Source: an uncultured Bifidobacterium sp. (lineage in GTDB: Bacteria > Bacteroidota > Bacteroidia > AKYH767-A > OLB10). Taken from it: DNA of 64,000 nucleotides. Each line of letters starts with the position of its first letter. Position 1 is the first letter of the stretch. Positions 1-64,000 of this stretch are shown here, piece by piece. The position numbers and the translations under genes were made by a program. The DNA is taken from assembly GCA_964534995.1 (NCBI GenBank), contig CAZHSC010000003.1, positions 4,252-68,251 of the forward strand, given 5' to 3'. Below the pieces are notes generated by a model that saw only the letters and a program-made list of their open reading frames with translations, did no database searches and had not been told where the DNA came from.

Positions 1-92
1 CTGGCGTTTGTTTCACAAAAAATGCTTCACGGAGATCATTAGCTTTCATTCACAAGAAATGGGAATCCAGGCAAAAGGAGAAAATAAGCGAT

Positions 93-947
93 TTATCTTA
101 AAATAAAATTAAAGGTAATGCTTCCTTTTTGTTCTTCTACACCTTGAGGGCTTTGACTGAATTTCGCTTTCATGGCAGCTTCTTTCGATTTGCGCACCAA
201 TCCCGCGTTTGTTATCGTGCTTCCGCGAGCGGGTCCTTCGGCTCTCAATACATTCCCGTTTTTATCAACAATTATATCAATAACTATTTTGCCCTGCTCC
301 TGAGACTGGTCTTCCAGTCGGGGCAGTGACTTCATATTTCTGCCGGCCAGATCGAAGCCGACACCATTTCCGGGCCCATGGCCACCCCCGCTTCCGGTTC
401 CGCTTCCACCACCCGAACCCGTTCCTGTTCCATCGCCGGATCCTCCACCATCCCCCGTACCTTGCCCACCACTTCCTTTGCCACCCTGCGTACCCGTTGG
501 GGCTCCGCCGCTGCCTTTCTTTCCGGGATATAAACTCCTTGGATCCGCTTTTCGCTCTTCTACTTTGGCCAGTTCAGGTTGTTTGACAGTACTTACCGTT
601 GTGGGCTTTTTCACTTCCTTCTTCAACACCTTTTCCTCTTTCTTCTTCTCCTCTTTCTTTTTTTCGGGTGTATCAATACTTACCGTTTCTTCCAGGTCGG
701 AAGTGAGGATTTCTTCTTCATCTGCTTTAGAAATCGCCTGTTCAGGAGGAGTAGGTACAGCTTCGGGAGGTACGTCATTGAATTCCATCTCACCGAATTC
801 CACAAAACTGCCACCACCACCGCCGCCTGCAAGACCTTCTTCCCAGGGAGGGATAGGAGAGGAGATGTATAACAACATCATCAAAGCCAGTATGGCCGCG
901 TGAATAAGTAGCGTTAAACCCAGAGAACGGTATTGATAACTTTTCAT
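93..947 (-). CDS. tonB: TonB-family energy transducer
   Basis: N-terminal TM anchor (LTLLIHAAILALMMLLYI). Pro/Glu/Lys-rich spacer (KKKEEKKKEEK) and a long Gly/Ser/Thr linker. C-terminal TonB-C-like region (GKIVIDIIVDKNGNV...GSITFNFIL). Last gene of the exbB-exbD-tonB arrangement, overlapping exbD by 4 nt. Confidence 0.7.
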   Translation of the reverse strand: MKSYQYRSLGLTLLIHAAILALMMLLYISSPIPPWEEGLAGGGGGGSFVEFGEMEFNDVPPEAVPTPPEQAISKADEEEILTSDLEETVSIDTPEKKKEEKKKEEKVLKKEVKKPTTVSTVKQPELAKVEERKADPRSLYPGKKGSGGAPTGTQGGKGSGGQGTGDGGGSGDGTGTGSGGGSGTGSGGGHGPGNGVGFDLAGRNMKSLPRLEDQSQEQGKIVIDIIVDKNGNVLRAEGPARGSTITNAGLVRKSKEAAMKAKFSQSPQGVEEQKGSITFNFILR

Positions 948-1357
948 TGCTCGCCGGCCTGTTTGGTGAGGTTGGTAGCTGCCACCATTTTGATTTTATT
1001 TTTGTTGCCGATATCGAGAAGGAAAACTACTTCCTGCCAGGGGACGCTCTTGTCTACCTTCAGCAGGGCGGTTGGATCGGTTTGACCGGCTACGGCAGCA
1101 GTTACTGCGGCTTCTACCCCTTCACGGGGCACCACGTCTTTGTTTACCACAAATTGCAAATCGGGAGTTACCGAAATAACCACCGGATGTTTCATGCTTT
1201 GTATGCCTGTTTTTGAATTAGGCAATAGTAATTTCAAAACAGATGGCGTTGCCAGTGTAGAGGTAATCAGGAAAAAAAGCAAGAGGAAGAACATGATGTC
1301 ATTCAGTGAATGACTGTATACTTCCGATGCAGCTTGTTGTCGGCGACGAAGGTTCAT
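944..1357 (-). CDS. exbD: ExbD/TolR biopolymer transport protein
   Basis: 137 aa with a single N-terminal TM (IMFFLLLFFLITSTL) and an ExbD-like periplasmic domain. 4-nt overlaps with both neighbours. Confidence 0.8.
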   Translation of the reverse strand: MNLRRRQQAASEVYSHSLNDIMFFLLLFFLITSTLATPSVLKLLLPNSKTGIQSMKHPVVISVTPDLQFVVNKDVVPREGVEAAVTAAVAGQTDPTALLKVDKSVPWQEVVFLLDIGNKNKIKMVAATNLTKQAGEQ

Positions 1358-2076
1358 GGCTTCACGGGTTCTTCAAGAAGGTCAATAAACTGAACTGCGT
1401 TGATCTCCATTTTATTGATAACTCTGTCAACGCGCTGTACAAGATAATGGTAACAGGAATAGGCTATCATTCCAACAAGAAGACCTGCTGCGCTGGAGAT
1501 CATTTTAACATACAAACCTCCGGATATGGTGTCAATTTCAAGACTGTTTTGTAAAGAAATCTGGTAAAATATTTTGATTACCCCGAAGATGGTACCAAGA
1601 AATCCAAACATGGGAGCGATGCCAGCAATAGTGCCCAGGAAACCCAGGTTGCGCTCCATGGAAAAAACCTCCAGTTTCCCCTGGTTTTCAATGGCAGATT
1701 CAATTTCACGGATGGGTTTCCCCAGTCGCGCAAGGCCTTTGTCAATCATTCGTGCAATGGGGTTATCCGTTGCTTTGCACAAACTGCGTGCTGCCTGAAT
1801 ATTTCCCTGATGTACCTGGTCCCGGATTTGGTTCATGAAATTCTGGTCAAGCCGGCTGAATTTAATGATCACAAAAAGTCGCTCAAAGAAAATATATATG
1901 GCCAGCAGGCTTAGAATCCCAATGGGAATCAGGATGGGTCCACCTTTGCTTGCCATTTCCCATAGAGACATACTTTGCTCGGCAGGAGCAGCAGGTTGGG
2001 TAAGCGGGGCAACAGCTGCAGCGGCAGAATCGGCCAGGGTGCCGGCACCCTGGGTAATCTGAAGTATAAGGGACAT
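1354..2076 (-). CDS. exbB: MotA/TolQ/ExbB proton-channel protein
   Basis: 240 aa with three TM segments and a conserved MotA/ExbB core (IAPMFGFLGTIFGVIKIF). First gene of the operon. Confidence 0.8.
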   Translation of the reverse strand: MSLILQITQGAGTLADSAAAAVAPLTQPAAPAEQSMSLWEMASKGGPILIPIGILSLLAIYIFFERLFVIIKFSRLDQNFMNQIRDQVHQGNIQAARSLCKATDNPIARMIDKGLARLGKPIREIESAIENQGKLEVFSMERNLGFLGTIAGIAPMFGFLGTIFGVIKIFYQISLQNSLEIDTISGGLYVKMISSAAGLLVGMIAYSCYHYLVQRVDRVINKMEINAVQFIDLLEEPVKP

Positions 2077-2348
2077 ACGATGCGGGAATTAACTAAGTTT
2101 AAGAATATGTAAAGGTAGAATTCCGCTATGTGGGCTTTATTTGGGTAAGATACAATTGCTAACAATTTACTGTTAACAAGGAACAACCACAAAACGCCGT
2201 TGGTTGTAAATTATTGTAATGGATATTCAACTCCTGTTAAAGGGATTTTAATACTATAGTGGGCTGAAGAGGCAGACTTGTTTTTTATTAGGAACCGGAT
2301 TTTATGGAGACATAGAAAAAAGCAGCAGGAAAAACGGTTCATTACTAT

Positions 2349-2864
2349 TCACTCTTGAAACCAGGTGGAATACATCATGTAATTATTCGCGATACCTTCA
2401 ATCAGTCGGCGGCTTTGTTCGGGGTCGATGTCTTTAACTTTTTTTGCAGGAACCCCGGCGTAAATCGTGCCTTCCTCAACAATGGTGTTTTCCAATACTA
2501 CCGATCCTGCAGCGATGATGGAATTAGAATGAACGACTGCGTGATCCATAACGATGGCTCCCATTCCGATAAGTACATTGTCGTGAAGTGTACAGCCGTG
2601 TACCAGGGCGTTGTGGCCGATAGATACATTGTTTCCGATGATGGTTTTGGCCTTCTGATACGTGCAATGGATCACGGCACCATCCTGGATGTTTACTTTA
2701 TTGCCAATGGTGATCGTATTGACGTCCCCTCTTACCACGGCATTAAACCAAACACTGCAGTGATCGCCCATGATCACCTGACCTACTACAGTTGCATTAT
2801 CAGCAAGGAAACATTCTTTGCCAAACGAGGGATGGATACCGTGTACTGCTTTGATCAGTGCCAT
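2349..2864 (-). CDS. gamma-class carbonic anhydrase / left-handed beta-helix (hexapeptide) family protein
   Basis: 171 aa with hexapeptide repeats and histidines typical of the PaaY/YrdA/CaiE family (DNATVVGQVIMGDHCSVWFNAVVRGD...IGHNALVHGC). Confidence 0.75.
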   Translation of the reverse strand: MALIKAVHGIHPSFGKECFLADNATVVGQVIMGDHCSVWFNAVVRGDVNTITIGNKVNIQDGAVIHCTYQKAKTIIGNNVSIGHNALVHGCTLHDNVLIGMGAIVMDHAVVHSNSIIAAGSVVLENTIVEEGTIYAGVPAKKVKDIDPEQSRRLIEGIANNYMMYSTWFQE

Positions 2865-2966
2865 GTGTTCTTTATATCTTTATTTAAGTGGATTTATCGG
2901 GATGTTAAGGTGTCAACACCATTGCTAAATGCAAGTGACGCGGATATTGTATGTCCATTAAAGTAG

Positions 2967-3503
2967 TCAGGCCGGCTGAAGATTCCGGAATATGGCATAT
3001 TCGGCTTTTGATATGGAATGCTGTACGGTTTCCTCTCCCAGGGCATCATTGAATTTTTCGAATTTAAGGCCGCATTTTTCAAGTACACGAACCGAGGCAA
3101 GGTTAGCCACCGCCGATCGTCCAATGATACGGGGCAGTTGCAGCGTATTGAAGCCGTACTCGATGCAGCGACGTGCCACTTCGGTAGCGTATCCTTTTCC
3201 CCAGTACCTGCGGTAAAGCCGGTAACCGATATCCACCTCTCTTTCGTCAACCAGATATTTAAGGCCGCACCAGCCAAGGATACTGCCGTCATCTTTGTTT
3301 TCAACTACCCATCTCCCCATACCGTATTTACGGTAGGCGTCATAGTTTCTGAGGAACTCGGTAGCCTCTTCAATGCTTTTAAAGGCCTGGTCGCCGGTGT
3401 ACTTCAATACTTCGGGGTCCAGGTTGAGTTCGTAAAAAGCGGCTCCATCTTCAGGTTGCATTTCACGCATCCTGCATCGTTTGGTTTCGAGAAGGTAGTT
3501 CAT
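2967..3503 (-). CDS. GNAT family N-acetyltransferase (RimJ/RimL-like)
   Basis: 178 aa with an acetyl-CoA-binding motif (RRYWGKGYATEVARRCIEYGF). Confidence 0.7.
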   Translation of the reverse strand: MNYLLETKRCRMREMQPEDGAAFYELNLDPEVLKYTGDQAFKSIEEATEFLRNYDAYRKYGMGRWVVENKDDGSILGWCGLKYLVDEREVDIGYRLYRRYWGKGYATEVARRCIEYGFNTLQLPRIIGRSAVANLASVRVLEKCGLKFEKFNDALGEETVQHSISKAEYAIFRNLQPA

Positions 3504-5236
3504 GGTGAATGAAGAATAAAACGGTTAGACTTATTAAAGCTATAATCACTGTTGGTGATCCTGAGGGTGTACATGCCATTGCCCAGGTTTTCGGCAGGCA
3601 ATGGCAGGGTGATTACTCCAAAAGCGGCTAAGAAGACAGACTGATACATCAGTTTTCCTTCGGCAGAGAATATTTCCAGTCTGCAGGGTTCTTCACGTGT
3701 ATGGCTTACCGAAATTTGAGCAGATGTTGCATTGACAGGGTTAGGGTAAATAATGAAACCGGAGGAAGGAATGAGGGGATCTACCCTCTGAACGGTGGAT
3801 GTTTGTGACAAGCCGGCATTGTCAACAATATTCAGGCGGTAAAAAACAGTGGCGTTAATGGCTAACGGGTCTGTCCAGGTGTAATCGGTGATGATTCCCG
3901 GACCACCCGCAGGCGCTTTGCTGCCTGCCAGGTTGAAGAGAAGCGCATCGGATGATTTTTCAATGTCGATGCGGTCCAGGTTGATTTCATTCCCGGTAGT
4001 CCAGTACAGTTGTGCCTTGTTTTCAACATTTTTCGCACTGAAGCTTAACAGTTCAAATGCCGGGGGATTTCCGTTACGTGTGTACCATACCGGCGCCGTC
4101 CATATTTTATCTCCGTCAGCCTGCGTGATTTCTGCGAAATAATAATAAGTAGAACCGGCCGGTAGTGTCACATTAAGATGAACGGAATCGCTGGCGGCAC
4201 CCTGCGCTGTGAAAATGACAGTAGCCGATGTGCCGCTGCCCGGAATCCCCGCCCATATTTTAAGGTGGTTGATGCTTTCATTATCCGGGTCGCCGGGTTT
4301 TACATAAATAGTGGCAGGCAAAGAGCCGGAGCAAATACTCCCCATCCCGTAACCATTTACCGAAAATTCCACACGGCTGTTCCAGTCATCGCTGGCATAA
4401 AAACTTCTGCGTTTAAATGCTTCCATAATATGCTCACGTTTCAGGCTGTCCGTAATTACTACCGTTCTTCCGGGATGTGTTCTTCCAAAAACGATATAAT
4501 GGTTATCATGGTCGATGCCGGGCGCAATATGGTAGCCTTTTTTCAGCAGGTCGAGGTACCTGTCGAAGTAATTAAACGAAGGCAGGCTGCTATAAGTGGT
4601 ATCGCTTGAAAAGGCGGGGCCATTCCTCAGCGCGAGGCCAATGATGGCCGAATCCCATACCACATTGTAAGGTGCTGCAAGCAGGTTATTGTAATCGGTT
4701 TCATCCATGTGGGCCAGGTAAGCGAAGGCATCGTCACCGCGTTGCGCAATCTTTGTAAATAATCCGTTGTAATCGGTTTCGCCGTTGTAAATGTCATAAT
4801 TGCCGTTTTCCCAACCTATGAGGCTGTCAATTCCATGAATGATCACATGACCTCCACTGCTGATAACACCCCATTCCATACCGTAGAGGCTGGTAAAAAT
4901 GTGATCCTGGTTTACGGAATCGGCCTCCAGGATTCCTTTATGATAATCCGCCTTTGCCATACCCGCACTGCCATGGTTGTGATCCGAAATTCCCCAAAAG
5001 TCAACCTGCAGGCTATGTTGCCGGATGTATTCAAAACAAGATTTTACCGTGTGATAATTGGTGTCATTGGCCTGGTTTCCGTCAGAATACTCAGAGTGCG
5101 AATGGATACTTCCATACCAATACTGTGTCTGTGCAGGCAGCAATAAGGGAGAGCATAGTAAAAGCAACAGGAGCGCAAGGCAAAACAATAGCCGGCCATA
5201 GACCTTTTCAAACGCTTGAGTAGATTGCTTTTTCAT
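3500..5236 (-). CDS. secreted PHP-domain (polymerase/histidinol-phosphatase-like) metallo-phosphoesterase with T9SS C-terminal sorting domain
   Basis: Signal peptide. PHP signature (WYGSIHSHSEYSDG). C-terminal ~80 aa matches the type-A T9SS sorting domain (FIIYPNPVNATSAQISV...GMYTLRITNSDYSFNKSNRFIL). Confidence 0.6.
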   Translation of the reverse strand: MKKQSTQAFEKVYGRLLFCLALLLLLLCSPLLLPAQTQYWYGSIHSHSEYSDGNQANDTNYHTVKSCFEYIRQHSLQVDFWGISDHNHGSAGMAKADYHKGILEADSVNQDHIFTSLYGMEWGVISSGGHVIIHGIDSLIGWENGNYDIYNGETDYNGLFTKIAQRGDDAFAYLAHMDETDYNNLLAAPYNVVWDSAIIGLALRNGPAFSSDTTYSSLPSFNYFDRYLDLLKKGYHIAPGIDHDNHYIVFGRTHPGRTVVITDSLKREHIMEAFKRRSFYASDDWNSRVEFSVNGYGMGSICSGSLPATIYVKPGDPDNESINHLKIWAGIPGSGTSATVIFTAQGAASDSVHLNVTLPAGSTYYYFAEITQADGDKIWTAPVWYTRNGNPPAFELLSFSAKNVENKAQLYWTTGNEINLDRIDIEKSSDALLFNLAGSKAPAGGPGIITDYTWTDPLAINATVFYRLNIVDNAGLSQTSTVQRVDPLIPSSGFIIYPNPVNATSAQISVSHTREEPCRLEIFSAEGKLMYQSVFLAAFGVITLPLPAENLGNGMYTLRITNSDYSFNKSNRFILHSP

Positions 5237-5370
5237 TTTAGCATGCTGATGTACAAGTCATTAAATACCACAGCCTTTTTCAAATATACTAAATTCCATC
5301 TTGAATTCATTGATAGTTAACTAACTCTGTCAAAATTAAGATCATTTTTTCATATTCTCTCCTGCTTATT

Positions 5371-5378
5371 TACTTTTG
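5371..5378 (+). promoter_or_regulatory. candidate Bacteroidetes-type -7 box (TACTTTTG) upstream of the 5411 gene
   Basis: Matches the TAnnTTTG consensus about 33 nt upstream of the start codon. No clear -33 TTG element. Confidence 0.25.
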
Positions 5379-5410
5379 CCAAACATTTTTGTAGCTTAAC
5401 CAACCGAAAA

Positions 5411-6043
5411 ATGATGTTCCCCCTAAGCAGTTCTCCGATGAAAATAAGTGTCGCAGCATTCAAATTATTTTTTATCCTTTTGATGGCAGTTGCAGGGAAT
5501 ATGAATGCGCAGGACAGTCTTAAAAAATCTGGAGGTACCAGGAAGCCGGTGGCTACAAAAAGCCCGGTTGTCGCTTTTGACAGAAGGGTGTTAATCATTG
5601 ACAGCCTTACGGCCGGAATGGAGAAAATGCAATTTCGGGAGGATTCCATCCTGAGGATCCTCCGTCAGCAGGAAGAGAAGATCAGCAGTTCAACTGCGGA
5701 GATTACTTCACTCAGGGATGAAAACGGGAAACTCAAGGCCCGTCTTGAAGATGCTCAGGGCGATCAATTGCAATCCTCGCATACCAATTCCATACTTTTT
5801 ATTTTTAATGTTGGTGTAGCGATATTTTTATTGATTGCCTTGTTATGGATGTTTTTGCGCAGGAAAAATGAGGAAGAAGGTACAAGTCCGGCACTGCCAC
5901 GCCGAAAAGCTGCGCGTTCCGGAGAAGAGGAGAATTTCGACCATAAACTGGAACGTATACAAAAACTCGGAAGTTTAAGGGATAAGGGGCTGTTGACAGA
6001 GGATGAATTTAATGTTCAGAAAAAGCAGATCCTGGGGGAATAA
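5411..6043 (+). CDS. membrane-anchored coiled-coil protein with SHOCT-like C-terminal motif
   Basis: N-terminal signal/TM, a coiled-coil region and a second TM. C-terminus (GSLRDKGLLTEDEFNVQKKQILGE) resembles a SHOCT short C-terminal domain. The real start may be an internal Met (MKISVAAF...). Confidence 0.45.
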   Translation: MMFPLSSSPMKISVAAFKLFFILLMAVAGNMNAQDSLKKSGGTRKPVATKSPVVAFDRRVLIIDSLTAGMEKMQFREDSILRILRQQEEKISSSTAEITSLRDENGKLKARLEDAQGDQLQSSHTNSILFIFNVGVAIFLLIALLWMFLRRKNEEEGTSPALPRRKAARSGEEENFDHKLERIQKLGSLRDKGLLTEDEFNVQKKQILGE

Positions 6044-6058
6044 ATTTAAGATATTATC

Positions 6059-6694
6059 ATGCGCAGCATCAGCTCTCAGTTCCGAAAAGTCACTCCGGTT
6101 TTATTGATATCCTGGCTTTTTACTACCCTGTCATTGCTGCTTGCCATTTTCGTAAGTTCAGTAAAGGAAATACCGCTGGATTATTTCACACAGGATCCCA
6201 ATGCCCAGTTCGACGCCCCTTTTTACATCGGCTTCTTCAGCAATGTGGGCATTATGTTATGGAGCGCTTCGGTAACGATTTGCTTTCACGGTGCCTGGCG
6301 CGTGGATGCGGTTGCTGCCCCACGGGCACAACAGTTTCTTGTTTTCAGCGGCATACTTACTCTCATTATGACGCTGGATGACCTGTTCCAGCTTCATGAA
6401 CTTGTGTTTCCTGAATATTTCAATATTTCAGCAAACATGATCTACCTGACGTATCTTAATATTTATCTCATTTATTTTATACGATTCAGAAGGCAAATCC
6501 TGAATTCGGATTTCATCGCCCTGCTGCTTGCTTTTTTCTTTCTCGGACTATCCACAGTGATAGATTTGCTGCCATTGCCCATCGAAAAAGATACCTTTCT
6601 TGAAGACGCCATGAAGCTACTCGGCGCCGTATCGTGGCTGGTGTATTTTGTACGGACTGTGAATGATCAGTTTGTATCAGGCAAGGGAAATTAA
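6059..6694 (+). CDS. polytopic inner-membrane protein, unknown function
   Basis: 211 aa with 5-6 hydrophobic TM segments and no recognisable catalytic motif. Confidence 0.4.
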   Translation: MRSISSQFRKVTPVLLISWLFTTLSLLLAIFVSSVKEIPLDYFTQDPNAQFDAPFYIGFFSNVGIMLWSASVTICFHGAWRVDAVAAPRAQQFLVFSGILTLIMTLDDLFQLHELVFPEYFNISANMIYLTYLNIYLIYFIRFRRQILNSDFIALLLAFFFLGLSTVIDLLPLPIEKDTFLEDAMKLLGAVSWLVYFVRTVNDQFVSGKGN

Positions 6695-6953
6695 AATAGA
6701 GATTTATTATAAAAGTTAATTGTGCCATATGTAAAAACGAATTTAATCAGGTATAAACTGCATTTTTAAGCGGAATTTTACAAACCGGGTTTTAAAAAGT
6801 ACTTTTTTGAAATAACAATTAATGCCTAAAATGTCCAACAATTTTTTAATCCCTGGGGTCGATGATTGATTTTGAAGTAAGATGACAGATGATTTAAATT
6901 ACATGAATATTATGCTTTAAAGGAATATTTAGGTTTAATAAGACGTTTTTAAC

Positions 6954-8873
6954 TTACACCACCCCCTCCTTGATGCTTTCAACCACAGCCGGGTCAAGCA
7001 GGGTGGAAGTGTCGCCGAGGTTTTCCATCTCGCCCTCAGCAATTTTGCGAAGTATACGTCGCATGATTTTTCCGGACCTCGTTTTTGGCAATCCGCTCAC
7101 AAACTGAATTTTATCAGGTTTGGCTATGGCGCCAATGATCTTTGTAACCATGGCCAGGATTTCATGCCTGACCTGGTCGGGCTGGTTGGGCATATGGTCG
7201 CAAATAACGTAGGCGTAGATGCCCTGCCCCTTGATGGTGTGCGGATAACCCACCACCGCCGATTCAATGACGTGTGGATGTTCATTGATGGCGTTTTCGA
7301 CTTCCGCGGTACCCAGGCGGTGGCCCGAAACATTCAATACATCGTCTACGCGTCCGATGATGCGATAATTACCCTCATAATCGCGCCTGCTTCCGTCGCC
7401 GGTAAAATACAGGTTTTTAAAGGCCGAGAAATAGTTTAAACGGCAGCGCTCATGATCGCCATAGGTAGTACGCAGCATGCCCGGCCAGGGGAATTTAATG
7501 CACAGGTTTCCTTCCGCGTTCATGTCCTTTACTTCTGTTCCGTTATGATCAACAAGTACAGGCTGTATGCCCGGCAACGGCAAGGTGGCGTAGGTAGGTT
7601 TGGCCGGTGTGATATGCGCCAGCGGGCTGATCATGATGCCCCCTGTTTCGGTCTGCCACCAGGTATCGATTACGGAACAGTTGCCCTTGCCCACTGTATC
7701 GTAATACCACTGCCAGGCTTCTTCATTGATGGGTTCACCCACCGATCCCAGTGTTTTTAACGATGCTAACGAATAGGGGTATACGAATTCATCGCCATAA
7801 GCCATCAGCGATCGTATGGCGGTAGGTGCGGTGTAAAAAATATTGACTTTGTATTTGTCGATAACCTGCCAGAACCTGCCTGCATCCGGCCAGGTGGGTA
7901 TCCCTTCAAACATAAGCGTGGTGGCGCCTTCCAGCAATGGGCCGTACACGATGTAACTGTGCCCGGTAATCCAGCCTATATCCGCTGTGCACCAGTAAAG
8001 ATCACCCTCTTCATACTGGAACACATTCCGGAATGTATAGGCGGCCCATACCATGTATCCCCCGGTGGTGTGAACTACCCCTTTGGGTTTTCCGGTAGAT
8101 CCCGAAGTATAAAGTATAAACAACATGTCTTCCGCTTCCATGGCTTCCGCTTCACAGGTCTCCGGGCATTCCCGGATGGCCTCATGCCACCATACATCAC
8201 GGCCTTCTGTCCATGTGATTTCGCTGAGAGTATGTCTCAGCACCACTGCTGTTTCCAATCCCGGACATGATAGCAGCGCTTCGTCAACAATTTCTTTGAG
8301 GGCAATGGCTTTGGGTCCCCTGAAAGCCCCGTCGGCAGTTATGATCATCCTGCATTGTGAATCGTTGATTCTGTCGCTGAGACTTTGTGCAGAAAATCCG
8401 GCAAATACTACTGAGTGTATGGCTCCTATTCTTGCACAGGCAAGCATCGCAATGGCTGCCTCGGGAACCATAGGTAAGTAGATACATACCCTGTCCCCTT
8501 TCTTAATGCCCAGCTTCTTTAACATATTCGCCGTTTTGCATACTTCAGCATGTAACTGGCGATAGGTAAGGTGTCGCTGGTGTTTTTCGGGATTGTTCGG
8601 CTCCCACTGAATCGCGATCTTGTCGCCCCTGGCGGATAAGTGCCGGTCAAGACAATTTTCAGTGATATTCAGTTGGGCGCCTTCAAACCATTTTACCCGG
8701 AAGGAATCAAAATTCCAGTCGAGTACAGTGTCCCAGGGTTTCTTCCATGTGAACTCTTCTGCTACCGAAGCCCAGAATTTTTCCGGATCTTCCACACTCT
8801 TTCGGTACGCTTCGTGATAGTCGGCGATGTTTTTTATCTTTGATTTGATCATGATCATGTGTAGCTGATTCAA
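6954..8873 (-). CDS. acs: acetyl-CoA synthetase (AMP-forming)
   Basis: 639 aa. AMP-binding signature YTSGSTGKPKGV plus WWQTETGG and a C-terminal PKTRSGKIMRR motif. Confidence 0.9.
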   Translation of the reverse strand: MNQLHMIMIKSKIKNIADYHEAYRKSVEDPEKFWASVAEEFTWKKPWDTVLDWNFDSFRVKWFEGAQLNITENCLDRHLSARGDKIAIQWEPNNPEKHQRHLTYRQLHAEVCKTANMLKKLGIKKGDRVCIYLPMVPEAAIAMLACARIGAIHSVVFAGFSAQSLSDRINDSQCRMIITADGAFRGPKAIALKEIVDEALLSCPGLETAVVLRHTLSEITWTEGRDVWWHEAIRECPETCEAEAMEAEDMLFILYTSGSTGKPKGVVHTTGGYMVWAAYTFRNVFQYEEGDLYWCTADIGWITGHSYIVYGPLLEGATTLMFEGIPTWPDAGRFWQVIDKYKVNIFYTAPTAIRSLMAYGDEFVYPYSLASLKTLGSVGEPINEEAWQWYYDTVGKGNCSVIDTWWQTETGGIMISPLAHITPAKPTYATLPLPGIQPVLVDHNGTEVKDMNAEGNLCIKFPWPGMLRTTYGDHERCRLNYFSAFKNLYFTGDGSRRDYEGNYRIIGRVDDVLNVSGHRLGTAEVENAINEHPHVIESAVVGYPHTIKGQGIYAYVICDHMPNQPDQVRHEILAMVTKIIGAIAKPDKIQFVSGLPKTRSGKIMRRILRKIAEGEMENLGDTSTLLDPAVVESIKEGVV

Positions 8874-8994
8874 AATTACAATTCCTCAGGGTATCTCGAT
8901 GTTACCCCTGCCATTATTTTTCAGGTCAGGCCAAAACTGTAAGAATTTTGCTCTTTTACACTACTTACAGCATGCTTACGCTTATTTTGCTGTA

Positions 8995-9330
8995 ATGAAT
9001 GGCCGTGTACTTATCCTCAGTGTGTTTCTTCTGTCTGCTGCTGTTGTCAGGGCCGACAAGAATACCGAGTTGATATTAAAAGTGCCTTCGCTGAACGAAG
9101 CAAGTGTAAACAGGATCAGGATTCAGTTGAGTTGCCTGGAGGGCGTCAGGTTTTGCGGGTACCATGTGGAATCATCCTGCCTGTTGCTGGTGTACAATAA
9201 AAACACTGTATCGGATCCTGATATCATTGCTACGCTTGTTTGCGCCCTGAACAGAAAAATGGAAGTGCTGCCCTTAAAGGGTTATAGTATTTACGATGTT
9301 ATTGACGGAAAATATGTCCGTGCCGGTTAA
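8995..9330 (+). CDS. small secreted hypothetical protein
   Basis: Start adjusted to the internal ATG at 8995, which gives a signal peptide (MNGRVLILSVFLLSAAVVRA). No recognisable domain. Confidence 0.35.
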   Translation: MNGRVLILSVFLLSAAVVRADKNTELILKVPSLNEASVNRIRIQLSCLEGVRFCGYHVESSCLLLVYNKNTVSDPDIIATLVCALNRKMEVLPLKGYSIYDVIDGKYVRAG

Positions 9331-9339
9331 CAGACGCTG

Positions 9340-10107
9340 TCATTCAACAGAGGGTCCTCTGCGGATGGCCGATTCCATGTCGGATTTTATTTTTTCTTTT
9401 AGCTGGCCCAGGTTTTTATCCGTCATTCCTGCGGTGGGATAAGGGGGTAGCCATTCGGCGTAAAGGATGCCGGGACTTAATTCAAAGGGCCTTTTAGGCG
9501 ACAATAATGAATCGGTGCCGTGAAGTACCAGTGCGGCTATGGGCAATTGCGAAGTTACTGCTAGCTGAAAAGCCCCGTCTTTAAATTCCAGCAAGGGTAA
9601 TTCGCTGAGGTTTCTGGTTCCCTCCGGCGCCAGGAATACGGAAATGCCTTCCCGCAAGGAGGCCAGCATCTTTTCAATACTTCTGTGCCGGTCTTTTTTA
9701 TCGGTCCTGTTTACGGTGATATAAAGATTTTTGATCACATAGCCCAATAAAGGTACCTTCGATAGTTCGGCCTTGCTTAAAAACCGAAAGGTGTGTTGGC
9801 ACGCGAGCGCGTAGGCGGGGATGTCAAGCAGTGAACGGTGATTGGAAATGAAAATATAGACCTGATTCGCCTGCAGGATTTCAGCGTTTTTGATTTTTAA
9901 ACGAATGAAGAAAGCGGAAAATAAAAACTCCGCCCACAGCCTGGAAAGTCGGTGTGCCATGGCAGGACTCTTTTCCCGCGGGTAACAGTTGAATAAGATG
10001 AAATAAGCCGGTATCACCATCAAAAAAGACAAGGCAAATGGTAGGAGGCAATAACAGGTGAAAATTATTTTGAACAATCTTTTCATGGTTAAAACAAGGT
10101 ATAGCAT
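9340..10107 (-). CDS. plsC: 1-acyl-sn-glycerol-3-phosphate acyltransferase
   Basis: HX4D acyltransferase motif (NHRSLLDIPA), PEGTR motif and an N-terminal TM. Confidence 0.75.
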   Translation of the reverse strand: MLYLVLTMKRLFKIIFTCYCLLPFALSFLMVIPAYFILFNCYPREKSPAMAHRLSRLWAEFLFSAFFIRLKIKNAEILQANQVYIFISNHRSLLDIPAYALACQHTFRFLSKAELSKVPLLGYVIKNLYITVNRTDKKDRHRSIEKMLASLREGISVFLAPEGTRNLSELPLLEFKDGAFQLAVTSQLPIAALVLHGTDSLLSPKRPFELSPGILYAEWLPPYPTAGMTDKNLGQLKEKIKSDMESAIRRGPSVE

Positions 10108-10182
10108 GATGTGACCAATGGCTTTACGCAGTTGCTGTTAAACGATGCCTTACAGGGCAAAGCCTTCAGGATGCTACCGGAA

Positions 10183-10890
10183 TCATGGGGTGCTCAGTGC
10201 CACCGGCAGGATTTTGCCGTTAAAGAAACGATGGCCGTGAAGCGTGAACCAGCAAATAAAATCGGCCATTTCATGCGCCTGCAACGGCGCCTCGTAACCC
10301 GGGAAAGCGGTGTTCAGCATTTCAGTTTGAACGGCTCCCAGGGCCAGGCAATTTACTTTAATTGCATAGGGACTGAGTTCGAGAGCGAGGCATTCACTCA
10401 GCACCGCCATGGCTCCTTTACTGCTGGAATAGGCGCTGAGGCCGGCGAATTTCACACTACCCTGTACGCCTCCAATACTGCCGATGTGAATAACATGCGC
10501 GCCATTCGCTTCTTTGAGCAATGGTAGCAAAGTCCGGGTAAGCAAAAAGGGCGCGAAAACATTTACACCGTAGATCCGCTCCAGGTCCGATCTGTTGATT
10601 TCCGCAAAGGACTTACTCACCAAAAAACCGGCATTGTGAAGTATACCATCCAGGCTATGTACACCTTCTTCCCTTAAATACGCGAGCAATTGCTCGGGGT
10701 CTTCCTTTTCCAGATCGAAGGACTTTACAAGGATGCTGTTCCCGCTGGCACGTCTTAGTTCCTGCAATTTACTTTCATTGCGGGCAAGGGCAAACACCAT
10801 TGTTCCGGGTTCCTGTGATAATTTAAGTGCCGTTTCAAAACCTATTCCTGAAGAAGCGCCGGTGATGAGATACACTTTGCTACGGTTCAT
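10183..10890 (-). CDS. SDR family oxidoreductase
   Basis: TGASSGIG Rossmann motif and a YxxxK-type active-site region. Confidence 0.8.
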   Translation of the reverse strand: MNRSKVYLITGASSGIGFETALKLSQEPGTMVFALARNESKLQELRRASGNSILVKSFDLEKEDPEQLLAYLREEGVHSLDGILHNAGFLVSKSFAEINRSDLERIYGVNVFAPFLLTRTLLPLLKEANGAHVIHIGSIGGVQGSVKFAGLSAYSSSKGAMAVLSECLALELSPYAIKVNCLALGAVQTEMLNTAFPGYEAPLQAHEMADFICWFTLHGHRFFNGKILPVALSTP

Positions 10891-10951
10891 GTGCCTGAAT
10901 TTATGATTACAAAGGAAAAAAAATCATCGAATGTTGTACCTTTGAATTTGA

Positions 10952-11515
10952 TTGAATATGAAAAAAATACTGATTTGCATTTGTATGCTGTTCGCGGCCA
11001 TCCGCTTACCGGCTCAGGAAGCAGCGCCTGCAGGCAATGAAAAGAGAGATAAACCCAGGACCTCTTTCGCGGACCGATTGTTTTTTGGGGGGAACCTGGG
11101 TTTAAATTTCGGAACGCTGACCTATATTAATGTTTCCCCCATCATCGGATACAGGATCACCGAACGGCTGGGTGCAGGTCTGGGTCCTACTTATGCTTAT
11201 TTTAAGGATTACCGCGACAGGAATTATAAATATGAAACCCACACTTACGGTGGCCGTACCTTTGTACAGTACCAGGTACTGGAAAGTGTGTTGTTGTATT
11301 CAGAGTATGAAATGGTGAATATCGAAGTTCCTGACCTGCTTTTCACCAAACTTGTCAGGGAAAATGTAAGCAGCCTCTTCGTAGGTGGGGGATATACGCA
11401 ACAGGTAGGAAGGGCTTCCGCCTTTTCAATAATGATGCTTTTTAATGTAATCGAAAGCGACTACAGGATTTATGAAAACCCATTGATCCGTACCGGCATC
11501 AATATCGGTTTCTGA
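10952..11515 (+). CDS. small outer-membrane beta-barrel (porin-family-like) protein
   Basis: Signal peptide (MLFAAIRLPAQ). Alternating aromatic/hydrophilic beta-strand pattern and a C-terminal aromatic residue (INIGF). Confidence 0.5.
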   Translation: MNMKKILICICMLFAAIRLPAQEAAPAGNEKRDKPRTSFADRLFFGGNLGLNFGTLTYINVSPIIGYRITERLGAGLGPTYAYFKDYRDRNYKYETHTYGGRTFVQYQVLESVLLYSEYEMVNIEVPDLLFTKLVRENVSSLFVGGGYTQQVGRASAFSIMMLFNVIESDYRIYENPLIRTGINIGF

Positions 11516-11558
11516 TTCCGTCTTATTCCGGTAGAAACTTCAGTTACATCGTTTCCCG

Positions 11559-12233
11559 TCACATATCCTTTAATTCTATCTTACCCATGTGCCGCATTAT
11601 CCAGTTCCTTTTTTTGATGATATAAGGAGTTGGCTTACTGGCCGACCATCGCAGGGGATTGGGCAAAATGGCGGCAATGGATGCGGATTCTTTTTTTGTG
11701 AGTTGTGATGCCGGTTTGTTAAAATAATGACGCGCCGCGGCTTCAGCGCCGTAAACCCCGGGACCCATTTCAATCACATTTAAATATACCTCCATGATCC
11801 TTTCCTTGCTCCACAGCAGTTCAATGAGAAAAGTGAAGTACACTTCCAGCCCCTTTCTGAGCCAGCTCCTGCCGGGCCACAGAAAAACATTCTTTGCTGT
11901 TTGCTGACTGATGGTGGAAGCGCCTTTAACCTTTTTGCCTTTATGTTTGGTATTGTACTCAACCGCTTTTTCAATGGCTTCAAGGTCGAAGCCAAAATGT
12001 TCTTCAAACTTCTGGTCTTCGGCGGTAACTACTGCCAGCGGGAGGTTGGGAGAAATTTCTTCCAGGGTTTTCCATTTTTTATCGATGCGGCCGTCTTCCA
12101 TTTCAAAATAGCGGATAAGCATCAGTGGAGTGGCAGGTACGGGAACAAATCTGAAAAAAAGGGTGCTTGCAACGCTGATGATTAAAAAAGCCGCTACGAT
12201 GCGGGCGATCAGTCTGAATATTTTTTTCAGCAT
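11559..12233 (-). CDS. mtgA: monofunctional biosynthetic peptidoglycan transglycosylase (GT51)
   Basis: N-terminal TM. GT51 motifs EDQKFEEHFGFD and ISQQTAKNVFL. Confidence 0.8.
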   Translation of the reverse strand: MLKKIFRLIARIVAAFLIISVASTLFFRFVPVPATPLMLIRYFEMEDGRIDKKWKTLEEISPNLPLAVVTAEDQKFEEHFGFDLEAIEKAVEYNTKHKGKKVKGASTISQQTAKNVFLWPGRSWLRKGLEVYFTFLIELLWSKERIMEVYLNVIEMGPGVYGAEAAARHYFNKPASQLTKKESASIAAILPNPLRWSASKPTPYIIKKRNWIMRHMGKIELKDM

Positions 12234-12327
12234 CCTGCAAAGGTAGTGAATTGAAGGGGCGGCCGGCTCTTTTTCATAGGATCCCTTTCAAGGAATTTCT
12301 GCCGGAATAGCGTATTTTCGCTTCCCA

Positions 12328-12669
12328 ATGATGAATAAGCTTCGGGAATATGAAAATTTCCATATTGTCCTCTGGCTGGTAAAAGATACCTGCTGGGTGC
12401 TGGACTTGAAAATACCAGGGCTTATCATGATTCTCCCGGCCCTTGCAGTAGCTTTGCACATCACCTGGCTGCATCGTCATTTACGATCGGAATTGATGCA
12501 CAACATTGCCATTGTATGCTGGCTGTGTGCCAATTCAATCTGGATGATAGGCGAGTTTTTCTTCAATGATACCCTGCGTCCCTTTGCTATAGTGTTTTTC
12601 ACATTGGGGGTAATTATCATCTTCAGTTATTACATCTTTGTCCGACCATACGAAAAGCGATCTTTATAA
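12328..12669 (+). CDS. small multi-pass membrane protein, hypothetical
   Basis: 113 aa with three hydrophobic helices. No homology recognisable by eye. Confidence 0.3.
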   Translation: MMNKLREYENFHIVLWLVKDTCWVLDLKIPGLIMILPALAVALHITWLHRHLRSELMHNIAIVCWLCANSIWMIGEFFFNDTLRPFAIVFFTLGVIIIFSYYIFVRPYEKRSL

Positions 12670-12724
12670 TTATCCTGACTGAATAATAGCACCGGCCTTG
12701 CTGCCATTCGCTACTTTCTGATGA

Positions 12725-14968
12725 TCAGCTTTCCTGCTCCATCAGGTTTCCGAGAGCGGAATCATACTTTTCCCTGAATGATTCAACACTGCCATATTCT
12801 TCCTCGTTGATCACAATGGCATTGCCGCCTACTTCACCCAGGTTAGTGAAATCTACATCCGAAGCGGCTACCATTTCTACAAAGGCATCCAGCTTTTCAG
12901 GACTGACGCTCACCACAATTCTGCCCTGCGATTCTCCGAAAAGACAGGCGTCCTTGCGCAATTCCTCATCAGTATCTATACGGAATCCAAATCCACGGGG
13001 CATGGCTGATTCCAGCAGACAGATAAACAGACCCCCGTCTGAAATATCATGTGCACTCTCAATGAGCCCTTCCCTGATGAGGGATTTTGCCAATTGCTGT
13101 ACGTTGAATTCTTCATCGAGGTTAAACCAGGGTGCCGGACTGTTTTTAATGCCGCAAAAGGAATATAAATACTCCGAGGAGGAAATGTCATTTCTGGAGG
13201 AACCCAGTAAAAACAGGATGTCACCTTCATTTTTGAAGTCGAGGGTCATCTGGTGTTTCTTATCGGTAACAATCCCCACCATGCCAATGGTAGGTGTTGG
13301 AAATACCGGGACTTCGCCCTGTTCATTTTTTGACTGATTATAAAAACTTACGTTACCCCCGGTTACCGGTGTTTCAAATTTTTGACAGGCCTTAGTCATA
13401 CCCTTGATGGCATGTACAAATTGCCAGTAAACTTCAGGATTATATGGATTGCCGAAATTCAGGCAATTGGTAACCGCCGAGGGTTCGCCGCCGGAACATA
13501 CAATGTTGCGCGCCGCTTCTGCAACGGCAATGGCGCATCCTGTTTCAGGGTCGCTGTAAACATAGCGGGAGTTGCAATCCACCACCAGCGCAAGGGCTTT
13601 CCTGGTTCCCCGGACGTCCACAATGGCTGCATCGCTGGGCTTATTGGTACTCATGTTAATGGTGCCAATCATTGAATCATATTGATTGTAAACCCAGCGC
13701 CGGGAGGCAATGTTGGGATGGCTGACCAGGTGGTTTATAACAGGTCGTATATCCGTAAGGTCGGGTACCTTGTTGATGTCAAAGGATTTGTTCAGGGCAA
13801 TATATGCCGGCTCACGGTAATCGCGTGTATATACCGGTGCCCCGCCCCCAAGAACGAGTGATGGGGCAGGTACATCCGCCAGCAACTCTCCACCCATATA
13901 GAAATACAAACGATCTCCTTCGGTCACTTCGCCGATCTGTGTGCAGTTAAGATCCCATTTCTCAAATATCTTTTCCACTTCTTCTTCACGACCTTTCTTC
14001 ACTATCACCAGCATGCGCTCCTGCGATTCACTTAACAATATTTCCCATCCTTTCATATGAGACTGCCGGGTAGGTACTTTATCCAGCCAGATGTTCATGC
14101 CGTGCTTCCCCTTCGCCGACATTTCACTGGTAGAGCATATGATACCCGCTGCACCCATATCCTGCATTCCCACCACAGCTCCGGTTTTAATAATTTCAAG
14201 CGTGGCCTCCAGCAATAACTTTTCCATGAAGGGGTCTCCCACCTGAACGGAGGGCAGGTCTTCGTGAGAATCTTCGTGTAAATCACCCGAGGCAAAGGTC
14301 GCTCCGTGAATACCGTCTTTTCCGGTTGAAGACCCAACAATATATACGGGGTTGCCGGCACCATAGGAAATGGCTGACACCGTTTCACCTTCTTTCACAA
14401 TACCCACCGACATCGCATTTACCAGGATATTCACATTAAAGGAATCATCAAAAAACACTTCGCCACCAACCGTCGGAACACCAAAGGCATTGCCATAATC
14501 CCCGATTCCCTTTACAACTCCTCTGATAAGGTTTTGCATACGCGCCATTTCAGGATTCCCAAATCGAAGGGAGTTTAATTGTGCAATGGGCCGGGCACCC
14601 ATGGTAAAAATATCCCGGTTGATGCCGCCCACTCCCGTGGCCGCACCCTGGTAAGGTTCAATGGCCGATGGATGATTGTGTGATTCAATTTTAAAGGCAC
14701 AGGCCAGCCCATCTCCAATGGCAACAAGACCCGCGTTTTCTTCACCCGCTTTGGCCAGCATATGCGGGCCATCTTTGGGCAGGGTCTTTAACCAGCTGAT
14801 AGAATTTTTATAGGAGCAATGTTCCGACCACATCACAGAGTAAATGCTCAATTCCGTGAAATTCGGTATCCTGCCCAGTATTTCTTTGATTTTTTCAAAT
14901 TCTTCTGGCAGCAAACCCAGTTTTTTTGCGGTATCAACCGTAGTTAACTCTTCAGTAGCGAAAGACAT
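12725..14968 (-). CDS. purL: phosphoribosylformylglycinamidine synthase II
   Basis: 747 aa with PurM-like AIR-synthase-related N- and C-domains, strongly conserved throughout. TGA stop at 12725..12727. Confidence 0.9.
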
Positions 14969-15054
14969 TGTGCTTTGGTTTTTTGATTTCCCCGGATGGA
15001 ATGATGGAATTATACCCTCCGGACCCTGGATGCAAAAATAGTTCTTCTTCCTCT

Positions 15055-16398
15055 ATGCCCGTAATATTTTATATTTGGGCGATGCTTGAAGCCGGACTCA
15101 CCTTTGGATATATCTTTTTGGCTATATACTTGATTGGCAGGTGGAAGATTTTCCGGGTTCCGGGAATTTCGGTGAAGGTATTTTACGGCTTGTTTATAAT
15201 TAAAGTGGCGGCAGCATTCGCTTTGTATATTATTTATACTCAGTTTTATACCGACAGAGCCTATGCCGATATTTTTCGTTATTATGATGATTCGGCGGTT
15301 ATTTATCAGACGCTGACGGAAAAACCTTATGATTATTTCCGCATGCTTACCGGAATCGATGGAAAAGCACCCGAGTTACTGAATTATTATGATTCGATGC
15401 GTAACTGGTATAATACGGATCTCATTTTTAATGATAGCAGAACCATGATCCGGCTTAACGCTTTTCTGCGTTTATTTACACTAGGCACTTATTTTCCGCA
15501 TGCCATCGTCATGTGTTTTCTGGCTATGGTTGGACTTACAGGCATATTCAGGGTCATGAACAACGCGGTAAAAGGCAGGGCTTTCCTGTTGATGATCATC
15601 GTATACCTCTTGCCATCTATTTTGCTTTGGACATCCGGAATGATCAAAGAAGCTTTTCTTGTATTTGCACTTGGTACTTTACTGTACCAGGTTTCAATGC
15701 TTATGAATGAAAGCGCGCTGAGCTGGAAAAGACTGTTTTATGTTTTGTTGGCTGTTATGATACTCATCACGGTAAAGGCTTATGTCTTTTTCCTGATGCT
15801 GCCGCTGATCATGAGCTGGATGATTTCGAAATTCGTTCCCGGAAAGGCAGGATGGATATGGGTACCGGTGTATATTATTTATTTCATCGCCCTCGCGGCG
15901 ATGGCTCCCGCGCTGACCGGAAATACTGTGCCCCGCCTGATTTCCGATAAACAGGCCGAGTTTTACTTTGTTGCCGGACACGAGCAGGCAAAGAGTGTAG
16001 TGGAAGTTGAAAGGATCCCTCCCGACTGGACCGGGTTGCTTACCGCCGCTCCCGGTGCTTTTTTCAGAACTCTGTTGCTTCCCATGCCGGGCCACGCCCA
16101 TAATATACTGATGTGGTTTTCAGCAGCGGAGAATATTTTTATTTTACTCCTGTCTTTTTTTCTGCTCTTTACCATGAAGATGGAGTTTTTAAAGAACCTG
16201 TCAGTATTTGTTATCTGCTGTTTATTGTTCGGGGTTTCTGTTTTTATTTTGTCGGGTTGGGTTACTCCCATCATCGGGGCATTGGTACGATATAAAGTTC
16301 CCGGGCTTCCATTTTTACTCTTGCCCTTAACTGCCGTCTCCTACAGGAAATGGATGAGCGGTTATTTTATTTCCTGGTTTCACGACAAGACTGTTTAA
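15055..16398 (+). CDS. polytopic membrane protein, paralog A (possible GT-C-like glycosyltransferase or polysaccharide polymerase)
   Basis: About 11 TM helices. Paralogous to the next gene (NDSRTMIRLNAFL vs NDARTVIRFHALL; RYKVPGLPFLLLPL vs RFRMPGLLLILLAL). Start moved to ATG 15055 to avoid the overlap with purL. Confidence 0.5.
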   Translation: MPVIFYIWAMLEAGLTFGYIFLAIYLIGRWKIFRVPGISVKVFYGLFIIKVAAAFALYIIYTQFYTDRAYADIFRYYDDSAVIYQTLTEKPYDYFRMLTGIDGKAPELLNYYDSMRNWYNTDLIFNDSRTMIRLNAFLRLFTLGTYFPHAIVMCFLAMVGLTGIFRVMNNAVKGRAFLLMIIVYLLPSILLWTSGMIKEAFLVFALGTLLYQVSMLMNESALSWKRLFYVLLAVMILITVKAYVFFLMLPLIMSWMISKFVPGKAGWIWVPVYIIYFIALAAMAPALTGNTVPRLISDKQAEFYFVAGHEQAKSVVEVERIPPDWTGLLTAAPGAFFRTLLLPMPGHAHNILMWFSAAENIFILLLSFFLLFTMKMEFLKNLSVFVICCLLFGVSVFILSGWVTPIIGALVRYKVPGLPFLLLPLTAVSYRKWMSGYFISWFHDKTV

Positions 16399-16403
16399 TA
16401 ACG

Positions 16404-17687
16404 ATGCTGCTGCTGGTACATATCCTGCTGATCGTTTTGATTTTTACCAGGACATCACTTCTGAAACTCCGGGGCCTTCCCTCGTACCTGCTGATGCTGG
16501 TGTTGCTGCTTAAGGTGTCAGGAGGTTATGCCATTGCAAAGTATTATCTGAGTACTTACAAAGGCGGGGATATCCAGGGATACCTTGCCGATGTAGTCAG
16601 CCTTCATAAAGTATTTCTTCATAACCCTGCGGGATTTTTCAAATTGATATTTGGCATTGATGAACACAGTCCGGCGATGGAAAATATTATTTCCGGTTTA
16701 AAGATGTGGAACGACAGCGGGTACAATTCTCATTACAATGATGCCAGAACCGTCATCCGGTTCCATGCACTGTTAAGTATCGTTTCGGGTAACAATGAAT
16801 GGGTACACTTGCTTTGGTCGAATGTGATGGCCCTTGCCGGAATGTTATCGCTCCTGCGTTTCTTTTATACGACTGTAGATGGCAAGGCGGAAGTGCCCGC
16901 TGCTGCTCTGAGCTTTTTTTTCCTCCCCAATGTATTTATCTGGAGTTCCGCCATTCTTAAGGAACCTTTGCTTCTTTTTGTGCTGGGGATGACACTCCGG
17001 TATTTTCAGTTGTGGAATCATCGAAGGGAGCGCCGGTATCTGTTGATATTGTTATTATCAGTAGGTGGATTTCTACTTGTAAAATCATTTTGGCTGCTGT
17101 CGTTACTTCCTGGGCTGGTGGGCTGGTTCCTGTTTCCGGACATGAAAAAGCCCTTTCAAACGGTGGCGCTCAGTTATTTGACTGCCCTGGTGCTGGTGTT
17201 GGTGTTGGGTAGCATTTGGCCGGCATGGGATGTGCCTGCATTGCTCTTTGGCCAGCAATTGAATATGTGGAGGTTCGCCGTGTTTATGAATGCGGGTAGT
17301 CTGATCCATCCCATTTCTTTTGCGCCCACCATTGGCAGTTTTTTATCGCATTTACCCGAAGCATTTACTTATGCACTTGTTCAACCCTGGCCATGGCAAC
17401 TGGCAAAGTGGTATCACTTCCCGCTTTTTCTGGAAAACCTGGTTTTTCCGCTGCTCCTGATCCTGTGCTTTCGTAATTTCAAATACACCCGTAAAAGTCC
17501 CGGCACCGAAATCATGCTGGCCCTGGCGGCCGGAAGTGTGATAGTGGTGGTTTGCGGCCTTACCACGCCCGTAATAGGAAGTCTTATCCGCTTCAGGATG
17601 CCGGGACTGCTGCTGATACTGCTGGCGCTGCACGGGTATTACGCCGGGAGCAGGAAAAGAAATAACCCCGCTCAAAGCCCTGATTAA
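16404..17687 (+). CDS. polytopic membrane protein, paralog B
   Basis: Tandem paralog of 15055..16398. Start at ATG 16404, directly after the upstream TAA at 16396..16398. Confidence 0.5.
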   Translation: MLLLVHILLIVLIFTRTSLLKLRGLPSYLLMLVLLLKVSGGYAIAKYYLSTYKGGDIQGYLADVVSLHKVFLHNPAGFFKLIFGIDEHSPAMENIISGLKMWNDSGYNSHYNDARTVIRFHALLSIVSGNNEWVHLLWSNVMALAGMLSLLRFFYTTVDGKAEVPAAALSFFFLPNVFIWSSAILKEPLLLFVLGMTLRYFQLWNHRRERRYLLILLLSVGGFLLVKSFWLLSLLPGLVGWFLFPDMKKPFQTVALSYLTALVLVLVLGSIWPAWDVPALLFGQQLNMWRFAVFMNAGSLIHPISFAPTIGSFLSHLPEAFTYALVQPWPWQLAKWYHFPLFLENLVFPLLLILCFRNFKYTRKSPGTEIMLALAAGSVIVVVCGLTTPVIGSLIRFRMPGLLLILLALHGYYAGSRKRNNPAQSPD

Positions 17688-17725
17688 ATAATTCTTTTTC
17701 CTTTGCAGCTAATATTGTTATCCCT

Positions 17726-19447
17726 ATGAATATTTTTCGAAAGAAAAGCATTGAGCAAATCCTGAAACAGGTGGAGGCCGGTGAGTCGGAAGGGCATGCC
17801 AGGCTGGGTAAACACCTGGGCGTTCGTGATCTTACCGCACTCGGTATTGCCGCCATCATCGGTGCGGGAATATTCAGTACCATAGGCAGTGCCAGCGCGA
17901 GCGGTGGTCCTGGTGTAGTTTTACTTTTTTTTATCACGGCCCTTGCCTGTGGCTTTGCCGCCTACTGCTACGCCGAATTTGCCAGCATGGTTCCTGTAAG
18001 CGGATCTGCCTATACCTACTCTTATGTTGCTTTCGGTGAACTTTTCGCCTGGATCATTGGCTGGGCACTGATTATGGAATATGCTATCGGGAATATTGTT
18101 GTCGCCATTTCCTGGTCGGGATATTTCTCTGCCTTATTGGGTCATCTGAAAATTCCCGCCCTCGGCTTTCCGGATGGAATTATCCTCCCGGCCTGGTCAG
18201 GAATCGATTATTTTTCAGCAAAGCGTGCCTTCCTCGCTTCTCAGATGTCAGGGGCAGATGCTTCCCTGCTGCAATCCGAAGGATACAGGGCCTGGATAAC
18301 TGCTCCTGAATTGGGGAGCCTGAAGATTATCCTGGATATACCCGCATTGTTTATTAATGTGCTGATCACCTGGCTGGTGTACCGTGGCATGAAGGAGTCG
18401 CGCAACGTAAGCAATGTTATGGTGGCGGTAAAACTCATTGTGGTGCTGATGGTGATTATTACCGGTGTTTTTTATGTGGACACTTCCAATTGGTCGCCCT
18501 TTCTTCCCGAAGGATGGGCGGGGGTGCTGGCGGGTGTTTCCGGTGTATTTTTCGCCTATATTGGCTTCGATGCCATTTCCACCACAGCAGAAGAGTGCCA
18601 CAATCCGCAGCGCGACCTGCCCAGGGGTATGTTTTATTCAATTATCATCTGTACAGTTTTATATATCTTAATTGCGCTTGTACTCACCGGGATGGTGAAT
18701 TACAGGGAACTGAATGTGGAAGACCCACTGGCCTTCGTTTTCGGCAAGCGTGGCCTGCACTGGATCAGTGGAATTATTGCGGTGAGTGCCGTGTTTGCCA
18801 TGGCGAGCGTAATGCTGGTATTTCAATTGGGTCAGCCACGGATATGGATGAGCATGAGCCGCGATGGATTACTTCCCCAAAAATTCTCGGTAATTCATAC
18901 CCGTTATGGAACGCCTTCTTTCGCTACGGTGATAACGGGGTTTTTGGTTGGGGTGCCTCTGCTATTTATTGATATGGCTACGGTGGTGGATCTTTGCTCC
19001 ATTGGTACCCTGTTCGCATTTATGCTGGTGTGCGGAGGTGTACTGGTATTGCATAAGCACCGCCATCTTCCCCGTAAATTCCGCGTACCTTATTTCAATG
19101 GCCGTTATGTGGTGCCGGCCTTGTACCTGTGTATCATGCTCTGGCTGGGTATTACGCAAAAAGAATGGATACATCATCATGTCAACCCGCTGGTGAACAT
19201 GGAGTCTGTCCCGAATTTCATCTTCTTCATGGTATTCGCACTGATGGCTTTTTTCAGTTATACACGTAAACATTCTGTCATACCGGTTTTGGGGATACTT
19301 ACCTGTCTTTATCTGATGTCTCAAATTCATGTAAGGCAATGGCTGGGATTCAGCATATGGTTAATCGCGGGCCTCGCGATTTATTTTGGTTTTAGTTACC
19401 GGAACAGTAAAGTGGGCAAAGAAGATAAACCGGTCAGGGTATTTTAA
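17726..19447 (+). CDS. APC-family amino acid permease
   Basis: 573 aa, 12+ TM. The N-terminal AAIIGAGIFS motif is typical of amino-acid/polyamine/organocation transporters. Confidence 0.8.
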   Translation: MNIFRKKSIEQILKQVEAGESEGHARLGKHLGVRDLTALGIAAIIGAGIFSTIGSASASGGPGVVLLFFITALACGFAAYCYAEFASMVPVSGSAYTYSYVAFGELFAWIIGWALIMEYAIGNIVVAISWSGYFSALLGHLKIPALGFPDGIILPAWSGIDYFSAKRAFLASQMSGADASLLQSEGYRAWITAPELGSLKIILDIPALFINVLITWLVYRGMKESRNVSNVMVAVKLIVVLMVIITGVFYVDTSNWSPFLPEGWAGVLAGVSGVFFAYIGFDAISTTAEECHNPQRDLPRGMFYSIIICTVLYILIALVLTGMVNYRELNVEDPLAFVFGKRGLHWISGIIAVSAVFAMASVMLVFQLGQPRIWMSMSRDGLLPQKFSVIHTRYGTPSFATVITGFLVGVPLLFIDMATVVDLCSIGTLFAFMLVCGGVLVLHKHRHLPRKFRVPYFNGRYVVPALYLCIMLWLGITQKEWIHHHVNPLVNMESVPNFIFFMVFALMAFFSYTRKHSVIPVLGILTCLYLMSQIHVRQWLGFSIWLIAGLAIYFGFSYRNSKVGKEDKPVRVF

Positions 19448-19651
19448 GGTCTTCGTAACTGATAATTTTTCCGGCGGTTGATGTTCAGGTCCGGATGGTT
19501 AATACCATACGTGTTACATGCTGTTAATTGCCGCTATGTTTACTGTTGCCCGTTTCGCCGCAATATAATTTTTGGGCCCATTGTAATTTGTATATTTGCC
19601 CGGGGCTTCCTGCTGTTCTGAATGCACGCCCTTGTGTTTATTGTATTCATC

Positions 19652-20407
19652 ATGATAGCTCTCATCACAGGCGCCACCTCCGGCTTCGGACGCGCCATCG
19701 CTTTAAAATTTGCGGAACATGGCTGGGATATTATTATTACCGGACGAAGAAACCACAAGCTGGAGGAACTGGAGCATATTGTAAAAGACACCTACAGTAT
19801 TAAAGTGTATACTTTATGTTTCGATGTTCGTGACAGGGACATGGTACAACAGGAACTGGAGGCGCTGCCCCATTCGTGGAAGGAAATCGATGTGCTGGTC
19901 AACAACGCCGGTCTCGCTGCGGGACTATCGTCAATTCACGAAGGTAATCTCGATGACTGGGAACAGATGATTGACACCAATGTGAAAGGCCTGCTCTATG
20001 TGAGCCGTGTTGTCCTTCCCTGGATGGTCAGCCGTAAAAAAGGGCACCTGATCAATATCGGCAGTACGGCAGCTAAAGATGCCTATCTTAACGGAAACGT
20101 GTACTGCGGAACCAAATTTGCCGTCGATGCTTTGTCAAAAGCCATGCGTATTGATCTGTTGCCACACCACATCAAGGTGACGGCCATACACCCGGGTGCA
20201 GCCGAAACTGAGTTTTCACTGGTGCGGTTTAAAGGAGATGCCGAAAGGGCCAGGTCTGTGTATCAGGGTTTCGACCCACTCCAGGCAGAAGATGTCGCCG
20301 AGGTGGTTTGGTTTGCCGCCAGCAGACCGCCTCATGTGGTATTGAATGATATTGTTATGACTCCGCTCGCGCAGGCTACTGCCGTTTATATACACCGTAA
20401 ACCATGA
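19652..20407 (+). CDS. SDR family NAD(P)-dependent oxidoreductase (YdfG-like)
   Basis: Rossmann motif LITGATSGFG immediately after the internal start. NNAG and Yx3K motifs. 4-nt overlap with the downstream amidohydrolase. Confidence 0.8.
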   Translation: MIALITGATSGFGRAIALKFAEHGWDIIITGRRNHKLEELEHIVKDTYSIKVYTLCFDVRDRDMVQQELEALPHSWKEIDVLVNNAGLAAGLSSIHEGNLDDWEQMIDTNVKGLLYVSRVVLPWMVSRKKGHLINIGSTAAKDAYLNGNVYCGTKFAVDALSKAMRIDLLPHHIKVTAIHPGAAETEFSLVRFKGDAERARSVYQGFDPLQAEDVAEVVWFAASRPPHVVLNDIVMTPLAQATAVYIHRKP

Positions 20408-22032
20408 TAATAAGAAACGCAATACCCTTATTCCTGTTGGGCTTGTCTGTGTTCTCCTGTTCGCCCGGACCAATAGCGGATGCGGTATATTATAATGCCA
20501 GGGTATATACTGTTGACAGCGTTTTTACTGTTCATGAAGCACTGGCCGTGAAAGACGGGCGAATCTTCGCTACCGGAAGCACAGTGGAACTCCTGCAGTT
20601 AAAGGCAACTCAGAAAATTGACCTGGAAGGTAAAGCGGTGTATCCAGGCTTTTATGATGCGCATTGCCATTTTTACGGATATGGCGTCGATCTTAAAAAA
20701 ATATGGCTCATTGGCACAAAATCTTTTGAAGATATACTGGATACACTGTATGCTAAGAAAGAACAGCGCTTTATGGGATGGATCTTTGGAAGAGGCTGGG
20801 ATCAGAATGACTGGGAAGTAAAGGAGTATCCGGATAAGGTGAAACTTGATTCCATGTTTCCTGATATTCCTGTTTTCCTGATGCGTATTGACGGTCACGC
20901 CGCGCTTGTAAATTCAAAAGCCCTTGCCATAGCAGGTATTACGGCCGGAACACGGGTGGAAGGCGGGGAGGTCGGATTGAAAAACGGTAAACTGAGTGGT
21001 CTCCTTATTGATAATGCGGTAGACCTTGTCAAAGATAAAATACCGGTTCCGGGTCCTGCGGAACTTGCGGAAGCCCTGCTGGCAGCGCAGAAGAACTGCT
21101 TGGAAAAAGGTCTTACCACTGTGGTTGATGCCGGGCTCGATGTACCGGTGATATTGCTGATTGACAGCCTGCACAAATCCGGTAAGCTTACCATAAGGAT
21201 GAATGCAATGGTAAGTTATAAACCGGCTAACGTGTTGTATTACCGTAAACACGGCAGGTACAAAAGCGAACGACTCAATGTACGTTCATTCAAATTGTAT
21301 GCGGATGGTGCGCTCGGCTCACGTGGCGCCTGCCTCCTGCACCCTTATTCCGATTTGCCCGGCCATTACGGCTTTTTATTGAGCCACCCCGACTCCGTTA
21401 AAGTCGCGGCTCGTACCGCTGCGGAAACGGGTTTTCAGCTGAATACGCATTGTATTGGGGATTCTGCCAACAGGTTATTGTTGCATGTTTACAGCGATGT
21501 ACTCAAAGGAAAAAATGATTTTCGCTGGCGCATTGAACATGCACAGTTGATACACCCGTCTGACTTTCATCTGTTTCATGATTTCTCCATCATTCCATCT
21601 GTGCAGCCGACACATGCTACCAGTGATATGTATTGGGCCGGCGACAGAGTGGGTGAGGAACGGATTAAAAGCGCTTATGCCTACAAAGAGTTGCTCCGGC
21701 AAAGTGGAAGGATAGCAACAGGTTCTGATTTTCCTGTTGAAGACATCAATCCTCTTTTTGGATTTTATGCAGCCGTTGCCCGTAAAGATCAAAAATTATA
21801 TCCTGAAAATGGATTTAACAAATCCCAGTCGCTTACACGTAAGGAAGCCCTGCGTGCAATGACATGCTGGGCTGCGTATGCATGTTTTGAGGAGGAGGAA
21901 AAAGGAAGTCTTGAAGAAGGGAAGTGGGCTGATTTTGTGGTGCTGGATAAGGATATGATGACAGCACCTGAAAATGAATTGTTCGGTATTAAAGTACTGA
22001 ATACATTTATCGGTGGTGTAAAAGTGTACTGA
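20404..22032 (+). CDS. amidohydrolase-family metal-dependent hydrolase, lipoprotein
   Basis: Lipobox-like signal (LSVFSCSPG). Metal-binding HxH (YDAHCHFYG). Length and C-terminal motifs fit Amidohydro_3. Confidence 0.75.
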   Translation: MIIRNAIPLFLLGLSVFSCSPGPIADAVYYNARVYTVDSVFTVHEALAVKDGRIFATGSTVELLQLKATQKIDLEGKAVYPGFYDAHCHFYGYGVDLKKIWLIGTKSFEDILDTLYAKKEQRFMGWIFGRGWDQNDWEVKEYPDKVKLDSMFPDIPVFLMRIDGHAALVNSKALAIAGITAGTRVEGGEVGLKNGKLSGLLIDNAVDLVKDKIPVPGPAELAEALLAAQKNCLEKGLTTVVDAGLDVPVILLIDSLHKSGKLTIRMNAMVSYKPANVLYYRKHGRYKSERLNVRSFKLYADGALGSRGACLLHPYSDLPGHYGFLLSHPDSVKVAARTAAETGFQLNTHCIGDSANRLLLHVYSDVLKGKNDFRWRIEHAQLIHPSDFHLFHDFSIIPSVQPTHATSDMYWAGDRVGEERIKSAYAYKELLRQSGRIATGSDFPVEDINPLFGFYAAVARKDQKLYPENGFNKSQSLTRKEALRAMTCWAAYACFEEEEKGSLEEGKWADFVVLDKDMMTAPENELFGIKVLNTFIGGVKVY

Positions 22033-22087
22033 TACTCATCCCGGCCTATCAAACGGAGCGTTTCGGTAATTTAATTGATGAAATGAA

Positions 22088-22483
22088 ATGACAATGAATT
22101 TACTGCATACCGAAATCATTTTATACGTTACTAATCAACAACACAGTGCCGCTTTTTATTCAGTAATTCTTTGCCGGCAACCCGTACTTAATGTTCCGGG
22201 TATGACGGAGTTTCAATTATCTGATACCTGTAAATTGGGTTTGATGCCCAATGAAAGTATAGCAAAGTTGCTGAAGCCGGTACTGCCGGATCCCGGAAAA
22301 GGACTGGGGATTCCGCGATGCGAATTGTATTGGTTGGTGACCGATATTCAGGCAGCATCCTTGTTGGCTCAATCTGTCAATGCAAAAATGGTAAGCCCTG
22401 CGGAAGTTCGCGATTGGGGCCATCGGGTAGTTTATTTCGCCGATCCGGATGGACATGTGATTGCTTTTGCGCAAGAAGTTTAA
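22088..22483 (+). CDS. VOC / glyoxalase-family protein
   Basis: 131 aa with two beta-alpha-beta-beta-beta modules. C-terminus (HRVVYFADPDGHVIAF) is typical of the glyoxalase fold. Confidence 0.7.
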   Translation: MTMNLLHTEIILYVTNQQHSAAFYSVILCRQPVLNVPGMTEFQLSDTCKLGLMPNESIAKLLKPVLPDPGKGLGIPRCELYWLVTDIQAASLLAQSVNAKMVSPAEVRDWGHRVVYFADPDGHVIAFAQEV

Positions 22484-22669
22484 TCAACAGTGATTGCATT
22501 GGAGGATTCATTCCATCCCAGCGAAATGGTGGACTGTATTTACCTGCTCTGATTTTTTAAGATGAATGCAACAAAATGGACATTGCACAAGTCCTGTTCA
22601 AATAGCCGTATAAGCCGGCATTCGCTGCCAAAATATTTTTTGATGGCAACAGGCGTTAAGACTAAGGTG

Positions 22670-23863
22670 CTACTCAGAACTTTTTAACTGCTCTATTTTT
22701 TCAAGCAGCAGTAACGATTGTTTATAGTCAATAGCCTTTTCCTTCGCAAGTACTATAGTATGCTGACAGGCTTCAAGAGCGGCTTCTTTTTTACCCATCT
22801 TAAAGCAAAGGGAAGCCAGGGTATGGTTGTTTTTTATGTTGTCCTGGATACTCACTGCTTTTCTGGCCCATGTTTCGGCTTTTGCAAGAAGTTCTTTGTT
22901 TGTTATGCGTTCATAAAAGTTGTAAGCTACTTCATTAAGGCGACGGTAATCATCTGCGCAATATTTTTCGATGAAGGGAACAGCTTCCTCCTGGTAATTT
23001 TTCCAGTCCGATCGCATCTTATGCCGGTTGAGGGAGGCATAGGCAATGATTTTTTCCGACAGGTCCAACCCCGATTTCCGAAGTTTTTCAATCATGTTGG
23101 CATAACCAAGGGTGTCGAGTTTTTGTACCCTCGTCATTAATGCTGTATTGTACAGTGAAATTATCTTATTCTCTATACTATCGGCAGTGTATATCCGGGC
23201 GTACTCCGCACGAAGTGCCATCACTCTTTGAAAAGCGGCCATCTCAACTTCTCGGAACATATCGTACATAATTCTCCAGTTTTCGTATTTCAAAAGCTCC
23301 GCATCCGACAAGCCGGACAGGTAACCGTTGATTGTAACCTGGTTGTCAAGCCCGGCCTTTTCCAGCATTTTCATATAGGTGCTGATCTCTTCCATGTTGG
23401 CCGTTTTGTCAAAATATTTCCGTTCAAAGGTCCTGAGTTGTTTGGTGCTGTCCAGGGCGTCTTTGCCCAATTGGAGAAACTCTGGCGAGTATTTACGGCC
23501 TGCGGAACGGTGCATCATTACCGCGTTGTTAAAGTCGAAAAAAACATGGGTTGGAAAATTTTTTATCCGTATTTTTTTGTTGAATTCACGGCCTTCTTTC
23601 TCCATATCCATTTTAATGCAAACAAAATATTTATTGTAAAAGTCGGCCACTGCCGGGTCGGTATATACGCTGTCATTCATAAATTCACAATAATGGCACC
23701 AGGAGGCGTATGCGTGCAGGAAGATGGGCTTTTTTTCGGCTTTTGAAACGCTTATGGCTTCATCAAATGAAATCGCGCGAAAGCGGATACCGTTTTTTTC
23801 TCCGGTCTGCGATAATACTATAAGCGGTAACAGCAGTAATGCAAGCAGGGTGATTTTTTTCAT
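22670..23863 (-). CDS. secreted thioredoxin-fold (DUF255-like) protein with C-terminal TPR-like helical repeats
   Basis: Start adjusted to the internal Met, which gives a signal peptide (MKKITLLALLLLPLIVLSQ). Thioredoxin-like motif (LHAYASWCHYCEFM). Helical repeat C-terminus. Confidence 0.6.
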   Translation of the reverse strand: MKKITLLALLLLPLIVLSQTGEKNGIRFRAISFDEAISVSKAEKKPIFLHAYASWCHYCEFMNDSVYTDPAVADFYNKYFVCIKMDMEKEGREFNKKIRIKNFPTHVFFDFNNAVMMHRSAGRKYSPEFLQLGKDALDSTKQLRTFERKYFDKTANMEEISTYMKMLEKAGLDNQVTINGYLSGLSDAELLKYENWRIMYDMFREVEMAAFQRVMALRAEYARIYTADSIENKIISLYNTALMTRVQKLDTLGYANMIEKLRKSGLDLSEKIIAYASLNRHKMRSDWKNYQEEAVPFIEKYCADDYRRLNEVAYNFYERITNKELLAKAETWARKAVSIQDNIKNNHTLASLCFKMGKKEAALEACQHTIVLAKEKAIDYKQSLLLLEKIEQLKSSE

Positions 23864-23928
23864 GGGGATTATGAATAACAAATATATTAATTCAGGGCGA
23901 GTGCTGTATGATGAATGTATGAATGCCT

Positions 23929-24549
23929 TTAATGGCCGTTGCTGGGTATCAGGCAATAGGGGAGTTGCCAGTCGTTCGCACCGCGCTTGTCAGTTTGTAC
24001 GGCATTGCCCTCACAGTCACAGAGGACTCCGTTGCTGTCTCTTTTCATGATTTTCATTTTTCCTTCGGTCACTGCCTGAACCACCATTTCCCTGATGTCT
24101 GCCAAAGGATGGTGCTTGCTGGCAAGGGCAATCTGTAATCCTGCTTCGTTGTTGTGCAGGTCCATCATGACTGCGGTTGCATCTTGTAAAGCGCCGTCTT
24201 CTTTTTTCCCTTTTTTAAAATCCCTGTAATTTCCTTTTTCATGTGCCTGCCCCAGTTTCCTGGCCGCTTTGCAGCCTATTTCCCGGCCAAGACAGGCCAT
24301 CCAGTATGCATGCCGGAAAGCGTCCAGCATGCCCCCGTGCTCAAAACTGTCGAGTGCCGGATGATGTACCATACGTTTACTTTCCTCCCTTGCTTCGCGG
24401 CTAATGCGATAGGCTTTTTTCGCTTTTAAAAGATGTGTGATGGTCCAGCATTTCTCCGCAGCACTCAGTCTGAAAAATTCTTTCAAAGGCTGTTGGCCTG
24501 ATGTTGGAAAGTAGATGAGCAGGATAAAAAAAAGGAACCGGTATTTCAT
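23929..24549 (-). CDS. secreted hypothetical protein (HHP...RHAYW...DLHNNEAG motifs)
   Basis: Signal peptide (MKYRFLFFILLIYFPTSGQ). Conserved-looking His/Asp-containing motifs of unassigned family. 4-nt overlap with the upstream partner. Confidence 0.4.
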   Translation of the reverse strand: MKYRFLFFILLIYFPTSGQQPLKEFFRLSAAEKCWTITHLLKAKKAYRISREAREESKRMVHHPALDSFEHGGMLDAFRHAYWMACLGREIGCKAARKLGQAHEKGNYRDFKKGKKEDGALQDATAVMMDLHNNEAGLQIALASKHHPLADIREMVVQAVTEGKMKIMKRDSNGVLCDCEGNAVQTDKRGANDWQLPYCLIPSNGH

Positions 24550-24998
24550 CGCAGGGAATGAAACATCATCGCCTTGGCAAAAGCAAACCCAAAAAACTGT
24601 AATTGTTCCTGCTTGTTATCGGTCTCGCCGGCAAGGCTGATCCTGAATTTGTCCCATAGGGATTCGGGTGCATCAAGTGTTGGAATGCAATAGTATTCCG
24701 GCGCTCCCCTGAGTTTGGTGTAAACCATGATGATGGCGCAGGGCTTCATTTCGCCGGGGCGGTACAGTCCTTTGAAAGACGCTTTGCGCTCAGCATACTC
24801 GTACTCGCTGATGTCTTTTACCTTGTAGCCCCCTTTTAATTCAACCCCCATCTGCATAAACATTTTATAACCTACGGAGCCCATCACATATTCATCCTCG
24901 GTGGTGGGTGAAATTTTTTGTTCCTGCCCGTATGAATAGGTGAATATAGCCGTTGAAATCAGTAAGATTATCAGGGCCTTTGCGCTTGTTTTTATCAT
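24546..24998 (-). CDS. small secreted hypothetical protein
   Basis: Signal peptide (ALIILLISTAIFTYSYGQ). Translationally coupled to 23929..24549. Confidence 0.4.
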   Translation of the reverse strand: MIKTSAKALIILLISTAIFTYSYGQEQKISPTTEDEYVMGSVGYKMFMQMGVELKGGYKVKDISEYEYAERKASFKGLYRPGEMKPCAIIMVYTKLRGAPEYYCIPTLDAPESLWDKFRISLAGETDNKQEQLQFFGFAFAKAMMFHSLR

Positions 24999-25117
24999 TT
25001 TTCCGGTTATTTTTACAAAGTTAAAGAACCAGGGTGGTCCTGTCCAAATTAAATAAGTTGATTTGAACGATCCCTTCGCTTCCCATTATAGTTATCCAAC
25101 TTAAAAACACTAGTACA

Positions 25118-26011
25118 ATGGCACCAAAAACCGTTGAACTGGCCCGTTTAGGATCCATTGTTGTAGAGAAGAAGTACGGCATGACCTATGATGAATTCGC
25201 TAAAATGCATTTGTTTCCTCTCCAGCCCGTGGTTTTTGGCGACGCTACCAGAAATTGGGCCGCCCGGGAGAAATTTACCCCTGAATTTTTTAAGAAACAT
25301 TACAGCAATCGAAATGTACGTGTGCAGGGAAAGGATTTTACATTGGGGTAGTACATCGACCTGATGGTGGTGTCAACGGAGGAAAATCCTACTCCTTACC
25401 CCTGTAAATTGCAGGTAATGAGTGAATATCCGGAACTCTTGCCAGACATCAGCCCCCGTTATAGTTTTGCTTTGCCTGACCGGACACACAGCAGAATGCT
25501 GCCGCATGGATTTTTAGGGGGAGCTGATACACTGGAAATTTTTCTGGGATGCCCGGGAGGACAATTCCCTTATATTCACTACGATTACATGGGCTTACAT
25601 GCTTATATCAATCAGCTATACGGGGAGAAAATGTTTACTGTAATTCCTCCGGATCAAACGGCTTATGTGTACCCGGATCCCGACAATCCCTGGAAATCAC
25701 TGGTTGATATTAAAAACCCTGACCTTAATAAATTCCCCCTTTGGTCAAAAGTAACTCCCATATCTTTTGTAGTGGGGCCCGGCGAAACCATGTTCATTCC
25801 CAATGGATGGTGGCATACAGCGTATTCGGTTACACCCACCATTTCCGTGGCACTGGATGTGTTAAATGCATCTAACTGGCCGAGGTTTGTCAATGAAGTG
25901 GATATGATGATGAGCCGGCAAAAACCGCTGAAGGCAAAGATTGCCCATGCCTACCTGTATGCGGCAGGTGCTCTTTTGTCATTTGCCGAAATGCTGGGTA
26001 TAGTTATTTAA
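25118..26011 (+). pseudogene. cupin-8 / JmjC-like oxygenase-fold protein interrupted by an in-frame TAG (25349..25351)
   Basis: ORFs 25118..25351 and 25364..26011 are in the same frame. The N-terminal part has a typical Cupin_8 start (EFAKMHLFPLQPVVFGDATRNWAAREKFTPEFF). The C-terminal part has the double-stranded beta-helix core (GETMFIPNGWWHTAYS). One TAG separates them. Confidence 0.6.
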
Positions 26012-26103
26012 ATGATTTTATTACTGGTCGCCTGACTGGGTGTTGCTTCACTACGGGGATATTCCCGTTGCAGTGACGTTCATGGATCATGAAAACCGGA
26101 TCA

Positions 26104-26607
26104 TTACACTTTTACTTTGACATGGGTCCAGGGCTTTATCTGCCACTCAATGGTTCCGCTGCAGATGTGCTTGTTTTCAGCATCGTACACTGCAACAGAA
26201 TACTGCCTCAGTAATGCTTCTTCCGCTTCGAGCCTTGATTTAATAATTGCTGTTTCCTCCGGGCTTATTCCGAATTCGGCGCTAACCGCGCACTTACCCT
26301 GATAATGGTATTCCATATGGATCGACTTCAGAATAAGCCGGTATTGTTCCGGCGGAAGGGCGCGCGCCAGGCTGAGCCCGCTGACATACTCGCACAAGGT
26401 GGCCAGCGCGCAGGCATGAATGCCATTGATATGGTTTTTATTTTTTCGGATATACGGAGCAGTTATTACCAGGCTTTGTTCTTTAACATGAGTGATGTTA
26501 AATTGATGTGGCCCGTTGAAGGGAATCATCCGTCGCAGTGCAAAATTGAGCAGATAGCGCGAGGTGCGGGAGGTTTTTGCTTTTTCCAGCAGCGTTTGTA
26601 ATCGCAT
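26104..26607 (-). CDS. hotdog-fold thioesterase (PaaI/DUF4442-like)
   Basis: 167 aa with a hotdog-fold core (INGIHACALATLCEYVSGLS). Confidence 0.55.
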   Translation of the reverse strand: MRLQTLLEKAKTSRTSRYLLNFALRRMIPFNGPHQFNITHVKEQSLVITAPYIRKNKNHINGIHACALATLCEYVSGLSLARALPPEQYRLILKSIHMEYHYQGKCAVSAEFGISPEETAIIKSRLEAEEALLRQYSVAVYDAENKHICSGTIEWQIKPWTHVKVKV

Positions 26608-26684
26608 GGGCGTGGCGCTTTTCAGGTTTGAGGTGGATGAGATTACGGCAAGGTTCAGGCAGGCCGTGTCTTAATGAATTTATT

Positions 26685-27713
26685 TCAGGTAGTCGCTTCA
26701 GCGTTTCGTTGGTACATACCTGTTAGCTCCTGCATCGATGCTTCCAGTTCTTCACTCAGGCGTTCTATGATTTCCTCGCAGGAAATGATATCGGAAATGA
26801 GTTCAACACTTTGTCCGGCTGCCCATAGGTTATTGTAATTTCCGGGTTTAACGGCTTTTTCAAATTTCCCCATCCCTTTTAGTTGTACGAGCATTTTAAA
26901 ATATTTTTTGGTGCTGGGATGATTGCTCATCCACCTTTCAAAGGGGTTTTGCCGGGGCCCGATTTTCTTAGCATAGGGGGTGCTGATAACTGCGCAGGGG
27001 GTTCCTGATATACGGTCAGTCATCATGATGTCGCCCATGCCTGAATTTACAATCGCGTTTTTATATTCATCGCTCACCCGGGCTTCTGTTGACGCGATAA
27101 AACGTGTGCCGATACTTACTCCGGCGGCTCCCAGTGCCAGCGCCGAGAGTATTCCTGCTCCGGTGGCAATACCGCCTGCTGCAATGACGGGGATGTGCGG
27201 ATATGCTTTTAGGAGCGCCGGTACAAGAACACTCTGAGGAAAGGGCCCCGCATGCCCACCAGCTCCCTGCGACACGGCAATAAATCCATCGCACTTTAAT
27301 CCCGCGCATTTTTCAGCATGTTCAAGGTTGGTGACATCGCAAAATACCTTCGCCCCGTAACTGTGTGCCGCGGTAATTACTTCTGCGGGATTTCCCAGGC
27401 TGGTAATGTAAAAGGGAACTTTTGCAGCGACACACTGCTCCAGGTGGGTTTTGTAAAGCGGGTTCGTTTGCTGTACAATGAGATTAACCCCATAACTGCC
27501 CCTGCAGTTGTTTTCTTCTTTATATCGGTTGAGGTTTTCCAGTAATGTTTTCAGTTCCCCCTCTTTCCGGAAATTTAACGTGGGAAACGTTCCGATGATG
27601 CCTGAACGCATGGCACTCTTCATCATGGCTTCGTTGGATACAAGGAACATGGGAGCCATGATGACGGGAACCCTTAAATTGTATAAACGACTGAATTCTG
27701 TTGCAAATGGCAT
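26685..27713 (-). CDS. NAD(P)H-dependent flavin oxidoreductase, nitronate monooxygenase/FabK-like
   Basis: 342 aa TIM-barrel FMN enzyme. GGIATGAGILSALALGAAGVSIGTRF is typical of the NMO/FabK family. Confidence 0.75.
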   Translation of the reverse strand: MPFATEFSRLYNLRVPVIMAPMFLVSNEAMMKSAMRSGIIGTFPTLNFRKEGELKTLLENLNRYKEENNCRGSYGVNLIVQQTNPLYKTHLEQCVAAKVPFYITSLGNPAEVITAAHSYGAKVFCDVTNLEHAEKCAGLKCDGFIAVSQGAGGHAGPFPQSVLVPALLKAYPHIPVIAAGGIATGAGILSALALGAAGVSIGTRFIASTEARVSDEYKNAIVNSGMGDIMMTDRISGTPCAVISTPYAKKIGPRQNPFERWMSNHPSTKKYFKMLVQLKGMGKFEKAVKPGNYNNLWAAGQSVELISDIISCEEIIERLSEELEASMQELTGMYQRNAEATT

Positions 27714-27758
27714 TTTCTTTTTTCTTTAGTCCGCATTTCGGAAATTACCGTAGCGTCA

Positions 27759-27766
27759 GTATATTT
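27759..27766 (+). promoter_or_regulatory. candidate -7 box TATATTTG upstream of the acyl-CoA synthetase gene
   Basis: Perfect TAnnTTTG match 27 nt upstream of the ATG at 27793. Confidence 0.3.
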
Positions 27767-27792
27767 GACCTAAAGCTAAATCATTTCAGATT

Positions 27793-29565
27793 ATGTCCGT
27801 AACCCGTTTGTTCGACTTATTAGATCGCTATCGTGAATTGTATGCTGACAAGCCGGATGCGCTTGCCTCTAAAGTTAACGGGCAATGGCAAACGGTAAGC
27901 GCGCTTGAATTTATCAAACAGGCTGAACTGCTTGCTTATGGCTTGCTGGCGCTGGGAGTGAAAAAAGGGGATAAGATCGCTACCTTGAGTAACAACCGTC
28001 CCGAGTGGAATTTTCTTGATATGGGCATGATGATGGCCGGCTGCATCCACGTACCCGTTTATCCGACCATAAGTGCCGAAGATTTGCGTTTTATTTTTCA
28101 TGATGCAGAAGTAAAATTTGTGTTTGTTTCAAGCGCTGAGCTATGGGAAAAAGTGGAGCTGGTTGTGCAGGATATGCCGGGGGTGAAGGGAATGTATTGC
28201 TTTGACCATATTCCCGGTAAGACCCATTGGACGGAAGTTACGGAGCTTGGAAGCGCAAAGCCGGATCCGCATCAGGTACAGGGAATTTGTGAAGGCATTC
28301 AGACAAATGACCTGGCTACCCTCTTGTATACCAGCGGCACAACCGGTTTTCCCAAGGGGGTCATGTTGTCGCACAACAATATTATCAGTCAGTTGCTTGC
28401 AGCACAAGACCTCGCTCCGGTTGACAGAAACAGCAGGGCGCTCAGTTTTCTTCCGCTCAACCATGTGTATGAAAGGGTACTTAGTTATTTGTATATGTAT
28501 CTTGGTGTGAGTATTTATTATGCCGAAAGTATAGATAAGGTAGCCGATAATCTGAAGGAAGTGCAACCTGAAATATTCGGATGTGTACCGCGGCTTTTTG
28601 AAAAAGTGTATGACCGTATCATAGCCAAAGGTACAGAACTGACAGGGCTGAAGAAGAAATTATTTTTTTGGGCAGTCGGGTTGGGACTCAGGTATGAAAT
28701 CAACAATGCCAACGGGCCATGGTATGAATGGCAGCTGAAGATTGCCCGCAGGCTGATCTTCAGTAAATGGCAGGAGGCACTTGGAGGCAGGGTAAAAGCG
28801 GCGGTTTCAGGAGGTGCTGCCTTGCAGCCGAGGCTGGCCCGGGTTTTCTGGGCAGCGGGCATCCCCATCCTGGAGGGATATGGCCTTACGGAAACCAGCC
28901 CTGTTATTACCGTAAATACGCTGAAACCGGGAGGGCTCAGGTTTGGTACAGTCGGAAAACCCATTGATAAGGTAACCCTACGCATAGCCGAAGATGGGGA
29001 GATACTCTGTAAAGGTCCTAATGTGATGCTGGGCTATTATAAGCGCCCTGATCTCACCGCCGAAATGATTGATCAGGACGGTTGGCTCCATACCGGTGAT
29101 ATCGGGGAGATGGAAGAAGGTCTGTATCTTAAAATTACGGACAGGAAGAAGGAAATTTTTAAAACCAGTGGCGGGAAATACATTGTTCCGCAAATCATTG
29201 AAAACAAACTGAAGGAATCACGCTTCATTGAACAGGTGATGGTAATTGGTGAAAACCGCAAATTTGCCGCAGCCCTGATAGTTCCTAACTTTCCTTTTCT
29301 CAAGGAATGGTGTGAACGAAAACAGATTCCTGTTCCTGCTACACATGAAGCGCTCATCAGCATTGAACGGGTGAAGAACCGTGTGATGAAAGAGGTCAAC
29401 GCAGTAAACGAAGGCCTCGGCTCCTATGAAACCATTAAAAAAATAGAATTATTACCGCGCGAATGGAGCATTGATAAAGGAGAGATGACTCCAAAGCTGA
29501 GCCTGAAACGGAAAGTAATTCTTGAAGCAAATAAAGCGCTCATCGACAGAATGTATGCGGAGTAG
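27793..29565 (+). CDS. long-chain fatty-acid--CoA ligase (AMP-dependent synthetase)
   Basis: 590 aa. AMP-binding signature YTSGTTGFPKGVMLSHNN plus GYGLTET and GWLHTGDIG motifs. Confidence 0.85.
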   Translation: MSVTRLFDLLDRYRELYADKPDALASKVNGQWQTVSALEFIKQAELLAYGLLALGVKKGDKIATLSNNRPEWNFLDMGMMMAGCIHVPVYPTISAEDLRFIFHDAEVKFVFVSSAELWEKVELVVQDMPGVKGMYCFDHIPGKTHWTEVTELGSAKPDPHQVQGICEGIQTNDLATLLYTSGTTGFPKGVMLSHNNIISQLLAAQDLAPVDRNSRALSFLPLNHVYERVLSYLYMYLGVSIYYAESIDKVADNLKEVQPEIFGCVPRLFEKVYDRIIAKGTELTGLKKKLFFWAVGLGLRYEINNANGPWYEWQLKIARRLIFSKWQEALGGRVKAAVSGGAALQPRLARVFWAAGIPILEGYGLTETSPVITVNTLKPGGLRFGTVGKPIDKVTLRIAEDGEILCKGPNVMLGYYKRPDLTAEMIDQDGWLHTGDIGEMEEGLYLKITDRKKEIFKTSGGKYIVPQIIENKLKESRFIEQVMVIGENRKFAAALIVPNFPFLKEWCERKQIPVPATHEALISIERVKNRVMKEVNAVNEGLGSYETIKKIELLPREWSIDKGEMTPKLSLKRKVILEANKALIDRMYAE

Positions 29566-29647
29566 GAAAAGAAAGCCTTGCACCGTTACGGTGTTTTATT
29601 CTTTCTCCCGCGATAAAGGTCCGTGCAGGAGGTATTGGTAACCGGAA

Positions 29648-30967
29648 TCAGATATTTCCCTGGCCCAGTAATACCACCGGATTTTCCATCAATGCCTTGA
29701 ACGTATTCAGGAATTTTGATCCAACAACGCCATCCACCGCACGGTGGTCGCAGCTTAAGGTCACTTTCATCACATTTCCGGGCTGTACCATTCCATTTTT
29801 TACCACCGGCACTTGTTTAATGGCGCCAACGGCGAGGATGCAGGCGTCAGGAGGGTTGATAATCGCCGTAAATTCTTCTATGTTGTACATACCCAGATTG
29901 GAAATGGTAAATGTATTTCCTTCCCAGTCCTGGGGCTGCAGTTTTTTGTCTTTCGCCTTTTGGGCGTACGCTTTTACTTCTGTTGCAATTTGCGACAGTG
30001 TTTTGCTGTCGGCATACCGGACAACAGGAACCAGCAATCCCTCATCAACCGCTACGGCGACACCAATATTGATGTGATGGTTGAACCGGATGCGGTCACC
30101 CAGCCAGGAGGAATTTACTGCGGGATGCTGCCTCAGCGCGGCGGCGGCGGCTTTTACCACAAAATCATTAAAAGAGATTTTTACCTGCGTCACCTGGTTA
30201 ATGCTTTCCCTCGCACGGATTACTTCGTCCATGTCAATATCAAGCGTAAGATAAAAGTGAGGGGCGGTAAATTTACTTTCTCCAAGGCGTCGGGCGATGG
30301 TTTTTCTCATCTGCGATACCGTTACCTCTTCGAAGCTTTCTTTGGTGACGGCCGATGCCTGTAAGGCACTTGATTGCACCACTGTTCCCGGCTTAAACCA
30401 GTCAATATCACGCTTCACAATGCGCCCGTGTTCACCGCTGCCTTTGAGCATGCCAAGGTCGATGCCTTTTTCTGCGGCCAGGCGCCGTGCCAGGGGGGAA
30501 GCTTTCTGTCGGTCACTTCCGTTGTGTGAACTTATGATTTCCTGCACAGCCGGCGTTGAAATCTGTCTGGGAGGAACCGGTGGTGTACTTGCAGGAGCGG
30601 CACTGACAGGAGCCGCGGAAAGGGGGGGCGCCGCTTCCGTTGCCTTGCCGGCGGTGACAGTTTGGGGTGCTGCGGCCGCGGAAGCATTGATGGCCTCTTC
30701 TTTGGATAGCAGTTCTTTGTAATCTTCACCTGCCTTGCCCAGTATGGCCAGGACACTGTCAACAGGAGCAGCTTTGCCCTCTTCAATACCAATGTAAAGC
30801 AAAGTTCCGGCCTGGTAAGATTCAAATTCCATGGTAGCCTTGTCGGTTTCGATTTCAGCGATGAGGTCACCGTTTTTTACAGGGTCACCTACTTTCTTGT
30901 GCCACTTTACAACCACCCCTTCGGTCATTGTATCCGACATTTTAGGCATCCTTACGATCTCTGCCAT
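29648..30967 (-). CDS. dihydrolipoamide acetyltransferase (E2) of the pyruvate dehydrogenase complex
   Basis: Lipoyl domain (IETDKATMEFES). Ala/Pro-rich linker. Catalytic 2-oxoacid dehydrogenase acyltransferase domain (DHRAVDG). Confidence 0.85.
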   Translation of the reverse strand: MAEIVRMPKMSDTMTEGVVVKWHKKVGDPVKNGDLIAEIETDKATMEFESYQAGTLLYIGIEEGKAAPVDSVLAILGKAGEDYKELLSKEEAINASAAAAPQTVTAGKATEAAPPLSAAPVSAAPASTPPVPPRQISTPAVQEIISSHNGSDRQKASPLARRLAAEKGIDLGMLKGSGEHGRIVKRDIDWFKPGTVVQSSALQASAVTKESFEEVTVSQMRKTIARRLGESKFTAPHFYLTLDIDMDEVIRARESINQVTQVKISFNDFVVKAAAAALRQHPAVNSSWLGDRIRFNHHINIGVAVAVDEGLLVPVVRYADSKTLSQIATEVKAYAQKAKDKKLQPQDWEGNTFTISNLGMYNIEEFTAIINPPDACILAVGAIKQVPVVKNGMVQPGNVMKVTLSCDHRAVDGVVGSKFLNTFKALMENPVVLLGQGNI

Positions 30968-31052
30968 ATAGTATTTTTGCTTTTATTTTGATGTTGCTGT
31001 TTGTGTTAATACCGGATAGTGTCGCTAATTCTTATATGCGACGGATATGGGT

Positions 31053-32069
31053 TCAGTCCCGGATATAAGGATAATCATCCTGTACATATACATCCCTGAA
31101 CAATTCTGCGGATTCCGGATAGGGGGATTCTTCAGCGAATTTTACACTGTCCTCCACGATATCATGTATGCGTTCGTTGATTTTTTCTATATCCGCTTCT
31201 GATGCCATTTTGTGGTTCAGCAGCGTCTGCCTGACAATCTCTACAGGATCCTGTGCCTTATAGCTTTCTACTTCCTCTTTGGTGCGGTATTTTGCCGGGT
31301 CACTCATGGAGTGCCCCCTGAAACGGTACGTTTTTATTTCGAGAAACACAGGACCTTTCTCACGGGCATGCCTTGCCGCCATTTCCATGGCTTCATGCAC
31401 CGATTCCACGCTCATGCCGTCAACAGGATACGATGGCATATCGTAAGCAAGGCCTATTTTGTATAAGTCATGCACATTGGACGTTCGTTGAACGGAAGTG
31501 CCCATGGCATATGCATTGTTCTCTACAATAAAAACAACAGGTAACTCCCACAGCATGGCCATATTGAAGGCTTCATGCAGGGCTCCCTGCCGTACGGCGC
31601 CATCACCAAAATAGCAGGCACAGATGTTTCCTGTTTTATTGTATTTCTCGGCGAAGGCGATACCTGCTCCCAGTGGAATCTGTGCCCCCACAATACCGTG
31701 TCCCCCAAAAAATCTTTTCTCTTTTGAAAACATGTGCATCGATCCCCCCTTGCCTTTCGAACATCCCGTGATCTTCCCAAATAATTCCGCCATTACTTCA
31801 CGGGCGCTGATCCCTTTACCAAGGGCATGTGCATGATCACGGTAGGCGGTTATCATCGCGTCTTCAGGCTTCAATACACTCATAGCTCCCGCAACAACGG
31901 CTTCCTGACCAATGTATAAATGGCAAAATCCTTTGATCTTTTGCATGCCATACAACTGACCGGCCCGCTCTTCAAAACGTCGCATCAGTTGCATGTCTTC
32001 ATACCATTTCAGGTATTGCCCGGCGCTGTATTTGGGTTTCGTCTTCTTCGTCTTGGTGGCTGTATCCAT
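31053..32069 (-). CDS. pdhA: pyruvate dehydrogenase E1 component alpha subunit
   Basis: 338 aa with TPP-binding motifs (GDGAVRQGALHEAFN; YRFRGHSMSDP). Confidence 0.85.
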   Translation of the reverse strand: MDTATKTKKTKPKYSAGQYLKWYEDMQLMRRFEERAGQLYGMQKIKGFCHLYIGQEAVVAGAMSVLKPEDAMITAYRDHAHALGKGISAREVMAELFGKITGCSKGKGGSMHMFSKEKRFFGGHGIVGAQIPLGAGIAFAEKYNKTGNICACYFGDGAVRQGALHEAFNMAMLWELPVVFIVENNAYAMGTSVQRTSNVHDLYKIGLAYDMPSYPVDGMSVESVHEAMEMAARHAREKGPVFLEIKTYRFRGHSMSDPAKYRTKEEVESYKAQDPVEIVRQTLLNHKMASEADIEKINERIHDIVEDSVKFAEESPYPESAELFRDVYVQDDYPYIRD

Positions 32070-32323
32070 AGCGGCAAAAATAAGGAAAGCGGGGGTAACT
32101 CTCCTACAAATACCTTTCAGGAAAATTCGCCCGGCCTCCTCAATAAATTATTTGTAACATACTGAAATATAAAAATTTAGTAAAGTTCAGATGGATGTAT
32201 TCCGGAATTACTTTTCAATAGGCTGCAAGGTCTTGCCGGGCATAGCGAAAACCAGGTAGTGGTGTTTTGGATAATTTTCGCAAAATGGAAGGGAGATTTT
32301 TCCGGAAAAATGGCTACTTAGCT

Positions 32324-32833
32324 TTACTTTAAAGCGTCTCCGCTGAACAGAAAAGGAAGCAACTGGGCAACGCAATCGGATACGATATAAGTACCATGCC
32401 CTCCTTCCATGATAAGGCGTATCGAATGCGCGTAGCGGTGTTCATATTCTGCCATCACCTGCCGGCAGTCGCCGCAGGGACTGATGGGTACGGAAGGGGT
32501 TTTATGACCTTCGGGAAATGCGGTAATGGCAATGGCGATAATTTTCTTACCCGGATGTTGCGCCCCTGCAGCGAACAGGGCTACGCGCTCGGCGCAAAGC
32601 CCTGAGGGGTAGGCAGCGTTTTCCTGGTTACTTCCACGCACAATGATTCCATTTTCCAGTAAAACGGCAGCCCCCACGTGAAAGCGGGAATAGGGAGCGT
32701 AGGCGTCAAGGGCCGCCTTCCTGGCTTCCTCCATCAACAGCTTGTCCGCATCGCTTAATTCTTCAAATGAATTGTATTTTTCAAAATGACTGTCGAGTGT
32801 AATTTTTTGCATAAAATGATTTTTCCATTTCAA
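32324..32833 (-). CDS. cdd: cytidine deaminase
   Basis: Zinc-binding CAE (CAERVALFAA) and PCGDCRQ motifs. Confidence 0.8.
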   Translation of the reverse strand: MKWKNHFMQKITLDSHFEKYNSFEELSDADKLLMEEARKAALDAYAPYSRFHVGAAVLLENGIIVRGSNQENAAYPSGLCAERVALFAAGAQHPGKKIIAIAITAFPEGHKTPSVPISPCGDCRQVMAEYEHRYAHSIRLIMEGGHGTYIVSDCVAQLLPFLFSGDALK

Positions 32834-33015
32834 AGGTAATGAATTTGAAGGTTCAGTTACATGGCTGTAACCTGGTGTTGGTTATCTTCCATCCGTCTTG
32901 GTTAAATCAGCGTCAACATGCAGCAGGCGGTGAGCTGAAAGATGCTTATCCTGAAGGGAAGGTGATACCGGGGCGCTGGTTGAAAGCTGTGAATTCTGTG
33001 TAATTTTGATTCGTT

Positions 33016-33816
33016 ATGCATATTCAAAATTTTGAAAGTGACGACCTGGGATTGCTGAAGCCGCTGGAGCCGGAAGGCTGGGGTGACCTGGTACCCCGTT
33101 TTACCTTCTTCCTGTCAAATGAAAATATGCATCCGGTAAAAATGGTTTTTGAAGATAAAATTGTAGCCCTGGGGGCCAGCATTACTTTTCCGGAATCGGT
33201 ATGGCTGGCATGCATTATCACGCATCCGGATTACCGCAACAGGGGTTTGGGTGGGAAGATGACAAAATACCTGATTGATTCGGTTGACAGGGACCAAAGA
33301 CCCTCCATTAACCTGATTGCCACACCTGCCGGATATCCGCTCTACAAGCGCCTTGGTTTTATAACTGATAGTATCTACGAACATTTTAGTTCTGTACACC
33401 TGAATATCGCGGTTCCTGATGGTGACATGCCCGGAAATACTGTTGAAAATGATTACAGTCGCATCGTTGAAATGGACAGAAGGGTTTCCGGCGAGGACAG
33501 GAGCCTGTTGCTGAAGAAATATTTACGTGACGCCATTGTATACCGCACGGGCAATAACCTTCGTGGCGTATATTTTCCGGGCCTTGGAGAAGGAATGATC
33601 CTTGCAGAGGATGACGAGGCGGGAATACAGCTGATGAACCGTCGCCTGATAACAAAGACGGACGCGGTAATACCTGTTGATAACCAAAGCGCCATTCATC
33701 ATTTAAAAGTAAGGGGTATTTTGCCCTATCGGATATCCACGCGTATGTATATTGGTAAGAAAACGGAATGGCGGCCCGGTGCCCTTTTTAACAGGATAGG
33801 AGGGCAGTTGGGCTGA
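33016..33816 (+). CDS. GNAT family acetyltransferase
   Basis: Acetyl-CoA motif RNRGLGGKMTKYLI. 266 aa. Confidence 0.6.
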   Translation: MHIQNFESDDLGLLKPLEPEGWGDLVPRFTFFLSNENMHPVKMVFEDKIVALGASITFPESVWLACIITHPDYRNRGLGGKMTKYLIDSVDRDQRPSINLIATPAGYPLYKRLGFITDSIYEHFSSVHLNIAVPDGDMPGNTVENDYSRIVEMDRRVSGEDRSLLLKKYLRDAIVYRTGNNLRGVYFPGLGEGMILAEDDEAGIQLMNRRLITKTDAVIPVDNQSAIHHLKVRGILPYRISTRMYIGKKTEWRPGALFNRIGGQLG

Positions 33817-33905
33817 AGGTGCCTGGCAGCAGTGACTGCTTTTATAGGTTATTTGCTGAGGGCAGGTGTTTCCAGGCGTGGGTTTAACTTATTTACATTA
33901 AAAAA

Positions 33906-33942
33906 GGTCATCCCATGCATGGCAGTGATGACCTTTTTTTTT
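33906..33942. terminator. bidirectional rho-independent terminator between the GNAT gene and dnaJ
   Basis: Perfect 7-bp stem GGTCATC/GATGACC. 14-nt loop containing the palindrome CCATGCATGG. Flanked by A5 on the 5' side and T9 on the 3' side. Confidence 0.7.
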
Positions 33943-33970
33943 CCGGGATTTATGAGTCCGGTACGTGAGA

Positions 33971-35131
33971 TCAGTTGAAATATTCTTTCATCCGCTCAAA
34001 GAAACTCTTGTCGCCTTTACCCGGCTTCGGTTTAAAATTTTCGGCATCGCGCAACTTTTCCAGAGTTTTCTTTTCTTCTGAACTTAATTGCTGGGGCGTC
34101 CAAACGTTGATGTTGACCAACAGATCGCCGCGTGTATATGAATTCAAAGCGGGAACGCCTTTTCCTTTCAGCCGCAGTACCTTGCCCCCCTGAGTGCCGG
34201 GTTCTATTTTGATTTTTGCCTTCCCCTCCAGCGTAGGTACTTCAACGGAAGCCCCGAGGGCGGCATCAATAAAACTGACATATAAATCATAAATCAGATG
34301 ATCGCCGTCTCTTTGCAATTGCGGATGTGGAATCTCTTCCACAACAATCAGCAAGTCGCCGGGTATTCCACCGCGCTCCGCTGCATTTCCTTTTCCACTA
34401 ACGGTGAGCTGCATACCCTCGGCAACTCCGGGTGGTATATTGATACTTATGATTTCTTCTCCTTGCTGCACCCCCGAACCATGGCAGGACTTACACTTGT
34501 CGGTAATGGTCTGACCTTCGCCATTACAGGCAGGACAAGTGGTGATGGTTTGCATTTGGCCGAGGAAGCTGTTTGTCACGCGCCTGATTTGGCCGCTACC
34601 CTTACAGGTATTGCAGGTAGAGAAGGCCCCTGAGCCGGCCTGGGCGCCGGATCCGCCACAAGACTGACAACCGATATTTTTATTAACCTTAATTTTCTTC
34701 TCGGTACCTTTTGCGATTTCCTCGAGGCTCAGTTTTACCTTTATGCGCAGGTTGGTACCACGGTTAACAGTTCTCCTGCCGCCGCGTCCGCCGCCCCCAC
34801 CGCCAAAAAAGCTTTCGAAGGGATTTCCGCCGCCACCAAAAATATCTCCGAACTGGCTGAAGATATCTTCCATGTTCATCCCCTGACCGCCAAATCCGCC
34901 ATTGCCGCCCATGCCACTGTGGCCGAACTGGTCGTACCTGCTTTTCTTTTCAGGATTGCTTAATACTTCATACGCTTCCGCGGCCTCTTTAAATTTATCT
35001 TCCGCCGTTTTATCCCCGGGGTTCTTATCGGGGTGGAACTTGAGTGCCAACTGCCGGTAGGCTTTCTTGATCTCTGCTTCCGTAGCGTTTTTCGCGACTC
35101 CTAATACTTCGTAATAATCTCTTTTTGCCAT
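33971..35131 (-). CDS. dnaJ: molecular chaperone DnaJ
   Basis: J-domain with HPD ([10 protein letters not shown]). Gly/Phe-rich region. Four CxxCxGxG zinc-finger repeats. Confidence 0.9.
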
Positions 35132-35142
35132 GTGTTATTCTC

Positions 35143-35766
35143 CTAACTGCCTACCACTACCTTTGCGTAGCGGATTACCTTTTCATTGAGCCAATATCCT
35201 TTTTCTATTTCATCTACGATTTTACCCTTCATGGCGGGATTGTCAACCGGTATTTTAGTAATGGCCTCATGGAGTTCCACATCAAATTCTTTTCCGAGTG
35301 AATCCATGGCTTTGAGTCCTTTTTGCTCAAGGCTGCTCAGGAGTTTCTGGTGTATTAACACTATGCCTTCCTTTAAAGCCGGATCTGTGGCAGGGCTCAT
35401 CGCCTTGATAGCCCTTTCAAAATCATCGATTACCGGTAGGAGGGAGGCACTGATGTCGGCGCTGGCATTTTTTATCAAATCCACTCTTTCCTTGCTGCTT
35501 CTCCTTTTATAATTTTCGAATTCGGCGTACAGGCGCAGGTGGTTGTCTTTTAATTCTTTGATTTCCTTCTCCAGTTTTCCTACAGGATCTTCCTCAAGGG
35601 GCTTTTGTTCTGAAGCTTCTGCTTCTGACGAACGTTTGATTTCTTCGGCAATAGGGTTATCGTTTAAGTCACTCTGTTTTTCCGTTTCCTGGCTCATCGC
35701 TTTTCTGTTACTAAATAGGTTTCTGATATTCATGAATTTTTTGGGCCGAAACAAAAATACTGCCAT
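35143..35766 (-). CDS. grpE: nucleotide exchange factor GrpE
   Basis: 207 aa with typical GrpE coiled-coil and C-terminal beta domain (LRLYAEFENYKRR). Confidence 0.85.
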   Translation of the reverse strand: MAVFLFRPKKFMNIRNLFSNRKAMSQETEKQSDLNDNPIAEEIKRSSEAEASEQKPLEEDPVGKLEKEIKELKDNHLRLYAEFENYKRRSSKERVDLIKNASADISASLLPVIDDFERAIKAMSPATDPALKEGIVLIHQKLLSSLEQKGLKAMDSLGKEFDVELHEAITKIPVDNPAMKGKIVDEIEKGYWLNEKVIRYAKVVVGS

Positions 35767-35878
35767 CCTGCAATAGTAGACAAATTGGCAGTATTTACAT
35801 AAAGTAAGAAGCTGTCCTTTTGAGACAGCCTCTTATAATTAGATGGTTTGAAGGGAGTATTTTACTTTACCCGCCTGA

Positions 35879-36460
35879 TTATTTTGTTTCTTTTGATTTA
35901 TCAGGTGCGGAGGCACTGCTTTTCGCGAGCAGGGATTCGAGGGTTGCTTCGAGATTCGCACCTCTGAGTTGACGGGCAATGATAACACCGTTTCCGTCTA
36001 TCAGGTAGTTGGCAGGTATTGAATTGACCCCATACATAGCTGCCGGTTTCGACTGCCATCCTCCCAGATCGCTTACATGATAGGGCCATTCCAGCTTATC
36101 TTTCGCAATGGCCTTGATCCAAGCTTCTTTATTCTGATCGAGGCTTACACTGTAAATGGTAAAGCCTTTTCCATTTTTAAATTTCTGGTCTTTGTACTTC
36201 AGGTAGGCTGCAACAACATGTGGATTTTCCATTCTGCAGGGTCCGCACCAGCTGGCCCAGAAATCAAGAAGCACCATTTGACCTTTGAGGGAACTGAGCG
36301 CAATGGTTTTGCCTTCGGGACTGGTGAATGCCAGATCGATGGCTTTGTTACCCACCGCGGTACCCGTTGAACCTTGTGATCCTTTTGTGAAAGAGGAAAG
36401 TGAGATAGCTGCCAGAGCTAAGAAACCGCTGAAGCCCAGCAGAATAGTGATTTTTTTCAT
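35879..36460 (-). CDS. TlpA/ResA-like periplasmic thiol:disulfide oxidoreductase
   Basis: Signal peptide and thioredoxin CxxC motif WASWCGPC. Confidence 0.75.
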   Translation of the reverse strand: MKKITILLGFSGFLALAAISLSSFTKGSQGSTGTAVGNKAIDLAFTSPEGKTIALSSLKGQMVLLDFWASWCGPCRMENPHVVAAYLKYKDQKFKNGKGFTIYSVSLDQNKEAWIKAIAKDKLEWPYHVSDLGGWQSKPAAMYGVNSIPANYLIDGNGVIIARQLRGANLEATLESLLAKSSASAPDKSKETK

Positions 36461-36639
36461 ATTGCTTTAAGATGTTTTCAGTTAAGACGCGGAGGAATGG
36501 CAAAAATAGTACCAAATAGAAATAATCAGTTAATTTTTCAATGAATTTCAGCCAATTAATGATAAACAGATCAGACGCATCTCAGGCTATTTGACCTGCT
36601 GCTTATAAAGAATCAGGAAGGTGGGGAAATCCCGGACGA

Positions 36640-37992
36640 TTATATTCTTTTTATCTGGGCGCCCAGGGCATTTAACCGCTCATCGATGCGTTCATACCCT
36701 CTGTCAATTTGCTCAATATTATGAATGACGCTCTTTCCTTTGGCGCTCATGGCAGCAATCAGCAAGGCTACCCCGGCGCGAATGTCGGGTGAGGTCATTT
36801 GTATGCCCTTCAGCGGGTGTTTACGTGCCAGCCCGATCACGGTAGCGCGGTGGGGGTCGCAAAGAATAATTTGGGCACCCATATCAATCAGTTTGTCAAC
36901 AAAGAAGAGCCGGCTTTCAAACATTTTTTGGTGAACGAGAACGGTTCCCTTGGCTTGTGTGGCGGTAACCAGGATTACGCTCAGCAGGTCGGGCGTAAAG
37001 CCGGGCCAGATCTGGTCAGCAATCGTCAGAATAGACCCGTCAATAAAGGTGTCTATTTCATAAAGTTCCTGGGCAGGGATATAAATATCATCGTCCCTGA
37101 ATTCCATCTTTATTCCCAATCGCTGAAATGTAGAAGGGATGATACCAAGATGTTTGAGGCCCACATTTTTTATGGTCAGCTCGCTTTGGGTCATGGCTGC
37201 CAGCCCGATAAAGGAGCCCACTTCAATCATGTCAGGCAGGATGCGGTGCCGGGTTCCTTTTAGCGAAGTTACCCCTTCGATGACAAGTAAATTGGAACCA
37301 ATGCCACTTATTTTTGCTCCCATGGCATTCAGCATTTTGCACAACTGCTGCAGGTAGGGTTCACAGGCAGCATTGTAAATCGTAGTGGTACCTTCAGCCA
37401 TCACAGCTGCCATCACGATATTGGCGGTGCCGGTTACCGATGCTTCATCGAGAAGCATGTAGGTTCCCTTGAGGTGTTGCGCATCAACCCTGTAAAAATT
37501 ATCATTGCTGTCAAAGTCAAATTTTGCTCCCAGGTTCTGAAAGCCGATGAAATGCGTGTCGAGGCGGCGGCGACCGATTTTATCTCCGCCCGGCCGGGGA
37601 ATGGCTGCTTTCCCATAGCGTGCCAACAGTGGTCCGATGATCATAATCGAACCGCGCAATGCGGCACCCAGCTTGGCGAATTCTTTTGTTTCAAGGTAGC
37701 TGAGGTCGATGTTTTGCGCGCGGAAGGAAAAAGTATTCGGAGCTATTTTTTCTGTTTGCACGCCCATTTTCCCAAGGAGTTCAATCAGTTTGATGACATC
37801 GCGGATTTCCGGTACATTTTCAATAAGGCATTCTTCCGGTGTAAGAAGTACGGCACAAAGAATCTGCAGCGCTTCGTTTTTTGCCCCCTGCGGTTCAATG
37901 GAACCCTGTAATTTGCAGCCCCCGGTAATTTCAAAGCTGCCTCCGGTAAGTTGTGTTGTTTCGGCGGGATTATTTGCCACGGCTGTATCCAT
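36640..37992 (-). CDS. murA: UDP-N-acetylglucosamine 1-carboxyvinyltransferase
   Basis: 450 aa EPT-fold. N-terminal [19 protein letters not shown] is typical of MurA. Confidence 0.9.
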
Positions 37993-38599
37993 TGCTGGGA
38001 TTACGTTTTCTGAGGGTATTGTTCTTTTTATTCCTTCTGTCGGCTTCCCTTAAGTCGATAAACCTGTTGGTGAGTTTCATGTCCTCACGGATCTCCAGCT
38101 TGCCTCCTGAAAATTCCCGTAGTTGTTCACGTATTACTTCATCATCAACAGAGTCACGGTTCCAGGTAAGATAGCTCATCTTCATAAAATTAGCGATGGC
38201 TTCTACCACCTGCTGGCGTTCCGGTCCTTCTTCCATCTTCAGCGCTTCCTTGATCATGAGTTCAACCGTGCTGCCATAATGTCTCAGTTTTATGTTTTTC
38301 TGAGGATAAGGCAGTGGCGAAGGTTTTACATGCGTAAGGTCTTTATCGGGCATTGGAAAAGGTGAATCACAATCCAGTTTGAAATCAGAGATGATATACA
38401 TGTGATCCCATAACTTATGTTTATAGTCGGAAAATTCACGGAGGCTCGGATTTAAAACCGCCATGGCATTGACGATGGTCTTAGCTGCCTTTGATCTTTC
38501 ATCGCGGTCTTCGAGTTGAACAGCGTATTCCACCATTTCCTGAATGGAGCGGCCGTATTCTGAAATAATGAGTGCTTTTCTGGAGGTATTATATTGCAT
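37970..38599 (-). CDS. DUF4290-family protein (conserved murA neighbour in Bacteroidota)
   Basis: Start adjusted to the internal Met ([26 protein letters not shown]). Conserved immediately upstream of murA in Bacteroidetes genomes, to my knowledge. Confidence 0.55.
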
Positions 38600-38781
38600 G
38601 CTATAGAATGGAAATACTTTTATAATGGTCAAAGGTAAGGAATATAACGACATAAATTACCCTCCCGCCTTTCAGGTTTTTAACACGTTTCAAGCTGATT
38701 GGCGAGTCCCCTCAATGATGTTTTCATAAGAATCTGAAAAGTAAAAGGTGTTGCGGGTGGGGTGCGTAAATAACCCAAAGT

Positions 38782-41190
38782 TTATTCAACCACCCTGAGT
38801 TTCGCGAATTTCAGCAGCAATTGCTTTTGACCCTGCCCGTCAAAGAGGATTGTAGCTTTGTTTTCCGGTGGCCTGCCTTCCAGTGAAATCACCTGCCCGC
38901 GGCCAAAACGCTGATGTTCAACGTAGGCACCCAGGGTTATTTTTGAAGGGTCGTCGGCGATAAAATTTCCTGTGGACGGTGATGCCTGCGCCAGATTCAT
39001 TTTTTTAAAACCTTTCGGTATGGCACCGCTGTTAGAGGATGGGGTGGTTACCGGTGGATGGCTTTTCGCCGTGGACTCTTTAGGCTTTGCCGGCCCGTAC
39101 CGGGAAGGCCTGGTATTGCCCTTGAAGCTTTTACCACTGTTCCCGTAGCTGGACCATCCGCCTCTTTCATCGTCCTGGTCAAACAGGGCTTCCCCTTTTT
39201 GTGGGATTGTCTCCAGGCAGGCGCTGTCAATTTCATCGAGGAAACGGCTGGGTTCGCACATAATGAGATTGCCCCAGCGGAAGCGGGTTGCGGCCAGTGA
39301 CAGGGTGAGTTTCTCTTCCGCCCGGGTGATGGCCACGTAAAAAAGCCTTCTTTCTTCTTCCAGTTCGCTGCGTGAATGTACGCTCATCTGACTGGGAAAG
39401 AGATTTTCTTCCATACCCACCACATAAACGTTTTTAAACTCCAGACCTTTGGCGCTGTGGATGGTCATGAGTGAAACCTTGTCATTGTCTCCGTCTTTTT
39501 CATTGTCGGCATCCGTAAGCAGGGCGATGTCCTGCAGGTAAAGGTCGAGGCTGCGCAGGGCCGGCAGTTCCTGTTCGGCGGAGGGGGATTCGAGCGGGAT
39601 CTTACCGTTTTCGCTGAATTCCCGGATACCGTTCAGCAATTCCTGTACGTTTTCAAAATGGCTGACACCTTCCGGGGTCCTGTCGTTGTACAGTTCTTTA
39701 AGCAGTCCTGATGCTGACGCGATATGACTTGCCAGTTCGTAAGCGCTGTGGGTAGGAAGCATCACCTGCCAGCTGCGGACCATCACCGCGAACTCGGCTA
39801 CCTTATCACGGATGCCGCTGTTGATACCGGCCTTGAATTCGTGGATGTTCTGCAGTACATCCCACACCGCAACATTTTCCTGCGCGGCATGTACAATCAG
39901 CCTGTCGACCGTGGTTTTGCCAATTCCCCTGGCGGGATAATTGATGATACGTTTCATCGCTTCCTCGTCCAGTGGATTTACCGCCATCCGGAAGTAGGCC
40001 AGCAGGTCTTTAATTTCCTTTCGGTGATAGAAAGAAAGGCCGCCATACACCCTGTAAGGTATATTCCTCCGTCGGAGGGCTTCTTCCATGGAGCGGCTTT
40101 GTGCGTTGGTCCGGTAGAGGATGGCAAAATCTTTATTCAGGAGTTTCCGGTTCATCTTCTCTTCAAAGATGCTCAGGGCAACCTGATTTCCTTCCTCATT
40201 ATCACTGATGGCTTTCAGCAGTTTTATCTTTTCACCGTGGTGATTTTCGGTCCATACTTCCTTCTTTAACTGGTTCTTGTTAAAAGTGATGACTGAATTT
40301 GCCGCCTGAACAATGGTTTTTGTACTTCTGTAATTTTGCTCCAGCTTAAAAGTTTTGATTTCGGGGAAGTCGCGTTCAAAGTTTAATATGTTCTGAATAT
40401 TGGCGCCCCTGAAGGCATAAATACTCTGCGCGTCATCACCCACTACGCAAATATTCTGATGCACCGCCGATAATTTTTTGACGATTATATACTGCGCGAA
40501 ATTGGTGTCCTGAAACTCATCCACCATCACGTATTTGAACTTAATCTGATACTTGTACAGTACATCCGGATGTTCCTGGAATAGTTTCCAGGTATTGTAC
40601 AGGATGTCATCAAAGTCCATGGCACCGGCTTTGAAACAGCGCTTGCTGTACAACTCGAATATCAGGCCCAGTTTGGGTTTTCCGCTCGCCTGATCGTCTC
40701 TGGTCAGCTCTCCGTTCTCCTGGTATTCTCTCCAGTTGAAAAGATTGTTTTTTGCCGAAGATATCCGTTGAAGTACAGTAGAGGGTTTGTAAATTTTATC
40801 ATCCAGGTTCTGTTCTTTGAGGATGTCTCTGATGAGGCTTTTACTATCGTCGGTATCGTAAATGGTGAAGTTCGGCGTATAATTGATTTTATCCGCCTCT
40901 ATCCTGAGGATTCGTGCGAATACGGAGTGAAAAGTACCCATCCATAAATTCCGCGCTTCATTGCCCACCACTTTGGAAATCCTTTCTTTCATTTCACGTG
41001 CCGCCTTGTTGGTGAAGGTAAGGGCAAGGATGTTAAAAGGGTCATTCCCCTGCTCAATCAGGTAGGCAATGCGGTAGGTGAGTACCCTTGTCTTTCCGGA
41101 TCCTGCTCCTGCAATTATCATTACGGGACCATCTGTCTGCTTCACCGCTTCACGCTGCACTTCGTTGAGTTGGTCGAGGTAAGTATTCAT
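38782..41190 (-). CDS. uvrD: ATP-dependent DNA helicase, UvrD/PcrA/Rep family
   Basis: Walker A (AGAGSGKT). Helicase motifs II-VI (DEFQDTN, GDDAQSIYAFRGA, MTIHSAKGLEF). 802 aa. Confidence 0.85.
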   Translation of the reverse strand: MNTYLDQLNEVQREAVKQTDGPVMIIAGAGSGKTRVLTYRIAYLIEQGNDPFNILALTFTNKAAREMKERISKVVGNEARNLWMGTFHSVFARILRIEADKINYTPNFTIYDTDDSKSLIRDILKEQNLDDKIYKPSTVLQRISSAKNNLFNWREYQENGELTRDDQASGKPKLGLIFELYSKRCFKAGAMDFDDILYNTWKLFQEHPDVLYKYQIKFKYVMVDEFQDTNFAQYIIVKKLSAVHQNICVVGDDAQSIYAFRGANIQNILNFERDFPEIKTFKLEQNYRSTKTIVQAANSVITFNKNQLKKEVWTENHHGEKIKLLKAISDNEEGNQVALSIFEEKMNRKLLNKDFAILYRTNAQSRSMEEALRRRNIPYRVYGGLSFYHRKEIKDLLAYFRMAVNPLDEEAMKRIINYPARGIGKTTVDRLIVHAAQENVAVWDVLQNIHEFKAGINSGIRDKVAEFAVMVRSWQVMLPTHSAYELASHIASASGLLKELYNDRTPEGVSHFENVQELLNGIREFSENGKIPLESPSAEQELPALRSLDLYLQDIALLTDADNEKDGDNDKVSLMTIHSAKGLEFKNVYVVGMEENLFPSQMSVHSRSELEEERRLFYVAITRAEEKLTLSLAATRFRWGNLIMCEPSRFLDEIDSACLETIPQKGEALFDQDDERGGWSSYGNSGKSFKGNTRPSRYGPAKPKESTAKSHPPVTTPSSNSGAIPKGFKKMNLAQASPSTGNFIADDPSKITLGAYVEHQRFGRGQVISLEGRPPENKATILFDGQGQKQLLLKFAKLRVVE

Positions 41191-41313
41191 TCAACAAAAA
41201 TAGTGTAAATACACGGGCAAATTATTCCGGATAGTACAATCGTTGACAACTGTCAGAATCTCATGAACTTCAAACTATTCAACAATTCATTTTTAACAGG
41301 AAAGGCCTTACGT

Positions 41314-44300
41314 TTACTGTGTCAGATCCAGTGTTTTAAAAGCGGTGTTGAAGAGTACAGGTGCCTTGCTCCATGTTTCAAGCGCATGGCGATGCTTGAC
41401 AACCACATAGAAAGAGTTGTTCAATGCGGCAATAGGAAAGTGCATGCTGGCATTGCCATCCGTAAGGACAACATCTTCATCAGTGTACAAAATGGTATAA
41501 GGAGCAGTGGTAGATGCCAGACTTACTGCGATGGTATCCGCAACCGTTGGACTACCACCGGGATTGCTCACTGCATTCATCAGATTTGTACCCGGATTGT
41601 AATAGCCTTCAAAATATAATTTGAGATTCAGTGTTACAAAAGGGTTGAATCCTTCAATTTTGATGTTGTCCACATAAATATTGTTGCCATAATGTCCATG
41701 GTTCATGAAGGAGAGTTGGATGTTTTCACCACCAAACGATGTGATGTCGACAGAATCTGTTCTCCATTGTGAGGCCGTTGGTGTGAAGTAGCCTCCGGTT
41801 CCGGGTACTGTTGCGAGTGTCGTACCGGGTTTTACATAGATGCCGGAATAGCTTTGCCCGCAATCGGAAGAAAGTAGGACGGAGAGGGAGTCGAGGTATT
41901 GTGGACTGGTACTGTACAGTTGATGCGCGACATCGAATTTCAATTGATAGTTTCCAAACCCATTCAGATCATACCGTTTTGTGATGACTTCATCTCGTGC
42001 ACCGTAGGAATCCAGGGTGTAATTCGCGAAGAGCATGGATCCGCTGCCGTTACCAAAGCCGCTCGCTTGTCCTGTGCGTGTCCACATTTTACCATCATTC
42101 CCGCCGTCTAAATTGGTCCACTCCGAAGGTGGAAAAAGGGTGCCTTCAAAGTCTTCCGTTATCGGGATGGCTTGTCCGATAGTAGAAATGTAATTGTTTT
42201 TCGTGATGGTGTTGCTCCCGCCCAATGAACTAACGGTAAGTGTAACCGAAAAGAGGCCGGTGCCGGTGTATTTAACTTTCGGGTTTTGTAAATTGGAAGA
42301 AGAAGGAGACCCGCCGGGAAAACTCCATAGCCAGGAGGTAGGATTGCCGGTACTTAGATCACTGAATTGAACAGAGTCGCCGCTGCAAGGCGTGTTGGTG
42401 TTTGCTGTGAACGCGGCGTTGATGGAGCGAAGGCTACTGATAGGTGTTTCCCACATTCCTCTTCCGTAGGTAGAAACCCGCAGCACCGAGTTGTTGGTGC
42501 CGTCATCAAAGATGCAGATATCATTGATGGTGGTGCGACTCGGTAATTGTTGATTGAAGAGTGTCCAGCTGGTATGTGCGCCGAGTTTAAAATAAATGGA
42601 ATTATTTCCTCCGGCAACGATCATGAGTTCATCCGCGGGATAAAAATCATCAGTGATCAGATCAAGATAATTCACCGAAGGAAGGTTGTAAGTGATATTG
42701 GTCCAGGTGGCGCCATTGTTTATAGATTTATAAATCCGCGTATTCATAATGGCATACAAAGTATTTGGATTTCCTTTCACGGAAACAATTCCGGCAGCAT
42801 TATTGGTAGCATAGGGCAATGCATACTGCGTGAACGTCGGCGAAGCACTCATGGCATTGGTGCTTACATAGATGAACTGGTCGTTAGTGATGGCATACAC
42901 TCTGTTGGAATCCGACTGGGAGACATGAAGAGCGGAAATTCTCTTGTTAAAGGAGGAGATGGTGGTCCATGCAGGGGTAGTCGCGCTGAGATTGATGGTT
43001 CGGAAAACATTTGAGTCTCCCACAAAGGCGATATTGGGTTGACCGCGATAGAAGGCGATATCTCTGTAACTGCTCACCGGTAATCCGAATGTGCTTTCTC
43101 CGCCTGTGACATTTCTGCGTCGGGCATTGCTGTAATAATATACACGCTGACTGTTCGGAAAATAATCAAAGGCGCATTTCGACGACCAGTCTCCTCCCCG
43201 GTTGCAAAACCATCCTGTTCCTGAATTCTGGTAGTAGAGTTCGCCATTGTCCTGAGTGCCGATGCTCATCATGTCTTTGCGTGTCGGACTGGTATAGCCA
43301 TGATAGATTTCATATCCGTAGATGCCATCGCTCTTGGGTACCCAGTTATTCCCGCCGTCGGTACTCAGCCAGACACCGCCATCGTTCATGTTCCAGAGTT
43401 TCGTGTTGTTATGCGGACTGGTGATGATCTGATGCATGTCGGTATGAACCTTTGCCCACCAGTTGGTAAGCTGGGACCAGGTAAAGCCTCCATCGGTTGA
43501 TTTCCAGACGGCATGGGCTACAAGGTAAATGATATTCGGATTGGTTCTGTCCACACCAATGGAAAAATTATAATCTCCCTGCCCTACGTCACCGGGATCA
43601 TTGGTGTAGTAGGTGAGGTAAGGGGGAGAACTTGTTTTAATGGCAGTGAATGTGCTGCCACCATCCACTGATTTATAGAGCAAGCCACCACTACTCACCA
43701 TGCCCAGATAAACGATGTTCGTGTCAGCCGGCGTCACGGCAATTCTGCATCCGCTCCCTGTGGTCACTCCCGGCGGTAAGACGATACCGTTATTGATTTG
43801 CGTCCATGTATCGCCGAAGTCATTAGACCGGAAGAAGGCCGAGTCGCGTGTAGCCGCGTACAAAACCCTCGACCCCGGTCTCTTCTCCTTCATATCATCA
43901 AATGCAATAGCCCCCGTTTTTAAAGACCAGGATGAGCCGCCGTTGGTGGTTTTATAAATCCCGGCGTTGGTTGCAGCAACGATCACCTGATTGTTTGTCG
44001 GATCCATGGCCATTTCCACAACTAATTTAGATGTCAGTGATGTTGCGGTAAAGGTCGTTCCGCCATTTGTAGATTTATAAACGCCACTACCATTATAATA
44101 GTAGTTATGGTCGCCGGTGCCGAGATATAAAATCTGATCATTGGTATGATCAATGCAAACAGAAGCCAGACGCATGCCCGGCAGAATGTCGCACCCCGGA
44201 GCAATCGTCCAGTTGTTGCCACCATTACTACTGATGAACAGTCCGCCGCGTGCACTGACCGCATACAATTTATTGGTATCTGTGGGATGAAATTTCATCT

Positions 44301-44448
44301 GGCTGATACGACTGATACCATGTATTTGTCCGCTGACATTGGTGGGGAAATAGGCGGGAGCCACAGGAGTCCAGCTGGCGGTCTGTGCCGGGGAAGAGAA
44401 GCTATTGGTAAGAAAAATGAAGAGGAGGAAGGTGGTAATTTTATTCAT
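41314..44448 (-). CDS. secreted BNR/Asp-box repeat (sortilin/Vps10-like) protein with PKD and MAM/jelly-roll-like modules
   Basis: Signal peptide. At least 8 Asp-box repeats (STNGGTTF, TTNGGSSW, SNDFGDTW, SVDGGSTF, STDGGFTW, STDGGNNW, SINNGATW). PKD-like segment (FSVTLTVSS). No convincing type-A T9SS sorting domain at the C-terminus. Confidence 0.65.
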   Translation of the reverse strand: MNKITTFLLFIFLTNSFSSPAQTASWTPVAPAYFPTNVSGQIHGISRISQMKFHPTDTNKLYAVSARGGLFISSNGGNNWTIAPGCDILPGMRLASVCIDHTNDQILYLGTGDHNYYYNGSGVYKSTNGGTTFTATSLTSKLVVEMAMDPTNNQVIVAATNAGIYKTTNGGSSWSLKTGAIAFDDMKEKRPGSRVLYAATRDSAFFRSNDFGDTWTQINNGIVLPPGVTTGSGCRIAVTPADTNIVYLGMVSSGGLLYKSVDGGSTFTAIKTSSPPYLTYYTNDPGDVGQGDYNFSIGVDRTNPNIIYLVAHAVWKSTDGGFTWSQLTNWWAKVHTDMHQIITSPHNNTKLWNMNDGGVWLSTDGGNNWVPKSDGIYGYEIYHGYTSPTRKDMMSIGTQDNGELYYQNSGTGWFCNRGGDWSSKCAFDYFPNSQRVYYYSNARRRNVTGGESTFGLPVSSYRDIAFYRGQPNIAFVGDSNVFRTINLSATTPAWTTISSFNKRISALHVSQSDSNRVYAITNDQFIYVSTNAMSASPTFTQYALPYATNNAAGIVSVKGNPNTLYAIMNTRIYKSINNGATWTNITYNLPSVNYLDLITDDFYPADELMIVAGGNNSIYFKLGAHTSWTLFNQQLPSRTTINDICIFDDGTNNSVLRVSTYGRGMWETPISSLRSINAAFTANTNTPCSGDSVQFSDLSTGNPTSWLWSFPGGSPSSSNLQNPKVKYTGTGLFSVTLTVSSLGGSNTITKNNYISTIGQAIPITEDFEGTLFPPSEWTNLDGGNDGKMWTRTGQASGFGNGSGSMLFANYTLDSYGARDEVITKRYDLNGFGNYQLKFDVAHQLYSTSPQYLDSLSVLLSSDCGQSYSGIYVKPGTTLATVPGTGGYFTPTASQWRTDSVDITSFGGENIQLSFMNHGHYGNNIYVDNIKIEGFNPFVTLNLKLYFEGYYNPGTNLMNAVSNPGGSPTVADTIAVSLASTTAPYTILYTDEDVVLTDGNASMHFPIAALNNSFYVVVKHRHALETWSKAPVLFNTAFKTLDLTQ

Positions 44449-44493
44449 TTTATTTTTAAGCGGGTGCTGTTTACGAATGAGTTGATACGTTGT

Positions 44494-44934
44494 TTAATCT
44501 TTCCTCGGTTGCTCCTTCTGCCAAATCTCCAAACGCTCCTGCTCAGAGAGGATTCTGCCGTCACTTTGAACAAAGGGGAAGACCGTTCGCTTCCAGTCCT
44601 TGAAGCGTTTGAACTGGTATTTTAGATTTTCGTATTCATTTCTTTGCGCTTGCGACCAGGCGGCTCTGGCAGAACGCATACTATCTGCCTGTTCAGTTGT
44701 GATCCTGCCCTCCGTGATCAGTTCTCCCTCTTCTTCCGGCTCGATCTTTCCTTCCCAGAACATATCAAATGCTTTTACGGCAGTATAATAATTCACCTGT
44801 GGGTCTTCCATCATTTCTATCCATACAGGTATTTTATGGTAATCCTGTTGTTCAGTGGTTTTCTTTTCCTGGGCTTTCAAAGCGGTAAGGGTAAATGACA
44901 GCAGAAAGAGAAGCAGCAGCTTGAGGGATTTCAT
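44494..44934 (-). CDS. small secreted hypothetical protein
   Basis: Signal peptide (LLLLFLLSFTLTALKAQ). 45-bp gap to the downstream BNR-repeat gene suggests co-transcription. Confidence 0.4.
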   Translation of the reverse strand: MKSLKLLLLFLLSFTLTALKAQEKKTTEQQDYHKIPVWIEMMEDPQVNYYTAVKAFDMFWEGKIEPEEEGELITEGRITTEQADSMRSARAAWSQAQRNEYENLKYQFKRFKDWKRTVFPFVQSDGRILSEQERLEIWQKEQPRKD

Positions 44935-45053
44935 TTTCTTAATTTTTTTACTAAGTTAACGGTAAGCCCTCTTCTCTGCAACCATTACAACATGATCTTT
45001 GGCAGGTATATACCGGGTTAAGTGCTGACGTTTCTGTCACCGGATTAATAAGT

Positions 45054-45077
45054 GTTTGAAAGACACAATTTTCAAAC
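45054..45077. promoter_or_regulatory. 24-bp palindromic candidate operator upstream of the LOX-like gene
   Basis: GTTTGAAA-N8-TTTCAAAC perfect 8-bp inverted repeat, about 65-85 nt upstream of ATG 45140. Confidence 0.3.
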
Positions 45078-45139
45078 GGTTGGGATTTAGGGGTCCGCAT
45101 AATATTTATCCCTATCTTTAGTCATCCATAAAATACGCG

Positions 45140-47518
45140 TTGATTATGAAAAAAATGATACTGTTACTGTTGGTTTTATTACTAAAGCCATGGTCTCTGT
45201 ATAGTCAATGTCAGGCCGGTTACGATGAAGTCATTGTCGTTATACAGCCGGACAATTATCCTTCCGAAACTTCCTGGTCGCTCAAAGATCTGTCAGGAAA
45301 TATCCTTGATTCAGGCGGTTCAACAGGTGATACCGTTTGTGTTCCCACTGGTATTTGCCTGATATTTGAAATCCGTGATACTTATGGCGATGGCATCTGC
45401 TGTAACTTCGGCAATGGTTTTTACGCGGTTTATCTCAATGGTACCATTCAGGCAGCGGGCGGACAGTTCACTTACAATGAATTCAGCTATCTAAATTGTC
45501 CTCCCGGTACTCATTGCGGAAGCGCGCTGGCAGCATATGAAGACACCCTTAGCACTTCCTATGGCAGCAGCATCTGGTATACCTTTTCGCCTGACTCTAC
45601 GGGCACTTATAATGTTTCTACCTGTTTTCCTTCCAATAGTTGCGACACACGGCTTTGGATATATGATCACTGCAACGGACTTGTCTGGAACAATGATATG
45701 GCCGGCACTATTTATTACAATGACAGTACCTGCGGTATCCAGGCCTTCATCCCGGCGGGATTACAATCCGGGCAAACCTATTATATCAGGGTGGGGGGTG
45801 ACTCCACCTGTAGTAATGACAGTATCGTATGGCAGATTACCTATGCCGGACCTATTGTAGGGTGTATGGATCCCGCTGCCTGTAATTACAATCCCATCGC
45901 TACTGTCAGCAATGGCAATTGCATCTATCCGGGTGATCCTAATTGTAATTCAGGTCCTGATTTGGTGGTAGATGGAAATACGCTTATTAACTCACTGAAT
46001 ATGGGTGTGGTGAATGGAAACGATGTTTGCCTGATCGGTGAAGGGTGTTTGTCAGGCTACGGAGCCAGAAATGTGATTAATTTCAGTACGCGTATAGCCA
46101 ACATTGGCGATGCGGATTATTACATCGGGCAACCTGCCACCGGAAATTCTCAATTCGTTTTTGATCAGTGCCATGGCCATTGGCATTATGCAGGCTACGC
46201 GATGTATAACATTTACGATACGCTGGGAGTTCCCTTGCAGGCCGGATTTAAAAATGGATTCTGCGTCCTCGATTTACAGTGTTTTGGAGGTACGGCAAAA
46301 TACAGTTGTGGTAACATGGGTATTTCTGCCGGTTGTGCCGACATTTATGGTGCCGGACTCGCTTGTCAGTGGCTCGATATCACCAATATCCCTGCCGGCC
46401 GTTATACACTCGTGGTGCGTGTAAACTGGGATCAGGATCCGGATAAACTCGGACGACAGGAGCAGCGCTTTGATAACAATGTAGCAGCGGTATGTATCAA
46501 TATTACCCGTGATACAGCCAATGTCCCCTCTTTTGTGATACTTCCCAATTGTCAGCCCATTATTGATTGCGCCGGAGATACTTTCGGTTTGGCCGTTAAC
46601 GATTGTATGGGAAATTGTAATGGTTCGCGGGTACGTGGTGACCTTAACATTGACAGTTTGCGGGATGATATTGATATTGATATGTACCTTATTGATATTA
46701 CGGCTCAGCAAAGCGTAATGCCATGCAATGATGTCAATGGTGATAATACCCTTACCGTTACTGACGCTTCTCTGGTAAGTGGATGTATCCGTCAATCCCA
46801 GGGCTCGCATGCACATCAGGGCGGTACTCAAAATACACACAGGCATTGTGAATTTCCCTGGAACATTATCAATACCAATGATACAGTACGGCTAGGAATC
46901 AGTCAGGTAAATCAAAGCCTGAATTACATCGATATTAATATACTGAATCCCGATTGCCGTTTACTGGCCATTGACTTTACCATGAGCGGTGTGGTGATGG
47001 ATTCGGTGGTTTCATTGATCAGTGGCTTTAGTCCCTTTATAAAATGGGATGCAGTAACAGGACGTATCGCCATCCTGGATACGGCCGAAATCTCACTCGG
47101 GAAACAATTGACAGCGCTACCATTTGTGCGTATTTATTTTAGTTCACTTACGAGTACAACCGTGTGCCTTGCATCCATCCATGCCGCTGTGAATGCCGAT
47201 TACGAAGAAACCCTGAAAAGCATCTTCAATGGTTGTGTGACCGTTACAGGCATCAACATTCTCTATCAAAGCGGACTTGTTAAAATCATACCGAACCCTT
47301 CGGAAGGCATCTTTGCCATTTCTACTGATGTGCTTAATGGCGAAAGCGCAAACATCAGCATTCTGGATGCTATGGGCAGATTGATCTATGCTTCCAAAGA
47401 AGTACTCTCCGCGGGCAAAGGAATTTCAGTTGATCTCAGCAAACATCCCAAAGGTGTCTATCTGGTGCGTGTTCTTACCGGGCAACTTGAAGTAACCGAA
47501 CGACTGGTGAAATTGTAA
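45140..47518 (+). CDS. secreted lysyl-oxidase (LOX) family copper amine-oxidase-like protein with dockerin-like Ca-binding module and T9SS C-terminal sorting domain
   Basis: Signal peptide. LOX catalytic-domain motifs line up with human LOX: copper HxHxH (QCHGHWHY), LTQ lysine context (GFKNGFCVLD), GCADIYGAGLACQWLDITNIPAGRYTLVV, and NNVAAVC. Two DxNxDx6D loops (DLNIDSLRDDID, DVNGDNTLTVTD). Sorting domain KIIPNPSEGIFAIS...GVYLVRVLTGQLEVTERLVKL. Confidence 0.75.
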   Translation: MIMKKMILLLLVLLLKPWSLYSQCQAGYDEVIVVIQPDNYPSETSWSLKDLSGNILDSGGSTGDTVCVPTGICLIFEIRDTYGDGICCNFGNGFYAVYLNGTIQAAGGQFTYNEFSYLNCPPGTHCGSALAAYEDTLSTSYGSSIWYTFSPDSTGTYNVSTCFPSNSCDTRLWIYDHCNGLVWNNDMAGTIYYNDSTCGIQAFIPAGLQSGQTYYIRVGGDSTCSNDSIVWQITYAGPIVGCMDPAACNYNPIATVSNGNCIYPGDPNCNSGPDLVVDGNTLINSLNMGVVNGNDVCLIGEGCLSGYGARNVINFSTRIANIGDADYYIGQPATGNSQFVFDQCHGHWHYAGYAMYNIYDTLGVPLQAGFKNGFCVLDLQCFGGTAKYSCGNMGISAGCADIYGAGLACQWLDITNIPAGRYTLVVRVNWDQDPDKLGRQEQRFDNNVAAVCINITRDTANVPSFVILPNCQPIIDCAGDTFGLAVNDCMGNCNGSRVRGDLNIDSLRDDIDIDMYLIDITAQQSVMPCNDVNGDNTLTVTDASLVSGCIRQSQGSHAHQGGTQNTHRHCEFPWNIINTNDTVRLGISQVNQSLNYIDINILNPDCRLLAIDFTMSGVVMDSVVSLISGFSPFIKWDAVTGRIAILDTAEISLGKQLTALPFVRIYFSSLTSTTVCLASIHAAVNADYEETLKSIFNGCVTVTGINILYQSGLVKIIPNPSEGIFAISTDVLNGESANISILDAMGRLIYASKEVLSAGKGISVDLSKHPKGVYLVRVLTGQLEVTERLVKL

Positions 47519-47544
47519 CATCTTCCTAAAAGTGATCTTCTTTT

Positions 47545-47740
47545 AAACGCAGCCTACGCGGCGCTCGCAACGTCCTGAAGTCTTGGGAAAGCGGCGTGCG
47601 CGGCGAGTTAACATACAATTCCCACCTTCGCTGACTGTGTGCGCCAAAGCTTACTCCGTCGCTAAAGCTTTGGCGTACAAAGTTAGCGACGGCGTAAGCT
47701 ATGGAGGGCACGCCCGCCTTCGCTTAAGCTATGGTGAGAA
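47545..47740. other. GC-rich structured intergenic element with overlapping perfect inverted repeats
   Basis: CGCCAAAGCTT (47642-47652) pairs with AAGCTTTGGCG (47665-47675). CCGTCGCTAA (47656-47665) pairs with TTAGCGACGG (47683-47692). Direct repeat TAAGCTATGG x2 and CGCGGCG x2. Composition is very different from the flanking AT-rich DNA. Confidence 0.35.
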
Positions 47741-47909
47741 AACATGACATTTTCTGATCCACCTTGTTTGTATTCCGGGTTGAACCGGCATTCCTAAATT
47801 GGGATGAAATCAACAAGGCTCTGTTTTTTGATAAGATTTTTAAAATTTTAACATTAAAATATTTTGTCATTAGAAATTTAATTTTACTTTTGATTCAACT
47901 TTACGACCC

Positions 47910-48311
47910 ATGAAAACTATACAATTTCACCATGGTCTTTTAACAATTTTATTCTCGGCAACGACACTCCTTTTACAGGGACAAACACCTTCTGATGCGT
48001 ATGTGCTGATTTCACCTGACACCGGTAATAATGTAAAGGGTGTTATGCATATCACTTTACCGGATACCAATAACATTGCAGCCATTGAAATTAAGCTGGG
48101 CAGTACCGATGGCGGCTACGACTTAGCGAATTATACTTTTAGTTATGATGTTACCGGATCATTGCCTGCGGGATATGTATGGATGAGAGATGGTTTTAAA
48201 TTGATTCTTTCGATTGGGTCTTATCCTGTCAGTGATCTTCAGTTTGGACGAGTGCGTATGCAAAGAAATGATGGGGGATGGGGGGATGAGTTTGCCTTTG
48301 TGAGGAATTGA
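47910..48311 (+). CDS. small secreted hypothetical protein
   Basis: Signal peptide (LLTILFSATTLLLQGQ). 133 aa, no recognisable domain. Sits just upstream of the giant adhesin/GH gene. Confidence 0.4.
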   Translation: MKTIQFHHGLLTILFSATTLLLQGQTPSDAYVLISPDTGNNVKGVMHITLPDTNNIAAIEIKLGSTDGGYDLANYTFSYDVTGSLPAGYVWMRDGFKLILSIGSYPVSDLQFGRVRMQRNDGGWGDEFAFVRN

Positions 48312-48481
48312 GTTTCTTGTCTACTTTATCGGAAGACAAGATTTTCAGGATGTGTGACATTTAAGTGGATGTGGTTTGTTTGAACGGCTCTAAAAAGAGG
48401 TCGATAGTTGATTATCATCATTAGTCTGTAATTGTATATTCTAGTACGTAATTGATATCACCCATCAAAAACATGTAAACC

Positions 48482-48748
48482 ATGAATCATTTCGTCTATT
48501 TCTTAAGAAAGACCTTTCTCCAAGGTGTTTTCAAATTTCTTGCGTGTGTAATTCTTTTGTTGTTCTTTTCTACTTCATTATTCGCCGGCAACTACACATG
48601 GAACGGCACCATTAACAGCGATTATTCAAATACAGGTAACTGGTCGCCTTCTGGAACTCCCGGGACTAACGACACCATCACCATCAATTCCGGGAAACCT
48701 AACCTGGAACTGGATCAAGATAGAACCGTGAATCGGCTTATTCTCTAA
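48482..48748 (+). CDS. segment 1 of the interrupted giant gene: signal peptide plus start of the adhesin N-terminal repeat
   Basis: MNHF...LLLFFSTSLFA signal peptide, then GNYTWNGTINSDYSNTGNWSPSGTPGTNDTITINSG...TVNRLIL, ending at TAA. Confidence 0.5.
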   Translation: MNHFVYFLRKTFLQGVFKFLACVILLLFFSTSLFAGNYTWNGTINSDYSNTGNWSPSGTPGTNDTITINSGKPNLELDQDRTVNRLIL

Positions 48749-48778
48749 GGGAGCACAATAGATTTAGATACCAATGAA

Positions 48779-51700
48779 TTGCATGTCACACAACGGGCAT
48801 CCTTTAATGGTGGTGATGTCATTGGAGAGTCATTAAAACTGAGAGGAACTTATGCTTTCTTTCAGGGAACAGATTTTAATTGTACCTTAGATGTTGTGGT
48901 AGGACAAATAAAGTTTTCCGGCGGTACATTTGACCAGACCGGATCCTTTGAACAAAACGGCGGGGCCAGCGGTTGGGGTGAGGGCGGTTGCGTGTTTAAT
49001 GCTGAAGTAACTATTAAGAATACAGGAGCTACTTACCTGCGAATGGGAGAAAGTGAAGGAGATGTTTTTAATGATGTCGTTCATTTCTATTCTACCAACG
49101 TTTATGCGCTTCAATTGGCATATGGTGATACAACGATTTACAATAATGCTGTTTATTTAAATAGTACCGGAAATGGAGGAATATCATTTTGTGCAAGCCT
49201 GGATACAAATCATGTGGGTTATGCCCTTTTTGCACTGGAAGGAGAAATCCTTACCGGTAGCTCCGGATTTACTGCTGGTAATATTAATATGAAGCATCTT
49301 TTGTATGAATCCACCAATAGTGCAAACCTGACCGGTAGCGGTACCTCTACCCTTACCTTGAGCGAGAGTAATTTCGCCGGAAAAGTTAACTTTGCCTCCA
49401 CAAATATTTATGTAAAGACAACTGTATTCAATGATAGTACGCTGTTGGTGAGAAGCGGAGCCACATCATCTCAAAGTTGGTCAGGAGGTAATATTTTCAA
49501 AGGCGTTACTACGATTTCCAGTACTTTTTCGAGCAACACCAGTTATACATTTACACTGGCTTTAGATAGCGGTGATGTATTTGAGAAGGATGTGTATTTC
49601 AACACCCAAATTCTTACAATGAGAGTCGCATTTAAGGGAACCACTAAATTTTATGGAGATGTAAACATCAATAGCTCTAAAGTTGTATTCAATGCAGGAA
49701 GAGGTATTTTCATGTGCTCAGGAGAAATGAACCAAAGTATAGGCGGGAGTGCTGCTTATCTATTAGGGAAATTACACCTAAATAAGGAAGCGGGCAAGGT
49801 GGAAATGATGCGATCTTGTACCATTGATAGCAGTTTGACATTGAGTGGTGGCTTATTACAAACGGATTCTCTTATTTCTCTAAAATCTCCGGTGACTACA
49901 ACCGGCTCCTCTGCCAATAGTTTCATTGATGGCCCTGTGAAAAAAACCGGAAATTCAGCGTTTGTTTTCCCTATTGGAGATCAGGGCAAGTACCGGCCCT
50001 TAACTATATCTGCTCCATCACAGGCGACAGATGCTTTTTCTGCGCAGTACTTCTATAGCCCTCAGCAGGCAGGTACATCAACTGATACTACTATAGGGGA
50101 AATCAGTCCATGCAATTATTGGGATTTGCAACGCAAAACAGGCACCAGCAATGTCTATGTGACTTTGAGCTGGGATTCTATTGGCTGTTGCGTGCTGGAT
50201 TCTTCCAATATAAAAGTGATTAACTGGAATAATTCTGTCTGGAAGGATCTGGGCAAAGGTAGTCTTGGCGGCAATGCAAATACGGGTCAAATTACTTCAG
50301 CTATTGTTCCATATACTTATGGATTAATTACAATAGGGACAAATCCTATCATTATTAAAGATATCTTTCCTGTGGTAGATAGAAACAAAACTGATGAAGG
50401 CTGGTATCATTCTTTTGTTGCGGAAGACCCCATTTACGGCTACAATGGAAGCAATACCATTGAACCGGGAAAAAGTTGGCAGGATTATGCGAACGTAGAT
50501 CTCTTGAAAGAGAAAAATGTGAAGTCCTTACGAATACCTTCCGGCACCACTGCCAACTATTGGGATTGGAGGGAAGGATGGTTTTTAAAGGAGCATGAAC
50601 TCCCTGAGGGATGGTTGTACGAAAAGGAAAAATATAAAGCTGCCAACATCAGTGGAAATGAAATGATAAACATTAAACCACATGTAGATGAGTTGGGTGC
50701 TGCACCTGTTTATCTTTTTAACATGCTCACCTCCGATTTTCATTATCAATTGGCAAGTTTGTATAGAGCACATCAAATTAACTTGCCTGTAAAATTTGTA
50801 GAATTGGGCAATGAGTTTTATCTGAATGAAGCACACCATCGCAGTAAATTTCCAAACGCGAGTGACTATGCCGTAGCCTGCAATGACTGGACAAGTCAAT
50901 TAAAAGCTATAGCACCTTTTGCTGACGTGAAAGTGGCCGTGATTGGATGTGATGGTGGCGATGATTCACCGGGTAGAAGAAGATTATGGCTGGAGAGAGT
51001 GCTTGCCAACTTAGATCCGCAAGCCCAAATTGATGCTATAACTATTCATCAATATTATGGAAATGGATTAGGAAGTCAGCCTTTTAGTGGAAGTGCCGGT
51101 AGTCTTAAGACCATGCTTTCCCGGCCATTTAAAGAAATAGAACTGTTAATTGGTCATGAACTAAATCTCATCAATGACTTCAATGAAGGACCTCTTTCAG
51201 CATTTCCATTGAAAACCTGGATTACTGAGTTTAATTTACGCACCTCAGGTCATGGAAGCACGGGCACATGGGCACATGGCTTGTTTCATGCTGCAATGGC
51301 ATTGAGTTATCTGGAATCGCAAAATATCACATCGATTATTTCACATACTATGAGTAGTGATGTGCTTTTCGGAAATATTTTTGATTCAAATAATGGATTT
51401 GCCACTTATGCTCAAAATGGCAATTACCCACCCACGACCAAACAAAATGAATATACCGCTTTAGGAGCAGCTTTTAATCAAATTGCCAAAGCTGCCCGCT
51501 ATGCAACGGACGCATATAAAGTTGATTTTACCGGTATAGACGACCAGGATTTACCCTATCTCTATAATACAGGTGTTAATACCACTTCTGTAAGAGAGGT
51601 GTATGCCTGGCTCTTTGAAAGTGCTGCCGGCAATGAACTTATTGTGTTAAACCTGGGTGGTAATTCTTTTCATATGTATTTAGATGATATTTTTCAATCT

Positions 51701-52282
51701 GTCGGTCTTTCTACACACCCCATTCGTTATGAAAGGTTAATCAGTGTTGACATTACGGGCGGAATAACGGGAAGCCCTGTAACAAGTATTCCGCCAACTC
51801 CCGTTGGTTATGATAATTATTATCTGATTACGAGCAATGAACTTCCGGTTGCAACAAATTCAAACGGAACATTTGTTCCAATTTCAAATTACTCCCTAAC
51901 CCGCATCTCACAAAAACTTCCCGGATTTATTTTGAATGTTACGGATGATCATATTTGTACAAGTACCAGTACTGAACCCTCTACTACCTCAATAGTAATT
52001 ACCGGTGGTGTTTCTCCGTATACTATAGTTGAAACATCTCCTAATAGTAGTACAAGCTACTCCCAGCCCGATTCTGTTATAGCATTTACAGCACATCAAA
52101 CAAACACAGGAGTTTACACGATTACAGTTACCGATGCGAATAATTCAACTGCAACTGCAACGATTACAGTTGATACGCGTCCAATAGTTAATGTAACCTC
52201 CAATCCTACTTCAGGCAATTGCAATACATCATTCCAGTTAACAGCATCAATCAACCCGGCGCCTTCAAATTATGAGTATTAA
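48779..52282 (+). CDS. segment 2: parallel beta-helix repeats, clan GH-A TIM-barrel glycoside-hydrolase-like domain, Ig-like/SprB-type repeats
   Basis: The track start is a TTG codon. GH-A signatures RIPSGTTANYWDW, VKFVELGNEFYL (candidate acid/base Glu) and TWITEFNL (candidate nucleophile Glu). C-terminal Ig-like repeat (VITGGVSPYTIVETSP...YTITVTDANNSTATATITVD). Confidence 0.55.
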   Translation: MHVTQRASFNGGDVIGESLKLRGTYAFFQGTDFNCTLDVVVGQIKFSGGTFDQTGSFEQNGGASGWGEGGCVFNAEVTIKNTGATYLRMGESEGDVFNDVVHFYSTNVYALQLAYGDTTIYNNAVYLNSTGNGGISFCASLDTNHVGYALFALEGEILTGSSGFTAGNINMKHLLYESTNSANLTGSGTSTLTLSESNFAGKVNFASTNIYVKTTVFNDSTLLVRSGATSSQSWSGGNIFKGVTTISSTFSSNTSYTFTLALDSGDVFEKDVYFNTQILTMRVAFKGTTKFYGDVNINSSKVVFNAGRGIFMCSGEMNQSIGGSAAYLLGKLHLNKEAGKVEMMRSCTIDSSLTLSGGLLQTDSLISLKSPVTTTGSSANSFIDGPVKKTGNSAFVFPIGDQGKYRPLTISAPSQATDAFSAQYFYSPQQAGTSTDTTIGEISPCNYWDLQRKTGTSNVYVTLSWDSIGCCVLDSSNIKVINWNNSVWKDLGKGSLGGNANTGQITSAIVPYTYGLITIGTNPIIIKDIFPVVDRNKTDEGWYHSFVAEDPIYGYNGSNTIEPGKSWQDYANVDLLKEKNVKSLRIPSGTTANYWDWREGWFLKEHELPEGWLYEKEKYKAANISGNEMINIKPHVDELGAAPVYLFNMLTSDFHYQLASLYRAHQINLPVKFVELGNEFYLNEAHHRSKFPNASDYAVACNDWTSQLKAIAPFADVKVAVIGCDGGDDSPGRRRLWLERVLANLDPQAQIDAITIHQYYGNGLGSQPFSGSAGSLKTMLSRPFKEIELLIGHELNLINDFNEGPLSAFPLKTWITEFNLRTSGHGSTGTWAHGLFHAAMALSYLESQNITSIISHTMSSDVLFGNIFDSNNGFATYAQNGNYPPTTKQNEYTALGAAFNQIAKAARYATDAYKVDFTGIDDQDLPYLYNTGVNTTSVREVYAWLFESAAGNELIVLNLGGNSFHMYLDDIFQSVGLSTHPIRYERLISVDITGGITGSPVTSIPPTPVGYDNYYLITSNELPVATNSNGTFVPISNYSLTRISQKLPGFILNVTDDHICTSTSTEPSTTSIVITGGVSPYTIVETSPNSSTSYSQPDSVIAFTAHQTNTGVYTITVTDANNSTATATITVDTRPIVNVTSNPTSGNCNTSFQLTASINPAPSNYEY

Positions 52283-52309
52283 ACCTACTTATGGACACCT
52301 TCTACCGGA

Positions 52310-55300
52310 TTGGAAACATTTAACGGATCATGTAATCCGGGAGGAGTAACTCCAATGTGTTCTACTATTGTGGTAAACCCAGAGCAAACAACTTCCTATC
52401 AGGTGTATGTGTTTGATGGTACATGCTGGAGCCGGAGTAGTGAGTATGAGATACTGCGAGCACCCGTAAATCATGTGGATATTGGCGAAGATCTTACGGT
52501 TTGTTCAGATGGTGTTACTGGGCCAACTATTAAACTAAGCGCAATCCTTGATTCAGACCCAACCATAACTATTAGTGGAACTTATAATTGGACTATTTCC
52601 GGAACGTCCGGTAATATTCCTAATTGTTCCACGGATTGTGAAATACTATTACCTGCAACAATTGGGGAAACATATACAATAACGCTATCTCTTTTAGAAA
52701 GTGGATTTCCATGTTCAATTCCCGACGTAATGGAAGTTTATGTTACAGAATGTTGCGATTGTATATCAAATTCAATTTCTTTAAATCCAAGTCAAGGAAC
52801 GACAGTTGAAAATCATGTTTTCTCAAGCCAGCTTTCTCAACAAATGTTAAATCCATATTTCCTAAAAGCGAATGAAGATTTTGAGCCTATTTATGATATT
52901 AAAGGATGGATTCCCGTTGTTTATCCGAACACGTCTCAAACACCAAACAGCAATACCATTTGCATCAACGGAGATTTAATAATTGACCGGGATATAGCGT
53001 TTCGTGATGTCATTTTAAGGATGAATGAGAATAGTAAAATTAGAATTTTAGATGATCATTTACTCATTTTGCAAGGATGTAGTATTAAAAGTTGCGACAG
53101 AACTATTCCTGCTGCTATGTGGGATGGAATCGAAGCGGAAAGGTTACTTGATAAACGGGAACCTCGACTTTTTATTGACCAAAGTAGCACAAACAGAACC
53201 TCTATTTCTGAAGCTAAAAGTGCTATTTCTTTAAAAAACGGAGCAGAATACATCATTGAAAACACTGATTTCACCAATAATTATGTGGATATTGATGTGG
53301 CCGATTATGGGAATGTAATTCAACAAAACACTATTACCGGCACATCCAAAAAACTTTTCTCCGTCCACTCCAATACCTTTTCCAACTCGGTGGACCCGCT
53401 ACTTCCTCCTTATGATAATGTGCATAAATTCGCCGCCATCCGTCTGGATGATGTGGAGCGGTTTGTGTTAGGGGATTCAACCGACGAGGCTCACAGAAAT
53501 TCAATTAACAATTCAATTTATGGAATTCGTGCGATGAACTCCGGTTTTGAAGTATATAATACCGGGTTTAGTGATATAGAAAATTTAGATAATTGGTCAA
53601 CGAAAACATTGGCCGGAAGCGCGATTTATGGAGATGGCTTTAACGATGGTGCGGATAGAAATGTGTTGATTGGAGCTACGACAGCGGGTACAGGATTCAG
53701 AAATGTTTTTAATTCATCTGTGAATGGTATTGTTTCGGTTGGAGAAACGAACTTGAAGGTGTTTAATAATGAATTTGGTAGTGGTAGTACCAATGAACGA
53801 CTTGTGAATTATGGAATATGGACACATGGTAGTAATAAAAAATCTGTTTATATCACTCGCGGAAATGAGTTTTATGATTACTATGTTGGCATCAGGAGTT
53901 TTGGGATTCATCCGGATGGTATCTATCATATAGGATTTAATAATTTTTTCAACGCCTATATCCCAAATTGGAGTGTAGTGAATTCTTTTCAGGGTACAGC
54001 TATTCATATGTCGAATAGTTATGTACCACCATCTTTTATTGGTCAATCAGAAGTTCCTCCAATTAATATTTACAACAATGAAATTGGACAAATAAATGAT
54101 GAAGCTGAAATTGAACCAAGAATAGGGATTTTCACCTCTAATATTTATCAACCTATCATCCAAAACAACAATATTTATTATTTCAGAGCAGCACAGGTGT
54201 CTAAACCGCATAGCATTGGTATCTGGGCACAAAACTGTATTGCACCAAGAGTAGCAGGGAATTTAATTTTGGAGCACCAAAATATTAATCAAGGTTATGG
54301 TGCTAACCTCATTGGTATGAAGTTCGACCGAAATATTAATCCTTGTATTGGCAGCCAAAGTATTACAGAAAATTTAGGCTATGGAGTAAGTTTTTGGGAC
54401 AATAACGGTCAGGTGACCTTATCTACCAATCAATTTACAAACTGCGACCATGGCGTAAATTTAGACTGGGCAGAAATCGGCACACAAGGTGACCCCGACC
54501 GAACCGATGATAATGAATGGGTCGATCGAAGTGTTAGTCCGGTTCTGAACCGCGTGAATGGTCTTACTCAAAGTAATCTTCCAATTACCTGGTATTATCA
54601 ACCTACACCAAATGCATTTTCGCCACTGCCGAGTACGATTGTCGACGATCAAGACATTAATCCTAATCTACCAATTTTAGATTGTCCAATTATTCAAAAT
54701 GTTGCCCCTCGCAATCAGACTTTTGGATATGTTATTGGCGACTCCGCCCGATATGAAGAGAACTATCAGAGTAGTTTCAGCTACAGTGCAAAAATGATAA
54801 CCTACAAAATTTTAAAACGGGACAACTCGCTCATGGAAATGGAAGATGAGACGGATGAATCGTTTATAGATTTTTACAATGCTATGAGTCAAAGCAATAT
54901 AGAAAAATACGATTCCGTTGCGCTTTTAATTACACAGGGCGAATTTGCTGTTGCTGCTGCATTACTGGCAGGTATTGAAGATACCAATGACCAGGAAACT
55001 TACCTTACAAATTTTTATACACTCTACCTTACAAAAATTGCGTATGATTCCTTGTTAAGTAATGCGGATAGTTCGTTGCTAATTGAAATAGCCTATTCTC
55101 ATTCACTATTGTATGGAGATGCAGTATACCTGGCCCGTAACACTCTGTTTCTTGAAATTCATGATGAAACACTTGAAAGCAATTTAAGAAGAGCTTTTAT
55201 TAGTAAACTTCCTGAGAATAATAATTTATCAACTCAACCCAATCCTGCGTCTTTACTAACTCAAGTAAGGCTGAACGATGAAGAATATTCCGGTAGAGTG

Positions 55301-55453
55301 CAGTTGCTAGATGGACATGTTCAGTTGATAATAGATCGTAACCTCCAAAATGGATGGTTAGATGTAAAGAATTTGAATCCGGGAATTTACTTTATAAAAA
55401 CGTTTGGTGAAGGAACTTCACCGTTATTGTGTAAGCTTGTAATTATCCGATGA
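52310..55453 (+). CDS. segment 3: Ig-like repeat continuation, right-handed beta-helix region and T9SS C-terminal sorting domain
   Basis: Begins inside a YxYxWxPxxGL-type repeat (TYLWTPSTGLETFNGSCNPGG...TTSYQVYVFD). Long beta-helix-like repeats. Sorting domain at the end (PNPASLLTQVRLNDEEYSGRVQLLDGHVQLII...GIYFIKTFGEGTSPLLCKLVII). Confidence 0.55.
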   Translation: METFNGSCNPGGVTPMCSTIVVNPEQTTSYQVYVFDGTCWSRSSEYEILRAPVNHVDIGEDLTVCSDGVTGPTIKLSAILDSDPTITISGTYNWTISGTSGNIPNCSTDCEILLPATIGETYTITLSLLESGFPCSIPDVMEVYVTECCDCISNSISLNPSQGTTVENHVFSSQLSQQMLNPYFLKANEDFEPIYDIKGWIPVVYPNTSQTPNSNTICINGDLIIDRDIAFRDVILRMNENSKIRILDDHLLILQGCSIKSCDRTIPAAMWDGIEAERLLDKREPRLFIDQSSTNRTSISEAKSAISLKNGAEYIIENTDFTNNYVDIDVADYGNVIQQNTITGTSKKLFSVHSNTFSNSVDPLLPPYDNVHKFAAIRLDDVERFVLGDSTDEAHRNSINNSIYGIRAMNSGFEVYNTGFSDIENLDNWSTKTLAGSAIYGDGFNDGADRNVLIGATTAGTGFRNVFNSSVNGIVSVGETNLKVFNNEFGSGSTNERLVNYGIWTHGSNKKSVYITRGNEFYDYYVGIRSFGIHPDGIYHIGFNNFFNAYIPNWSVVNSFQGTAIHMSNSYVPPSFIGQSEVPPINIYNNEIGQINDEAEIEPRIGIFTSNIYQPIIQNNNIYYFRAAQVSKPHSIGIWAQNCIAPRVAGNLILEHQNINQGYGANLIGMKFDRNINPCIGSQSITENLGYGVSFWDNNGQVTLSTNQFTNCDHGVNLDWAEIGTQGDPDRTDDNEWVDRSVSPVLNRVNGLTQSNLPITWYYQPTPNAFSPLPSTIVDDQDINPNLPILDCPIIQNVAPRNQTFGYVIGDSARYEENYQSSFSYSAKMITYKILKRDNSLMEMEDETDESFIDFYNAMSQSNIEKYDSVALLITQGEFAVAAALLAGIEDTNDQETYLTNFYTLYLTKIAYDSLLSNADSSLLIEIAYSHSLLYGDAVYLARNTLFLEIHDETLESNLRRAFISKLPENNNLSTQPNPASLLTQVRLNDEEYSGRVQLLDGHVQLIIDRNLQNGWLDVKNLNPGIYFIKTFGEGTSPLLCKLVIIR

Positions 55454-55461
55454 CATAGACA

Positions 55462-56985
55462 ATGAAAAGTGTAGCCGTACTTGCTTTCTTTCTTTTTACT
55501 ACCATTTCTTTGTATGCGCAAAAATACAAAGGGAATGTATGGTGTTTTGGGGATTCAGCTGGAATTGACTGGGCAAATCCTAATTCTCCAATATTTTTTA
55601 GATCGATGATGCATGGAAGGAGTGGCACGGCAAGTATTAGCGATAGTAGTGGGAATTTAATATTATATTCTGGTTATAAGCGTGAACCAGCAAATAATCG
55701 TGGATGGATATTAAATAAATTCCATCAATTAGTACCCAATGGTGACACGTTGTATTTTCAAGATTGGTATCATTCTGTCATCCTTCTTCCAAGTGTAAAT
55801 GATTCAATAATTTATTTGTTTTCAGTTAGTGTTACAAATATTCAAACCTATGGCCTTTATTACAGCACGGTCAATTACAAAGCTAATAGTGATTCCGGAA
55901 TTGTTACACAAAAAAATATCCAGTTAAACAACCTTCCGGCATTTGATGGATTGGCTACTGTCAGGCATGGAAACGGACTGGATTGGTGGGTAATATTTAA
56001 GGATTATGACCCTACACCGCCTTACACTTTAAGCAGTAAATTTTATATCTATTTGGTCGATGCAAATGGGCCCGCACTTCATCATACCCAGACGGTCGGA
56101 ACTGTTTTTAATGATGGAGGAGGGCATTCACTTTTTAATACAGATGGCTCTAAATTTTACTTGTGTACTTGGGGAGGTGCCATTGAATATTTTGATTTTA
56201 ACAGATGCAATGGTTATTTTTCAAATCCAACAGTAATTGAACCAACAAGAAGCGCTCAACCTTATCCTTATTATAACTCATTGGCTTTATCTCCTGATGA
56301 AACAAAGCTGTATGTGTCTGCATATTCTCAATACAACTCATTAGGCGGTACCGATTCTTTGTACCAGTTTGATTTAACAGCGGCTAATATTTCTGTCAGT
56401 AAAACACATATTTATGGCGCACCAAATACTTATGTTGGACTTGGAGCATTAAGAAAGGCTCCTGATGATAATATATACTTAGCTGCTACTTATTTAAATT
56501 ATTACCCGTATCAGGACACTTCTTACAACGTTTATAACACCCACCTTTCCGTCATCAACCAACCCGATTCACTCGGCCTTGCCTGCGATTTTCAACCCTT
56601 CAGCTTTTACCTCGGGGGTGCCAGAACATATAACGGCCTTCCCAACAATCCCGATTACGAACTCGGCGCCTGGGTGGGTTCTCCTTGCGATACGCTGAGT
56701 GTGGGTGTGGATGATTTTCAACCCCCAAAGCAAACGTTTTTTCAAGCCTGGTATAATAGTGAGTGGAATATGATTCACGTAAACGCCTCTAAACTTAAAG
56801 GTAGAACGGGAAGTTTGCGCTTGTTTGATATGGAGGGGAGGTTGGTGTATGAGAAAAAAATTGAGGTGAAAGCGGGAGGGTATGTAACGGGAGAGATACC
56901 GATGAATGCGGTCGTGAATGGAGTTTATCTTGTCAATTTAATAACTGATTCGGAAAGTGTTTCGTCTAAGATTGTTAAATTTTAG
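55462..56985 (+). CDS. secreted beta-propeller (lactonase-like) protein with T9SS C-terminal sorting domain
   Basis: Signal peptide. Propeller-blade motifs (SPDETKLYVSAYS, FNTDGSKFYLCTW). Sorting domain (GSLRLFDMEGRLVYEKKIEVKAGGYVTGEIP...GVYLVNLITDSESVSSKIVKF). Confidence 0.6.
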   Translation: MKSVAVLAFFLFTTISLYAQKYKGNVWCFGDSAGIDWANPNSPIFFRSMMHGRSGTASISDSSGNLILYSGYKREPANNRGWILNKFHQLVPNGDTLYFQDWYHSVILLPSVNDSIIYLFSVSVTNIQTYGLYYSTVNYKANSDSGIVTQKNIQLNNLPAFDGLATVRHGNGLDWWVIFKDYDPTPPYTLSSKFYIYLVDANGPALHHTQTVGTVFNDGGGHSLFNTDGSKFYLCTWGGAIEYFDFNRCNGYFSNPTVIEPTRSAQPYPYYNSLALSPDETKLYVSAYSQYNSLGGTDSLYQFDLTAANISVSKTHIYGAPNTYVGLGALRKAPDDNIYLAATYLNYYPYQDTSYNVYNTHLSVINQPDSLGLACDFQPFSFYLGGARTYNGLPNNPDYELGAWVGSPCDTLSVGVDDFQPPKQTFFQAWYNSEWNMIHVNASKLKGRTGSLRLFDMEGRLVYEKKIEVKAGGYVTGEIPMNAVVNGVYLVNLITDSESVSSKIVKF

Positions 56986-57019
56986 GTGAGAAACAATTTT
57001 AGTTGACAATAGTATTTTT

Positions 57020-57290
57020 TGCTGCTTGCTTCTGGCTTCTGGCTGCTCGCTATTTTTATTTTAAGAATTATACGTTAGAATTAATTTGACTGCGCCTCTT
57101 AAAAACTCTGCGTCTCAGCGACCTCTGCGTGAAACCATTGATGTTGCTTTCCATTCGAAAAAAATAGATTAACGAAGAAAAATTAATTATGATTTTAGTT
57201 GCATAAAAATCTTCGTCTTGATGTAAATTATCCTTTTTACCACGGAGTCACAGAGAATTCACGGAGCAACACGGAGGAGTTTTCATATCA
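57020..57290. repeat. AT-rich intergenic region with short tandem oligo-repeats
   Basis: GCTTCTG x2 plus GCTGCT. CTCTGCGT x2. CACGGAG x3 at roughly 10-nt spacing. CATTAATTC x2. Lies between convergent genes. Confidence 0.3.
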
Positions 57291-57349
57291 CAAGAATTCT
57301 AAACACTTAAAAACAATCATCAACTCATTAATTCAATAATTCATTAATT

Positions 57350-58576
57350 CTATTTTGGTGCAATATATTTTTTTTGCCTCCCTCGGTGGTTGATGTCAAA
57401 GAGCAAGGTGCCCATCACTGCTGTTAATCCATCGGAACGTTGATACCATGCCAGGCGCAAACCAATGCCTTTTGTGAAGTACTTGCGTTGTTTTTTTTGC
57501 TGAGGCAGGAAGTAAAACTCCAGTCCGGCTTTGATGGCATTGAATGCAGAGAGGTCGAAATCGGAAGTATAAAAATGGGCTGCGGGAAGATGTGCTGCTT
57601 TGGTGTTGAAATAATGCGATGCACTTTGCGTGTAGAGGCGGAGGAATGGTCCGGCGTAGAATCGGTTGGTGAACTTATAGCTGAGTTCTTCTTCAAAAGT
57701 GAGGGCCTGGATACCAAAATTATCGGAGTAAAATCCAAACTCACTGCGCAGAATACTTCTCTTGCCGGCAAACCAGGTGTTGTGGAGGCTTGTACCATAT
57801 TTCCACCGTTCATTCGGTAGTTTTTCTACCCGAAGGTCGCCGTCGTTGAAGTACACCCGGTGAAAGGGCGTACTGAGTAATCCCCGCTGATAACTGACCA
57901 AGGGAAGTACACGCATCTGCATCCTTCTGTTGATGATGAAGGAATAGGCCGCCTGAAAATTGTATGATTGTCGCTTGTTTTCAGTAGACCATTCTTTGTA
58001 GCGTAGCCCGGCAGGATATATCAGTCGGACAGCTTTATAGTAATCTGGATTCAATCGTCCCCAGCGGAGATCATCAAAGGAAGCGTCGAAGTAAAGGAGG
58101 AGTTGCCTCCCGCTGCTGTCTTTTTTCGTCGCGTAGCTCACCCGCAGTGGAATTGCCAGATAATCCGATTCGATGGAGATCCCCGTCCCAATGGCCAACG
58201 ATTGCTCTTGTTCGCCTTTGCGTATAAGGGTACCGTTAGCATGGACTCTTCTATCTACCCTGGAGGCGGAGGAAATGACATAATCAATATTGTCGGTGGA
58301 TGCGGAGGTGATGATATCAACACCTGCCTTCCAGTTCAGCGAGAATTGGCTTCCAATGGCATGCGTAAGCTGAAGGCTCGTGGCCTGTACGTTGAGTTTT
58401 TCGGTGCCGGCACCTCCCGTTACCGCGCTATGTGAACCCTCCTGAAAATAGGTAGAGTAGAGGGCTTTGATTTCGGTGGGATCAATATTTTTAAACCGAT
58501 AGAGGCTGTCACGCACCTGCGCTTTGCCTGAAATACCAAGGCAAATCATTCCGGCGATGATGATTTTCTTCCTCAT
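57350..58576 (-). CDS. DUF3570-family outer-membrane beta-barrel protein
   Basis: 408 aa with a signal peptide, which is the typical DUF3570 length. Beta-barrel-like alternating pattern. Last gene of the trx-apbE-DUF4266-DUF3570 operon. Confidence 0.6.
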   Translation of the reverse strand: MRKKIIIAGMICLGISGKAQVRDSLYRFKNIDPTEIKALYSTYFQEGSHSAVTGGAGTEKLNVQATSLQLTHAIGSQFSLNWKAGVDIITSASTDNIDYVISSASRVDRRVHANGTLIRKGEQEQSLAIGTGISIESDYLAIPLRVSYATKKDSSGRQLLLYFDASFDDLRWGRLNPDYYKAVRLIYPAGLRYKEWSTENKRQSYNFQAAYSFIINRRMQMRVLPLVSYQRGLLSTPFHRVYFNDGDLRVEKLPNERWKYGTSLHNTWFAGKRSILRSEFGFYSDNFGIQALTFEEELSYKFTNRFYAGPFLRLYTQSASHYFNTKAAHLPAAHFYTSDFDLSAFNAIKAGLEFYFLPQQKKQRKYFTKGIGLRLAWYQRSDGLTAVMGTLLFDINHRGRQKKYIAPK

Positions 58577-58578
58577 GT

Positions 58579-58827
58579 TCAGTTGCAGCCGCAGCCCCCG
58601 CTCGTTTTTTCTCCTCCCGGAAAAATGGCACCTTCACGGATACTTTCGAAATAATCTTCAAAGGCCCTGATGGGTTTCCCGTTAATCTCCATGGCACGAT
58701 CGTTCAGGTAAGCGCGTTGGTAAGGCTTCACTGTCTGACAACCATTCAGAAACAGGAGTATCCCTGTCGCCGAAAGGAGCAAAGGCACTTTATGCCGGAA
58801 GATTGGTGTACACCTGATTGTTTTCAT
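58579..58827 (-). CDS. DUF4266-family small lipoprotein (C-terminal GGCGCN)
   Basis: Lipobox (LLFLNGCQT). About 60-aa mature domain ending in the Cys-Gly-Cys motif SGGCGCN. The N-terminus overlaps the apbE 3' end, so the true start is probably the internal Met. Confidence 0.55.
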   Translation of the reverse strand: MKTIRCTPIFRHKVPLLLSATGILLFLNGCQTVKPYQRAYLNDRAMEINGKPIRAFEDYFESIREGAIFPGGEKTSGGCGCN

Positions 58828-59695
58828 CTGCTATGACACAATACGTGCCGGGTAATTGCTGAATAAAATGCTGCCCTGCTTCCACACCCATCACATAAAC
58901 GGCGGTAGCCAGGGCATCGCTGAGTTCTGCCGAGGGACTGAATACACTGACACTGCGTATACCCTTAAGCGGTAGTCCCGTTTTCGGGTGCAGGGTATGA
59001 CTGTACTTCTCTCCTTTGTGCATAAAGAATTGTTCATAGTCGCCGGAAGTGGCTACGGCGAAGGTGGGCATGTTTACTTTCATCAATAAACGTTTCTTGC
59101 CGGGATCAGCAATGCCTGTCTGCCAGTTGCTCTCATCCGCTCTCTTGCCCATTACACAGAGATCTCCACTGGCATTGATGACGCCTCCATAAAGTCCCAT
59201 CGCCTTCCATTTTTCACGAACCCTGTCCGCGGCATAGCCTTTGCCAATCGCCGCGAAACTGATCTTCATTCCTCTTTTTTCGAGACAAATGCGGTTGTTG
59301 CCAAGTAAGACCACATGACGAAATCCGGTCCTGGTTAATGTTTCGTTCAGCACATCAGTATCCGGAAAACGACCTTCTTCACATTTAAAATGATATAGTT
59401 TTTTTAATGGACCAATGGTGATGTCGAATGCGCCCTGCGATATCTCTGATATTTTTTTGCAGCGTTCCAGCAAACGATATACCTCTCCGTCGATGGTGTA
59501 AATCTTATGCGCTTCCATGGCGTTGATGCGCGCTGTTTCTGAATCGGAACTGAATTCGGTCAGCAGCTTTTCTATTCGCAAGACTTCTTCTTTACCTGCG
59601 TTAAAAAAAATATCCGCCTCCTGTTCATCAGCGGTGATGACGATAAACTCAAAGGCACTGCCCATCAATTTGCACCGGTGTCTGAACTCTTTCAT
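58790..59695 (-). CDS. apbE: FAD:protein FMN transferase (ApbE family)
   Basis: 301 aa. ApbE motifs (ISFAAIGKGYAADRV; DFQPFSF... GDLCVMG). 4-nt overlap with the upstream thioredoxin gene. Confidence 0.8.
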   Translation of the reverse strand: MKEFRHRCKLMGSAFEFIVITADEQEADIFFNAGKEEVLRIEKLLTEFSSDSETARINAMEAHKIYTIDGEVYRLLERCKKISEISQGAFDITIGPLKKLYHFKCEEGRFPDTDVLNETLTRTGFRHVVLLGNNRICLEKRGMKISFAAIGKGYAADRVREKWKAMGLYGGVINASGDLCVMGKRADESNWQTGIADPGKKRLLMKVNMPTFAVATSGDYEQFFMHKGEKYSHTLHPKTGLPLKGIRSVSVFSPSAELSDALATAVYVMGVEAGQHFIQQLPGTYCVIADENNQVYTNLPA

Positions 59696-60093
59696 GGTTG
59701 GTGAAGCAGTGATTTTATCTCGGAAACTATGGCTGAGCTGCCCTGACGATGGTAAGGTATGATTTTGAAAGTATTTCCCTGAACTAAAACTATTTTTGGA
59801 AAAACCCCTTCCGGATTGAAACGTTCGGCTAATGTGGTGTTGCGTGCTACCTCTTCTTCCGGGAGCGAACGGTGCTGTGGGAAGTCGGCGATGAGAAGTG
59901 ATGTGTTTTGGGAGGTGAAGGATAGAAATATGGAGTCCTGTAGTACGTTTTTTTCAAGATACATGCAGTTCACGCACCAATCCGATCCGGTAAAAATGAT
60001 AAGATTCGGTATATTATCTTTTTGTGCGCTAACTAATGTTGTGTTTGCCAGTAATAGTAATATATAATAAAAGATATATATTAAGTTTCGCAT
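59692..60093 (-). CDS. secreted thioredoxin-fold protein (CxxC)
   Basis: Signal peptide (ILLLLANTTLVSA). Redox motif GSDWCVNCMYL. First gene of the four-gene operon. Confidence 0.65.
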   Translation of the reverse strand: MRNLIYIFYYILLLLANTTLVSAQKDNIPNLIIFTGSDWCVNCMYLEKNVLQDSIFLSFTSQNTSLLIADFPQHRSLPEEEVARNTTLAERFNPEGVFPKIVLVQGNTFKIIPYHRQGSSAIVSEIKSLLHQP

Positions 60094-60179
60094 CGAATTG
60101 TTACAGTTGGTATTCTTAATGAAACTGCACTTATAAATATTTTGAAATTTGATCGTTATAAAGATTTATTTTCGGCTAG

Positions 60180-60350
60180 AATTCCTACTTAAACACAGCG
60201 GGCGCAACGTCGCGAATTCTCGCGATCGCAACGGGTGCAATGGATGAATGGGAAATTTTACGACTACTTTGTCTCCTCTCTTTTTATTCGTTCTTCCTCC
60301 CAGAGAGCGAAGCGAACGATCCTCCCCTCCCCCAGCCAACGCAGAGAGCG
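60180..60350. repeat. GC-rich palindrome-containing intergenic element, possibly related to the 47.6 kb element
   Basis: GCGCAACGTCGCGAATTCTCGCGATCGCAACGG contains the near-palindrome CGCGAATTCTCGCG. CGCAACG-type motifs are shared with 47.55-47.60 kb. AGAGAGCG and CGCAGAGAGCG repeats. Confidence 0.3.
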
Positions 60351-60355
60351 CTCCA

Positions 60356-62032
60356 CTATTTCAATCGTTCACGAATATCGAGGCGATGTTTGCGTGCGGT
60401 ATCCGTAGCGATATCATAACCTGCATCCATATGTCGGATAACGCCCATCGCGGGATCATTGTGTAAGACTCTTTTCAGGCGTCGTGCTGCATCGTCGGTT
60501 CCATCGGCAACGATGACCATTCCCGAATGAATGGAATAGCCCATGCCTACGCCACCACCGTGATGAAGACTCACCCAGGAAGCTCCGCCGGCTGTATTGA
60601 TCAGGGCGTTCAGTATGGGCCAGTCAGCAACAGCATCGGAGCCATCGAGCATTGCTTCTGTTTCGCGGTTGGGACTTGCAACAGATCCGGTGTCGAGGTG
60701 GTCGCGGCCAATAACAATCGGCGCTTTTACTTTTCCGGTTTTTACGAGTTCGTTGAAAAGGAGTCCCGCTTTTTCACGGTCACCTTGTCCGATCCAGCAG
60801 ATGCGTGCAGGTAAGCCCTGGAAGGCGATGCGCTCCTGTGCCATCTTAATCCACCTGTGTAGCCCGGTATCATGCGGGAATAATTTCAGGATGGCTTCAT
60901 CCGTAACTTTTATATCTTCCGGGTCCCCACTAAGTGCCGCCCAACGGAATGGGCCTTTTCCCTCGCAAAAAAGCGGACGAATATAGGCAGGTACAAAGCC
61001 AGGAAAGTCGAATGCGTTTTCTACGCCGCGTTCCTGGGCCCTCCCGCGGAGGTTGTTGCCATAGTCAAAGGTGATGGCCCCTTTCTTCTGCATCTCCAGC
61101 ATCAGCAACACATGTTCAGCCATGGAGTCGTAAGCCATTTCAATGTACCTTGCCGGATTTTTTTCCCTTAATACATTGCCCTCTTCTACCGACAATCCCT
61201 CGGGAAGATACCCCACCAGGGGATCATGAGCCGAAGTCTGGTCGGTAAGCACATCCGGAATGATATTTCTTTCTTTTAGTCGCTGCAGTAATTTTATGGC
61301 AGTGCAAATGATCCCGATCGACTTGTTTTCACCTTTCTTCTTAAACCCGAGGGCGAGGTCGATGGCTTTGTCGATATCCTTTTCGATAAAATCAAGATAC
61401 CTTGTTTCCACCCGCTTTTGCGCGCGCCATTCTTCCACTTCCGCTGCCAGACATACACCTTCGGCCATGGTGATGGCCAGTGGCTGTGCGCCACCCATTC
61501 CTCCCAAACCCGCGGTGACACACAAGCGGCCTTTTAATGTGCCGCCAAAATGTTTTGCGGCAACTGCGTTAAAGGTTTCATAAGTGCCCTGCACGATTCC
61601 CTGCGAACCAATGTATATCCATGATCCCGCTGTCATCTGACCATACATCATCAATCCTTTTTTCTCCAACTCGTCAAAGACCTCCCAGGTAGCCCATTTC
61701 GGTACCAGTTGCGAGTTGCTGAGGATAACGCGTGGCGCATCTTTATGAGTAGGAAGAATAGCTACGGGTTTACCGCTTTGTATCAGTAAGGTCTCATCCT
61801 CGTTCAGGTCCTTCAGGGCCTTAACGATCAGGTGAAAGGCCTCAACATTACGTGCCGCCTTCCCTCTGCCTCCATACACAATCAAATCTTCAGGGCGCTC
61901 CGCCACCTCAGGATCCAGATTGTTATGCAACATACGTAACGCGGCTTCCTGTACCCAGCCTTTGCAATTCAACGTTGTGCCGGTGGGCGTTTTGGTTTTG
62001 GAGAGGTCGAGTTTTTGGGCGGTTTCCTGCAT
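60356..62032 (-). CDS. hutU: urocanate hydratase
   Basis: Highly conserved urocanase sequence from [20 protein letters not shown]... onward. Start placed at the internal ATG at 62030..62032 because the 51-aa N-terminal extension in the track is not urocanase-like. Confidence 0.9.
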
Positions 62033-62053
62033 TGCCTTTTTGATTTTATTTCG

Positions 62054-62061
62054 CAAATTTA
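62054..62061 (-). promoter_or_regulatory. candidate -7 box (TAAATTTG on the minus strand) for hutU
   Basis: The plus strand reads CAAATTTA, 22 nt upstream of the proposed hutU start. Matches TAnnTTTG. Confidence 0.25.
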
Positions 62062-62262
62062 GGTGAAAAGAAGCTGATTTTTCTACTCCCGATAAAGGGC
62101 TCCTGCATCGGGGGTTCCTTGAACAGGGTGCGATGACCGGCTTATTGTTTGGCTTTACCTTCCCTTGACTCCATATCCCAACCACGTTCCTGTTTTCTTT
62201 TTAAAACTTTAATTTTCTTTCCCGGAAAAATGACGGGACGGACTTTTGGGCGGAACGGTAAT

Positions 62263-62427
62263 TTATTTTACTTTCTCTTTGCGATCTGTTTTTGATTTCC
62301 AAGGGCAATGCCGGCAGCCACTCTGGCAGCAATAACCTCTTTTCAGGTGGTATTTTTCGGTAAAAACAATAAATCCTTCCGGCGAAAAGTAATAGTCTTC
62401 TTTGTCAAATTTATCGGTGAATGCCAT
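62263..62427 (-). CDS. unannotated 54-aa Cys-rich protein (CCxxGCxHCPW motif; DUF5522-like)
   Basis: Manual translation gives MAFTDKFDKEDYYFSPEGFIVFTEKYHLKRGYCCQSGCRHCPWKSKTDRKEKVK with a TAA stop. It is missing from the ORF track, probably because it is under 60 aa. Confidence 0.45.
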   Translation of the reverse strand: MAFTDKFDKEDYYFSPEGFIVFTEKYHLKRGYCCQSGCRHCPWKSKTDRKEKVK

Positions 62428-62551
62428 TTTATTGTGTTTAACCTGAATTATTTTTTTGAGGTACGGCTGTTGAAATTATTGTGAATGTTGTAGGTAAGGA
62501 CGCAGCAGGATGTGCATCGAAAATTTACCTTTGCAAAATAACATCATAGTC

Positions 62552-63142
62552 ATGAAAAAGTTTAGCCGTTTAGTAGTATTATCAATAGGACTTACCGGAA
62601 TGCTATTGCAATCAGGTTGTTATGGATCATTTAAACTGGTTGGGAAAGTGTATGAGTGGAATGGCTCCATTGAAGATAAGTTTGTAAGATCTATCGTTTT
62701 CTGGGCATTGTGTATCATCCCCGTTTATCCGGTGGCCGCCTTTGTTGATGCGGTGATTTTTAATTTGATTGAATTTTGGTCGGGTTCAAATCCTGTGTCC
62801 ATGAAAGAAGGACAGTACGAACAGCAAATCGTTCATTACCGAAACAGGACCTATCTGCTGGAAGCAACAAAAAACCGTTTCAGTGTAACTGAATTGAAAT
62901 CCGGTAATAGAGGTAAAACAGTGCAACTGGTATATACTCCGCAAAATTACACCTGGAACCTGGAGCAGGACAATAAACTGATTGCTGTTTCCAGCTTCGA
63001 AAAAGGTAAGTATGGTGAGCTTTCCCTGCGTGTGTTTTCCAAAGACGGAAATTCAAAGCTGCTGCCTCATCCTCAAAACATCAGCTGGACAGCATTTTCT
63101 GAAAGCGAATTAACGGAAACTGCCATGAGGGTCCGGCCCTGA
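62552..63142 (+). CDS. DUF3332-like lipoprotein
   Basis: Start at the internal Met (MKKFSRLVVLSIGLTGMLLQSGC, lipobox). Motifs GCYGSFKLVGKVYEWN and IIPVYPVAAFVDAVIFNLIEFW. Confidence 0.5.
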   Translation: MKKFSRLVVLSIGLTGMLLQSGCYGSFKLVGKVYEWNGSIEDKFVRSIVFWALCIIPVYPVAAFVDAVIFNLIEFWSGSNPVSMKEGQYEQQIVHYRNRTYLLEATKNRFSVTELKSGNRGKTVQLVYTPQNYTWNLEQDNKLIAVSSFEKGKYGELSLRVFSKDGNSKLLPHPQNISWTAFSESELTETAMRVRP

Positions 63143-63172
63143 TCCGGTTTTTTAAGCGTCGGTAGATCGTAT

Positions 63173-64000
63173 ATGCAAATTCCGGGGACTGATCCTGGCA
63201 ACATACGGATTGATACTGTAAATGTGGAAATCCGGCAAAAAATCTATGGTCTTTCCGTGTTAAGGCTGGATCTTATTCATTCCTTGAGCGGAGGTAATAA
63301 GTGGTTTAAGTTAAAAGAGAATATTAAGAAGTTTTATCAGGGGAACTATTCGGGGATTTTGAGTTTTGGAGGCGCTTATTCGAATCATATTGCCGCACTG
63401 GCTGACGTGTGCCATGCCCTGAAAATACCGGTTACAGGGGTGATACGCGGCGAAGAAGTGCCGGGCCTGAATACCACACTCTCCAGGGCACGTGCCGCAG
63501 GCATGCATTTGAAGTTTGTGAGCAGGGATGCGTATCGCCGGTATCGAAATCCGGAAGCGTGGCCATCACTGTATCATGAATTCGGAAATGTTTTGATCAT
63601 ACCCGAAGGTGGGTCCAATGTAGAAGGTATTGAAGGATGCAGAGAGATAGCAAAATACATTCCTGACCATTTTAGTCATGTGGCCCTGGCAGTTGGAACA
63701 GGTGCCACTTTATGCGGATTGGCATCGGGATTATACGGACGTGCGAAGTTGATAGGAATAAAGGTGGTGGATGCGCGACAGGAGGAGTTGATATTTTCCC
63801 CTTCGGGCCATCAAGGGTGGAAGGGAAATAACATTGTATTCAGCAATGAGTTTGTTTTTGGAGGATATGCGAAGAAAAATCATGCCCTGGATATCTTTGT
63901 AAATAATTGGAATTCAAATAACAGTGTTTTAATTGAGCCGGTGTATACCGGGCGTTTGTTTTATGGCATAAAGACAATGCTCGAGGCGGGTTATTTTGCG
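63173..64000 (+). CDS. PLP-dependent 1-aminocyclopropane-1-carboxylate deaminase / D-cysteine desulfhydrase family protein (3' partial)
   Basis: Manual translation from ATG 63173 gives MQIPGTD...SGGNKWFKLKENI...SFGGAYSNHIAALADVCHAL...GGSNVEG. The Lys in GGNKW and the GG.SNH motif match this tryptophan-synthase-beta-like family. The ORF runs off the window end. Confidence 0.7.
   Translation, partial: MQIPGTDPGNIRIDTVNVEIRQKIYGLSVLRLDLIHSLSGGNKWFKLKENIKKFYQGNYSGILSFGGAYSNHIAALADVCHALKIPVTGVIRGEEVPGLNTTLSRARAAGMHLKFVSRDAYRRYRNPEAWPSLYHEFGNVLIIPEGGSNVEGIEGCREIAKYIPDHFSHVALAVGTGATLCGLASGLYGRAKLIGIKVVDARQEELIFSPSGHQGWKGNNIVFSNEFVFGGYAKKNHALDIFVNNWNSNNSVLIEPVYTGRLFYGIKTMLEAGYFA

Follow-up and report, generated by a model that had tools for sequence, protein, structure and literature searches.

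A Bacteroidota lysyl-oxidase-family protein with a type-A T9SS sorting domain and adjoining dockerin-like and cohesin-fold domains

In animals, the lysyl oxidases (LOX) are collagen-cross-linking enzymes and are central to extracellular-matrix biology. We know of no native function for their prokaryotic relatives. An initial annotation of the window, the whole 64-kb stretch of DNA analysed here, reported a secreted LOX-family protein carrying a dockerin-like module at 45140-47518. What kind of enzyme is this, how would it leave the cell, and what would a dockerin do on it? Taken as a whole, the earlier reading is supported, with four corrections that concern the rarity of such proteins, a cohesin-like domain, an upstream palindrome and a structural convergence test. 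The gene is an intact plus-strand open reading frame (ORF) ending at 47518, present in the ORF list with two possible starts, TTG at 45140 and ATG at 45146. Alignment with homologues favors the ATG, which gives 790 aa; full-length homologues with about 790 aa and 61-86% identity start at the equivalent Met. Sequence and fold comparison shows the order of the parts: a signal peptide, two beta-sandwiches of which the second resembles the collagen-binding/PPC domains of collagenases, a complete LOX catalytic domain, a Cys motif, a dockerin fold with its double calcium loop, a cohesin fold and a type-A T9SS sorting domain. The features are as follows.

45054..45077, no strand: inverted repeat, two 8-bp arms separated by 8 nt; probably does not belong to the system
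45113..45120, + strand: TATCTTTA, core of the conserved upstream motif CTATCTTTA, about 25 nt before the ATG
45146..47518, + strand: LOX-family multidomain gene, complete, 790 aa, stop codon at 47516-47518
45146..45205, + strand: signal peptide, aa 1-20, MKKMILLLLVLLLKPWSLYS, predicted cleavage before Gln21
45206..45496, + strand: N1, Cys-rich beta-sandwich, aa 21-117, no Pfam family
45497..45856, + strand: N2, PPC/collagen-binding-domain-like beta-sandwich, aa 118-237
45857..45949, + strand: four-Cys module CMDPAACNYNP...C, aa 238-268
45950..46555, + strand: lysyl-oxidase catalytic domain, aa 269-470
46172-46186, + strand: codons of the Cu-site His343/345/347, within the LOX catalytic domain
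46250-46252, + strand: codon of the LTQ Lys369, within the LOX catalytic domain
46346-46348, + strand: codon of the LTQ Tyr401, within the LOX catalytic domain
46556..46636, + strand: Cys motif DCAGDTFG..DCMGNCNG, aa 471-497, preceding the dockerin
46637..46792, + strand: dockerin-like module, aa 498-549, with 12-residue Ca loops D499-D510 and D529-D540 and a helix after each
46793..46846, + strand: His-rich linker, aa 550-567, QSQGSHAHQGGTQNTHRH
46847..47242, + strand: cohesin-fold beta-sandwich, aa 568-699
47285..47515, + strand: type-A T9SS C-terminal sorting domain, aa 714-790

The catalytic domain is recognized by the Pfam family Lysyl_oxidase (PF01186) with E=3.7e-29; its 102.3 bits exceed the cut-off of 20.4, and the similarity is far beyond chance. 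All 38 of the 38 aligned homologues match the same family, and the predicted fold is that of a LOX catalytic domain. The peptides quoted in the annotation were all found in place (QCHGHWHY at 46166-46189, GFKNGFCVLD at 46244-46273 and GCADIYGAGLACQWL... from 46331). Moreover, the parallels it drew with the animal copper site and cofactor residues hold in the alignment with human LOXL2, the residue numbering of which was checked against PMC5899467 and PMC9694262: H343/H345/H347 of the HxHxH motif align with H626/H628/H630, K369 with K653 and Y401 with Y689. LOXL2 C573, C579, C625, C657, C663, C673, C685 and C695 align with eight invariant Cys of the query; C450 and C469 are paired with C732 and C746 only by their spacing, and all ten together fit the five LOXL2 disulfides. 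Five of the six LOXL2 calcium ligands also have counterparts (D549, L550, E722, N727 and N728, here D272, L273, E439, N444 and N445); the remaining one, D724, is not conserved in the aligned query. The mapped Cys and the Cu, LTQ and Ca-site residues are invariant in the query and 72 species-level homologues, the most distant at 41% identity. His623, His637 and His652, which are conserved in the human LOX proteins (PMC9694262), are not conserved in the protein described here.

The annotation had also offered convergence of the three His, the Lys and the Tyr on a single site in a structure model as a test of the assignment. Such convergence is not diagnostic, because the crystal structure of precursor LOXL2 (5ZE3) has Lys653 and Tyr689 16.6 A apart (PMC9694262). 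In the AlphaFold model of the query, confidence is low (pLDDT 59-76) over aa 331-390, the stretch with the His motif and Lys369. Outside the catalytic domain the two proteins differ: the SRCR domains of human LOXL2 (5ZE3) and a propeptide of the animal LOX type are absent here, and the query has instead PPC-like N-terminal domains and C-terminal dockerin, cohesin and T9SS domains.

The type-A sorting domain was confirmed. TIGR04183 (40.8 against a cut-off of 23, E=1.6e-10) and PF18962 (Por_Secre_tail; 45.5 against 27, E=9.5e-12) both match aa 714-789 of 790, and the fold matches that of T9SS substrates in translocon complexes (8glk_D, 8gl6_D and 8qb1_A). At the other end of the protein a signal peptide is evident in the sequence, with a basic n-region followed by a Leu-rich h-region, and the cleavage region reads A/S-Q-C in most homologues in the alignment; cleavage before Gln21, and with it a "Q-rule" for this signal peptide, is our presumption. 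The relatives are all Bacteroidota metagenome-assembled genomes (MAGs). The protein shares its sorting domain, predicted N-terminal signal peptide and Bacteroidota host with known type-A cargo such as NucA, RemA, mirolase and RgpB. Unlike these, it is a predicted amine oxidase, a class of cargo not found in the literature searched; a search for LOX together with T9SS in bacteria, or for LOX together with these taxa, found nothing relevant.

Between the signal peptide and the catalytic domain lie N1, N2 and the four-Cys module. N1 is all-beta in the AlphaFold model (pLDDT about 82-87) and, among the relatives, is always present with the LOX domain. Neither N1 (aa 21-117) nor the ACNYN module nor the cohesin-like domain has a match in Pfam, NCBIfam or PDB sequence searches. 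N2 has the beta-sandwich fold of PPC/collagen-binding domains; its match to PF04151 (PPC) over aa 118-234 scores 21.2 bits (E=5.4e-4), under the cut-off of 25.9, and two of 38 relatives match that family at E<=0.01. The collagen-binding (PPC-superfamily) domains of the clostridial collagenases ColG and ColH are 13-15% identical to N2, a resemblance in fold by which collagen binding is only putative here. PPC domains are found widely among the secreted enzymes of bacteria. In the four-Cys module, C240, C246, C259 and C267 are invariant in the homologue alignment and model confidence is low (pLDDT 52-58).

What follows the catalytic domain bears on the dockerin. C475, C487 and C491 of the Cys motif are invariant in the homologue alignment. 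The two DxNxDx6D loops of the initial annotation are present at 46637-46792; the spacing it gave, about 35 residues, is not, as the loops start at D499 and D529, 30 residues apart. Its likening of the module to a type-I dockerin stands as regards architecture, with two duplicated EF-hand-like Ca loops (Asp/Asn at positions 1, 3, 5 and 12) and their helices. It falls short in the profile search: PF00404 (type I dockerin) gives 16.6 bits on the query segment, short of the 22.9 cut-off, with a match to the second loop only. Two relatives, P0159 (46.6 bits) and P0160 (25.9 bits), pass this cut-off, three of 38 aligned homologues match at E<=0.01, and the query module is 40% identical to one of the P0159 repeats.

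A cohesin-fold domain, missed by the annotation, lies directly after the dockerin. Its position there changes how the dockerin is to be read. The His-rich linker has lower model confidence, and its HxH...HxH pattern occurs in many, not all, homologues. The domain itself has a cohesin beta-sandwich fold at 9-15% identity, and it is this fold on which we base the putative cohesin assignment of aa 568-699; aa 565-708 is without a Pfam match even at E<=10, PF00963 included, and no cohesin is among the sequence-profile matches to the PDB. The two-domain model of dockerin plus cohesin has a pTM of 0.86.

A profile of the cohesin-like domain retrieves no more than 267 representatives out of 1.84 billion. 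In the best 150 of these 267 matches, LOX is present in 82 of 82 proteins of at least 700 aa and a dockerin in 81 of the 82; likewise, a dockerin lies no more than 60 aa ahead of 107 of the 110 cohesin-like domains. Indeed, P0159 carries six tandem dockerin-cohesin cassettes, five of them with the Cys motif ahead, and P0160 carries two. No other cohesin- or dockerin-like module was found within the 64-kb window. Co-occurrence and the structure model suggest that the dockerin and the adjacent cohesin-like domain form an obligate unit, probably stabilized by calcium, within one polypeptide or between copies. Such a unit would be a stalk or self-association module rather than a tag for a separate scaffoldin. 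The cohesin-dockerin systems used for comparison, both cellulosomal and non-cellulosomal, were those of C. thermocellum (1OHZ), C. cellulolyticum (2VN5), C. perfringens GH84C (2W1N) and A. fulgidus (2XDH). Unlike the modules of those systems, the pair described here adjoins in one chain, occurs almost always together and is duplicated jointly. The cassette is confined to LOX proteins among the best 150 of 267 matches, its cohesin-like domain lacks detectable sequence similarity to the Pfam cohesins, and binding between the two modules is putative.

Bacterial LOX proteins had been called rare, which is wrong for this lineage: the family comprises 1052 clusters at 90% identity, and a genome collection with a single representative per species gave at least 573 confirmed matches. 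All homologues come from Bacteroidota, and the 80 closest genomic matches are all uncultured MAGs. At NCBI some members are already named "lysyl oxidase family protein". Bacterial LOX, Bacteroidetes included, were reported in 2015 (Grau-Bove et al., PMC4448552), and prokaryotic LOX proteins have mostly been described as single-domain (PMC4448552). The protein described here belongs to the same Pfam family as the 2015 set, the archaeal HTU-LOX and the Sorangium cellulosum LOX. It differs from the mostly single-domain prokaryotic proteins in its fixed N1-N2-LOX-Cys-dockerin-cohesin core and its T9SS sorting domain. The enzyme family is known in bacteria and common in this lineage, and its domain layout is newly described here.

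Across the related loci we found no conserved neighbor gene or operon partner. In close relatives the LOX gene adjoins uvrD, DUF4290 and murA; a sortilin-like gene and orf146 turn up at just 6-7 loci, and the loci do not share their downstream genes. A collagen-like (Gly-X-Y) ORF, considered as a nearby substrate, occurs in one of 81 scanned sequences (L024) and is not evidence. Upstream, the "24-bp perfect palindrome" of the annotation is actually GTTTGAAA-gacacaat-TTTCAAAC, in which the central 8 nt are not palindromic. This inverted repeat is absent from all 80 related loci, and it is neither aligned nor conserved upstream of the orthologues. When up to two mismatches are allowed, the window contains one match, and at least one match arose in 8 of 100 shuffles. 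We rejected it as an operator on account of its spacer, its lack of conservation at related loci and its marginal statistical weight. The only conserved block in an upstream alignment of six orthologous loci is the CTATCTTTA motif, and by its sequence TATCTTTA is a candidate Bacteroidota -7 promoter element, presumably equivalent to the Bacteroidetes TAnnTTTG -7 box.

We consider it probable that the gene product is a LOX-family copper amine oxidase, rich in disulfides and exported, with a dockerin-cohesin stalk or self-association unit. From what is known of these families, Sec would carry the protein across the inner membrane and the T9SS across the outer membrane; the T9SS would then remove the C-terminal domain and leave the cargo on the cell surface or release it. 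By the same token the LOX domain would bind Cu(II) via His343, His345 and His347, and Lys369 and Tyr401 would form the lysine tyrosylquinone (LTQ) cofactor. The enzyme would convert primary amines to aldehydes, H2O2 and NH3, most likely acting on the epsilon-amino groups of lysines in extracellular proteins, and the N-terminal beta-sandwiches would probably bind the substrate polymer. Amine oxidase activity is plausible because HTU-LOX, the archaeal homologue from Haloterrigena turkmenica, is an active, BAPN-sensitive amine oxidase (PMC6452851).

The same precedent bears on the choice of substrate. HTU-LOX, the only characterized prokaryotic LOX, has relaxed specificity and acts on aminoglycosides and polymyxin as well as on many small primary amines (PMC6452851), and beyond the single Gly-X-Y ORF among the 81 scanned sequences no candidate protein substrate is conserved beside the gene. 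The enzyme could accordingly be an oxidase of free lysine, polyamines, amino sugars or amine antibiotics, harvesting ammonia or turning H2O2 against competitors or prey, a reading to which we give a limited but appreciable chance. The obligatory PPC/collagen-binding-like domains and the surface stalk suggest instead a polymeric or surface-bound target; this argument carries little weight, as many secreted enzymes have PPC domains. It is highly improbable that the protein is a pseudoenzyme, a non-catalytic surface adhesin or structural protein with a LOX-like fold. Its many beta-sandwich, adhesin-like modules would suit such a role, but a pseudoenzyme would not be expected to keep every catalytic and cofactor residue invariant across 73 sequences so diverged.

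The initial annotation implied a cellulosome-style arrangement in which the oxidase would be tethered through its dockerin to another, cohesin-bearing protein, a scaffoldin or surface anchor, in a multi-enzyme surface complex. This is unlikely, since the only cohesin-like domain found sits in the same polypeptide, directly downstream; moreover, among the best 150 of 267 matches its profile retrieves LOX proteins only and no LOX-free multi-cohesin protein. Dockerin and cohesin also duplicate as one unit, and with its T9SS sorting domain the protein already has a means of surface attachment. The stalk or self-association module that we prefer can be taken further, more speculatively and with modest odds at best: a surface LOX kept at a distance from the cell on a calcium-locked, in-cis dockerin-cohesin stalk, directed to proteinaceous material by its collagen-binding-like domains, may generate reactive lysine aldehydes that covalently cross-link or tether matrix or prey proteins. 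Stalk length would then be tunable by cassette duplication, from one to six copies, and Bacteroidota of fresh water and activated sludge might use the enzyme in flocs, in biofilms or on captured prey.

These proteins make up a large, strongly conserved bacterial LOX lineage with predicted surface export and fixed accessory domains, and therefore offer a concrete system for LOX chemistry outside animals, where candidate roles include matrix cross-linking, adhesion, nitrogen scavenging and peroxide warfare. To our knowledge, a structure of a mature, LTQ-containing LOX is still lacking, and the lineage may supply LOX protein that is easier to handle in structural studies of the mature enzyme. An obligate, duplicable dockerin-cohesin cassette in one enzyme family would extend the known roles of cohesins and dockerins. 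If the in-cis stalk is real, it would be the first dockerin-cohesin pair to act as an obligate structural unit within one molecule instead of connecting separate molecules.

The LOX gene is an intact ORF on the + strand that ends at 47518 and, in the ORF list, starts at either 45140 (TTG) or 45146 (ATG). Alignment with full-length homologues favors the ATG start, giving a product of 790 aa. All of the peptides quoted in the initial annotation, which had read this product as a T9SS-exported member of the lysyl oxidase family with a dockerin-like module, were found where it had placed them:

46166-46189, + strand: QCHGHWHY
46244-46273, + strand: GFKNGFCVLD
from 46331, + strand: GCADIYGAGLACQWL
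inside 46637-46792, + strand: two DxNxDx6D loops

That core interpretation is supported. In the comparison with human LOXL2, LOXL2 numbering equals the chain index plus 317 and residue identities are those of PMC5899467 and PMC9694262. In the alignments, the LOXL2 copper ligands H626, H628 and H630 correspond to query residues H343, H345 and H347, and the LTQ precursors K653 and Y689 to K369 and Y401. Eight query cysteines match LOXL2 C573, C579, C625, C657, C663, C673, C685 and C695; with C450 and C469, which lie outside the alignment and were paired by spacing with C732 and C746, they account for the five LOXL2 disulfides. Query D272, L273, E439, N444 and N445 represent five of the six calcium ligands. 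All mapped Cu, LTQ, Cys and Ca residues are invariant in the query and 72 full-length homologues from species-level genomes, at identities down to 41%, and this invariance indicates that the LOX domain is probably an active enzyme and not a relic. The query catalytic domain is an ordinary, complete LOX. Failure of the His, Lys and Tyr residues to converge in a structure model had been proposed as a refutation, which is unsound because Lys653 and Tyr689 are 16.6 Å apart in the LOXL2 precursor crystal structure (PMC9694262). Residues 331-390 of the query model are of moderate confidence only (pLDDT 59-76).

The family is large, not rare as had been supposed: 1052 clusters matched at E≤0.001, and a collection with one genome per species gave at least 573 confirmed matches. 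The best 120 clusters are all full-length, with LOX and T9SS domains. The best 80 genomic matches (closest, 87% identity) are all Bacteroidota MAGs (Chitinophagales, Saprospiraceae and "Flavobacteriales"), mostly from freshwater and activated sludge. Members are labeled "hypothetical protein," "T9SS type A sorting domain-containing protein" or "lysyl oxidase family protein." Three related loci carrying a T9SS LOX gene (L005, L023 and L067; 41-76% identity) belong to MAGs titled Bifidobacterium breve, Bifidobacterium sp. or Bifidobacteriaceae, and two more (L017 and L043) lie on MAG contigs titled Chitinophaga pinensis. At least the Bifidobacterium titles look like taxonomic mislabeling of bins.

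Upstream of the gene, the "24-bp perfect palindrome" at 45054-45077 proved to be GTTTGAAA and TTTCAAAC separated by an 8-nt spacer. This inverted repeat is missing from all 80 related loci, the orthologue upstream regions show no conservation of it, and shuffled sequence gave a match with at most two mismatches in 8 of 100 trials. The sole conserved upstream block, in six orthologous loci, is CTATCTTTA (window 45112..45120), about 25 nt 5' of the ATG; it resembles the Bacteroidetes -7 promoter box, TAnnTTTG, and is a candidate promoter element.

Comparison of the related loci revealed no neighbor gene conserved across the family. The surrounding features are:

41314..44448, - strand: 1044-aa secreted Sortilin/VPS10-repeat and PKD protein, divergent from the LOX gene
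44494..44934, - strand: 146-aa signal-peptide protein of no family, divergent from the LOX gene
48482..48748, + strand: 88-aa ORF with signal peptide
48779..52282, + strand: 1167-aa ORF
52310..55453 and 55462..56985, + strand: two more large secreted proteins, each with a sub-threshold match to the T9SS sorting domain (21.0 and 23.7 bits; cut-off, 27)
L024 (a related locus) 2..1543, + strand: partial ORF starting with collagen-like Gly-X-Y repeats, ~1 kb 5' of the LOX gene

In close relatives the LOX gene adjoins uvrD, DUF4290 and murA. The 1044-aa and 146-aa genes lie beside it in only 6-7 related loci, and the pair seems to have been inserted between it and uvrD. The collagen-like ORF occurs in one of 81 sequences (the window and 80 loci), a Chitinophagales MAG. 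The 88-aa and 1167-aa ORFs share a frame, with a lone TAA at 48746-48748 between them (…TVNRLIL*GSTIDLD…), and 48482..52282 is probably one gene of ~1266 codons encoding a large secreted protein; the in-frame stop could mark a pseudogene, result from a sequencing error or be recoded. The region around 52310..56985 is, by its predicted products, a cluster of T9SS-type cargo genes, and one of the two proteins there gives a weak lactonase/beta-propeller signal.

The dockerin was recognized initially, but the adjoining cohesin-like domain was overlooked. As a Pfam Dockerin_1 match, the module falls short (16.6 bits; cut-off, 22.9), the second loop alone being matched; the assignment is nevertheless backed by profile, relatives and repeat identity. 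The top PDB matches of the profile of aa 466-702 are dockerins (2vn6_B, 1daq, 2mte, 2vn5_B, Amy16 and others; E 0.014-0.7), aligned across both loops. PF00404 is matched by 3 of 38 relatives (best E, 5.8e-7), the Pfam cut-off being surpassed in P0159 and P0160, two LOX-T9SS relatives, and the query module shares 40% identity with one P0159 repeat.

The cohesin-like profile matched only 267 of 1.84 billion representative proteins. Among the best 150, the proteins of at least 700 aa carry a LOX domain in 82 of 82 cases and a dockerin in 81 of 82, and 107 of 110 cohesin-like domains have a dockerin within 60 residues on their N-terminal side. By these counts the two domains of the cassette appear to be obligate partners that occur only together with LOX. 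In P0159 (1936 aa) the LOX domain is followed by six tandem dockerin-cohesin cassettes, five preceded by the Cys motif, and P0160 (1015 aa) has two, which suggests a stalk of variable length arising through cassette duplication. Around the N1-N2-LOX-Cys-dockerin-cohesin core, relatives add PKD, GEVED, Big_12, F5/8-type-C or MopE-like motifs: four putative metal-binding MopE-type motifs (PF11617) and PKD domains in P0283 (2007 aa), GEVED, Big_12 and F5/8 type C domains in P0257 (2127 aa), and GBD_T9SS_assoc and fn3 in P0201 (1588 aa).

Docking onto a separate scaffoldin is the less likely role for this dockerin. A scan of the 64-kb window for further cohesin- or dockerin-like modules found none beyond those of the LOX protein. 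This result, the pairing with LOX, the tandem copies and the high pTM of the two-domain model favor a self-contained unit, in which dockerin and cohesin-like domain would form an in-cis clasp or, possibly, self-associate head to tail; the cassette would then act as a stalk.

A 2015 paper described LOX genes in bacteria, Bacteroidetes among them, with most of the proteins given as single-domain (PMC4448552), and an archaeal LOX is a BAPN-sensitive, active amine oxidase of relaxed specificity and "cryptic" native function (PMC6452851). Our literature search found no paper connecting bacterial LOX to the T9SS or to these taxa. The novelty of the family lies in its fixed accessory architecture, chiefly the putative in-cis dockerin-cohesin cassette.

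Follow-up and report, generated by a model that had tools for sequence, protein, structure and literature searches.

A probable flexible genomic island of T9SS-cargo genes in an uncultured member of the Bacteroidota

Does the AT-rich run of secreted-protein genes lying between a lysyl-oxidase gene and a DUF3570 gene share the history of the chromosome around it, or did it come from elsewhere? The original prediction, made on the whole 64-kb stretch of DNA analysed here (the window), was that 47.8-57.3 kb is more AT-rich and codon-biased than its surroundings and has a distinct, possibly horizontal, history. The compositional part is borne out. The GC content is 0.387 in 47800-57350 and 0.465 across the remaining window, the example stretch 52700-53100 has 0.337 against 0.480 for purL and 0.503 for acs, and the 9,551-nt segment with the minimum GC of the entire 64 kb begins at 47801. 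Non-overlapping 500-nt segments give 0.391±0.022 in the island (n=20) and 0.466±0.034 in the remainder (n=108; Mann-Whitney p=5e-11), and three of the 108 outside segments are as low as the island mean. Moreover, GC3 is 0.30-0.35 in the four island ORFs versus 0.41-0.58 in all 47 remaining ORFs, which bears out the codon bias; GC2 of the island ORFs is not reduced, so the dip is driven by codon choice and not by amino-acid content. The tetranucleotide z-score correlation with the backbone is 0.42-0.65 for the island and 0.72±0.045 (minimum 0.654) outside it, and the corresponding frequency distance is 0.021-0.030 versus 0.0117±0.0023, so that composition is non-uniform by all three measures. 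In seven of seven loci compared, cassette GC3 is lower than flank GC3. The window holds other genes for secreted or T9SS cargo (41314-44448, 45140-47518 and 3500-5236), the first two being GC-normal neighbours of the island; since such genes have normal GC elsewhere in the window, low GC is no general property of cargo genes here, and secretion is not the cause of the AT-richness of the island genes.

The limits of the unit were drawn from alignments with sister species B (L006) and C (L001/L007) and with a cassette at another locus (L028):

47606-57357, forward strand: island, a single discrete unit of about 9.75 kb (GC 0.389) comprising the whole cassette and its non-coding arms, aligned continuously to the L028 cassette
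45140-47518, forward strand: left flank backbone gene, lysyl-oxidase-domain T9SS cargo (Pfam) with a normal GC3 of 0.44, syntenic in L001, L006, L007 and L027
47519-47605, forward strand: backbone outside the island, GC-rich sequence directly after the lysyl-oxidase stop, 88-95% identical in L001, L007 and L006
47606-47618, no strand: left junction, where backbone-like sequence switches to cassette-like sequence within the short common motif AGTTAnCATnA (three-way alignment of window, L007 and L028)
47619-47835, forward strand: left non-coding cassette arm with GC-rich palindromic repeats, aligned to L028 1320-1536
56986-57195, forward strand: spacer after the propeller gene, with an oligo-repeat tract at 57014-57055 (GCTTCTGGCT-type) and CTCTGCGT repeats, missing at this locus in the sister species
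57196-57353, forward strand: conserved 3' element of the cassette, about 155 nt (alignment of window, L007, L006, L008, L005 and L028)
57350-58576, reverse strand: right flank backbone gene, DUF3570 protein (Pfam), syntenic in all relatives and the outgroup

The L028 cassette matches 47606-57059 at 86.8% over 9,550 nt and 57145-57357 at 77%. Homology to the sister-species backbone stops at 47615 (L001/L007) or 47609 (L006) and picks up again at 57226/57325, i.e. about the stop of the DUF3570 gene, which opens the conserved block DUF3570-DUF4266-ApbE-thioredoxin-hutU. At the left junction, similarity is limited to the shared motif of about 13 nt. The original prediction had taken two repeat elements as the island boundaries. 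Both do lie near the ends, but both are parts of the transferred unit and not marks of the recipient site, and the left one (47545-47740) fails as an edge, its stretch 47545-47615 being conserved backbone. The left arm carries inverted repeats at 47625-47711 and, on the minus strand, two border-repeat units at 47654 and 47715. This unit, AGCTT[CT]AGCGAAGGAG, is confined to cassette borders, namely those of the window, of L002/L008 (on both sides) and of L005 (three copies), against a chance expectation of 0.65 per 64 kb. The oligo-repeat tract recurs in intergenic DNA elsewhere (L001 6244-6277, L006 14271-14298), and the L028 cassette has it on either side. The 3' element consists of CACNRAGG repeats, a T-run and three to four copies of the 8-mer TCATYAAY, and terminates at the DUF3570 stop codon; in 374 kb searched with nhmmer, each propeller locus has it once (E 1e-35 to 1e-45), and a single further copy is partial. 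It has no Rfam match, and no convincing conserved fold was found in it.

The coding content of the unit agrees with the expectation that it would be exclusively secreted or T9SS proteins: all island genes have a signal-peptide-like N-terminus, and two have a T9SS C-terminal domain (CTD).

47910-48311, forward strand: small ORF of 133 aa, first cassette gene, signal-peptide-like N-terminus, no known family
48482-55453, forward strand: giant T9SS cargo gene of 2,323 codons, cut by two in-frame TAA into three ORFs that share one frame
48746-48748, forward strand: premature stop 1, TAA at codon 89 (TAC in L028, TAT in L008)
50234-51730, forward strand: clan GH-A glycoside-hydrolase domain within the giant gene, a (beta/alpha)8 barrel in the AlphaFold model (pTM 0.78)
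52280-52282, forward strand: premature stop 2, TAA at codon 1267 (TAC in both L008 and L028), within the conserved family motif Y-x-W-x-P
55462-56526, forward strand: propeller gene, signal peptide and fast-diverging 7-bladed beta-propeller body (AlphaFold model with generic 7-bladed propeller matches; GC 0.365)
56527-56742, forward strand: propeller gene, strongly conserved pre-CTD linker with many invariant residues in 40 homologs, the gene's GC maximum (0.509)
56743-56985, forward strand: propeller gene, T9SS C-terminal sorting domain (Por_Secre_tail 23.7 bits), a confident beta-sandwich in the model

In L002, L008, L028 and L003/L004 too, the giant gene is preceded by an ortholog of the small ORF (133-136 aa), and the L008 and L028 copies are 93-94% identical to the window ORF in amino acids. 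The giant gene encodes, in order, a signal peptide, N-terminal repeats, a clan GH-A hydrolase, Ig/PKD-like domains, a right-handed beta-helix, a helical region and a C-terminal sorting domain. Its intact full-length homologs have 2,281-2,344 aa (2,321 in L008, 2,334 in L028), and Pfam finds Por_Secre_tail in 14 of 14 family members, with PKD, Beta_helix and Glyco_hydro_cc weak. Within 303 nt, the sequence departs from L028 only by the C>A change at 48748, and intact homologs have Ser, Asn or Tyr at codon 89. As read from this metagenome-assembled contig, the giant gene appears to be recently inactivated in this genome by two TAC>TAA changes. Foldseek with the hydrolase model ranks GH51 arabinofuranosidases at the top (E=1.8e-12, TM 0.55), then GH79, GH30, GH44 and GH5. 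The predicted barrel with an added beta-sandwich resembles clan GH-A, whose closest folds are GH51 alpha-L-arabinofuranosidase and GH79 beta-glucuronidase/heparanase, and so do the invariant Asn-Glu (acid/base) and Glu (nucleophile) motifs in the expected strands; the glutamates of ELGNE and WITEFN are unchanged throughout the giant family. Unlike known GH-A enzymes, however, the domain sits inside a 2,300-residue protein and shares just 12-15% identity with them, and it has no significant CAZy-family Pfam match, except a weak Glyco_hydro_cc in two homologs.

The synteny of the block is not conserved in related genomes. In the outgroup (L027) the order is hutU-Trx-ApbE-DUF4266-DUF3570 / lox / orf147 / BNR-PKD / pcrA / DUF4290, and the site is empty: the gap between DUF3570 and lox is only about 250 bp and encodes no cassette protein. 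Sister species B and C have at this site only a 508-aa propeller paralog and the 3' element. The cassette itself is found at four other sites, i.e. between DPPIV and photolyase genes (L002 and L008, the latter being another locus of sister species C), between pdxJ and M48 (L028 and L003/L004, with both flanks in common at 84% and 65-73% amino-acid identity), adjoining priA (L005), and, as a remnant, between RidA and an ABC transporter (L026). The remnants in L028 and L026 demonstrate that deletions within cassettes do happen.

The divergence of the island sequence also departs from that of the backbone. Relative to species C, four-fold-site divergence is 0.208 (n=756) in 47910-53577 versus 0.559 for the seven backbone genes compared (n=1,097; Fisher p=3e-53), protein identity being similar in both. 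The identity to L008 then drops sharply at about 53400-53577, and from codon 1698 to its end the giant gene has 42% amino-acid identity to L008 with a four-fold divergence of 0.75. Furthermore, the island alternates in patches between two cassette alleles, those of L028 and L008, with 131 runs versus 344 expected at 704 informative sites (z=-16.5).

48525-49141, forward strand: mosaic patch nearest the L028 allele by informative-site runs, 96-100% identical to it
51886-53242, forward strand: mosaic patch nearest the L008 allele, 97-99% identical to it versus 64-93% to L028, with a 204-nt exact match at 52540-52743
53458-54600, forward strand: mosaic patch nearest the L028 allele, with a 502-nt exact match at 53852-54353, where the L008 allele is unalignable

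The exact matches of 502 and 204 nt occur where the backbone is only 76-81% identical. In these alignments, the synonymous divergence and the near-identical patchwork show that DNA was evidently exchanged between lineages after their split, although L028, the nearest allele, could be a paralog from the same species instead of a foreign donor.

Recombination of sorting-domain modules had been hinted at for the propeller gene, whose end looked GC-richer than its body. The final 426 nt are indeed GC-richer (0.453 versus 0.365), but the linker causes the rise, since the sorting domain proper has a GC of 0.399; the linker has a pLDDT below 35 in the AlphaFold model. The hint of module recombination holds as a property of the whole family, in which body identity and CTD identity are uncorrelated across about 120 homologs. 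For the window body, identity is 45-53% with the copies of the sister species, 78% with that of L028 and 81-82% with that of L026, which belongs to the outgroup genome. The window CTD is 88-95% identical to copies whose bodies are 36-78% identical, and 66% identical to the copy that is closest in body. Thus the nearest body belongs to a distant-genome copy (81% body, 66% CTD), and the nearest CTD to own-clade copies (89-90% CTD, 45-53% body).

Taken together, we consider it likely that this is a flexible genomic island: three T9SS-cargo genes form a self-contained cassette, which belongs to a shared allele pool and whose pieces are swapped by homologous recombination. Genome comparison indicates that, once this lineage had split from the empty-site outgroup, the cassette was gained in the interval where the lysyl-oxidase and DUF3570 genes converge, that it evidently belongs to a pool of alleles residing at differing chromosomal sites in related and unrelated Bacteroidota, and that, after speciation, the window copy apparently traded segments with two or more other alleles. 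Against this reading weigh the shortness of the motif at the left junction and the absence of any mobility gene, tRNA, terminal repeat or phage gene to mark the unit. At this site the ancestor of the window genome and its sisters had either a full cassette, of which the sisters then lost part, or a propeller alone, which was afterwards replaced. Crossover anchors may be provided by the conserved stretches, which are the N-terminal half in the giant gene, the pre-CTD linker and the sorting domain in the propeller gene, and outside the genes the 3' tail and the GC-rich border repeats. The variable stretches, at the C-terminal third in the giant gene and the body in the propeller gene, would be swapped wholesale. 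The low GC, chiefly at third codon positions, would be the mark of the mobile pool that the alleles share. In every host the cassette is the AT-richer of the two, and the contrast is presumably greatest here owing to the GC content of this host, which is the highest among them. As predicted from sequence and model, the proteins are probably shown or released at the cell surface, where they would bind and cut polysaccharide, and surface variation is a likely selective reason for the turnover.

That the cassette is instead native and vertically inherited, its low GC coming from forces specific to these genes (for instance weak expression, selection relaxed during gene decay, or the amino-acid content of repetitive surface proteins), and that the sisters lost most of it, is in our opinion very unlikely. 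AT-richness relative to the flanks in every genome could indeed be intrinsic to these genes, the giant gene is a pseudogene here, deletions within cassettes occur, and at the site the sisters still have this 3' element alongside a related propeller. However, the syntenic outgroup site is empty, over 5.7 kb the synonymous divergence is 2.7-fold smaller than in the backbone, beyond which it abruptly reaches saturation, the patchwork is near-identical to two alleles at other loci, and the sisters' resident propeller body is just 45% identical, versus 80-96% for backbone proteins. Intact homologs are equally AT-rich, so gene decay is not the cause of the low GC, and the unreduced GC2 and the normal GC3 of the other T9SS cargo genes in the window also speak against such an origin. 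A single vertical history is thereby already largely refuted, and the distinct history proposed at the outset is supported by composition, non-conserved synteny, low synonymous divergence and the patchwork of near-identical segments.

It also seems unlikely that a classical mobile element (an integrative element, a transposon or a prophage remnant), inserted site-specifically or by transposition, makes up the island or carries it. Such an element would account for the same right end in four contexts, with the 3' element always stopping within a few nt of the adjacent gene, for the GC-rich palindromic repeats confined to the cassette borders, for the direct repeats flanking the L028 copy and for the foreign composition. 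But there is no integrase, transposase or phage-like protein in or beside the island and no tRNA in the 64-kb window, no terminal direct or inverted repeats join the island ends beyond chance (the longest common word is 10 nt versus a shuffled mean of 9.4), left ends vary between contexts, and a mosaic interior is what homologous exchange typically leaves. An artefact of assembly or binning, in which a cassette of another locus or organism was joined to the contig via shared repeats, is scarcely credible, even though the window is a metagenome-assembled contig, related assemblies have long-read indel errors, and the propeller 3' end and the 3' element each exist in several copies, 85-90% identical, that could mislead an assembler. 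It would need two independent mis-joins back to exactly adjacent backbone positions, the left one via that very short motif, at the same site where the sisters hold related cassette DNA, and the island is a fine-scale mosaic unlike any one other copy.

As a flexible island, the cassette is a clear yet fairly ordinary example. Its cargo resembles type A T9SS cargo (PF18962 / TIGR04183) in the N-terminal signal peptide, the C-terminal beta-sandwich of about 80 residues matching Por_Secre_tail, and the large bodies of several domains, with glycoside hydrolase, PKD and beta-helix modules among them. Unlike typical members, the two CTDs of the cassette score slightly under the Pfam cut-off (21 and 23.7 bits versus 27), although the family overall matches, and secretion is predicted, the machinery lying outside the window. 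Salinibacter ruber has low-GC, pseudogene-rich flexible surface islands of the 'metagenomic', replacement type (PMC2800850). Like those, this island is low in GC relative to the genome, contains a pseudogene, encodes exposed or secreted cell-surface products, varies in content at one site among close relatives and would turn over by recombination without an obvious mobile element. It is much smaller (9.75 kb, three genes), however, codes for proteins and not polysaccharide-synthesis enzymes, and occurs as the same cassette at several chromosomal sites with its own conserved non-coding tail and border repeats; moreover, 'metagenomic islands' are defined by under-recruitment in metagenomes, and this one is known from genome comparison. 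In Porphyromonas gingivalis, CTD-bearing T9SS surface proteins (gingipains, HagA) undergo allelic exchange and domain rearrangement (PMC5266723). Both cases involve T9SS cargo with a conserved sorting domain of about 80 residues and a mosaic of variable modules unrelated to genome phylogeny, ascribed to homologous recombination and gene conversion. The families differ, being a GH-A/beta-helix giant protein and a beta-propeller here and not proteases or adhesins, and exchange here is among species-level or deeper lineages of uncultured environmental Bacteroidota and not strains of one pathogen, with the whole multi-gene cassette also shifting its chromosomal location.

The DNA at 47606-57357 of the window is an insertion, since the same site between the lysyl oxidase gene (lox, 45140-47518) and the DUF3570 gene (57350-58576, minus strand) is empty in a syntenic outgroup. 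Genomes for comparison, which form three tiers, were reached through genes related to DUF3570, which adjoins the boundary; scanning metagenomes with the DUF3570 protein yielded no relative. Sister species C (loci L001 and L007, 98-99% identical mutually) and sister species B (locus L006, 88-93% identical to L001) have a backbone that is 76-81% identical to the window (baseline 0.79±0.06). The outgroup locus L027 (GCA_016717725.1) shows amino acid identities to the window of 49% for DUF3570, 69% for lox and 92% for hutU, and it keeps the whole gene order with only about 250 bp between DUF3570 and lox. The site thus holds nothing in L027, a lone 508-aa propeller paralog with its 3' element in species B and C, where the small ORF and the giant gene are lacking, and the whole cassette in the window; the body of the lone paralog is 45% identical to that of the window propeller. 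Hence synteny of this block is not conserved among the relatives. Another difference from species B and C is of normal GC content: a BNR/sortilin-PKD gene (1,044 aa) and a 146-aa ORF (window 41352-45135) are absent from both species, and because L027 has both genes at the same place (77% and 75% amino acid identity) this represents a deletion in the B/C lineage and not an insertion in the window. The features of the cassette are as follows.

47910-48311, plus strand: small ORF, 133 aa, with a signal-peptide-like start (...LLLQG followed by QTP)
48482-48748, 48779-52282 and 52310-55453, plus strand: giant gene, present as three ORFs in the same frame
55462-56985, plus strand: propeller gene, 507 aa, with a signal-peptide-like N-terminus (...SLYA followed by QKY) and a T9SS C-terminal sorting domain (CTD)
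57196-57353: non-coding 3' element

The original prediction had described an AT-rich block at 47800-57350, and it proved to be the strongest compositional feature in the window. Its GC content is 0.387 vs 0.465 in the remaining window, and the lowest-GC stretch among all 9,551-nt windows of the 64 kb starts at 47801. In non-overlapping 500-nt windows, GC is 0.391±0.022 in the island (n=20) vs 0.466±0.034 outside (n=108; Mann-Whitney p=5e-11). GC3 is 0.30-0.35 in four island ORFs and 0.41-0.58 in all other window ORFs (0.33 vs 0.52 for island against host), while GC2 of the island ORFs is not lowered, so the dip is carried by the third codon positions. The tetranucleotide z-score correlation to the backbone, a measure independent of GC, also deviates (0.42-0.65 inside, 0.72±0.045 outside). 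Secretion is not the cause of this AT-richness, since GC3 is normal in the neighbouring genes for cargo that bears T9SS sorting domains, at 45140-47518 (lysyl oxidase) and 3500-5236, and also in the secreted BNR/PKD gene at 41314-44448. Gene decay can be set aside as well, because intact copies of the cassette are as AT-rich as the broken copy in the window. Across all seven loci examined, cassette GC3 is 0.25-0.34 and always below that of the flanking genes (0.35-0.52); the window shows the widest gap, a consequence of having the GC-richest backbone.

Small ORF, giant gene and propeller gene occur together at several chromosomal locations. In species C the trio lies between DPPIV and photolyase (loci L002 and L008, 99.4% identical), with an intact giant gene of 2,321 aa in L008. 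In another genome (L028) and in the much more distant loci L003/L004 it lies between pdxJ and the M48 peptidase gene, where both flanks are shared (pdxJ 84%, M48 65-73% amino acid identity) while the cassette proteins are only 49-61% identical, which suggests that this is an old home site. In a further genome (L005) the cassette adjoins priA. The outgroup carries a remnant (L026 10001-13903) with two tandem propeller genes that are 86% identical in DNA and, between them, a 260-aa fragment that matches only the C-terminal 256 residues of the giant protein; the remnant looks like a cassette cut down by internal deletion or unequal recombination. In L028 (10800-10990), 3' of the propeller gene, there is a leader remnant (…AAATCATAATAATCTTAAYAAATCTGCGGCC…) directly before the 3' element, and species B and C have the same leader ahead of their lone propeller paralog, suggesting that some cassettes once had a second propeller gene. 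The L002 genome, with its lower-GC flanks, was considered as a distant donor and rejected, since accession numbers and L007 show it to be the same species as L001.

Divergence between the alleles indicates exchange. Window 47835-53577 is 91.6% identical to the species C cassette at its other locus, and the match stops abruptly within the giant gene. For the small ORF and giant codons 1-1698, divergence from species C at four-fold sites is 0.208 (n=756; proteins 92-94% identical) vs 0.559 (n=1,097; proteins 80-96% identical) for seven backbone genes (Fisher p=3e-53), and beyond codon 1698 it is 0.75 with a protein identity of 42%. Moreover, the cassette is a mosaic made of the following patches.

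48525-49141 and 53458 onward: L028-like, including a 502-nt exact match
51886-53242: L008-like, 97-99% identity, including a 204-nt exact match

A runs test of L028 vs L008 affinity at 704 informative sites gave 131 runs vs 344 expected (z=-16.5). Judged from these alignments, neither vertical descent nor selection at the protein level can produce such a patchwork together with this pattern of divergence. Synteny, the low four-fold divergence and the mosaic patches support the claim, made in the original prediction, that the block was acquired horizontally or at least has a distinct history.

The ends of this discrete unit are fixed by the L028 alignment, which is continuous over 47606-57059 (86.8%) and is found again over 57145-57357. 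On the left, backbone-like sequence switches to cassette-like sequence at 47606-47618, within a shared AGTTAnCATnA motif, and on the right the island ends at the DUF3570 stop. Repeat elements had been predicted as its boundaries; the repeats are present, but with the ends set in this way they lie within the unit, apart from 47545-47615, which is conserved backbone just past the lox stop. A GC-rich palindromic unit, AGCTT[CT]AGCGAAGGAG, occurs solely in non-coding DNA bordering cassettes (window, L002/L008 and L005), and in L002/L008 it stands on both sides of the cassette in direct orientation. Its copies, and those of the 3' element, are at the following positions.

Window 47654-47669 and 47715-47730, minus strand: AGCTT[CT]AGCGAAGGAG
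L008 9236 and 18584: AGCTT[CT]AGCGAAGGAG
L005 8978, 9005 and 9036: AGCTT[CT]AGCGAAGGAG
L007 11224-11379, L006 4793-4968, L008 18625-18776, L005 9157-9311 and L028 11045-11197: 3' element

A second palindromic repeat family, TCCCGATAGYTATCGGGA, is found in the empty lox-DUF3570 site of the outgroup (L027 11260-11350) and also adjoins cassettes in L028 (about 1190-1215) and L005 (about 9060-9090). The intergenic sites that receive cassettes seem to be rich in such palindromes. The oligo-repeat at 57014-57055 is of a dispersed kind that occurs in intergenic DNA. The 3' element, about 155 nt of non-coding DNA directly 3' of the propeller gene, is present once at each of eight loci (374 kb) and is made up, in this order, of three to four CACNRAGG repeats, a T-run and three to four TCATYAAY 8-mers. 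A terminator, a regulatory site and a recombination site are candidate roles for it. It is not called a structured RNA, since RNAalifold gave -5.5 kcal/mol with no covariation; Rfam had no match in the whole window at the gathering threshold and, in the island at E<=1, only a pair of microRNA matches, both spurious, to the hairpin at 47626-47711. Seventeen loci from a metagenome pattern scan for the element were discarded as chance matches, none having a cassette protein or extended similarity. No direct or inverted repeats beyond chance link the two island ends, with neither terminal repeats nor target duplications found; there is no tRNA in the 64 kb, and searches for an integrase or transposase gave no Pfam, PHROG or PADLOC match.

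The three ORFs at 48482-55453 are one gene, since intact giant homologs (2,281-2,344 aa) align over 98-100% of the translation read through both stops and have sense codons at both stop positions. The ORFs are parted solely by a TAA at 48746 and a TAA at 52280. Both premature stops (48746-48748 and 52280-52282) are third-position C>A changes of TAC to TAA that are unique to the window copy, the closest alleles having TAC or TAT (Tyr) at these positions, and C>A at 48748 is the sole mismatch to L028 across 303 nt. Reassignment of TAA or programmed read-through is unlikely because both stops are unique and derived from a TAC that the closest alleles keep. On this sequence comparison, either the gene was knocked out by two very recent changes or the assembly has consensus errors here. 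The L002 copy has lesions of its own, a GGG>GG deletion at 8940-8945 (in the same region, around codon 90) and GAA>TAA at 9920-9922, while the nearly identical L008 copy is intact; the homopolymer deletion in L002 may be a long-read error. L001 has two ORFs in place of one for both the lysyl oxidase and the pcrA ortholog (13086-15457 and 15727-18144), and in L007 lox is intact and pcrA is uncalled. Indel errors in long-read assemblies typically leave such split ORFs, a reason for caution with pseudogene calls in these MAGs.

The N-terminal Sec signal peptides of the three island proteins, all hydrophobic, were read directly from the translations, that of the giant protein ending ...SLFA before GNY. 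A T9SS CTD is present in 14 of 14 giant homologs (best E=5e-11), with weak PKD, beta-helix and Glyco_hydro_cc matches, the last in two of the 14, and most propeller homologs have a precomputed PF18962 match. In the window, the CTDs score 21 bits (giant, E=4e-4) and 23.7 bits (propeller, E=6e-5) against PF18962/TIGR04183, the sorting domain of type A T9SS cargo, and so fall short of the 27-bit cut-off. No known family matches the small ORF or most of the giant protein; no Pfam GH family reached threshold in the window giant protein that would name a CAZy family, and a PDB profile search returned CTDs as sole matches. The model of giant residues ~585-1083 (pTM 0.78) has its best Foldseek match in GH51 (E=1.8e-12, TM 0.55), followed by GH79, GH30, GH44 and GH5, so that this region is modelled as a clan GH-A (beta/alpha)8 barrel. 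The motifs ELGNE (E774-L-G-N-E778) and WITEFN (W913-I-T-E916-F-N918) are invariant among 14-16 giant homologs, and their glutamates are predicted to be the clan GH-A catalytic pair, with an Asn-Glu acid/base and a Glu nucleophile. PHROGs and PADLOC showed no phage or defence homology, and no T9SS machinery genes were identified in the 64-kb window.

The propeller protein has three parts, namely a generic 7-bladed beta-propeller, a linker (residues 346-423) and a CTD beta-sandwich that is confident in the model (residues 425-507). The linker (56527-56742) is the most conserved stretch of the family, and dozens of its residues, two Cys among them, are invariant, yet its pLDDT is <35; its folding may require a complex, or it may be a processing or recognition segment ahead of the sorting domain. 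The sorting-domain-encoding end had been predicted to be GC-richer than the body, and the last 426 nt are indeed richer (0.453 vs 0.365), but the peak lies in the linker (0.509, the GC-richest part of the gene) and not in the CTD proper (0.399). Conservation steps up at about residue 355 (~56540), which was considered as the right junction between island and backbone. This was rejected, since a divergent body with a conserved C-terminus is found in every pair of the family, and since L028 stays aligned up to the end of the gene and across the 3' tail. Nor is the CTD end more conserved than the backbone, as it falls within the upper backbone range and the lysyl oxidase CTD behaves alike. The sorting-domain part of lysyl oxidase (47180-47518) is among the most conserved DNA relative to species C (0.87-0.92, mean 0.79), and CTD-coding ends may be strongly conserved as a rule here. 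Compared with the sister-species copies, the window propeller is 45-53% identical in the body and 89-90% in the CTD, while compared with the outgroup L026 copy it is 81% and 66% identical, respectively. Among about 120 homologs, body and CTD identity do not correlate (Spearman -0.19 for comparisons with the window and -0.03 when all pairs are taken); in 732 of the 845 pairs with CTD >=85% the body is <60% identical, and in 65 of the 151 pairs with body >=75% the CTD is <70% identical. These identities indicate that the histories of body and CTD are uncoupled across the family, bearing out an earlier hint at recombination of sorting-domain modules, and the simplest reading would be that modules recombine, or undergo gene conversion, at the conserved linker.

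Considering these data, we assume that the exchange would proceed by DNA uptake followed by homologous recombination for which conserved stretches and repeats serve as anchors, with the C-terminal third of the giant protein and the propeller body replaced jointly, and that the lone propeller of the sister species, which shares the 3' element, would represent a site already holding cassette homology. The island proteins probably act at the cell surface on polysaccharide, and surface variation would be the likely selective driver. It is also conceivable, though we consider it improbable, that the cassette is a non-autonomous mobile unit, with palindromic border repeats on the left and the ~155-nt tail on the right, moved between palindrome-bearing intergenic sites by an enzyme encoded elsewhere, for which a REP-associated tyrosine transposase or some other recombinase might serve. 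If that were true, surface-protein cassettes would be shuffled among loci and species by a dedicated system of the Bacteroidota.

The island provides a clean and well-delimited case of secreted/surface-protein variation in uncultured wastewater Bacteroidota, in which a whole cargo cassette shifts its chromosomal site, its pieces are swapped between species, and functional parts are replaced while the sorting signal and the conserved linker stay constant. It also defines a previously unannotated three-gene family that has a conserved non-coding tail and occurs in many metagenomes. That T9SS sorting and passenger domains can have separate histories bears on cargo evolution and on the engineering of secretion tags. 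For annotation, the ORFs at 48482-55453 should be treated as a single giant gene that was apparently inactivated recently, unless the stops are consensus errors. Like a classical genomic island, the cassette has deviant composition and codon usage and is absent from the site in relatives; unlike one, it has no mobility genes, tRNA insertion or flanking direct repeats. It agrees better with a flexible (replacement-type) island, in that one site, lox-DUF3570, has different or highly divergent content in relatives, and phylogenetic incongruence and mosaic structure point to exchange by homologous recombination; surface structures are typical of such islands, and the genes here encode signal peptides and T9SS sorting domains consistent with a surface location. 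In Salinibacter, low-GC flexible islands that contain pseudogenes encode surface traits (PMC2800850), and the window island behaves like them in its low GC, its apparent pseudogene and its predicted surface proteins. In P. gingivalis, CTD-bearing cargo undergoes allelic exchange (PMC5266723), which the window island resembles. Thus a low-GC recombining island of surface proteins belongs to a known type, while the three-gene cassette family itself is undescribed.

What the first reader, a model, noticed from the sequence alone, without database searches (positions are those of the whole stretch)
48482..55453. Giant T9SS-cargo beta-helix, GH-A hydrolase and Ig-like repeat gene split into three same-frame ORFs by two TAA codons
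The ORFs at 48482, 48779 and 52310 are all in the same reading frame. They are separated only by single TAA codons at 48746..48748 and 52280..52282. The first ORF contributes only a signal peptide and the start of a Bacteroidetes adhesin N-terminal motif (GNWSPSGTP...TVNRLIL*GSTIDLDTNELHV). The second stop cuts through a YxYxWxPxxGL-type Ig-like repeat (NYEY*TYLWTPSTGLETFNGSC). The type-A T9SS sorting domain is only on the third ORF. So the ancestral product was a single secreted protein of about 2,320 residues. It combined parallel beta-helix repeats, a clan GH-A TIM-barrel domain (RIPSGTTANYWDW; ELGNEF candidate acid/base; WITEFN candidate nucleophile), Ig-like repeats, more beta-helix and the sorting domain. 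Both interruptions are TAA and both fall inside conserved repeats. Either this is a recently inactivated gene, or there is an assembly or base-call problem, or, less likely, translational read-through. The domain combination itself, a T9SS-anchored glycanase on a beta-helix adhesin scaffold, is unusual.
Basis: partly seen in the sequence, partly recalled or inferred. Interest (0 to 1): 0.8.

Follow-up and report, generated by a model that had tools for sequence, protein, structure and literature searches.

The report
Recently broken giant T9SS glycanase gene
This is one copy of a multi-copy, uncharacterised family of about 2,300-residue secreted surface proteins (adhesin-like beta-helix plus a GH51-like sugar-cleaving domain) that has recently been knocked out by two TAA nonsense mutations, which makes it an ordinary young pseudogene, or less likely two base-call errors, in an interesting family.

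Summary
ORFs 48482..48748, 48779..52282 and 52310..55453 share one frame. They are separated only by TAA at 48746..48748 and 52280..52282.

At least 14 homologues of 2,281-2,344 aa align end to end across both stop positions with sense codons. The nearest relatives have TAC (Tyr) at the second site. The ancestral product was therefore one protein of about 2,320 aa.

- **Age of the lesions:** dN/dS against the nearest relatives is 0.08-0.27 in every segment, including downstream of the stops. There is no rate acceleration on the window branch. The lesions are therefore young.
- **Assembly quality:** about 24 other genes in the window show full-length Pfam domain coverage, so this is not a generally error-ridden assembly.
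- **Consequence of the split:** only piece 1 has the signal peptide and only piece 3 has the CTD, so no piece can be secreted normally.

Best reading is a recent pseudogene (about 0.7). A base-call artefact (about 0.2) cannot be excluded without reads. The gene sits in a conserved three-gene cassette that occurs in several copies per genome in uncultured Bacteroidia.

The parts
47910..48311 (+). Upstream 133-aa ORF with an N-terminal hydrophobic leader. It is the first gene of the conserved cassette and is intact here.
   Evidence: It is 92-94% identical to the ORF upstream of the orthologue in L001, L002 and L017. Homologues at 26-55% identity lie just upstream of nearly all family members. 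It has no Pfam hit.
48482..48745 (+). Piece 1 (aa 1-88): Sec-type signal peptide (about aa 1-35) and the conserved N-terminal NYTWNG..NWSPSGxP segment.
   Evidence: Translation. The hydrophobic maximum (Kyte-Doolittle 2.6) is at aa 15-29. The piece aligns to the N-termini of P0002-P0017.
48746..48748 (+). In-frame TAA no. 1 (codon 89).
   Evidence: Homologues carry sense codons here: S, N, H or T (CAT in L002, AAC in L028).
48749..49756 (+). Right-handed parallel beta-helix, adhesin-like (aa 90 to about 425).
49757..50371 (+). Beta-hairpin and beta-sandwich module (aa about 426-630) carrying the KKxGNxAFxFPxGD and WDSxGC motifs shared with many other giant T9SS proteins.
   Evidence: Secondary structure of the AF2 model. 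Motif positions. These two motifs were the patterns that retrieved 93 loci. Hits P0019-P0060 share only this N-terminal part.
50372..51850 (+). GH51-like clan GH-A catalytic module: (beta/alpha)8 barrel plus C-terminal beta-sandwich (aa 631-1123).
   Evidence: AF2 model m369bb270e398: pLDDT 84.2, pTM 0.89. Foldseek against PDB: GH51 arabinofuranosidases, E 4e-18, TM 0.55-0.68, then GH79 at E 1e-12. The family profile hits GH51 chains at E 5e-12. No Pfam or NCBIfam hit.
50813..50815 (+). Codon for Glu778 (ELGNEF), the candidate general acid/base.
   Evidence: Nearly invariant (at least 90%) in the 67-sequence alignment A3 (E148 in domain numbering). It aligns with the GNE motif of GH51 structures. 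Position.
51227..51229 (+). Codon for Glu916 (WITEFN), the candidate nucleophile.
   Evidence: Invariant E286 in alignment A3. Position. The role is inferred from the GH-A pattern and was not aligned residue by residue to a solved structure.
51851..53161 (+). Cys-rich beta region, possibly Ig- or PKD-like (aa about 1124-1560), interrupted by the second stop.
   Evidence: Sub-threshold K319L-like PKD (E 0.002) and Big_3 (E 0.018) hits. Conserved Cys, W-x-P and PMC columns occur across the family.
52280..52282 (+). In-frame TAA no. 2 (codon 1267).
   Evidence: L001 and L002 have TAC (Tyr) in an otherwise near-identical context. P0001 and P0002 have Tyr.
53159..54871 (+). Second beta-helix region with PbH1/NosD-like repeats (aa about 1560-2130). 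The boundaries are approximate.
   Evidence: NNxIxxxxxGI-type repeats are visible in the translation. The family profile hits NosD 7o0y weakly (E 0.014). Precomputed PF13229 and PF05048 occur in homologues P0009 and P0020. No structure was predicted for this part.
55238..55450 (+). T9SS type A C-terminal sorting domain (CTD).
   Evidence: Por_Secre_tail: Pfam E 4e-4, 21.1 bits, below the 27-bit cut-off; TIGR04183 E 0.0013. The family profile matches solved CTDs (8glk_D E 4e-8, 5jvk, 7pzj, 9whd, 8qb1).
55462..56985 (+). Downstream 507-aa protein with its own leader and a T9SS CTD. It is the third gene of the conserved cassette and is intact here.
   Evidence: Por_Secre_tail E 6e-5 and a weak beta-propeller (Lactonase) hit. 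Homologues, often 2-4 in tandem, follow nearly all family members.

Best explanation
The three ORFs are the remains of one gene for a secreted protein of about 2,322 residues. Its architecture is: Sec signal peptide, adhesin-like right-handed beta-helix, beta-sandwich, GH51-like clan GH-A glycosidase, Cys-rich beta region, second beta-helix, helical region and T9SS type A sorting domain. In the intact state (inferred) the protein would cross the inner membrane through Sec. The T9SS would then recognise its C-terminal domain, and the protein would be released or anchored at the cell surface, where the beta-helices bind a polymer or surface and the glycosidase cuts it. In this genome two independent single-base substitutions have truncated it: TAC to TAA at codon 1267, and probably TAT or another near-cognate codon to TAA at codon 89. 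Translation now ends after 88 residues. Pieces 2 and 3 have no signal peptide, and only piece 3 carries the sorting domain, so none of them can follow the normal secretion route. The gene is therefore a young pseudogene. Loss is probably tolerated because the genome lineage carries several paralogous cassettes. What is shown directly: the stops, the single-gene ancestry, the folds, the purifying selection until recently, and the integrity of the neighbouring genes. What is inferred: that the stops are real in the DNA of the organism, that no read-through occurs, and what the substrate and role of the protein are.
For: Both stops are single TAA codons in one continuous frame. Fourteen homologues of 2,281-2,344 aa cover 98-100% of the concatenated sequence and carry sense codons at both sites. 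L001 and L002 have TAC where the window has TAA at 52280. dN/dS against L001 and L002 is 0.08-0.27 in all segments, with dS about 0.3. A relative-rate test finds 30 window-unique versus 35 L002-unique amino-acid changes, so there is no long period of relaxed constraint. Of all possible single-base changes in this ORF, 4.3% create a stop, so two stops and no frameshift imply very little neutral time. About 24 other genes of the window show full-length Pfam domain coverage, so both lesions fall in 11% of the window. ORF2 and ORF3 lack an N-terminal hydrophobic segment. The CTD is only at the end of ORF3. The family is multi-copy per genome. The orthologue in L001 also carries an in-frame TAA (GAA to TAA, codon 415) and a 1-nt deletion, which suggests this gene is lost repeatedly.
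Against: No reads are available, so the two TAA codons cannot be verified. The window's contig could not be retrieved with its metadata, so the sequencing technology is unknown. Many disrupted relatives come from nanopore-based MAGs whose frameshifts look like homopolymer errors, so disruption in relatives is weak support. The two flanking cassette genes are intact, and the gene shows no other decay. That fits very recent inactivation but fits an intact gene with two base-call errors equally well.
Confidence: 0.7

Rival explanations
1. The gene is intact in the organism, and the two TAA codons are consensus or base-call errors. Alternatively they are minority-strain alleles fixed in a metagenome-assembled consensus.
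For: The window's proteins trace to an NCBI contig of 89,272 bp without protein accessions, which is typical of a MAG. Close relatives are MAGs with demonstrable assembly errors: L002 has eight 1-nt deletions, all in runs of 2-4 identical bases, in about 21 kb compared with L001, and L025 is 97-100% identical to the intact P0014 but has two frame changes. The gene shows strong purifying selection and no other decay.
Against: Both lesions are substitutions, not homopolymer indels. About 24 other genes in the window look full-length. If errors were spread evenly, the chance that both fall in this 7 kb of 64 kb is about 1.2% (calculated). Paralogues within a genome are only about 35-55% identical, too divergent for cross-mapping during polishing to explain the changes.
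Confidence: 0.2
2. The stops are real but are partly read through or suppressed, or the codon-89 region acts as an on/off site. A low level of full-length protein would then still be made.
For: The gene remains otherwise perfectly open over 6.97 kb. A second genome (L001) carries a lesion within 1-3 codons of the window's first stop, a coincidence expected in well under 1% of cases by chance.
Against: The stops are not conserved. L002, L028, L004, L032 and all 14 full-length homologues have sense codons at both sites. The L001 lesion is a different kind of event, a 1-nt deletion. TAA is the commonest normal terminator in the window (19 of 43 long ORFs). No tRNA gene, and hence no suppressor, lies in the window. 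No known read-through or slippery motif is evident at CTC TAA GGG or TAT TAA ACC (from general knowledge of bacterial recoding signals).
Confidence: 0.05
3. These are three genuinely separate genes that encode three proteins.
For: TTG start codons lie 30 nt and 27 nt after the stops. A gene caller did call the 1,167-aa middle ORF as a protein.
Against: No homologue is organised this way with sense-level conservation of the breaks. Homologues align continuously across both junctions, including the 10 codons between each stop and the next TTG. The breaks fall inside conserved folded regions. Pieces 2 and 3 lack signal peptides, and pieces 1 and 2 lack a CTD.
Confidence: 0.03

Closest known systems
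T9SS type A cargo proteins of Bacteroidota (for example F. johnsoniae ChiA chitinase and SprB/RemA adhesins, P. gingivalis gingipains)
   Same: It has an N-terminal Sec signal and a C-terminal Por_Secre_tail/TIGR04183-type sorting domain. The family profile matches solved CTDs. It is a large multi-domain surface or secreted protein, and its neighbours in the window are also CTD proteins.
   Different: This copy is split, so the signal peptide and the CTD are on different ORFs. The architecture (EtpA-like beta-helix, GH51-like domain, second beta-helix) matched no Pfam or NCBIfam model apart from the CTD, and I found no paper describing it.
GH51 alpha-L-arabinofuranosidases (for example Thermotoga 3s2c/3ug3, Geobacillus AbfA 1pz3, C. 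thermocellum Araf51 2c7f)
   Same: It shares the (beta/alpha)8 barrel plus C-terminal beta-sandwich fold (Foldseek E 4e-18, TM up to 0.68). The profile-to-sequence match of E 5e-12 aligns LRyPGGt..NY.W and the GNE acid/base motif. The HxY and TE motifs are conserved.
   Different: Sequence identity is only 11-17%. There is no Pfam or NCBIfam hit, even for stand-alone family members of about 500 aa. The HMM alignment covers only the first half of the barrel. Here the domain is embedded in a 2,300-aa T9SS protein, and its substrate is unknown.
GH79 beta-glucuronidase/heparanase (AcGlcA79A, 3vny)
   Same: It is the second-best structural neighbour (E 1e-12). It belongs to clan GH-A and has an ELGNE-type acid/base motif (the motif resemblance is from general knowledge).
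   Different: The structural match is weaker than to GH51, and no GH79 chain appeared in the profile search of PDB sequences.
Beta-helical adhesins and passenger domains (EtpA, HMW1, pertactin, Vag8) and phage tailspike depolymerases
   Different: The secretion route differs: T9SS rather than two-partner or autotransporter secretion. There is no sequence similarity (6-12% identity), and Foldseek found nothing significant.
Bacterial pseudogenes created by nonsense mutation in multi-copy surface-protein families
   Same: The frame is disrupted relative to intact homologues, paralogues are available to compensate, and the flanking genes are intact.
   Different: It is very young, with no further decay, and it is unverified at read level.

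Membership tests
T9SS type A cargo | C-terminal type A sorting domain (Pfam PF18962 / TIGR04183) | tested here: met
   The window sequence alone is below the curated cut-offs (21.1 bits against 27; 18.6 against 23). The family profile, however, matches solved T9SS CTDs at E 4e-8 to 3e-4, and most homologues carry a precomputed PF18962 hit.
T9SS type A cargo | N-terminal Sec signal peptide on the same polypeptide as the CTD | tested here: not met
   A hydrophobic leader is present only on ORF1. Two TAA codons separate it from the CTD. The feature is met in the intact homologues P0003-P0015.
T9SS type A cargo | Host encodes the T9SS machinery (PorV, SprA, etc.) | not tested
   No core T9SS gene was identified among the window genes scanned. 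Indirect support comes from two neighbouring genes with Por_Secre_tail domains (45140..47518 and 55462..56985).
Clan GH-A glycoside hydrolase | (beta/alpha)8 barrel with an Asn-Glu acid/base after strand 4 and a Glu nucleophile after strand 7 | tested here: met
   The AF2 barrel has pLDDT above 90 through the core. The top 50 Foldseek hits are all GH-A families, GH51 and GH79. N777-E778 and E916 are conserved in 67 sequences. GNE aligns to the GNE of GH51. The strand assignment of E916 is inferred.
GH51 | Sequence membership (recognised by family models, significant similarity over the whole catalytic module) | tested here: inconclusive
   The profile hit to GH51 chains at E 5e-12 covers only profile positions 63-280, about the first half of the barrel. 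Pfam has no hit at all, including for stand-alone members. dbCAN/CAZy was not available.
GH51 | C-terminal beta-sandwich packed on the barrel | tested here: met
   The model has beta strands at domain residues 378-489 after the barrel, though pLDDT is low at 459-481. Full-length superposition on GH51 gives TM 0.55-0.68.
GH51 | alpha-L-arabinofuranosidase (or endoglucanase) activity | not testable with these tools
   This needs an enzyme assay.
Pseudogene | Reading frame disrupted relative to intact orthologues or paralogues | tested here: met
   There are two in-frame TAA codons where 14 full-length homologues have sense codons.
Pseudogene | Lesions are real in the organism's DNA and no full-length product is made | not testable with these tools
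   No reads and no expression data are available, and the window's contig was not retrievable.
Programmed stop-codon read-through / recoding | The stop codon and its context are conserved among orthologues | tested here: not met
   There are sense codons at both positions in L002, L028, L004, L032 and P0002-P0017. L001 has a different lesion nearby.

The most novel reading that the evidence does not exclude
The region around codon 89 could be a recurrent switch-off point, or more broadly this cassette's giant gene could be repeatedly and selectively inactivated in natural populations, for example to escape a phage or predator that uses the exposed protein. The window has TAA at codon 89. The orthologue in an independent genome (L001) has a 1-nt deletion within three codons of the same spot plus its own TAA at codon 415. 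Both genes otherwise remain under strong purifying selection. Alongside this, the cassette (133-aa protein, giant beta-helix/GH51-like protein, tandem 507-aa T9SS proteins) would be an undescribed T9SS surface glycanase system built around a glycoside hydrolase family not yet covered by Pfam.
Probability: 0.07. Interest if true: 0.65.

Novelty: new member of a known kind. Interest (0 to 1): 0.3.

Why it matters
The split itself matters mainly for annotation. The three ORFs should be annotated as one disrupted gene, not as three hypothetical proteins.

The family behind it is of more interest. It is a giant T9SS cargo that couples an EtpA-like beta-helix to a GH51-like catalytic module that no Pfam or NCBIfam model recognises. 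A search found 867 cluster representatives of that module, many of them stand-alone enzymes of about 500 aa. The gene is always flanked by the same small secreted protein and by tandem T9SS proteins of about 507 aa. It is present in several mosaic copies per genome in uncultured Bacteroidia recovered largely from activated sludge.

That makes it a reasonable target for discovering a new glycosidase specificity, and for studying how surface-protein cassettes are exchanged and lost.

Tried and rejected
- **Global stop-codon reassignment.** Rejected, because TAA, TGA and TAG all terminate long ORFs in the window.
- **Retrieving the window's own contig.** I tried this to learn its source and technology. 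Five exact-product look-ups failed (and the 507-aa ORF). The listing of cluster members showed only 'NCBI, contig 89,272 bp, no accession'.
- **Metagenome scan for same-species contigs covering the stop sites.** It returned one distant relative at 35% identity, so there is no independent copy of the two sites.
- **Pfam and NCBIfam on the three pieces and on sub-segments.** Only the CTD and sub-threshold PKD/Big hits appeared. Pfam on ten stand-alone relatives of the GH module found nothing. phmmer of the GH module against PDB sequences found nothing.
- **A shared ancestral lesion at codon 89 in the window and L001.** Rejected. The events differ in kind, and dN/dS of about 0.1 over dS of about 0.3 is incompatible with a pseudogene of that age.
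- **Disrupted relatives as evidence for frequent pseudogenisation.** Largely discounted. Most are in nanopore 'tig' MAGs, where 1-nt deletions in short runs of identical bases also occur in flanking genes.
- **Promoter and terminator scan.** Counts were at shuffle level, so it was uninformative.
- **Literature searches.** They found no description of this family or cassette.
Full report
**1. The observation**

The ORF list and a straight translation of 48380..55500 show three ORFs in one frame: 48482..48748, 48779..52282 and 52310..55453. The only interruptions are TAA at 48746..48748 (context CTC TAA GGG) and TAA at 52280..52282 (context TAT TAA ACC). The frame ends with TGA at 55451..55453.

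The other five frames of the same 6,969 nt carry 110-221 stops each. A frame with two stops is therefore not a chance event.

The window uses a standard code. Among 43 long ORFs the terminators are TAA 19, TGA 17 and TAG 7. No tRNA gene lies in the window.

**2. One gene, not three**

I searched with the concatenated 2,323-aa translation, with X at the stops. This returned 14 proteins of 2,281-2,344 aa that cover 98-100% of the query at 33-50% identity (P0002-P0007, P0009-P0015), plus P0008 at 2,314 aa.

In a multiple alignment these proteins run straight through both stop positions.
- At codon 89 they carry S, N or T, inside the conserved NR[LI]V..[GA].T[IL].L[DN] strand.
- At codon 1267 the two closest relatives carry Tyr (NYEYYT[FY]LWTPSTGLE).

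At DNA level, L001 and L002 read TAT TAC ACC where the window reads TAT TAA ACC. The second lesion is therefore a C-to-A change in a Tyr codon.

At codon 89, L002 has CAT, L028 has AAC, and L001 reads TAT under one placement of its gap. A single change from a TAT-like codon is the simplest origin, but this is an inference.

**3. Age of the lesions**

The nearest relatives are two MAGs, and I compared the window with both:
- L001: JADKAG010000006.1, GCA_016719205.1.
- L002: JADKIC010000001.1.

Nei-Gojobori dN/dS is 0.27 for codons 1-86, 0.13-0.14 for codons 92-440, 0.08 for 442-900, 0.15-0.16 for 901-1266 and 0.16 for 1268-1600. dS is about 0.3 over piece 2.

A relative-rate test with P0002 as outgroup gives 30 window-specific against 35 L002-specific amino-acid changes (p = 0.54).

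Of all possible single-base changes in this ORF, 4.3% would create a stop. A gene drifting neutrally for even 1% divergence would be expected to pick up about three more stops, plus indels. The lesions are therefore very recent compared with the split from the nearest relatives, or they are not real.

**4. Real mutation or artefact?**

I could not reach reads or the record of the source contig. Exact-product look-ups failed. The cluster table says only that the 1,167-aa middle ORF and the 507-aa neighbour come from an NCBI contig of 89,272 bp without protein accessions.

Two points argue against an artefact.
- About 24 other genes of the window match full-length Pfam domains. Examples are EPSP synthase 2-417/417, UvrD, urocanase, acetyl-CoA synthetase, PurL, the E1 and E2 subunits, DnaJ, ApbE and an amino-acid permease. 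The ORF map is tightly packed. If errors were uniform, the chance that both fall in this 11% of the window is about 1.2%.
- Both lesions are substitutions. The demonstrable errors in related nanopore-derived MAGs are 1-nt deletions in short runs of identical bases. L002 has eight of them in about 21 kb relative to L001, one of which causes L002's own frameshift in this gene. L025 is 97-100% identical to the intact P0014 yet changes frame twice.

One point argues for caution. Apart from the two codons the gene looks perfectly healthy.

I put a real, young pseudogene at about 0.7 and an artefact or strain-mixture consensus at about 0.2.

**5. A coincidence worth recording**

The orthologue in L001 is also split into three called genes of 92, 315 and 1,880 aa. 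Its lesions are a 1-nt deletion within three codons of the window's first stop and GAA to TAA at window codon 415.

L002, which is about 100% identical to L001 over most of the gene, has sense codons at all these sites.

The lesions near codon 89 differ in kind, and given the dN/dS values they cannot be inherited from a common ancestor. Two independent hits within three codons of a 2,323-codon gene are unexpected (well under 1% by chance). I cannot explain this beyond chance or an L001 assembly error in a GGG run.

The stops are not conserved in any other homologue, so this does not rescue a programmed read-through model.

**6. What the protein is**

Residue numbers below refer to the reconstructed protein.

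- **aa 1-35, signal peptide.** It has a basic n-region and a hydrophobic core with a Kyte-Doolittle maximum of 2.6.
- **aa 90-630, beta-helix and beta-sandwich.** This part was modelled with 50 homologues (pLDDT 93.5, pTM 0.89).
  - Residues about 426-630 form long hairpins and a beta-sandwich. This module carries the KKxGNxAFxFPxGD and WDSxGC motifs that many other giant T9SS proteins share.
- **aa 631-1123, glycosidase module.** It has no Pfam, NCBIfam or direct PDB sequence match.
  - An exhaustive search found 867 cluster representatives, many of them stand-alone proteins of about 500 aa. These also lack Pfam hits.
  - A 67-sequence profile hits GH51 alpha-L-arabinofuranosidases at E 5e-12. 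It aligns LRyPGGt..NY.W and the GNE acid/base motif.
  - The AF2 model (pLDDT 84.2, pTM 0.89) superposes best on GH51 structures (E 4e-18, TM 0.55-0.68), then on GH79 beta-glucuronidase (E 1e-12).
  - Glu778 (ELGNEF), His856-x-Tyr858 and Glu916 (WITEFN) are invariant or nearly so. The module is therefore predicted to be catalytically competent.
- **aa about 1124-1560, Cys-rich region.** It has only sub-threshold PKD/Big_3 similarity. The second stop lies three residues before a nearly invariant W-x-P.
- **aa about 1560-2130, second beta-helix.** It has PbH1-like repeats, a weak NosD match (E 0.014) and Beta_helix/NosD Pfam hits in homologues. I did not model it.
- **Last 70 residues or so, T9SS type A CTD.** The window sequence alone is sub-threshold. 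The family profile matches solved CTDs at E 4e-8.

**7. Consequence of the split**

Export through the T9SS needs a Sec signal and the CTD on one chain (established knowledge of T9SS cargo).

Here the signal peptide is on an 88-residue stub. Pieces 2 and 3 have no hydrophobic N-terminus and would start at TTG codons inside conserved strands. The first break removes the start of the beta-helix, and the second cuts a conserved domain. Even if the pieces were translated they would stay in the cytoplasm. The copy is therefore non-functional unless the stops are read through.

**8. Genomic setting**

The gene is the middle of a conserved cassette.
- A 133-aa secreted ORF (47910..48311) precedes it.
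- A 507-aa T9SS protein (55462..56985) follows it.
- Homologues of both flank nearly every family member in the 80 loci fetched. The downstream gene is often present as 2-4 tandem copies.
- Single MAGs carry five or more cassettes.

The cassette is mosaic.
- The window is 87-99% identical in DNA to L001/L002 from 47835 to about 53300, then only about 50% identical over the last 2.2 kb of the gene. The flanking genes are unrelated.
- L001 and L002 themselves differ by about 22% in the first 600 nt and are otherwise about 100% identical.
- The window's PurL has no relative above 87% identity, whereas piece 2 of the giant gene is 92-93% identical to L001/L002. This suggests exchange of cassette segments between related species. 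That is an inference and was not tested phylogenetically.

**9. Comparison with what is known, and verdict**

Functionally this looks like a T9SS-delivered surface glycanase on an adhesin-like scaffold, comparable in logic to other T9SS cargo enzymes and adhesins.

It passes the tests for clan GH-A and for a T9SS CTD. Membership of GH51 proper is unresolved, because the fold and half-barrel profile match are offset by 11-17% identity and the absence of a family-model hit. I found no paper describing the family.

The headline feature, two TAA codons, is an ordinary young pseudogene or a base-call problem.

Interest is modest for the split (0.3 overall). The uncharacterised GH-A family and the conserved multi-copy cassette are the parts worth following up.

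Noticed in passing
window 47910..48311 and 55462..56985; loci L001-L049: There is a conserved three-gene cassette: a secreted ORF of about 133 aa, the giant gene, and 1-4 tandem T9SS proteins of about 507 aa (weak beta-propeller hit plus CTD). It flanks nearly every family member and occurs in several copies per genome.
   Followed up: partly
window 47835..53577 versus L001 8025..13767 and L002 9077..14823: The similarity is mosaic. DNA identity to L001/L002 is 87-99% over the first 4.8 kb of the gene, then about 50% over the last 2.2 kb, and the flanking genes are unrelated. PurL in the window has no relative above 87% aa identity, while piece 2 of the giant gene is 92-93% identical to L001/L002. 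This suggests exchange of cassette segments between species.
   Followed up: partly
L001 8939..8949 and 9920..9922: The orthologue in GCA_016719205.1 is also split into three called genes. It has a 1-nt deletion within three codons of the window's first TAA and GAA to TAA at window codon 415. L002, near-identical over most of the gene, has sense codons at these sites.
   Followed up: yes
L002 (JADKIC010000001.1) versus L001; L025, L028, L031, L032: Nanopore-type 'tig' MAGs carry many 1-nt deletions in short runs of identical bases: eight in about 21 kb in L002, including flanking genes. Several family copies there show 2-6 frame changes. L025 is 97-100% identical to the intact P0014 but is frameshifted twice. 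Disrupted copies in these assemblies should not be read as pseudogenes.
   Followed up: partly
window 50372..51850; proteins P0069-P0215: The GH51-like module belongs to a family with 867 cluster representatives (at 50% identity clustering), many of them stand-alone proteins of about 500 aa. None of the ten I scanned hits any Pfam family above noise, so this may be a clan GH-A family without a model.
   Followed up: partly
window 45140..47518 (+): This is a 792-aa protein with a lysyl oxidase domain (E 4e-29) and a T9SS CTD. It lies directly upstream of the cassette, and its best relative among the loci is at 41% identity in L047.
   Followed up: no
window 14968..16398 and 16350..17687 (+): These are two adjacent same-strand ORFs of 476 and 445 aa that overlap by 49 nt, neither with any Pfam hit. 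They are the only pair in the window that could conceivably be one frameshifted gene.
   Followed up: no
window 41314..44448 (-): This is a 1,044-aa protein with Sortilin/Vps10-type repeats and a PKD domain, another large secreted-type protein near the cassette.
   Followed up: no

Follow-up and report, generated by a model that had tools for sequence, protein, structure and literature searches.

Organization of the gene cluster

Four co-directional ORFs lie on the minus strand at 57350..60093 of the window, the term used here for the whole 64,000-nucleotide stretch of DNA that was analysed. As proposed in an earlier, sequence-only reading of the region, they encode, in order, a thioredoxin-like protein (Trx), an ApbE-family transferase, a DUF4266 lipoprotein and a DUF3570 protein:

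59692..60093, minus strand: secreted thioredoxin-fold protein, predicted to be DsbH/DsbD-gamma-like (ORF, 133 aa)
58790..59695, minus strand: ApbE-family FAD:protein FMN transferase (ORF, 301 aa; Pfam ApbE)
58579..58827, minus strand: small DUF4266 lipoprotein (ORF, 82-aa precursor; Pfam DUF4266)
57350..58576, minus strand: DUF3570 protein with a signal peptide, a predicted outer-membrane beta-barrel (ORF, 408 aa; Pfam DUF3570)
59692..59695, minus strand: ATGA overlap of the Trx stop and ApbE start codons, suggestive of translational coupling (read from the sequence)

Of the two ATGA overlaps claimed in the sequence-only reading, that at 59692..59695 is real, whereas that near 58576..58579 is absent, the DUF4266 and DUF3570 ORFs being separated by a 2-nt spacer in the arrangement TGA-ac-ATG. 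The 3' end of apbE and the 5' end of the DUF4266 gene share 38 nt, a feature absent from that reading. The 4-nt overlap of the Trx and ApbE ORFs recurs in 19 other loci, together with many other junction forms, including an 8-nt overlap (n=9), TAATG (n=3), and spacers of 2-7 nt following a TAA or TAG stop (~15 loci). Neither a constant frame relation nor a slippery site was found at these junctions, and their variability rules out a programmed frameshift or read-through that would create a Trx-ApbE fusion in loci where the genes are split. A scan of 56900..60500 for promoters, terminators and Rfam families returned nothing informative.

Three of the four family assignments exceed their Pfam cut-offs: ApbE (PF02424) with 241 bits against 25.6, DUF4266 (PF14086) with 51.5 bits against 27, and DUF3570 (PF12094) with 86 bits against 25, the last match spanning aa 108-355 only. 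The thioredoxin scores fall just below the cut-off of 27, at 25.9 bits for Thioredoxin_7 (PF13899) and 23.9 bits for Thioredoxin_2, with the assignment supported by a structural match described below. [quoted passage not shown]

Conservation of the gene neighbourhood

The identical order Trx>ApbE>DUF4266>DUF3570 is present in 59 of the 84 loci compared, across many Bacteroidota families, and ApbE>DUF4266>DUF3570 in another 18, seven of which carry a fused Trx-ApbE gene. The adjacency of the four genes is thus far beyond chance, and there is next to no likelihood that it is coincidental, a reading opposed by the shared order, by the natural fusions, and by genes that overlap or lie 2 nt apart, and already refuted by the comparison of loci. 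Both checks proposed with the sequence-only reading, family assignment by HMM and conservation of the neighbourhood, turned out in its favour. Conservation does not extend past the cassette: no gene family besides its members occurs in more than 11 of the 84 loci, and no further conserved partner genes were found beside it in this set. The cassette has a wide distribution: gene clusters of this kind have been published by the hundred, and 2481 DUF3570 homologues are matched when clustered at 90% identity.

The two thiol proteins

The thioredoxin-like protein and the DUF4266 lipoprotein each carry a short cysteine motif:

59965..59979, minus strand: WCVNC redox motif, aa 39-43 of the 133-aa thioredoxin-like protein (sequence)
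58585..58593, minus strand: Cys79-Gly-Cys81 (CXC) at the DUF4266 C-terminus, a proposed disulfide shuttle (sequence, conservation)

The earlier description of a secreted CxxC thioredoxin-fold protein is borne out by the WCVNC motif, by a visible signal peptide (approximately aa 1-23, ending in LVSA before QK), and by the best solved match, the DsbH structure PDB 2JU5 (E 1.3e-14, aa 22-130), with which the protein has FTGSDWC in common. Thioredoxin homologues are present in 68 of the 84 loci, and WCxxC is found in the homologues of the compared loci. The NCBIfam DsbH model scores 73 bits, under its cut-off of 190. The CxxC, the 2JU5 match and this sub-cut-off score together suggest a DsbH-like protein, DsbH itself being a reductase-type protein.

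In the case of DUF4266, the ending in GGCGCN and the family were correctly recognized by the sequence-only reading, but the length of 60 aa was not; the ORF encodes a precursor of 82 aa, with a mature protein of 53 aa after Cys30 of the LNGC lipobox, and close homologues of 82 aa share the same start. Cys30, VKPYQR and SGGCGC are invariant, and GGCGCN forms the terminus of 75 of 82 homologues. An AlphaFold2 (AF2) model of the protein alone has a pLDDT of 60, falling below 50 over aa 66-82, such that the tail is predicted to be flexible. No natural DUF4266 fusions were found among 41 homologues. The conserved CXC has been suggested to undergo redox cycling (PMC8238504).

The DUF3570 barrel and its flavinylation sites

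The AF2 model of DUF3570 is a 16-strand barrel (pLDDT 87.9, pTM 0.83), in agreement with the 408-aa beta-barrel expected from the earlier reading, and 80 of 83 homologues have a hydrophobic N-terminal segment. An outer-membrane beta-barrel of 16 strands is therefore strongly supported as the predicted fold; its probable orientation follows the general rule for outer-membrane proteins, as applied to the model. Because BLASTP of the window DUF3570 against homologue P0170 aligned only the C-terminal half, profile-profile alignment was used, and hhalign matched the window protein to the proteobacterial clade with a probability of 99.9 (E 2.5e-36). Three stretches of the protein bear on flavinylation:

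58298..58318, minus strand: flavinylation motif 1, D87-I-I-T-S-A-S93, FMN predicted on Ser93 (alignment to D..SGAS)
58262..58273, minus strand: flavinylation motif 2, S102-S-A-S105, FMN predicted on Ser105 (alignment to second SGAS)
58400..58432, minus strand: loop L1, HSAVTGGAGTE, aa 49-59, clade-specific and conserved (alignment, model)

The statement that no obvious flavinylation motif is visible holds for the strict pattern [ST]GA[ST], which a pattern search did not find in any of the four proteins, but not for the relaxed pattern [ST][GSA]A[ST], which occurs in DUF3570 only, at aa 90 and 102. Motif 1 fits D-x-x-[ST]-G-A-[ST] except for the replacement of Gly by Ser, and aligns with D..SGAS of proteobacterial DUF3570 in both MAFFT and hhalign alignments. 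D87 shows no variation in either of the alignments A1 and A2, while S91, A92 and S93 are invariant in A1, with A92 and S93 nearly so in the broader A2. Among 183 non-redundant proteins, motif 1 reads TSAS in 118 and SSAS in 65. Motif 2, for which homologues P0170, P0177, P0178 and P0180 served as the canonical reference of the two-motif alignment, aligns with the second SGAS of these four proteins by both methods; SSAS predominates at this site (164 proteins, against 15 with TSAS), and the site lies at a fixed distance from motif 1, with the Asp one residue more distant than in the consensus. Both flavinylation sites are thus predicted to be present in the window DUF3570 as the Ser-for-Gly variants TSAS and SSAS, and were missed at first because the Bacteroidota clade writes them as [ST]-S-A-S. 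The minimal seven-residue motif functions as a peptide tag, and a Gly-to-Ala change retains ~50% flavinylation (PMC12052999). Pattern searches for flavinylation sites should permit Ser at the Gly position.

The segment TGGAGT, named earlier as the closest to a motif, is present at aa 53-58 but is unfit as an ApbE motif. It lies within loop L1, an 11-residue insertion relative to proteobacterial DUF3570 that is positioned between model strands 1 and 2 and found in 188 of 195 Bacteroidota proteins. An interpretation of TGGAGT as a third site was rejected on the grounds that there is no Ala at position -1 and position 56 is variable, and that the loop is missing from clades with proven motifs.

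The substrate of ApbE, previously regarded as unclear, can be named with some assurance. DUF3570 of C. luteolum is flavinylated by its cognate ApbE, with modification abolished only when the serines of both motifs are mutated (PMC8238504). It is very improbable that the substrate lies outside the operon or is of unknown identity, the cluster then being a cofactor-handling module without a flavinylated member; the lack of strict motifs in the four proteins would accord with such a module, but the experimental evidence for the family, and the conservation of both sites as [ST]SAS aligned to canonical motifs, argue against it. For annotation of the window, DUF3570 may be described as the flavinylated substrate, with Ser93 and Ser105 as predicted sites.

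In the model, both motifs fall on loop 2, on the long-loop side of the barrel (residues 99-104 of this loop have pLDDT <50), and all long, highly conserved loops are predicted to share this side with the flavin sites. The placement of conserved residues also bears on whether the main role of DUF3570 is that of a channel or of a barrel for uptake, for instance of iron or a redox-active small molecule, where flavins and thiol proteins would process cargo locally, for example by reducing a bound metal, with no trans-membrane relay. Foldseek matches include the substrate-specific channels OccK/OprD, FadL and TodX, as well as OmpG, BcsC and AlgE, one homologue also matches the porin family PF13609, and 25 of the published clusters include a gene for a VIT1 iron transporter (PMC8238504). 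However, the structural likeness is generic (TM 0.3-0.47), the flanks of the cassette show no conserved transporter, TonB-system or iron gene across the 84 loci, and the strongest conservation in DUF3570 is in loops around the flavin sites, leaving a channel as a decidedly unlikely primary role.

An ApbE without a signal peptide

Assignment of the second gene to the ApbE family is secure, as solved FAD:protein FMN transferases match it at E 7e-38 and weaker (1VRM, 7ESA and 4XDT at E 1e-36 to 1e-38), and the motifs SGDYE, HxLHPKTG and SDALATA are evident in the sequence. The protein has neither signal peptide nor lipobox, with just 10 residues before the conserved LMGS, and the NCBIfam ApbE alignment begins at model position 39, the lipoprotein leader being missing. 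A signal peptide hidden behind an upstream start was considered and discarded; the frame is open upstream, but contains no start codon and no hydrophobic segment. The arrangement is shared by most relatives, as 65 of 73 full-length cluster ApbEs have no signal peptide, and seven are fused to a secreted thioredoxin. Because cytosolic ApbEs are known (PMC12052999), the missing export signal does not exclude membership of the family, but a signal-less ApbE does not fit the usual periplasmic flavinylation.

One explanation, which we regard as improbable, is that ApbE is truly cytoplasmic and modifies the DUF3570 precursor while it is still unfolded and awaiting Sec export, whereupon the FMN-bearing chain would be translocated and assembled into a 16-strand outer-membrane barrel. 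The two FMNs would then lie towards the lumen or the extracellular loops, and the barrel would act as a flavin-based trans-outer-membrane electron conduit, fed by a periplasmic thiol-disulfide relay via the DUF4266 CGC tail. If this were so, the secreted Trx-ApbE fusions would show that modification is possible in either compartment. In any case, a signal-less ApbE beside a secreted substrate poses a concrete, testable question about the place and time of flavinylation.

A proposed electron path and its alternatives

The explanation that we favour, and judge probable as a whole, is that of the published cassette, in which ApbE flavinylates DUF3570 and a thiol relay runs from the thioredoxin through DUF4266 to FMN and on to an outside acceptor. 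ApbE would move FMN from FAD onto Ser93 (D-I-I-T-S-A-S) and Ser105 (S-S-A-S) of DUF3570, presumably on the unfolded chain before barrel assembly, since ApbE reads a short linear motif and the sites would come to face the lumen or the far side of the barrel. A DsbD/CcdA-type membrane protein, with its gene at another location, may maintain the secreted DsbH-like thioredoxin in the reduced state. This electron source is assumed because DsbD/CcdA is absent from the 64-kb window (phmmer on window ORFs and Pfam scans of 48 window ORFs), and was not found within 8 kb in any of 80 Bacteroidota loci. Thiol-disulfide exchange would then carry electrons from the thioredoxin to the Cys-Gly-Cys in the flexible C-terminal tail of DUF4266, which is probably the only source of cysteines beside the two FMNs because mature DUF3570 has none. 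Finally, the flavins could reduce an acceptor located at the outer membrane or outside it, a role for which published work has proposed ferric iron in a minority of clusters. A cassette of this type brings thiol-disulfide exchange and covalent flavin, both major redox chemistries of the envelope, together at the outer membrane, and the earlier suggestion of an envelope redox module is supported.

Electrons might also run in the opposite direction, with the cassette acting as an envelope sulfhydryl oxidase that moves electrons from envelope-protein thiols to the thioredoxin, the CGC tail, FMN, and oxygen or an outside acceptor, with net disulfide formation. In Erv2p, a flavin-dependent thiol oxidase, disulfides are shuttled by a Cys-Gly-Cys at the C-terminus, carried on a flexible tail, and CXC disulfides are comparatively oxidising; by analogy, the flexible and invariant DUF4266 tail may serve a similar purpose. 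Most clusters are also without an adjacent DsbD, including 316 published clusters (PMC8238504) and 80 of 80 Bacteroidota loci examined here. Against this, the thioredoxin is closest to DsbH, a reductase-type protein, and its Pfam hit, Thioredoxin_7, is the family to which the thioredoxin-like proteins of the published clusters belong. In addition, clusters that include a gene for a membrane partner, such as the Vibrio version, encode the reductant-delivering DsbD (PMC8238504). On this evidence we consider an oxidase improbable, and prefer the reductive relay, which agrees with the published path of DsbD > thioredoxin-like > flavin (PMC8238504). The physiological function is not established according to the authors of that study, as the sequence-only reading had likewise stated.

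Comparison with known systems

The window cassette shares with the clusters of Méheust et al. the same four families, ApbE, DUF3570 (PF12094), thioredoxin-like (PF13899) and DUF4266 (PF14086), as well as two DUF3570 flavinylation motifs and a C-terminal CXC in DUF4266. DUF3570 occurs in 227 DsbD-containing clusters and in 316 clusters without DsbD (PMC8238504), and the window belongs to the latter subclass. It differs in its motifs, which read [ST]-S-A-S rather than [ST]-G-A-[ST], in the extra invariant loop HSAVTGGxGTE of its clade, and in a DUF4266 that is a lipoprotein. Moreover, the C. luteolum ApbE construct was described as signal-peptide-truncated (DUF2271-pair cloning strategy), whereas the window ApbE is natively without a signal peptide.

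Canonical ApbE substrates (NqrC/NqrB, RnfG/RnfD, PplA and other FMN-bind domains) are modified by the same enzyme family and share the motif logic D-x-x-[ST]-x-A-[ST], in which a phosphoester bond joins FMN to the last Ser/Thr. Those substrates are soluble or inner-membrane domains, whereas the predicted substrate here is a beta-barrel outer-membrane protein; the window also has Ser in place of Gly, an acceptor Ser rather than the preferred Thr, and the signal-less ApbE. For the thioredoxin, the nearest relatives are Chlamydia DsbH (PDB 2JU5) and the DsbD gamma domain, which are alike in the thioredoxin fold, FTGSDWCxxC, secretion and reductase-type kinship. With a score of 73 bits against an equivalog cut-off of 190, however, the window protein is not a DsbH orthologue, and proteins of its type differ in being dedicated to a flavin cassette, to the point of fusion with ApbE in seven loci.

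Two further systems offer likeness in possible working only. Erv2p and QSOX combine a thioredoxin-fold module, a flexible Cys-Gly-Cys or CxxC shuttle, and a flavin, but have no sequence or fold kinship with the cassette, whose parts are separate polypeptides; their flavin is FAD in a helical Erv domain, as opposed to the covalent FMN predicted on a barrel. MtrCAB-type porin-cytochrome conduits likewise unite an outer-membrane barrel, redox cofactors and a periplasmic electron supply, a purely functional analogy, in that MtrCAB threads multihaem cytochromes through a 26-strand sheath, whereas the cassette would carry two covalent flavins on the barrel's own loops, with putative trans-membrane transfer.

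The four genes and their junctions

The four co-directional minus-strand open reading frames (ORFs) claimed by the sequence-only reading were recovered by ORF search at 57350..60093, in the following arrangement.

Genes of the cassette (window coordinates)
60093..59692, minus strand: thioredoxin-like protein (Trx), 133 aa, with a signal peptide and WCVNC (ORF search; 2JU5 match)
59695..58790, minus strand: ApbE FAD:protein FMN transferase, 301 aa (Pfam 241 bits, over cut-off)
58827..58579, minus strand: DUF4266 lipoprotein, 82 aa, with an LNGC lipobox and a C-terminal GGCGCN (Pfam 51.5 bits, over cut-off)
58576..57350, minus strand: DUF3570 outer-membrane barrel, 408 aa (Pfam 86 bits, over cut-off)

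The DUF3570 and DUF4266 assignments, proposed earlier from the sequence alone, are thus borne out by Pfam, as is that of ApbE. For the 133-aa protein, the Pfam scores for the thioredoxin families (25.9 and 23.9 bits) fall marginally under the cut-off of 27, but the assignment is secured by a match to the solved DsbH 2JU5 (E 1.3e-14, with FTGSDWC in common), together with an NCBIfam DsbH match that is itself sub-threshold.

The ATGA overlap between the Trx and ApbE genes is present at 59695..59692. The second such overlap that had been claimed is instead a 2-nt spacer at the DUF4266/DUF3570 junction (TGA-ac-ATG), and the ApbE and DUF4266 genes overlap by 38 nt. The length of 60 aa given earlier for the lipoprotein likewise needs correction, as the precursor is 82 aa and the mature protein 53 aa, with a start common to close 82-aa homologues. 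The closest homologues of the window DUF3570, at 100% and 84% identity, both come from metagenome-assembled genomes; for the database copy of the window protein (P0001, 100% identical, 399 aa) the annotated start is Met10 and not Met1 (58550..58576), with a signal peptide in either case.

The 262-nt spacer between the urocanase and thioredoxin genes (60094..60355) contains a G+C-rich stretch with a short GCGxxCGCAACG-like repeat present three times and a 10-nt inverted repeat surrounding EcoRI-like sites, and has no match to Rfam or to a sigma-70-type promoter. On the 3' side of DUF3570 (57200..57349) lie three 8-nt-spaced TCAxxAAT repeats and two CACGGAG(T/C)(C/A)ACA repeats, and no terminator-like hairpin was found there.

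Conservation of the gene neighbourhood

Neighbourhoods were compared across 84 loci, comprising the window, three loci on plasmids and 80 from Bacteroidota (one genome per species scanned). Of the 84, 59 show the exact order Trx>ApbE>DUF4266>DUF3570, and 18 more show ApbE>DUF4266>DUF3570, seven of these carrying Trx-ApbE fusions and others being short contigs. The grouping that the sequence-only reading had proposed is therefore conserved, and a merely coincidental adjacency of the four genes is vanishingly improbable and effectively refuted. All-against-all clustering of the flanking ORFs in these loci revealed no further partner family shared by more than 11 loci; those found in up to 11 reflect within-genus synteny. 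With no other widespread flanking family, the cassette is self-contained. The urocanase and DUF3332 lipoprotein genes beside it in the window (60356..63142) recur in about five loci (representatives L007 and L008, in a comparison with loci L005-L008), and are local synteny of near relatives, outside the conserved module. At 62263..62427 lies a DUF5522 ORF of 54 aa, rich in Cys.

In two loci (L002:4470-5566, L006:6886-7791) the cluster ApbE is broken: the Hymenobacter volaticus plasmid has it as two ORFs and one metagenome-assembled genome as three, which represent either pseudogenes or assembly frameshifts. The DUF4266 protein of the H. volaticus plasmid terminates in ...NGLYCA, with no CGC end.

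Among the loci compared, DsbD adjoins the cassette only in the Vibrio locus, and none was found among the window ORFs by phmmer on all ORFs and Pfam scans of 48. The Vibrio locus, on plasmid pTHAF191d_b of Vibrio sp. THAF191d (L001:4735-9525, a stretch without annotation in the PLSDB gene table), has the order TlpA-like thioredoxin, DUF4266, DUF3570, ApbE, DsbD. Its DUF4266 protein, unlike the window lipoprotein, is 154 aa and no lipoprotein, and the cassette has a single canonical SGAS motif only. Its ApbE is signal-less, like that of the window.

Flavinylation motifs in DUF3570

A pattern search found the strict motif [ST]GA[ST] in none of the four cassette proteins, and to this extent the earlier statement that no flavinylation motif is visible was correct. 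It does not extend to the relaxed pattern [ST][GSA]A[ST], which matches DUF3570 alone of the four, at aa 90 (motif 1, TSAS, after D87 in DIITSAS) and aa 102 (motif 2, SSAS). The peptide bearing both predicted flavin sites is AGVDIITSASTDNIDYVISSASR. A two-motif search pattern was matched by 183 of 195 non-redundant Bacteroidota DUF3570 homologues; in these 183, motif 1 is TSAS (118) or SSAS (65), motif 2 is SSAS (164), TSAS (15) or SSPS (4), and the spacing between the two is constant. Residues S91, A92, S93, S103 and S105 are invariant in an alignment of Bacteroidota DUF3570 proteins (A1).

A proteobacterial-type DUF3570 set was reached via the Vibrio plasmid match. In a joint MAFFT alignment, the window ITSAS falls on D..VSGAS of this set, and ISSAS on the second SGAS of the homologues with two canonical motifs (P0170, P0177, P0178, P0180); profile-profile comparison of the two clades (probability 99.9, E 2.5e-36) gives the same correspondence. 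The segment TGGAGT, previously put forward as the closest to a motif, was rejected as an ApbE site: it is a misfit to the ApbE motif, and sits within HSAVTGGxGTE, which is invariant in the Bacteroidota clade and, by comparison with the proteobacterial-type clade, constitutes an insertion of 11 residues.

A 2025 review (PMC12052999) defines a minimal motif of seven residues, D-x-x-[S/T]-G-A-[S/T], usable as a transplantable peptide tag, and reports that about 50% of flavinylation is kept when its Gly is changed to Ala and that Ser is tolerated as the acceptor residue, with Thr preferred. Given these tolerances, a motif with Ser in place of Gly would plausibly function. The DUF3570 protein of Chlorobium luteolum has been shown experimentally to be flavinylated by its cognate ApbE, the flavin signal being abolished only by mutation of both motif serines (Méheust et al. 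2021, eLife, PMC8238504). This result, and the alignment of both window sites with canonical motifs, overturn the view that the substrate is unclear. That DUF3570, encoded in the same operon, is the substrate of the cassette ApbE is well supported, and a substrate that lies outside the operon or is unknown, as the sequence-only reading had it, is highly improbable and effectively refuted.

Predicted structures of DUF3570 and DUF4266

The AlphaFold2 model of the window DUF3570 (97-sequence alignment; mean pLDDT 87.9, pTM 0.83) has 16 long strands, connected as follows.

Loops of the DUF3570 model (residues)
Long-loop side: L1 48-58, L2 92-106, L4 170-200, L5 233-255, L7 318-344
Opposite side: turns only, each of at most 9 residues

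Foldseek searches of the PDB with this model returned exclusively outer-membrane barrels (OccK/OprD, FadL, TodX, OmpG, BcsC, AlgE), with TM scores that are modest (0.3-0.47), so that the predicted fold class is clear and a close solved relative is absent from the matches. Both predicted flavinylation serines lie within L2, and the majority of invariant DUF3570 residues in A1 map to L1, L2, L4, L5 and L7. As an outer-membrane barrel usually has its termini and short turns in the periplasm, these five loops should face outward or be folded into the lumen. A role for DUF3570 as a channel or cargo processor seems improbable. The mature protein contains no cysteines.

DUF4266 modelled alone is poorly ordered (pLDDT 60, and below 50 for the tail, aa 66-82), with invariant ends, N-terminal C-x-x-VKPYQR and C-terminal SGGCGC. 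We conjecture that it is a small lipoprotein ordered only upon a partner, and the model suggests that it presents a flexible CGC tail.

A signal-less ApbE

The window ApbE has ten residues ahead of the conserved LMGS, neither a start codon nor a hydrophobic segment occurs in frame upstream, and the NCBIfam ApbE model is matched only from position 39 onwards. Such leaderless proteins account for 65 of the 73 full-length cluster ApbEs of the Bacteroidota set, in which one has a signal peptide of its own. In seven loci (L044, L047, L051, L067, L069, L078 and L083; for instance L044:6324-7694), Trx and ApbE form a single secreted fusion of 445-498 aa, whose fusion point is collinear with the junction of the split genes (for example ...NMLKEY..KLMGS). 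Programmed frameshifting at the split junctions is unlikely, as the overlap and frame differ among loci.

Since ApbE reads a linear motif, since the sites would end up on the barrel's far side, and since the DUF3570 flavinylated in the experiment of Méheust et al. was signal-less and mostly from the insoluble E. coli cell pellet (PMC8238504), the simplest reading is that DUF3570 may be modified as an unfolded chain, a step that most of these bacteria might carry out in the cytoplasm, ahead of export.

Other features of the window

A 792-aa protein (45140..47518, plus strand) with a lysyl oxidase domain (PF01186, 102 bits) and a type IX secretion C-terminal sorting domain is a secreted copper amine oxidase-type enzyme, unusual in a bacterium. 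Another protein of the DsbH/Thioredoxin_7 family, 428 aa long (22670..23956, minus strand; PF03190 51 bits, PF13899 43 bits) is encoded 34 kb from the cassette, and a TlpA/AhpC-like redoxin at 35879..36460.

A putative electron relay and the published system

As a whole, the account that probably best explains the cassette has four steps. ApbE would load FMN onto Ser93 and Ser105 of DUF3570, the barrel would then assemble in the outer membrane, the CGC tail of DUF4266 would be reduced by the DsbH-like thioredoxin, itself reduced by DsbD/CcdA encoded elsewhere, and DUF4266 would exchange electrons with the flavins, which would pass them to an acceptor. In this account the order of the relay, its direction and its electron acceptor are inferred. 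The same parts running in reverse would constitute a thiol oxidase similar to Erv2p or QSOX, an arrangement consistent with the CGC tail and with the lack of DsbD in most clusters; however, the thioredoxin is of the reductase type and DsbD is present in some clusters, making this alternative unlikely.

A full-text literature search on DUF3570 or DUF4266 identified Méheust et al. (PMC8238504), who described clusters of ApbE, DUF3570 (PF12094), a thioredoxin-like protein (PF13899) and DUF4266 (PF14086), with DUF3570 in 227 of the DsbD-containing clusters and all four families in 316 further clusters without DsbD. These authors remarked on the conserved C-terminal CXC of DUF4266, and proposed a hybrid thioredoxin/flavin system with DsbD as feeder. 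The identical four-gene order is also already annotated in RefSeq for a Fulvitalea plasmid; for a Hymenobacter plasmid, RefSeq names the thioredoxin and DUF3570 genes only, and the full order comes from the ORF search. The novelty implied for the operon thus falls away, and the sequence-only reading, while largely accurate in observation and partly so in interpretation, missed both the published system and the substrate within the operon. The window locus is a further member of that published system, in an uncultured Bacteroidota genome.
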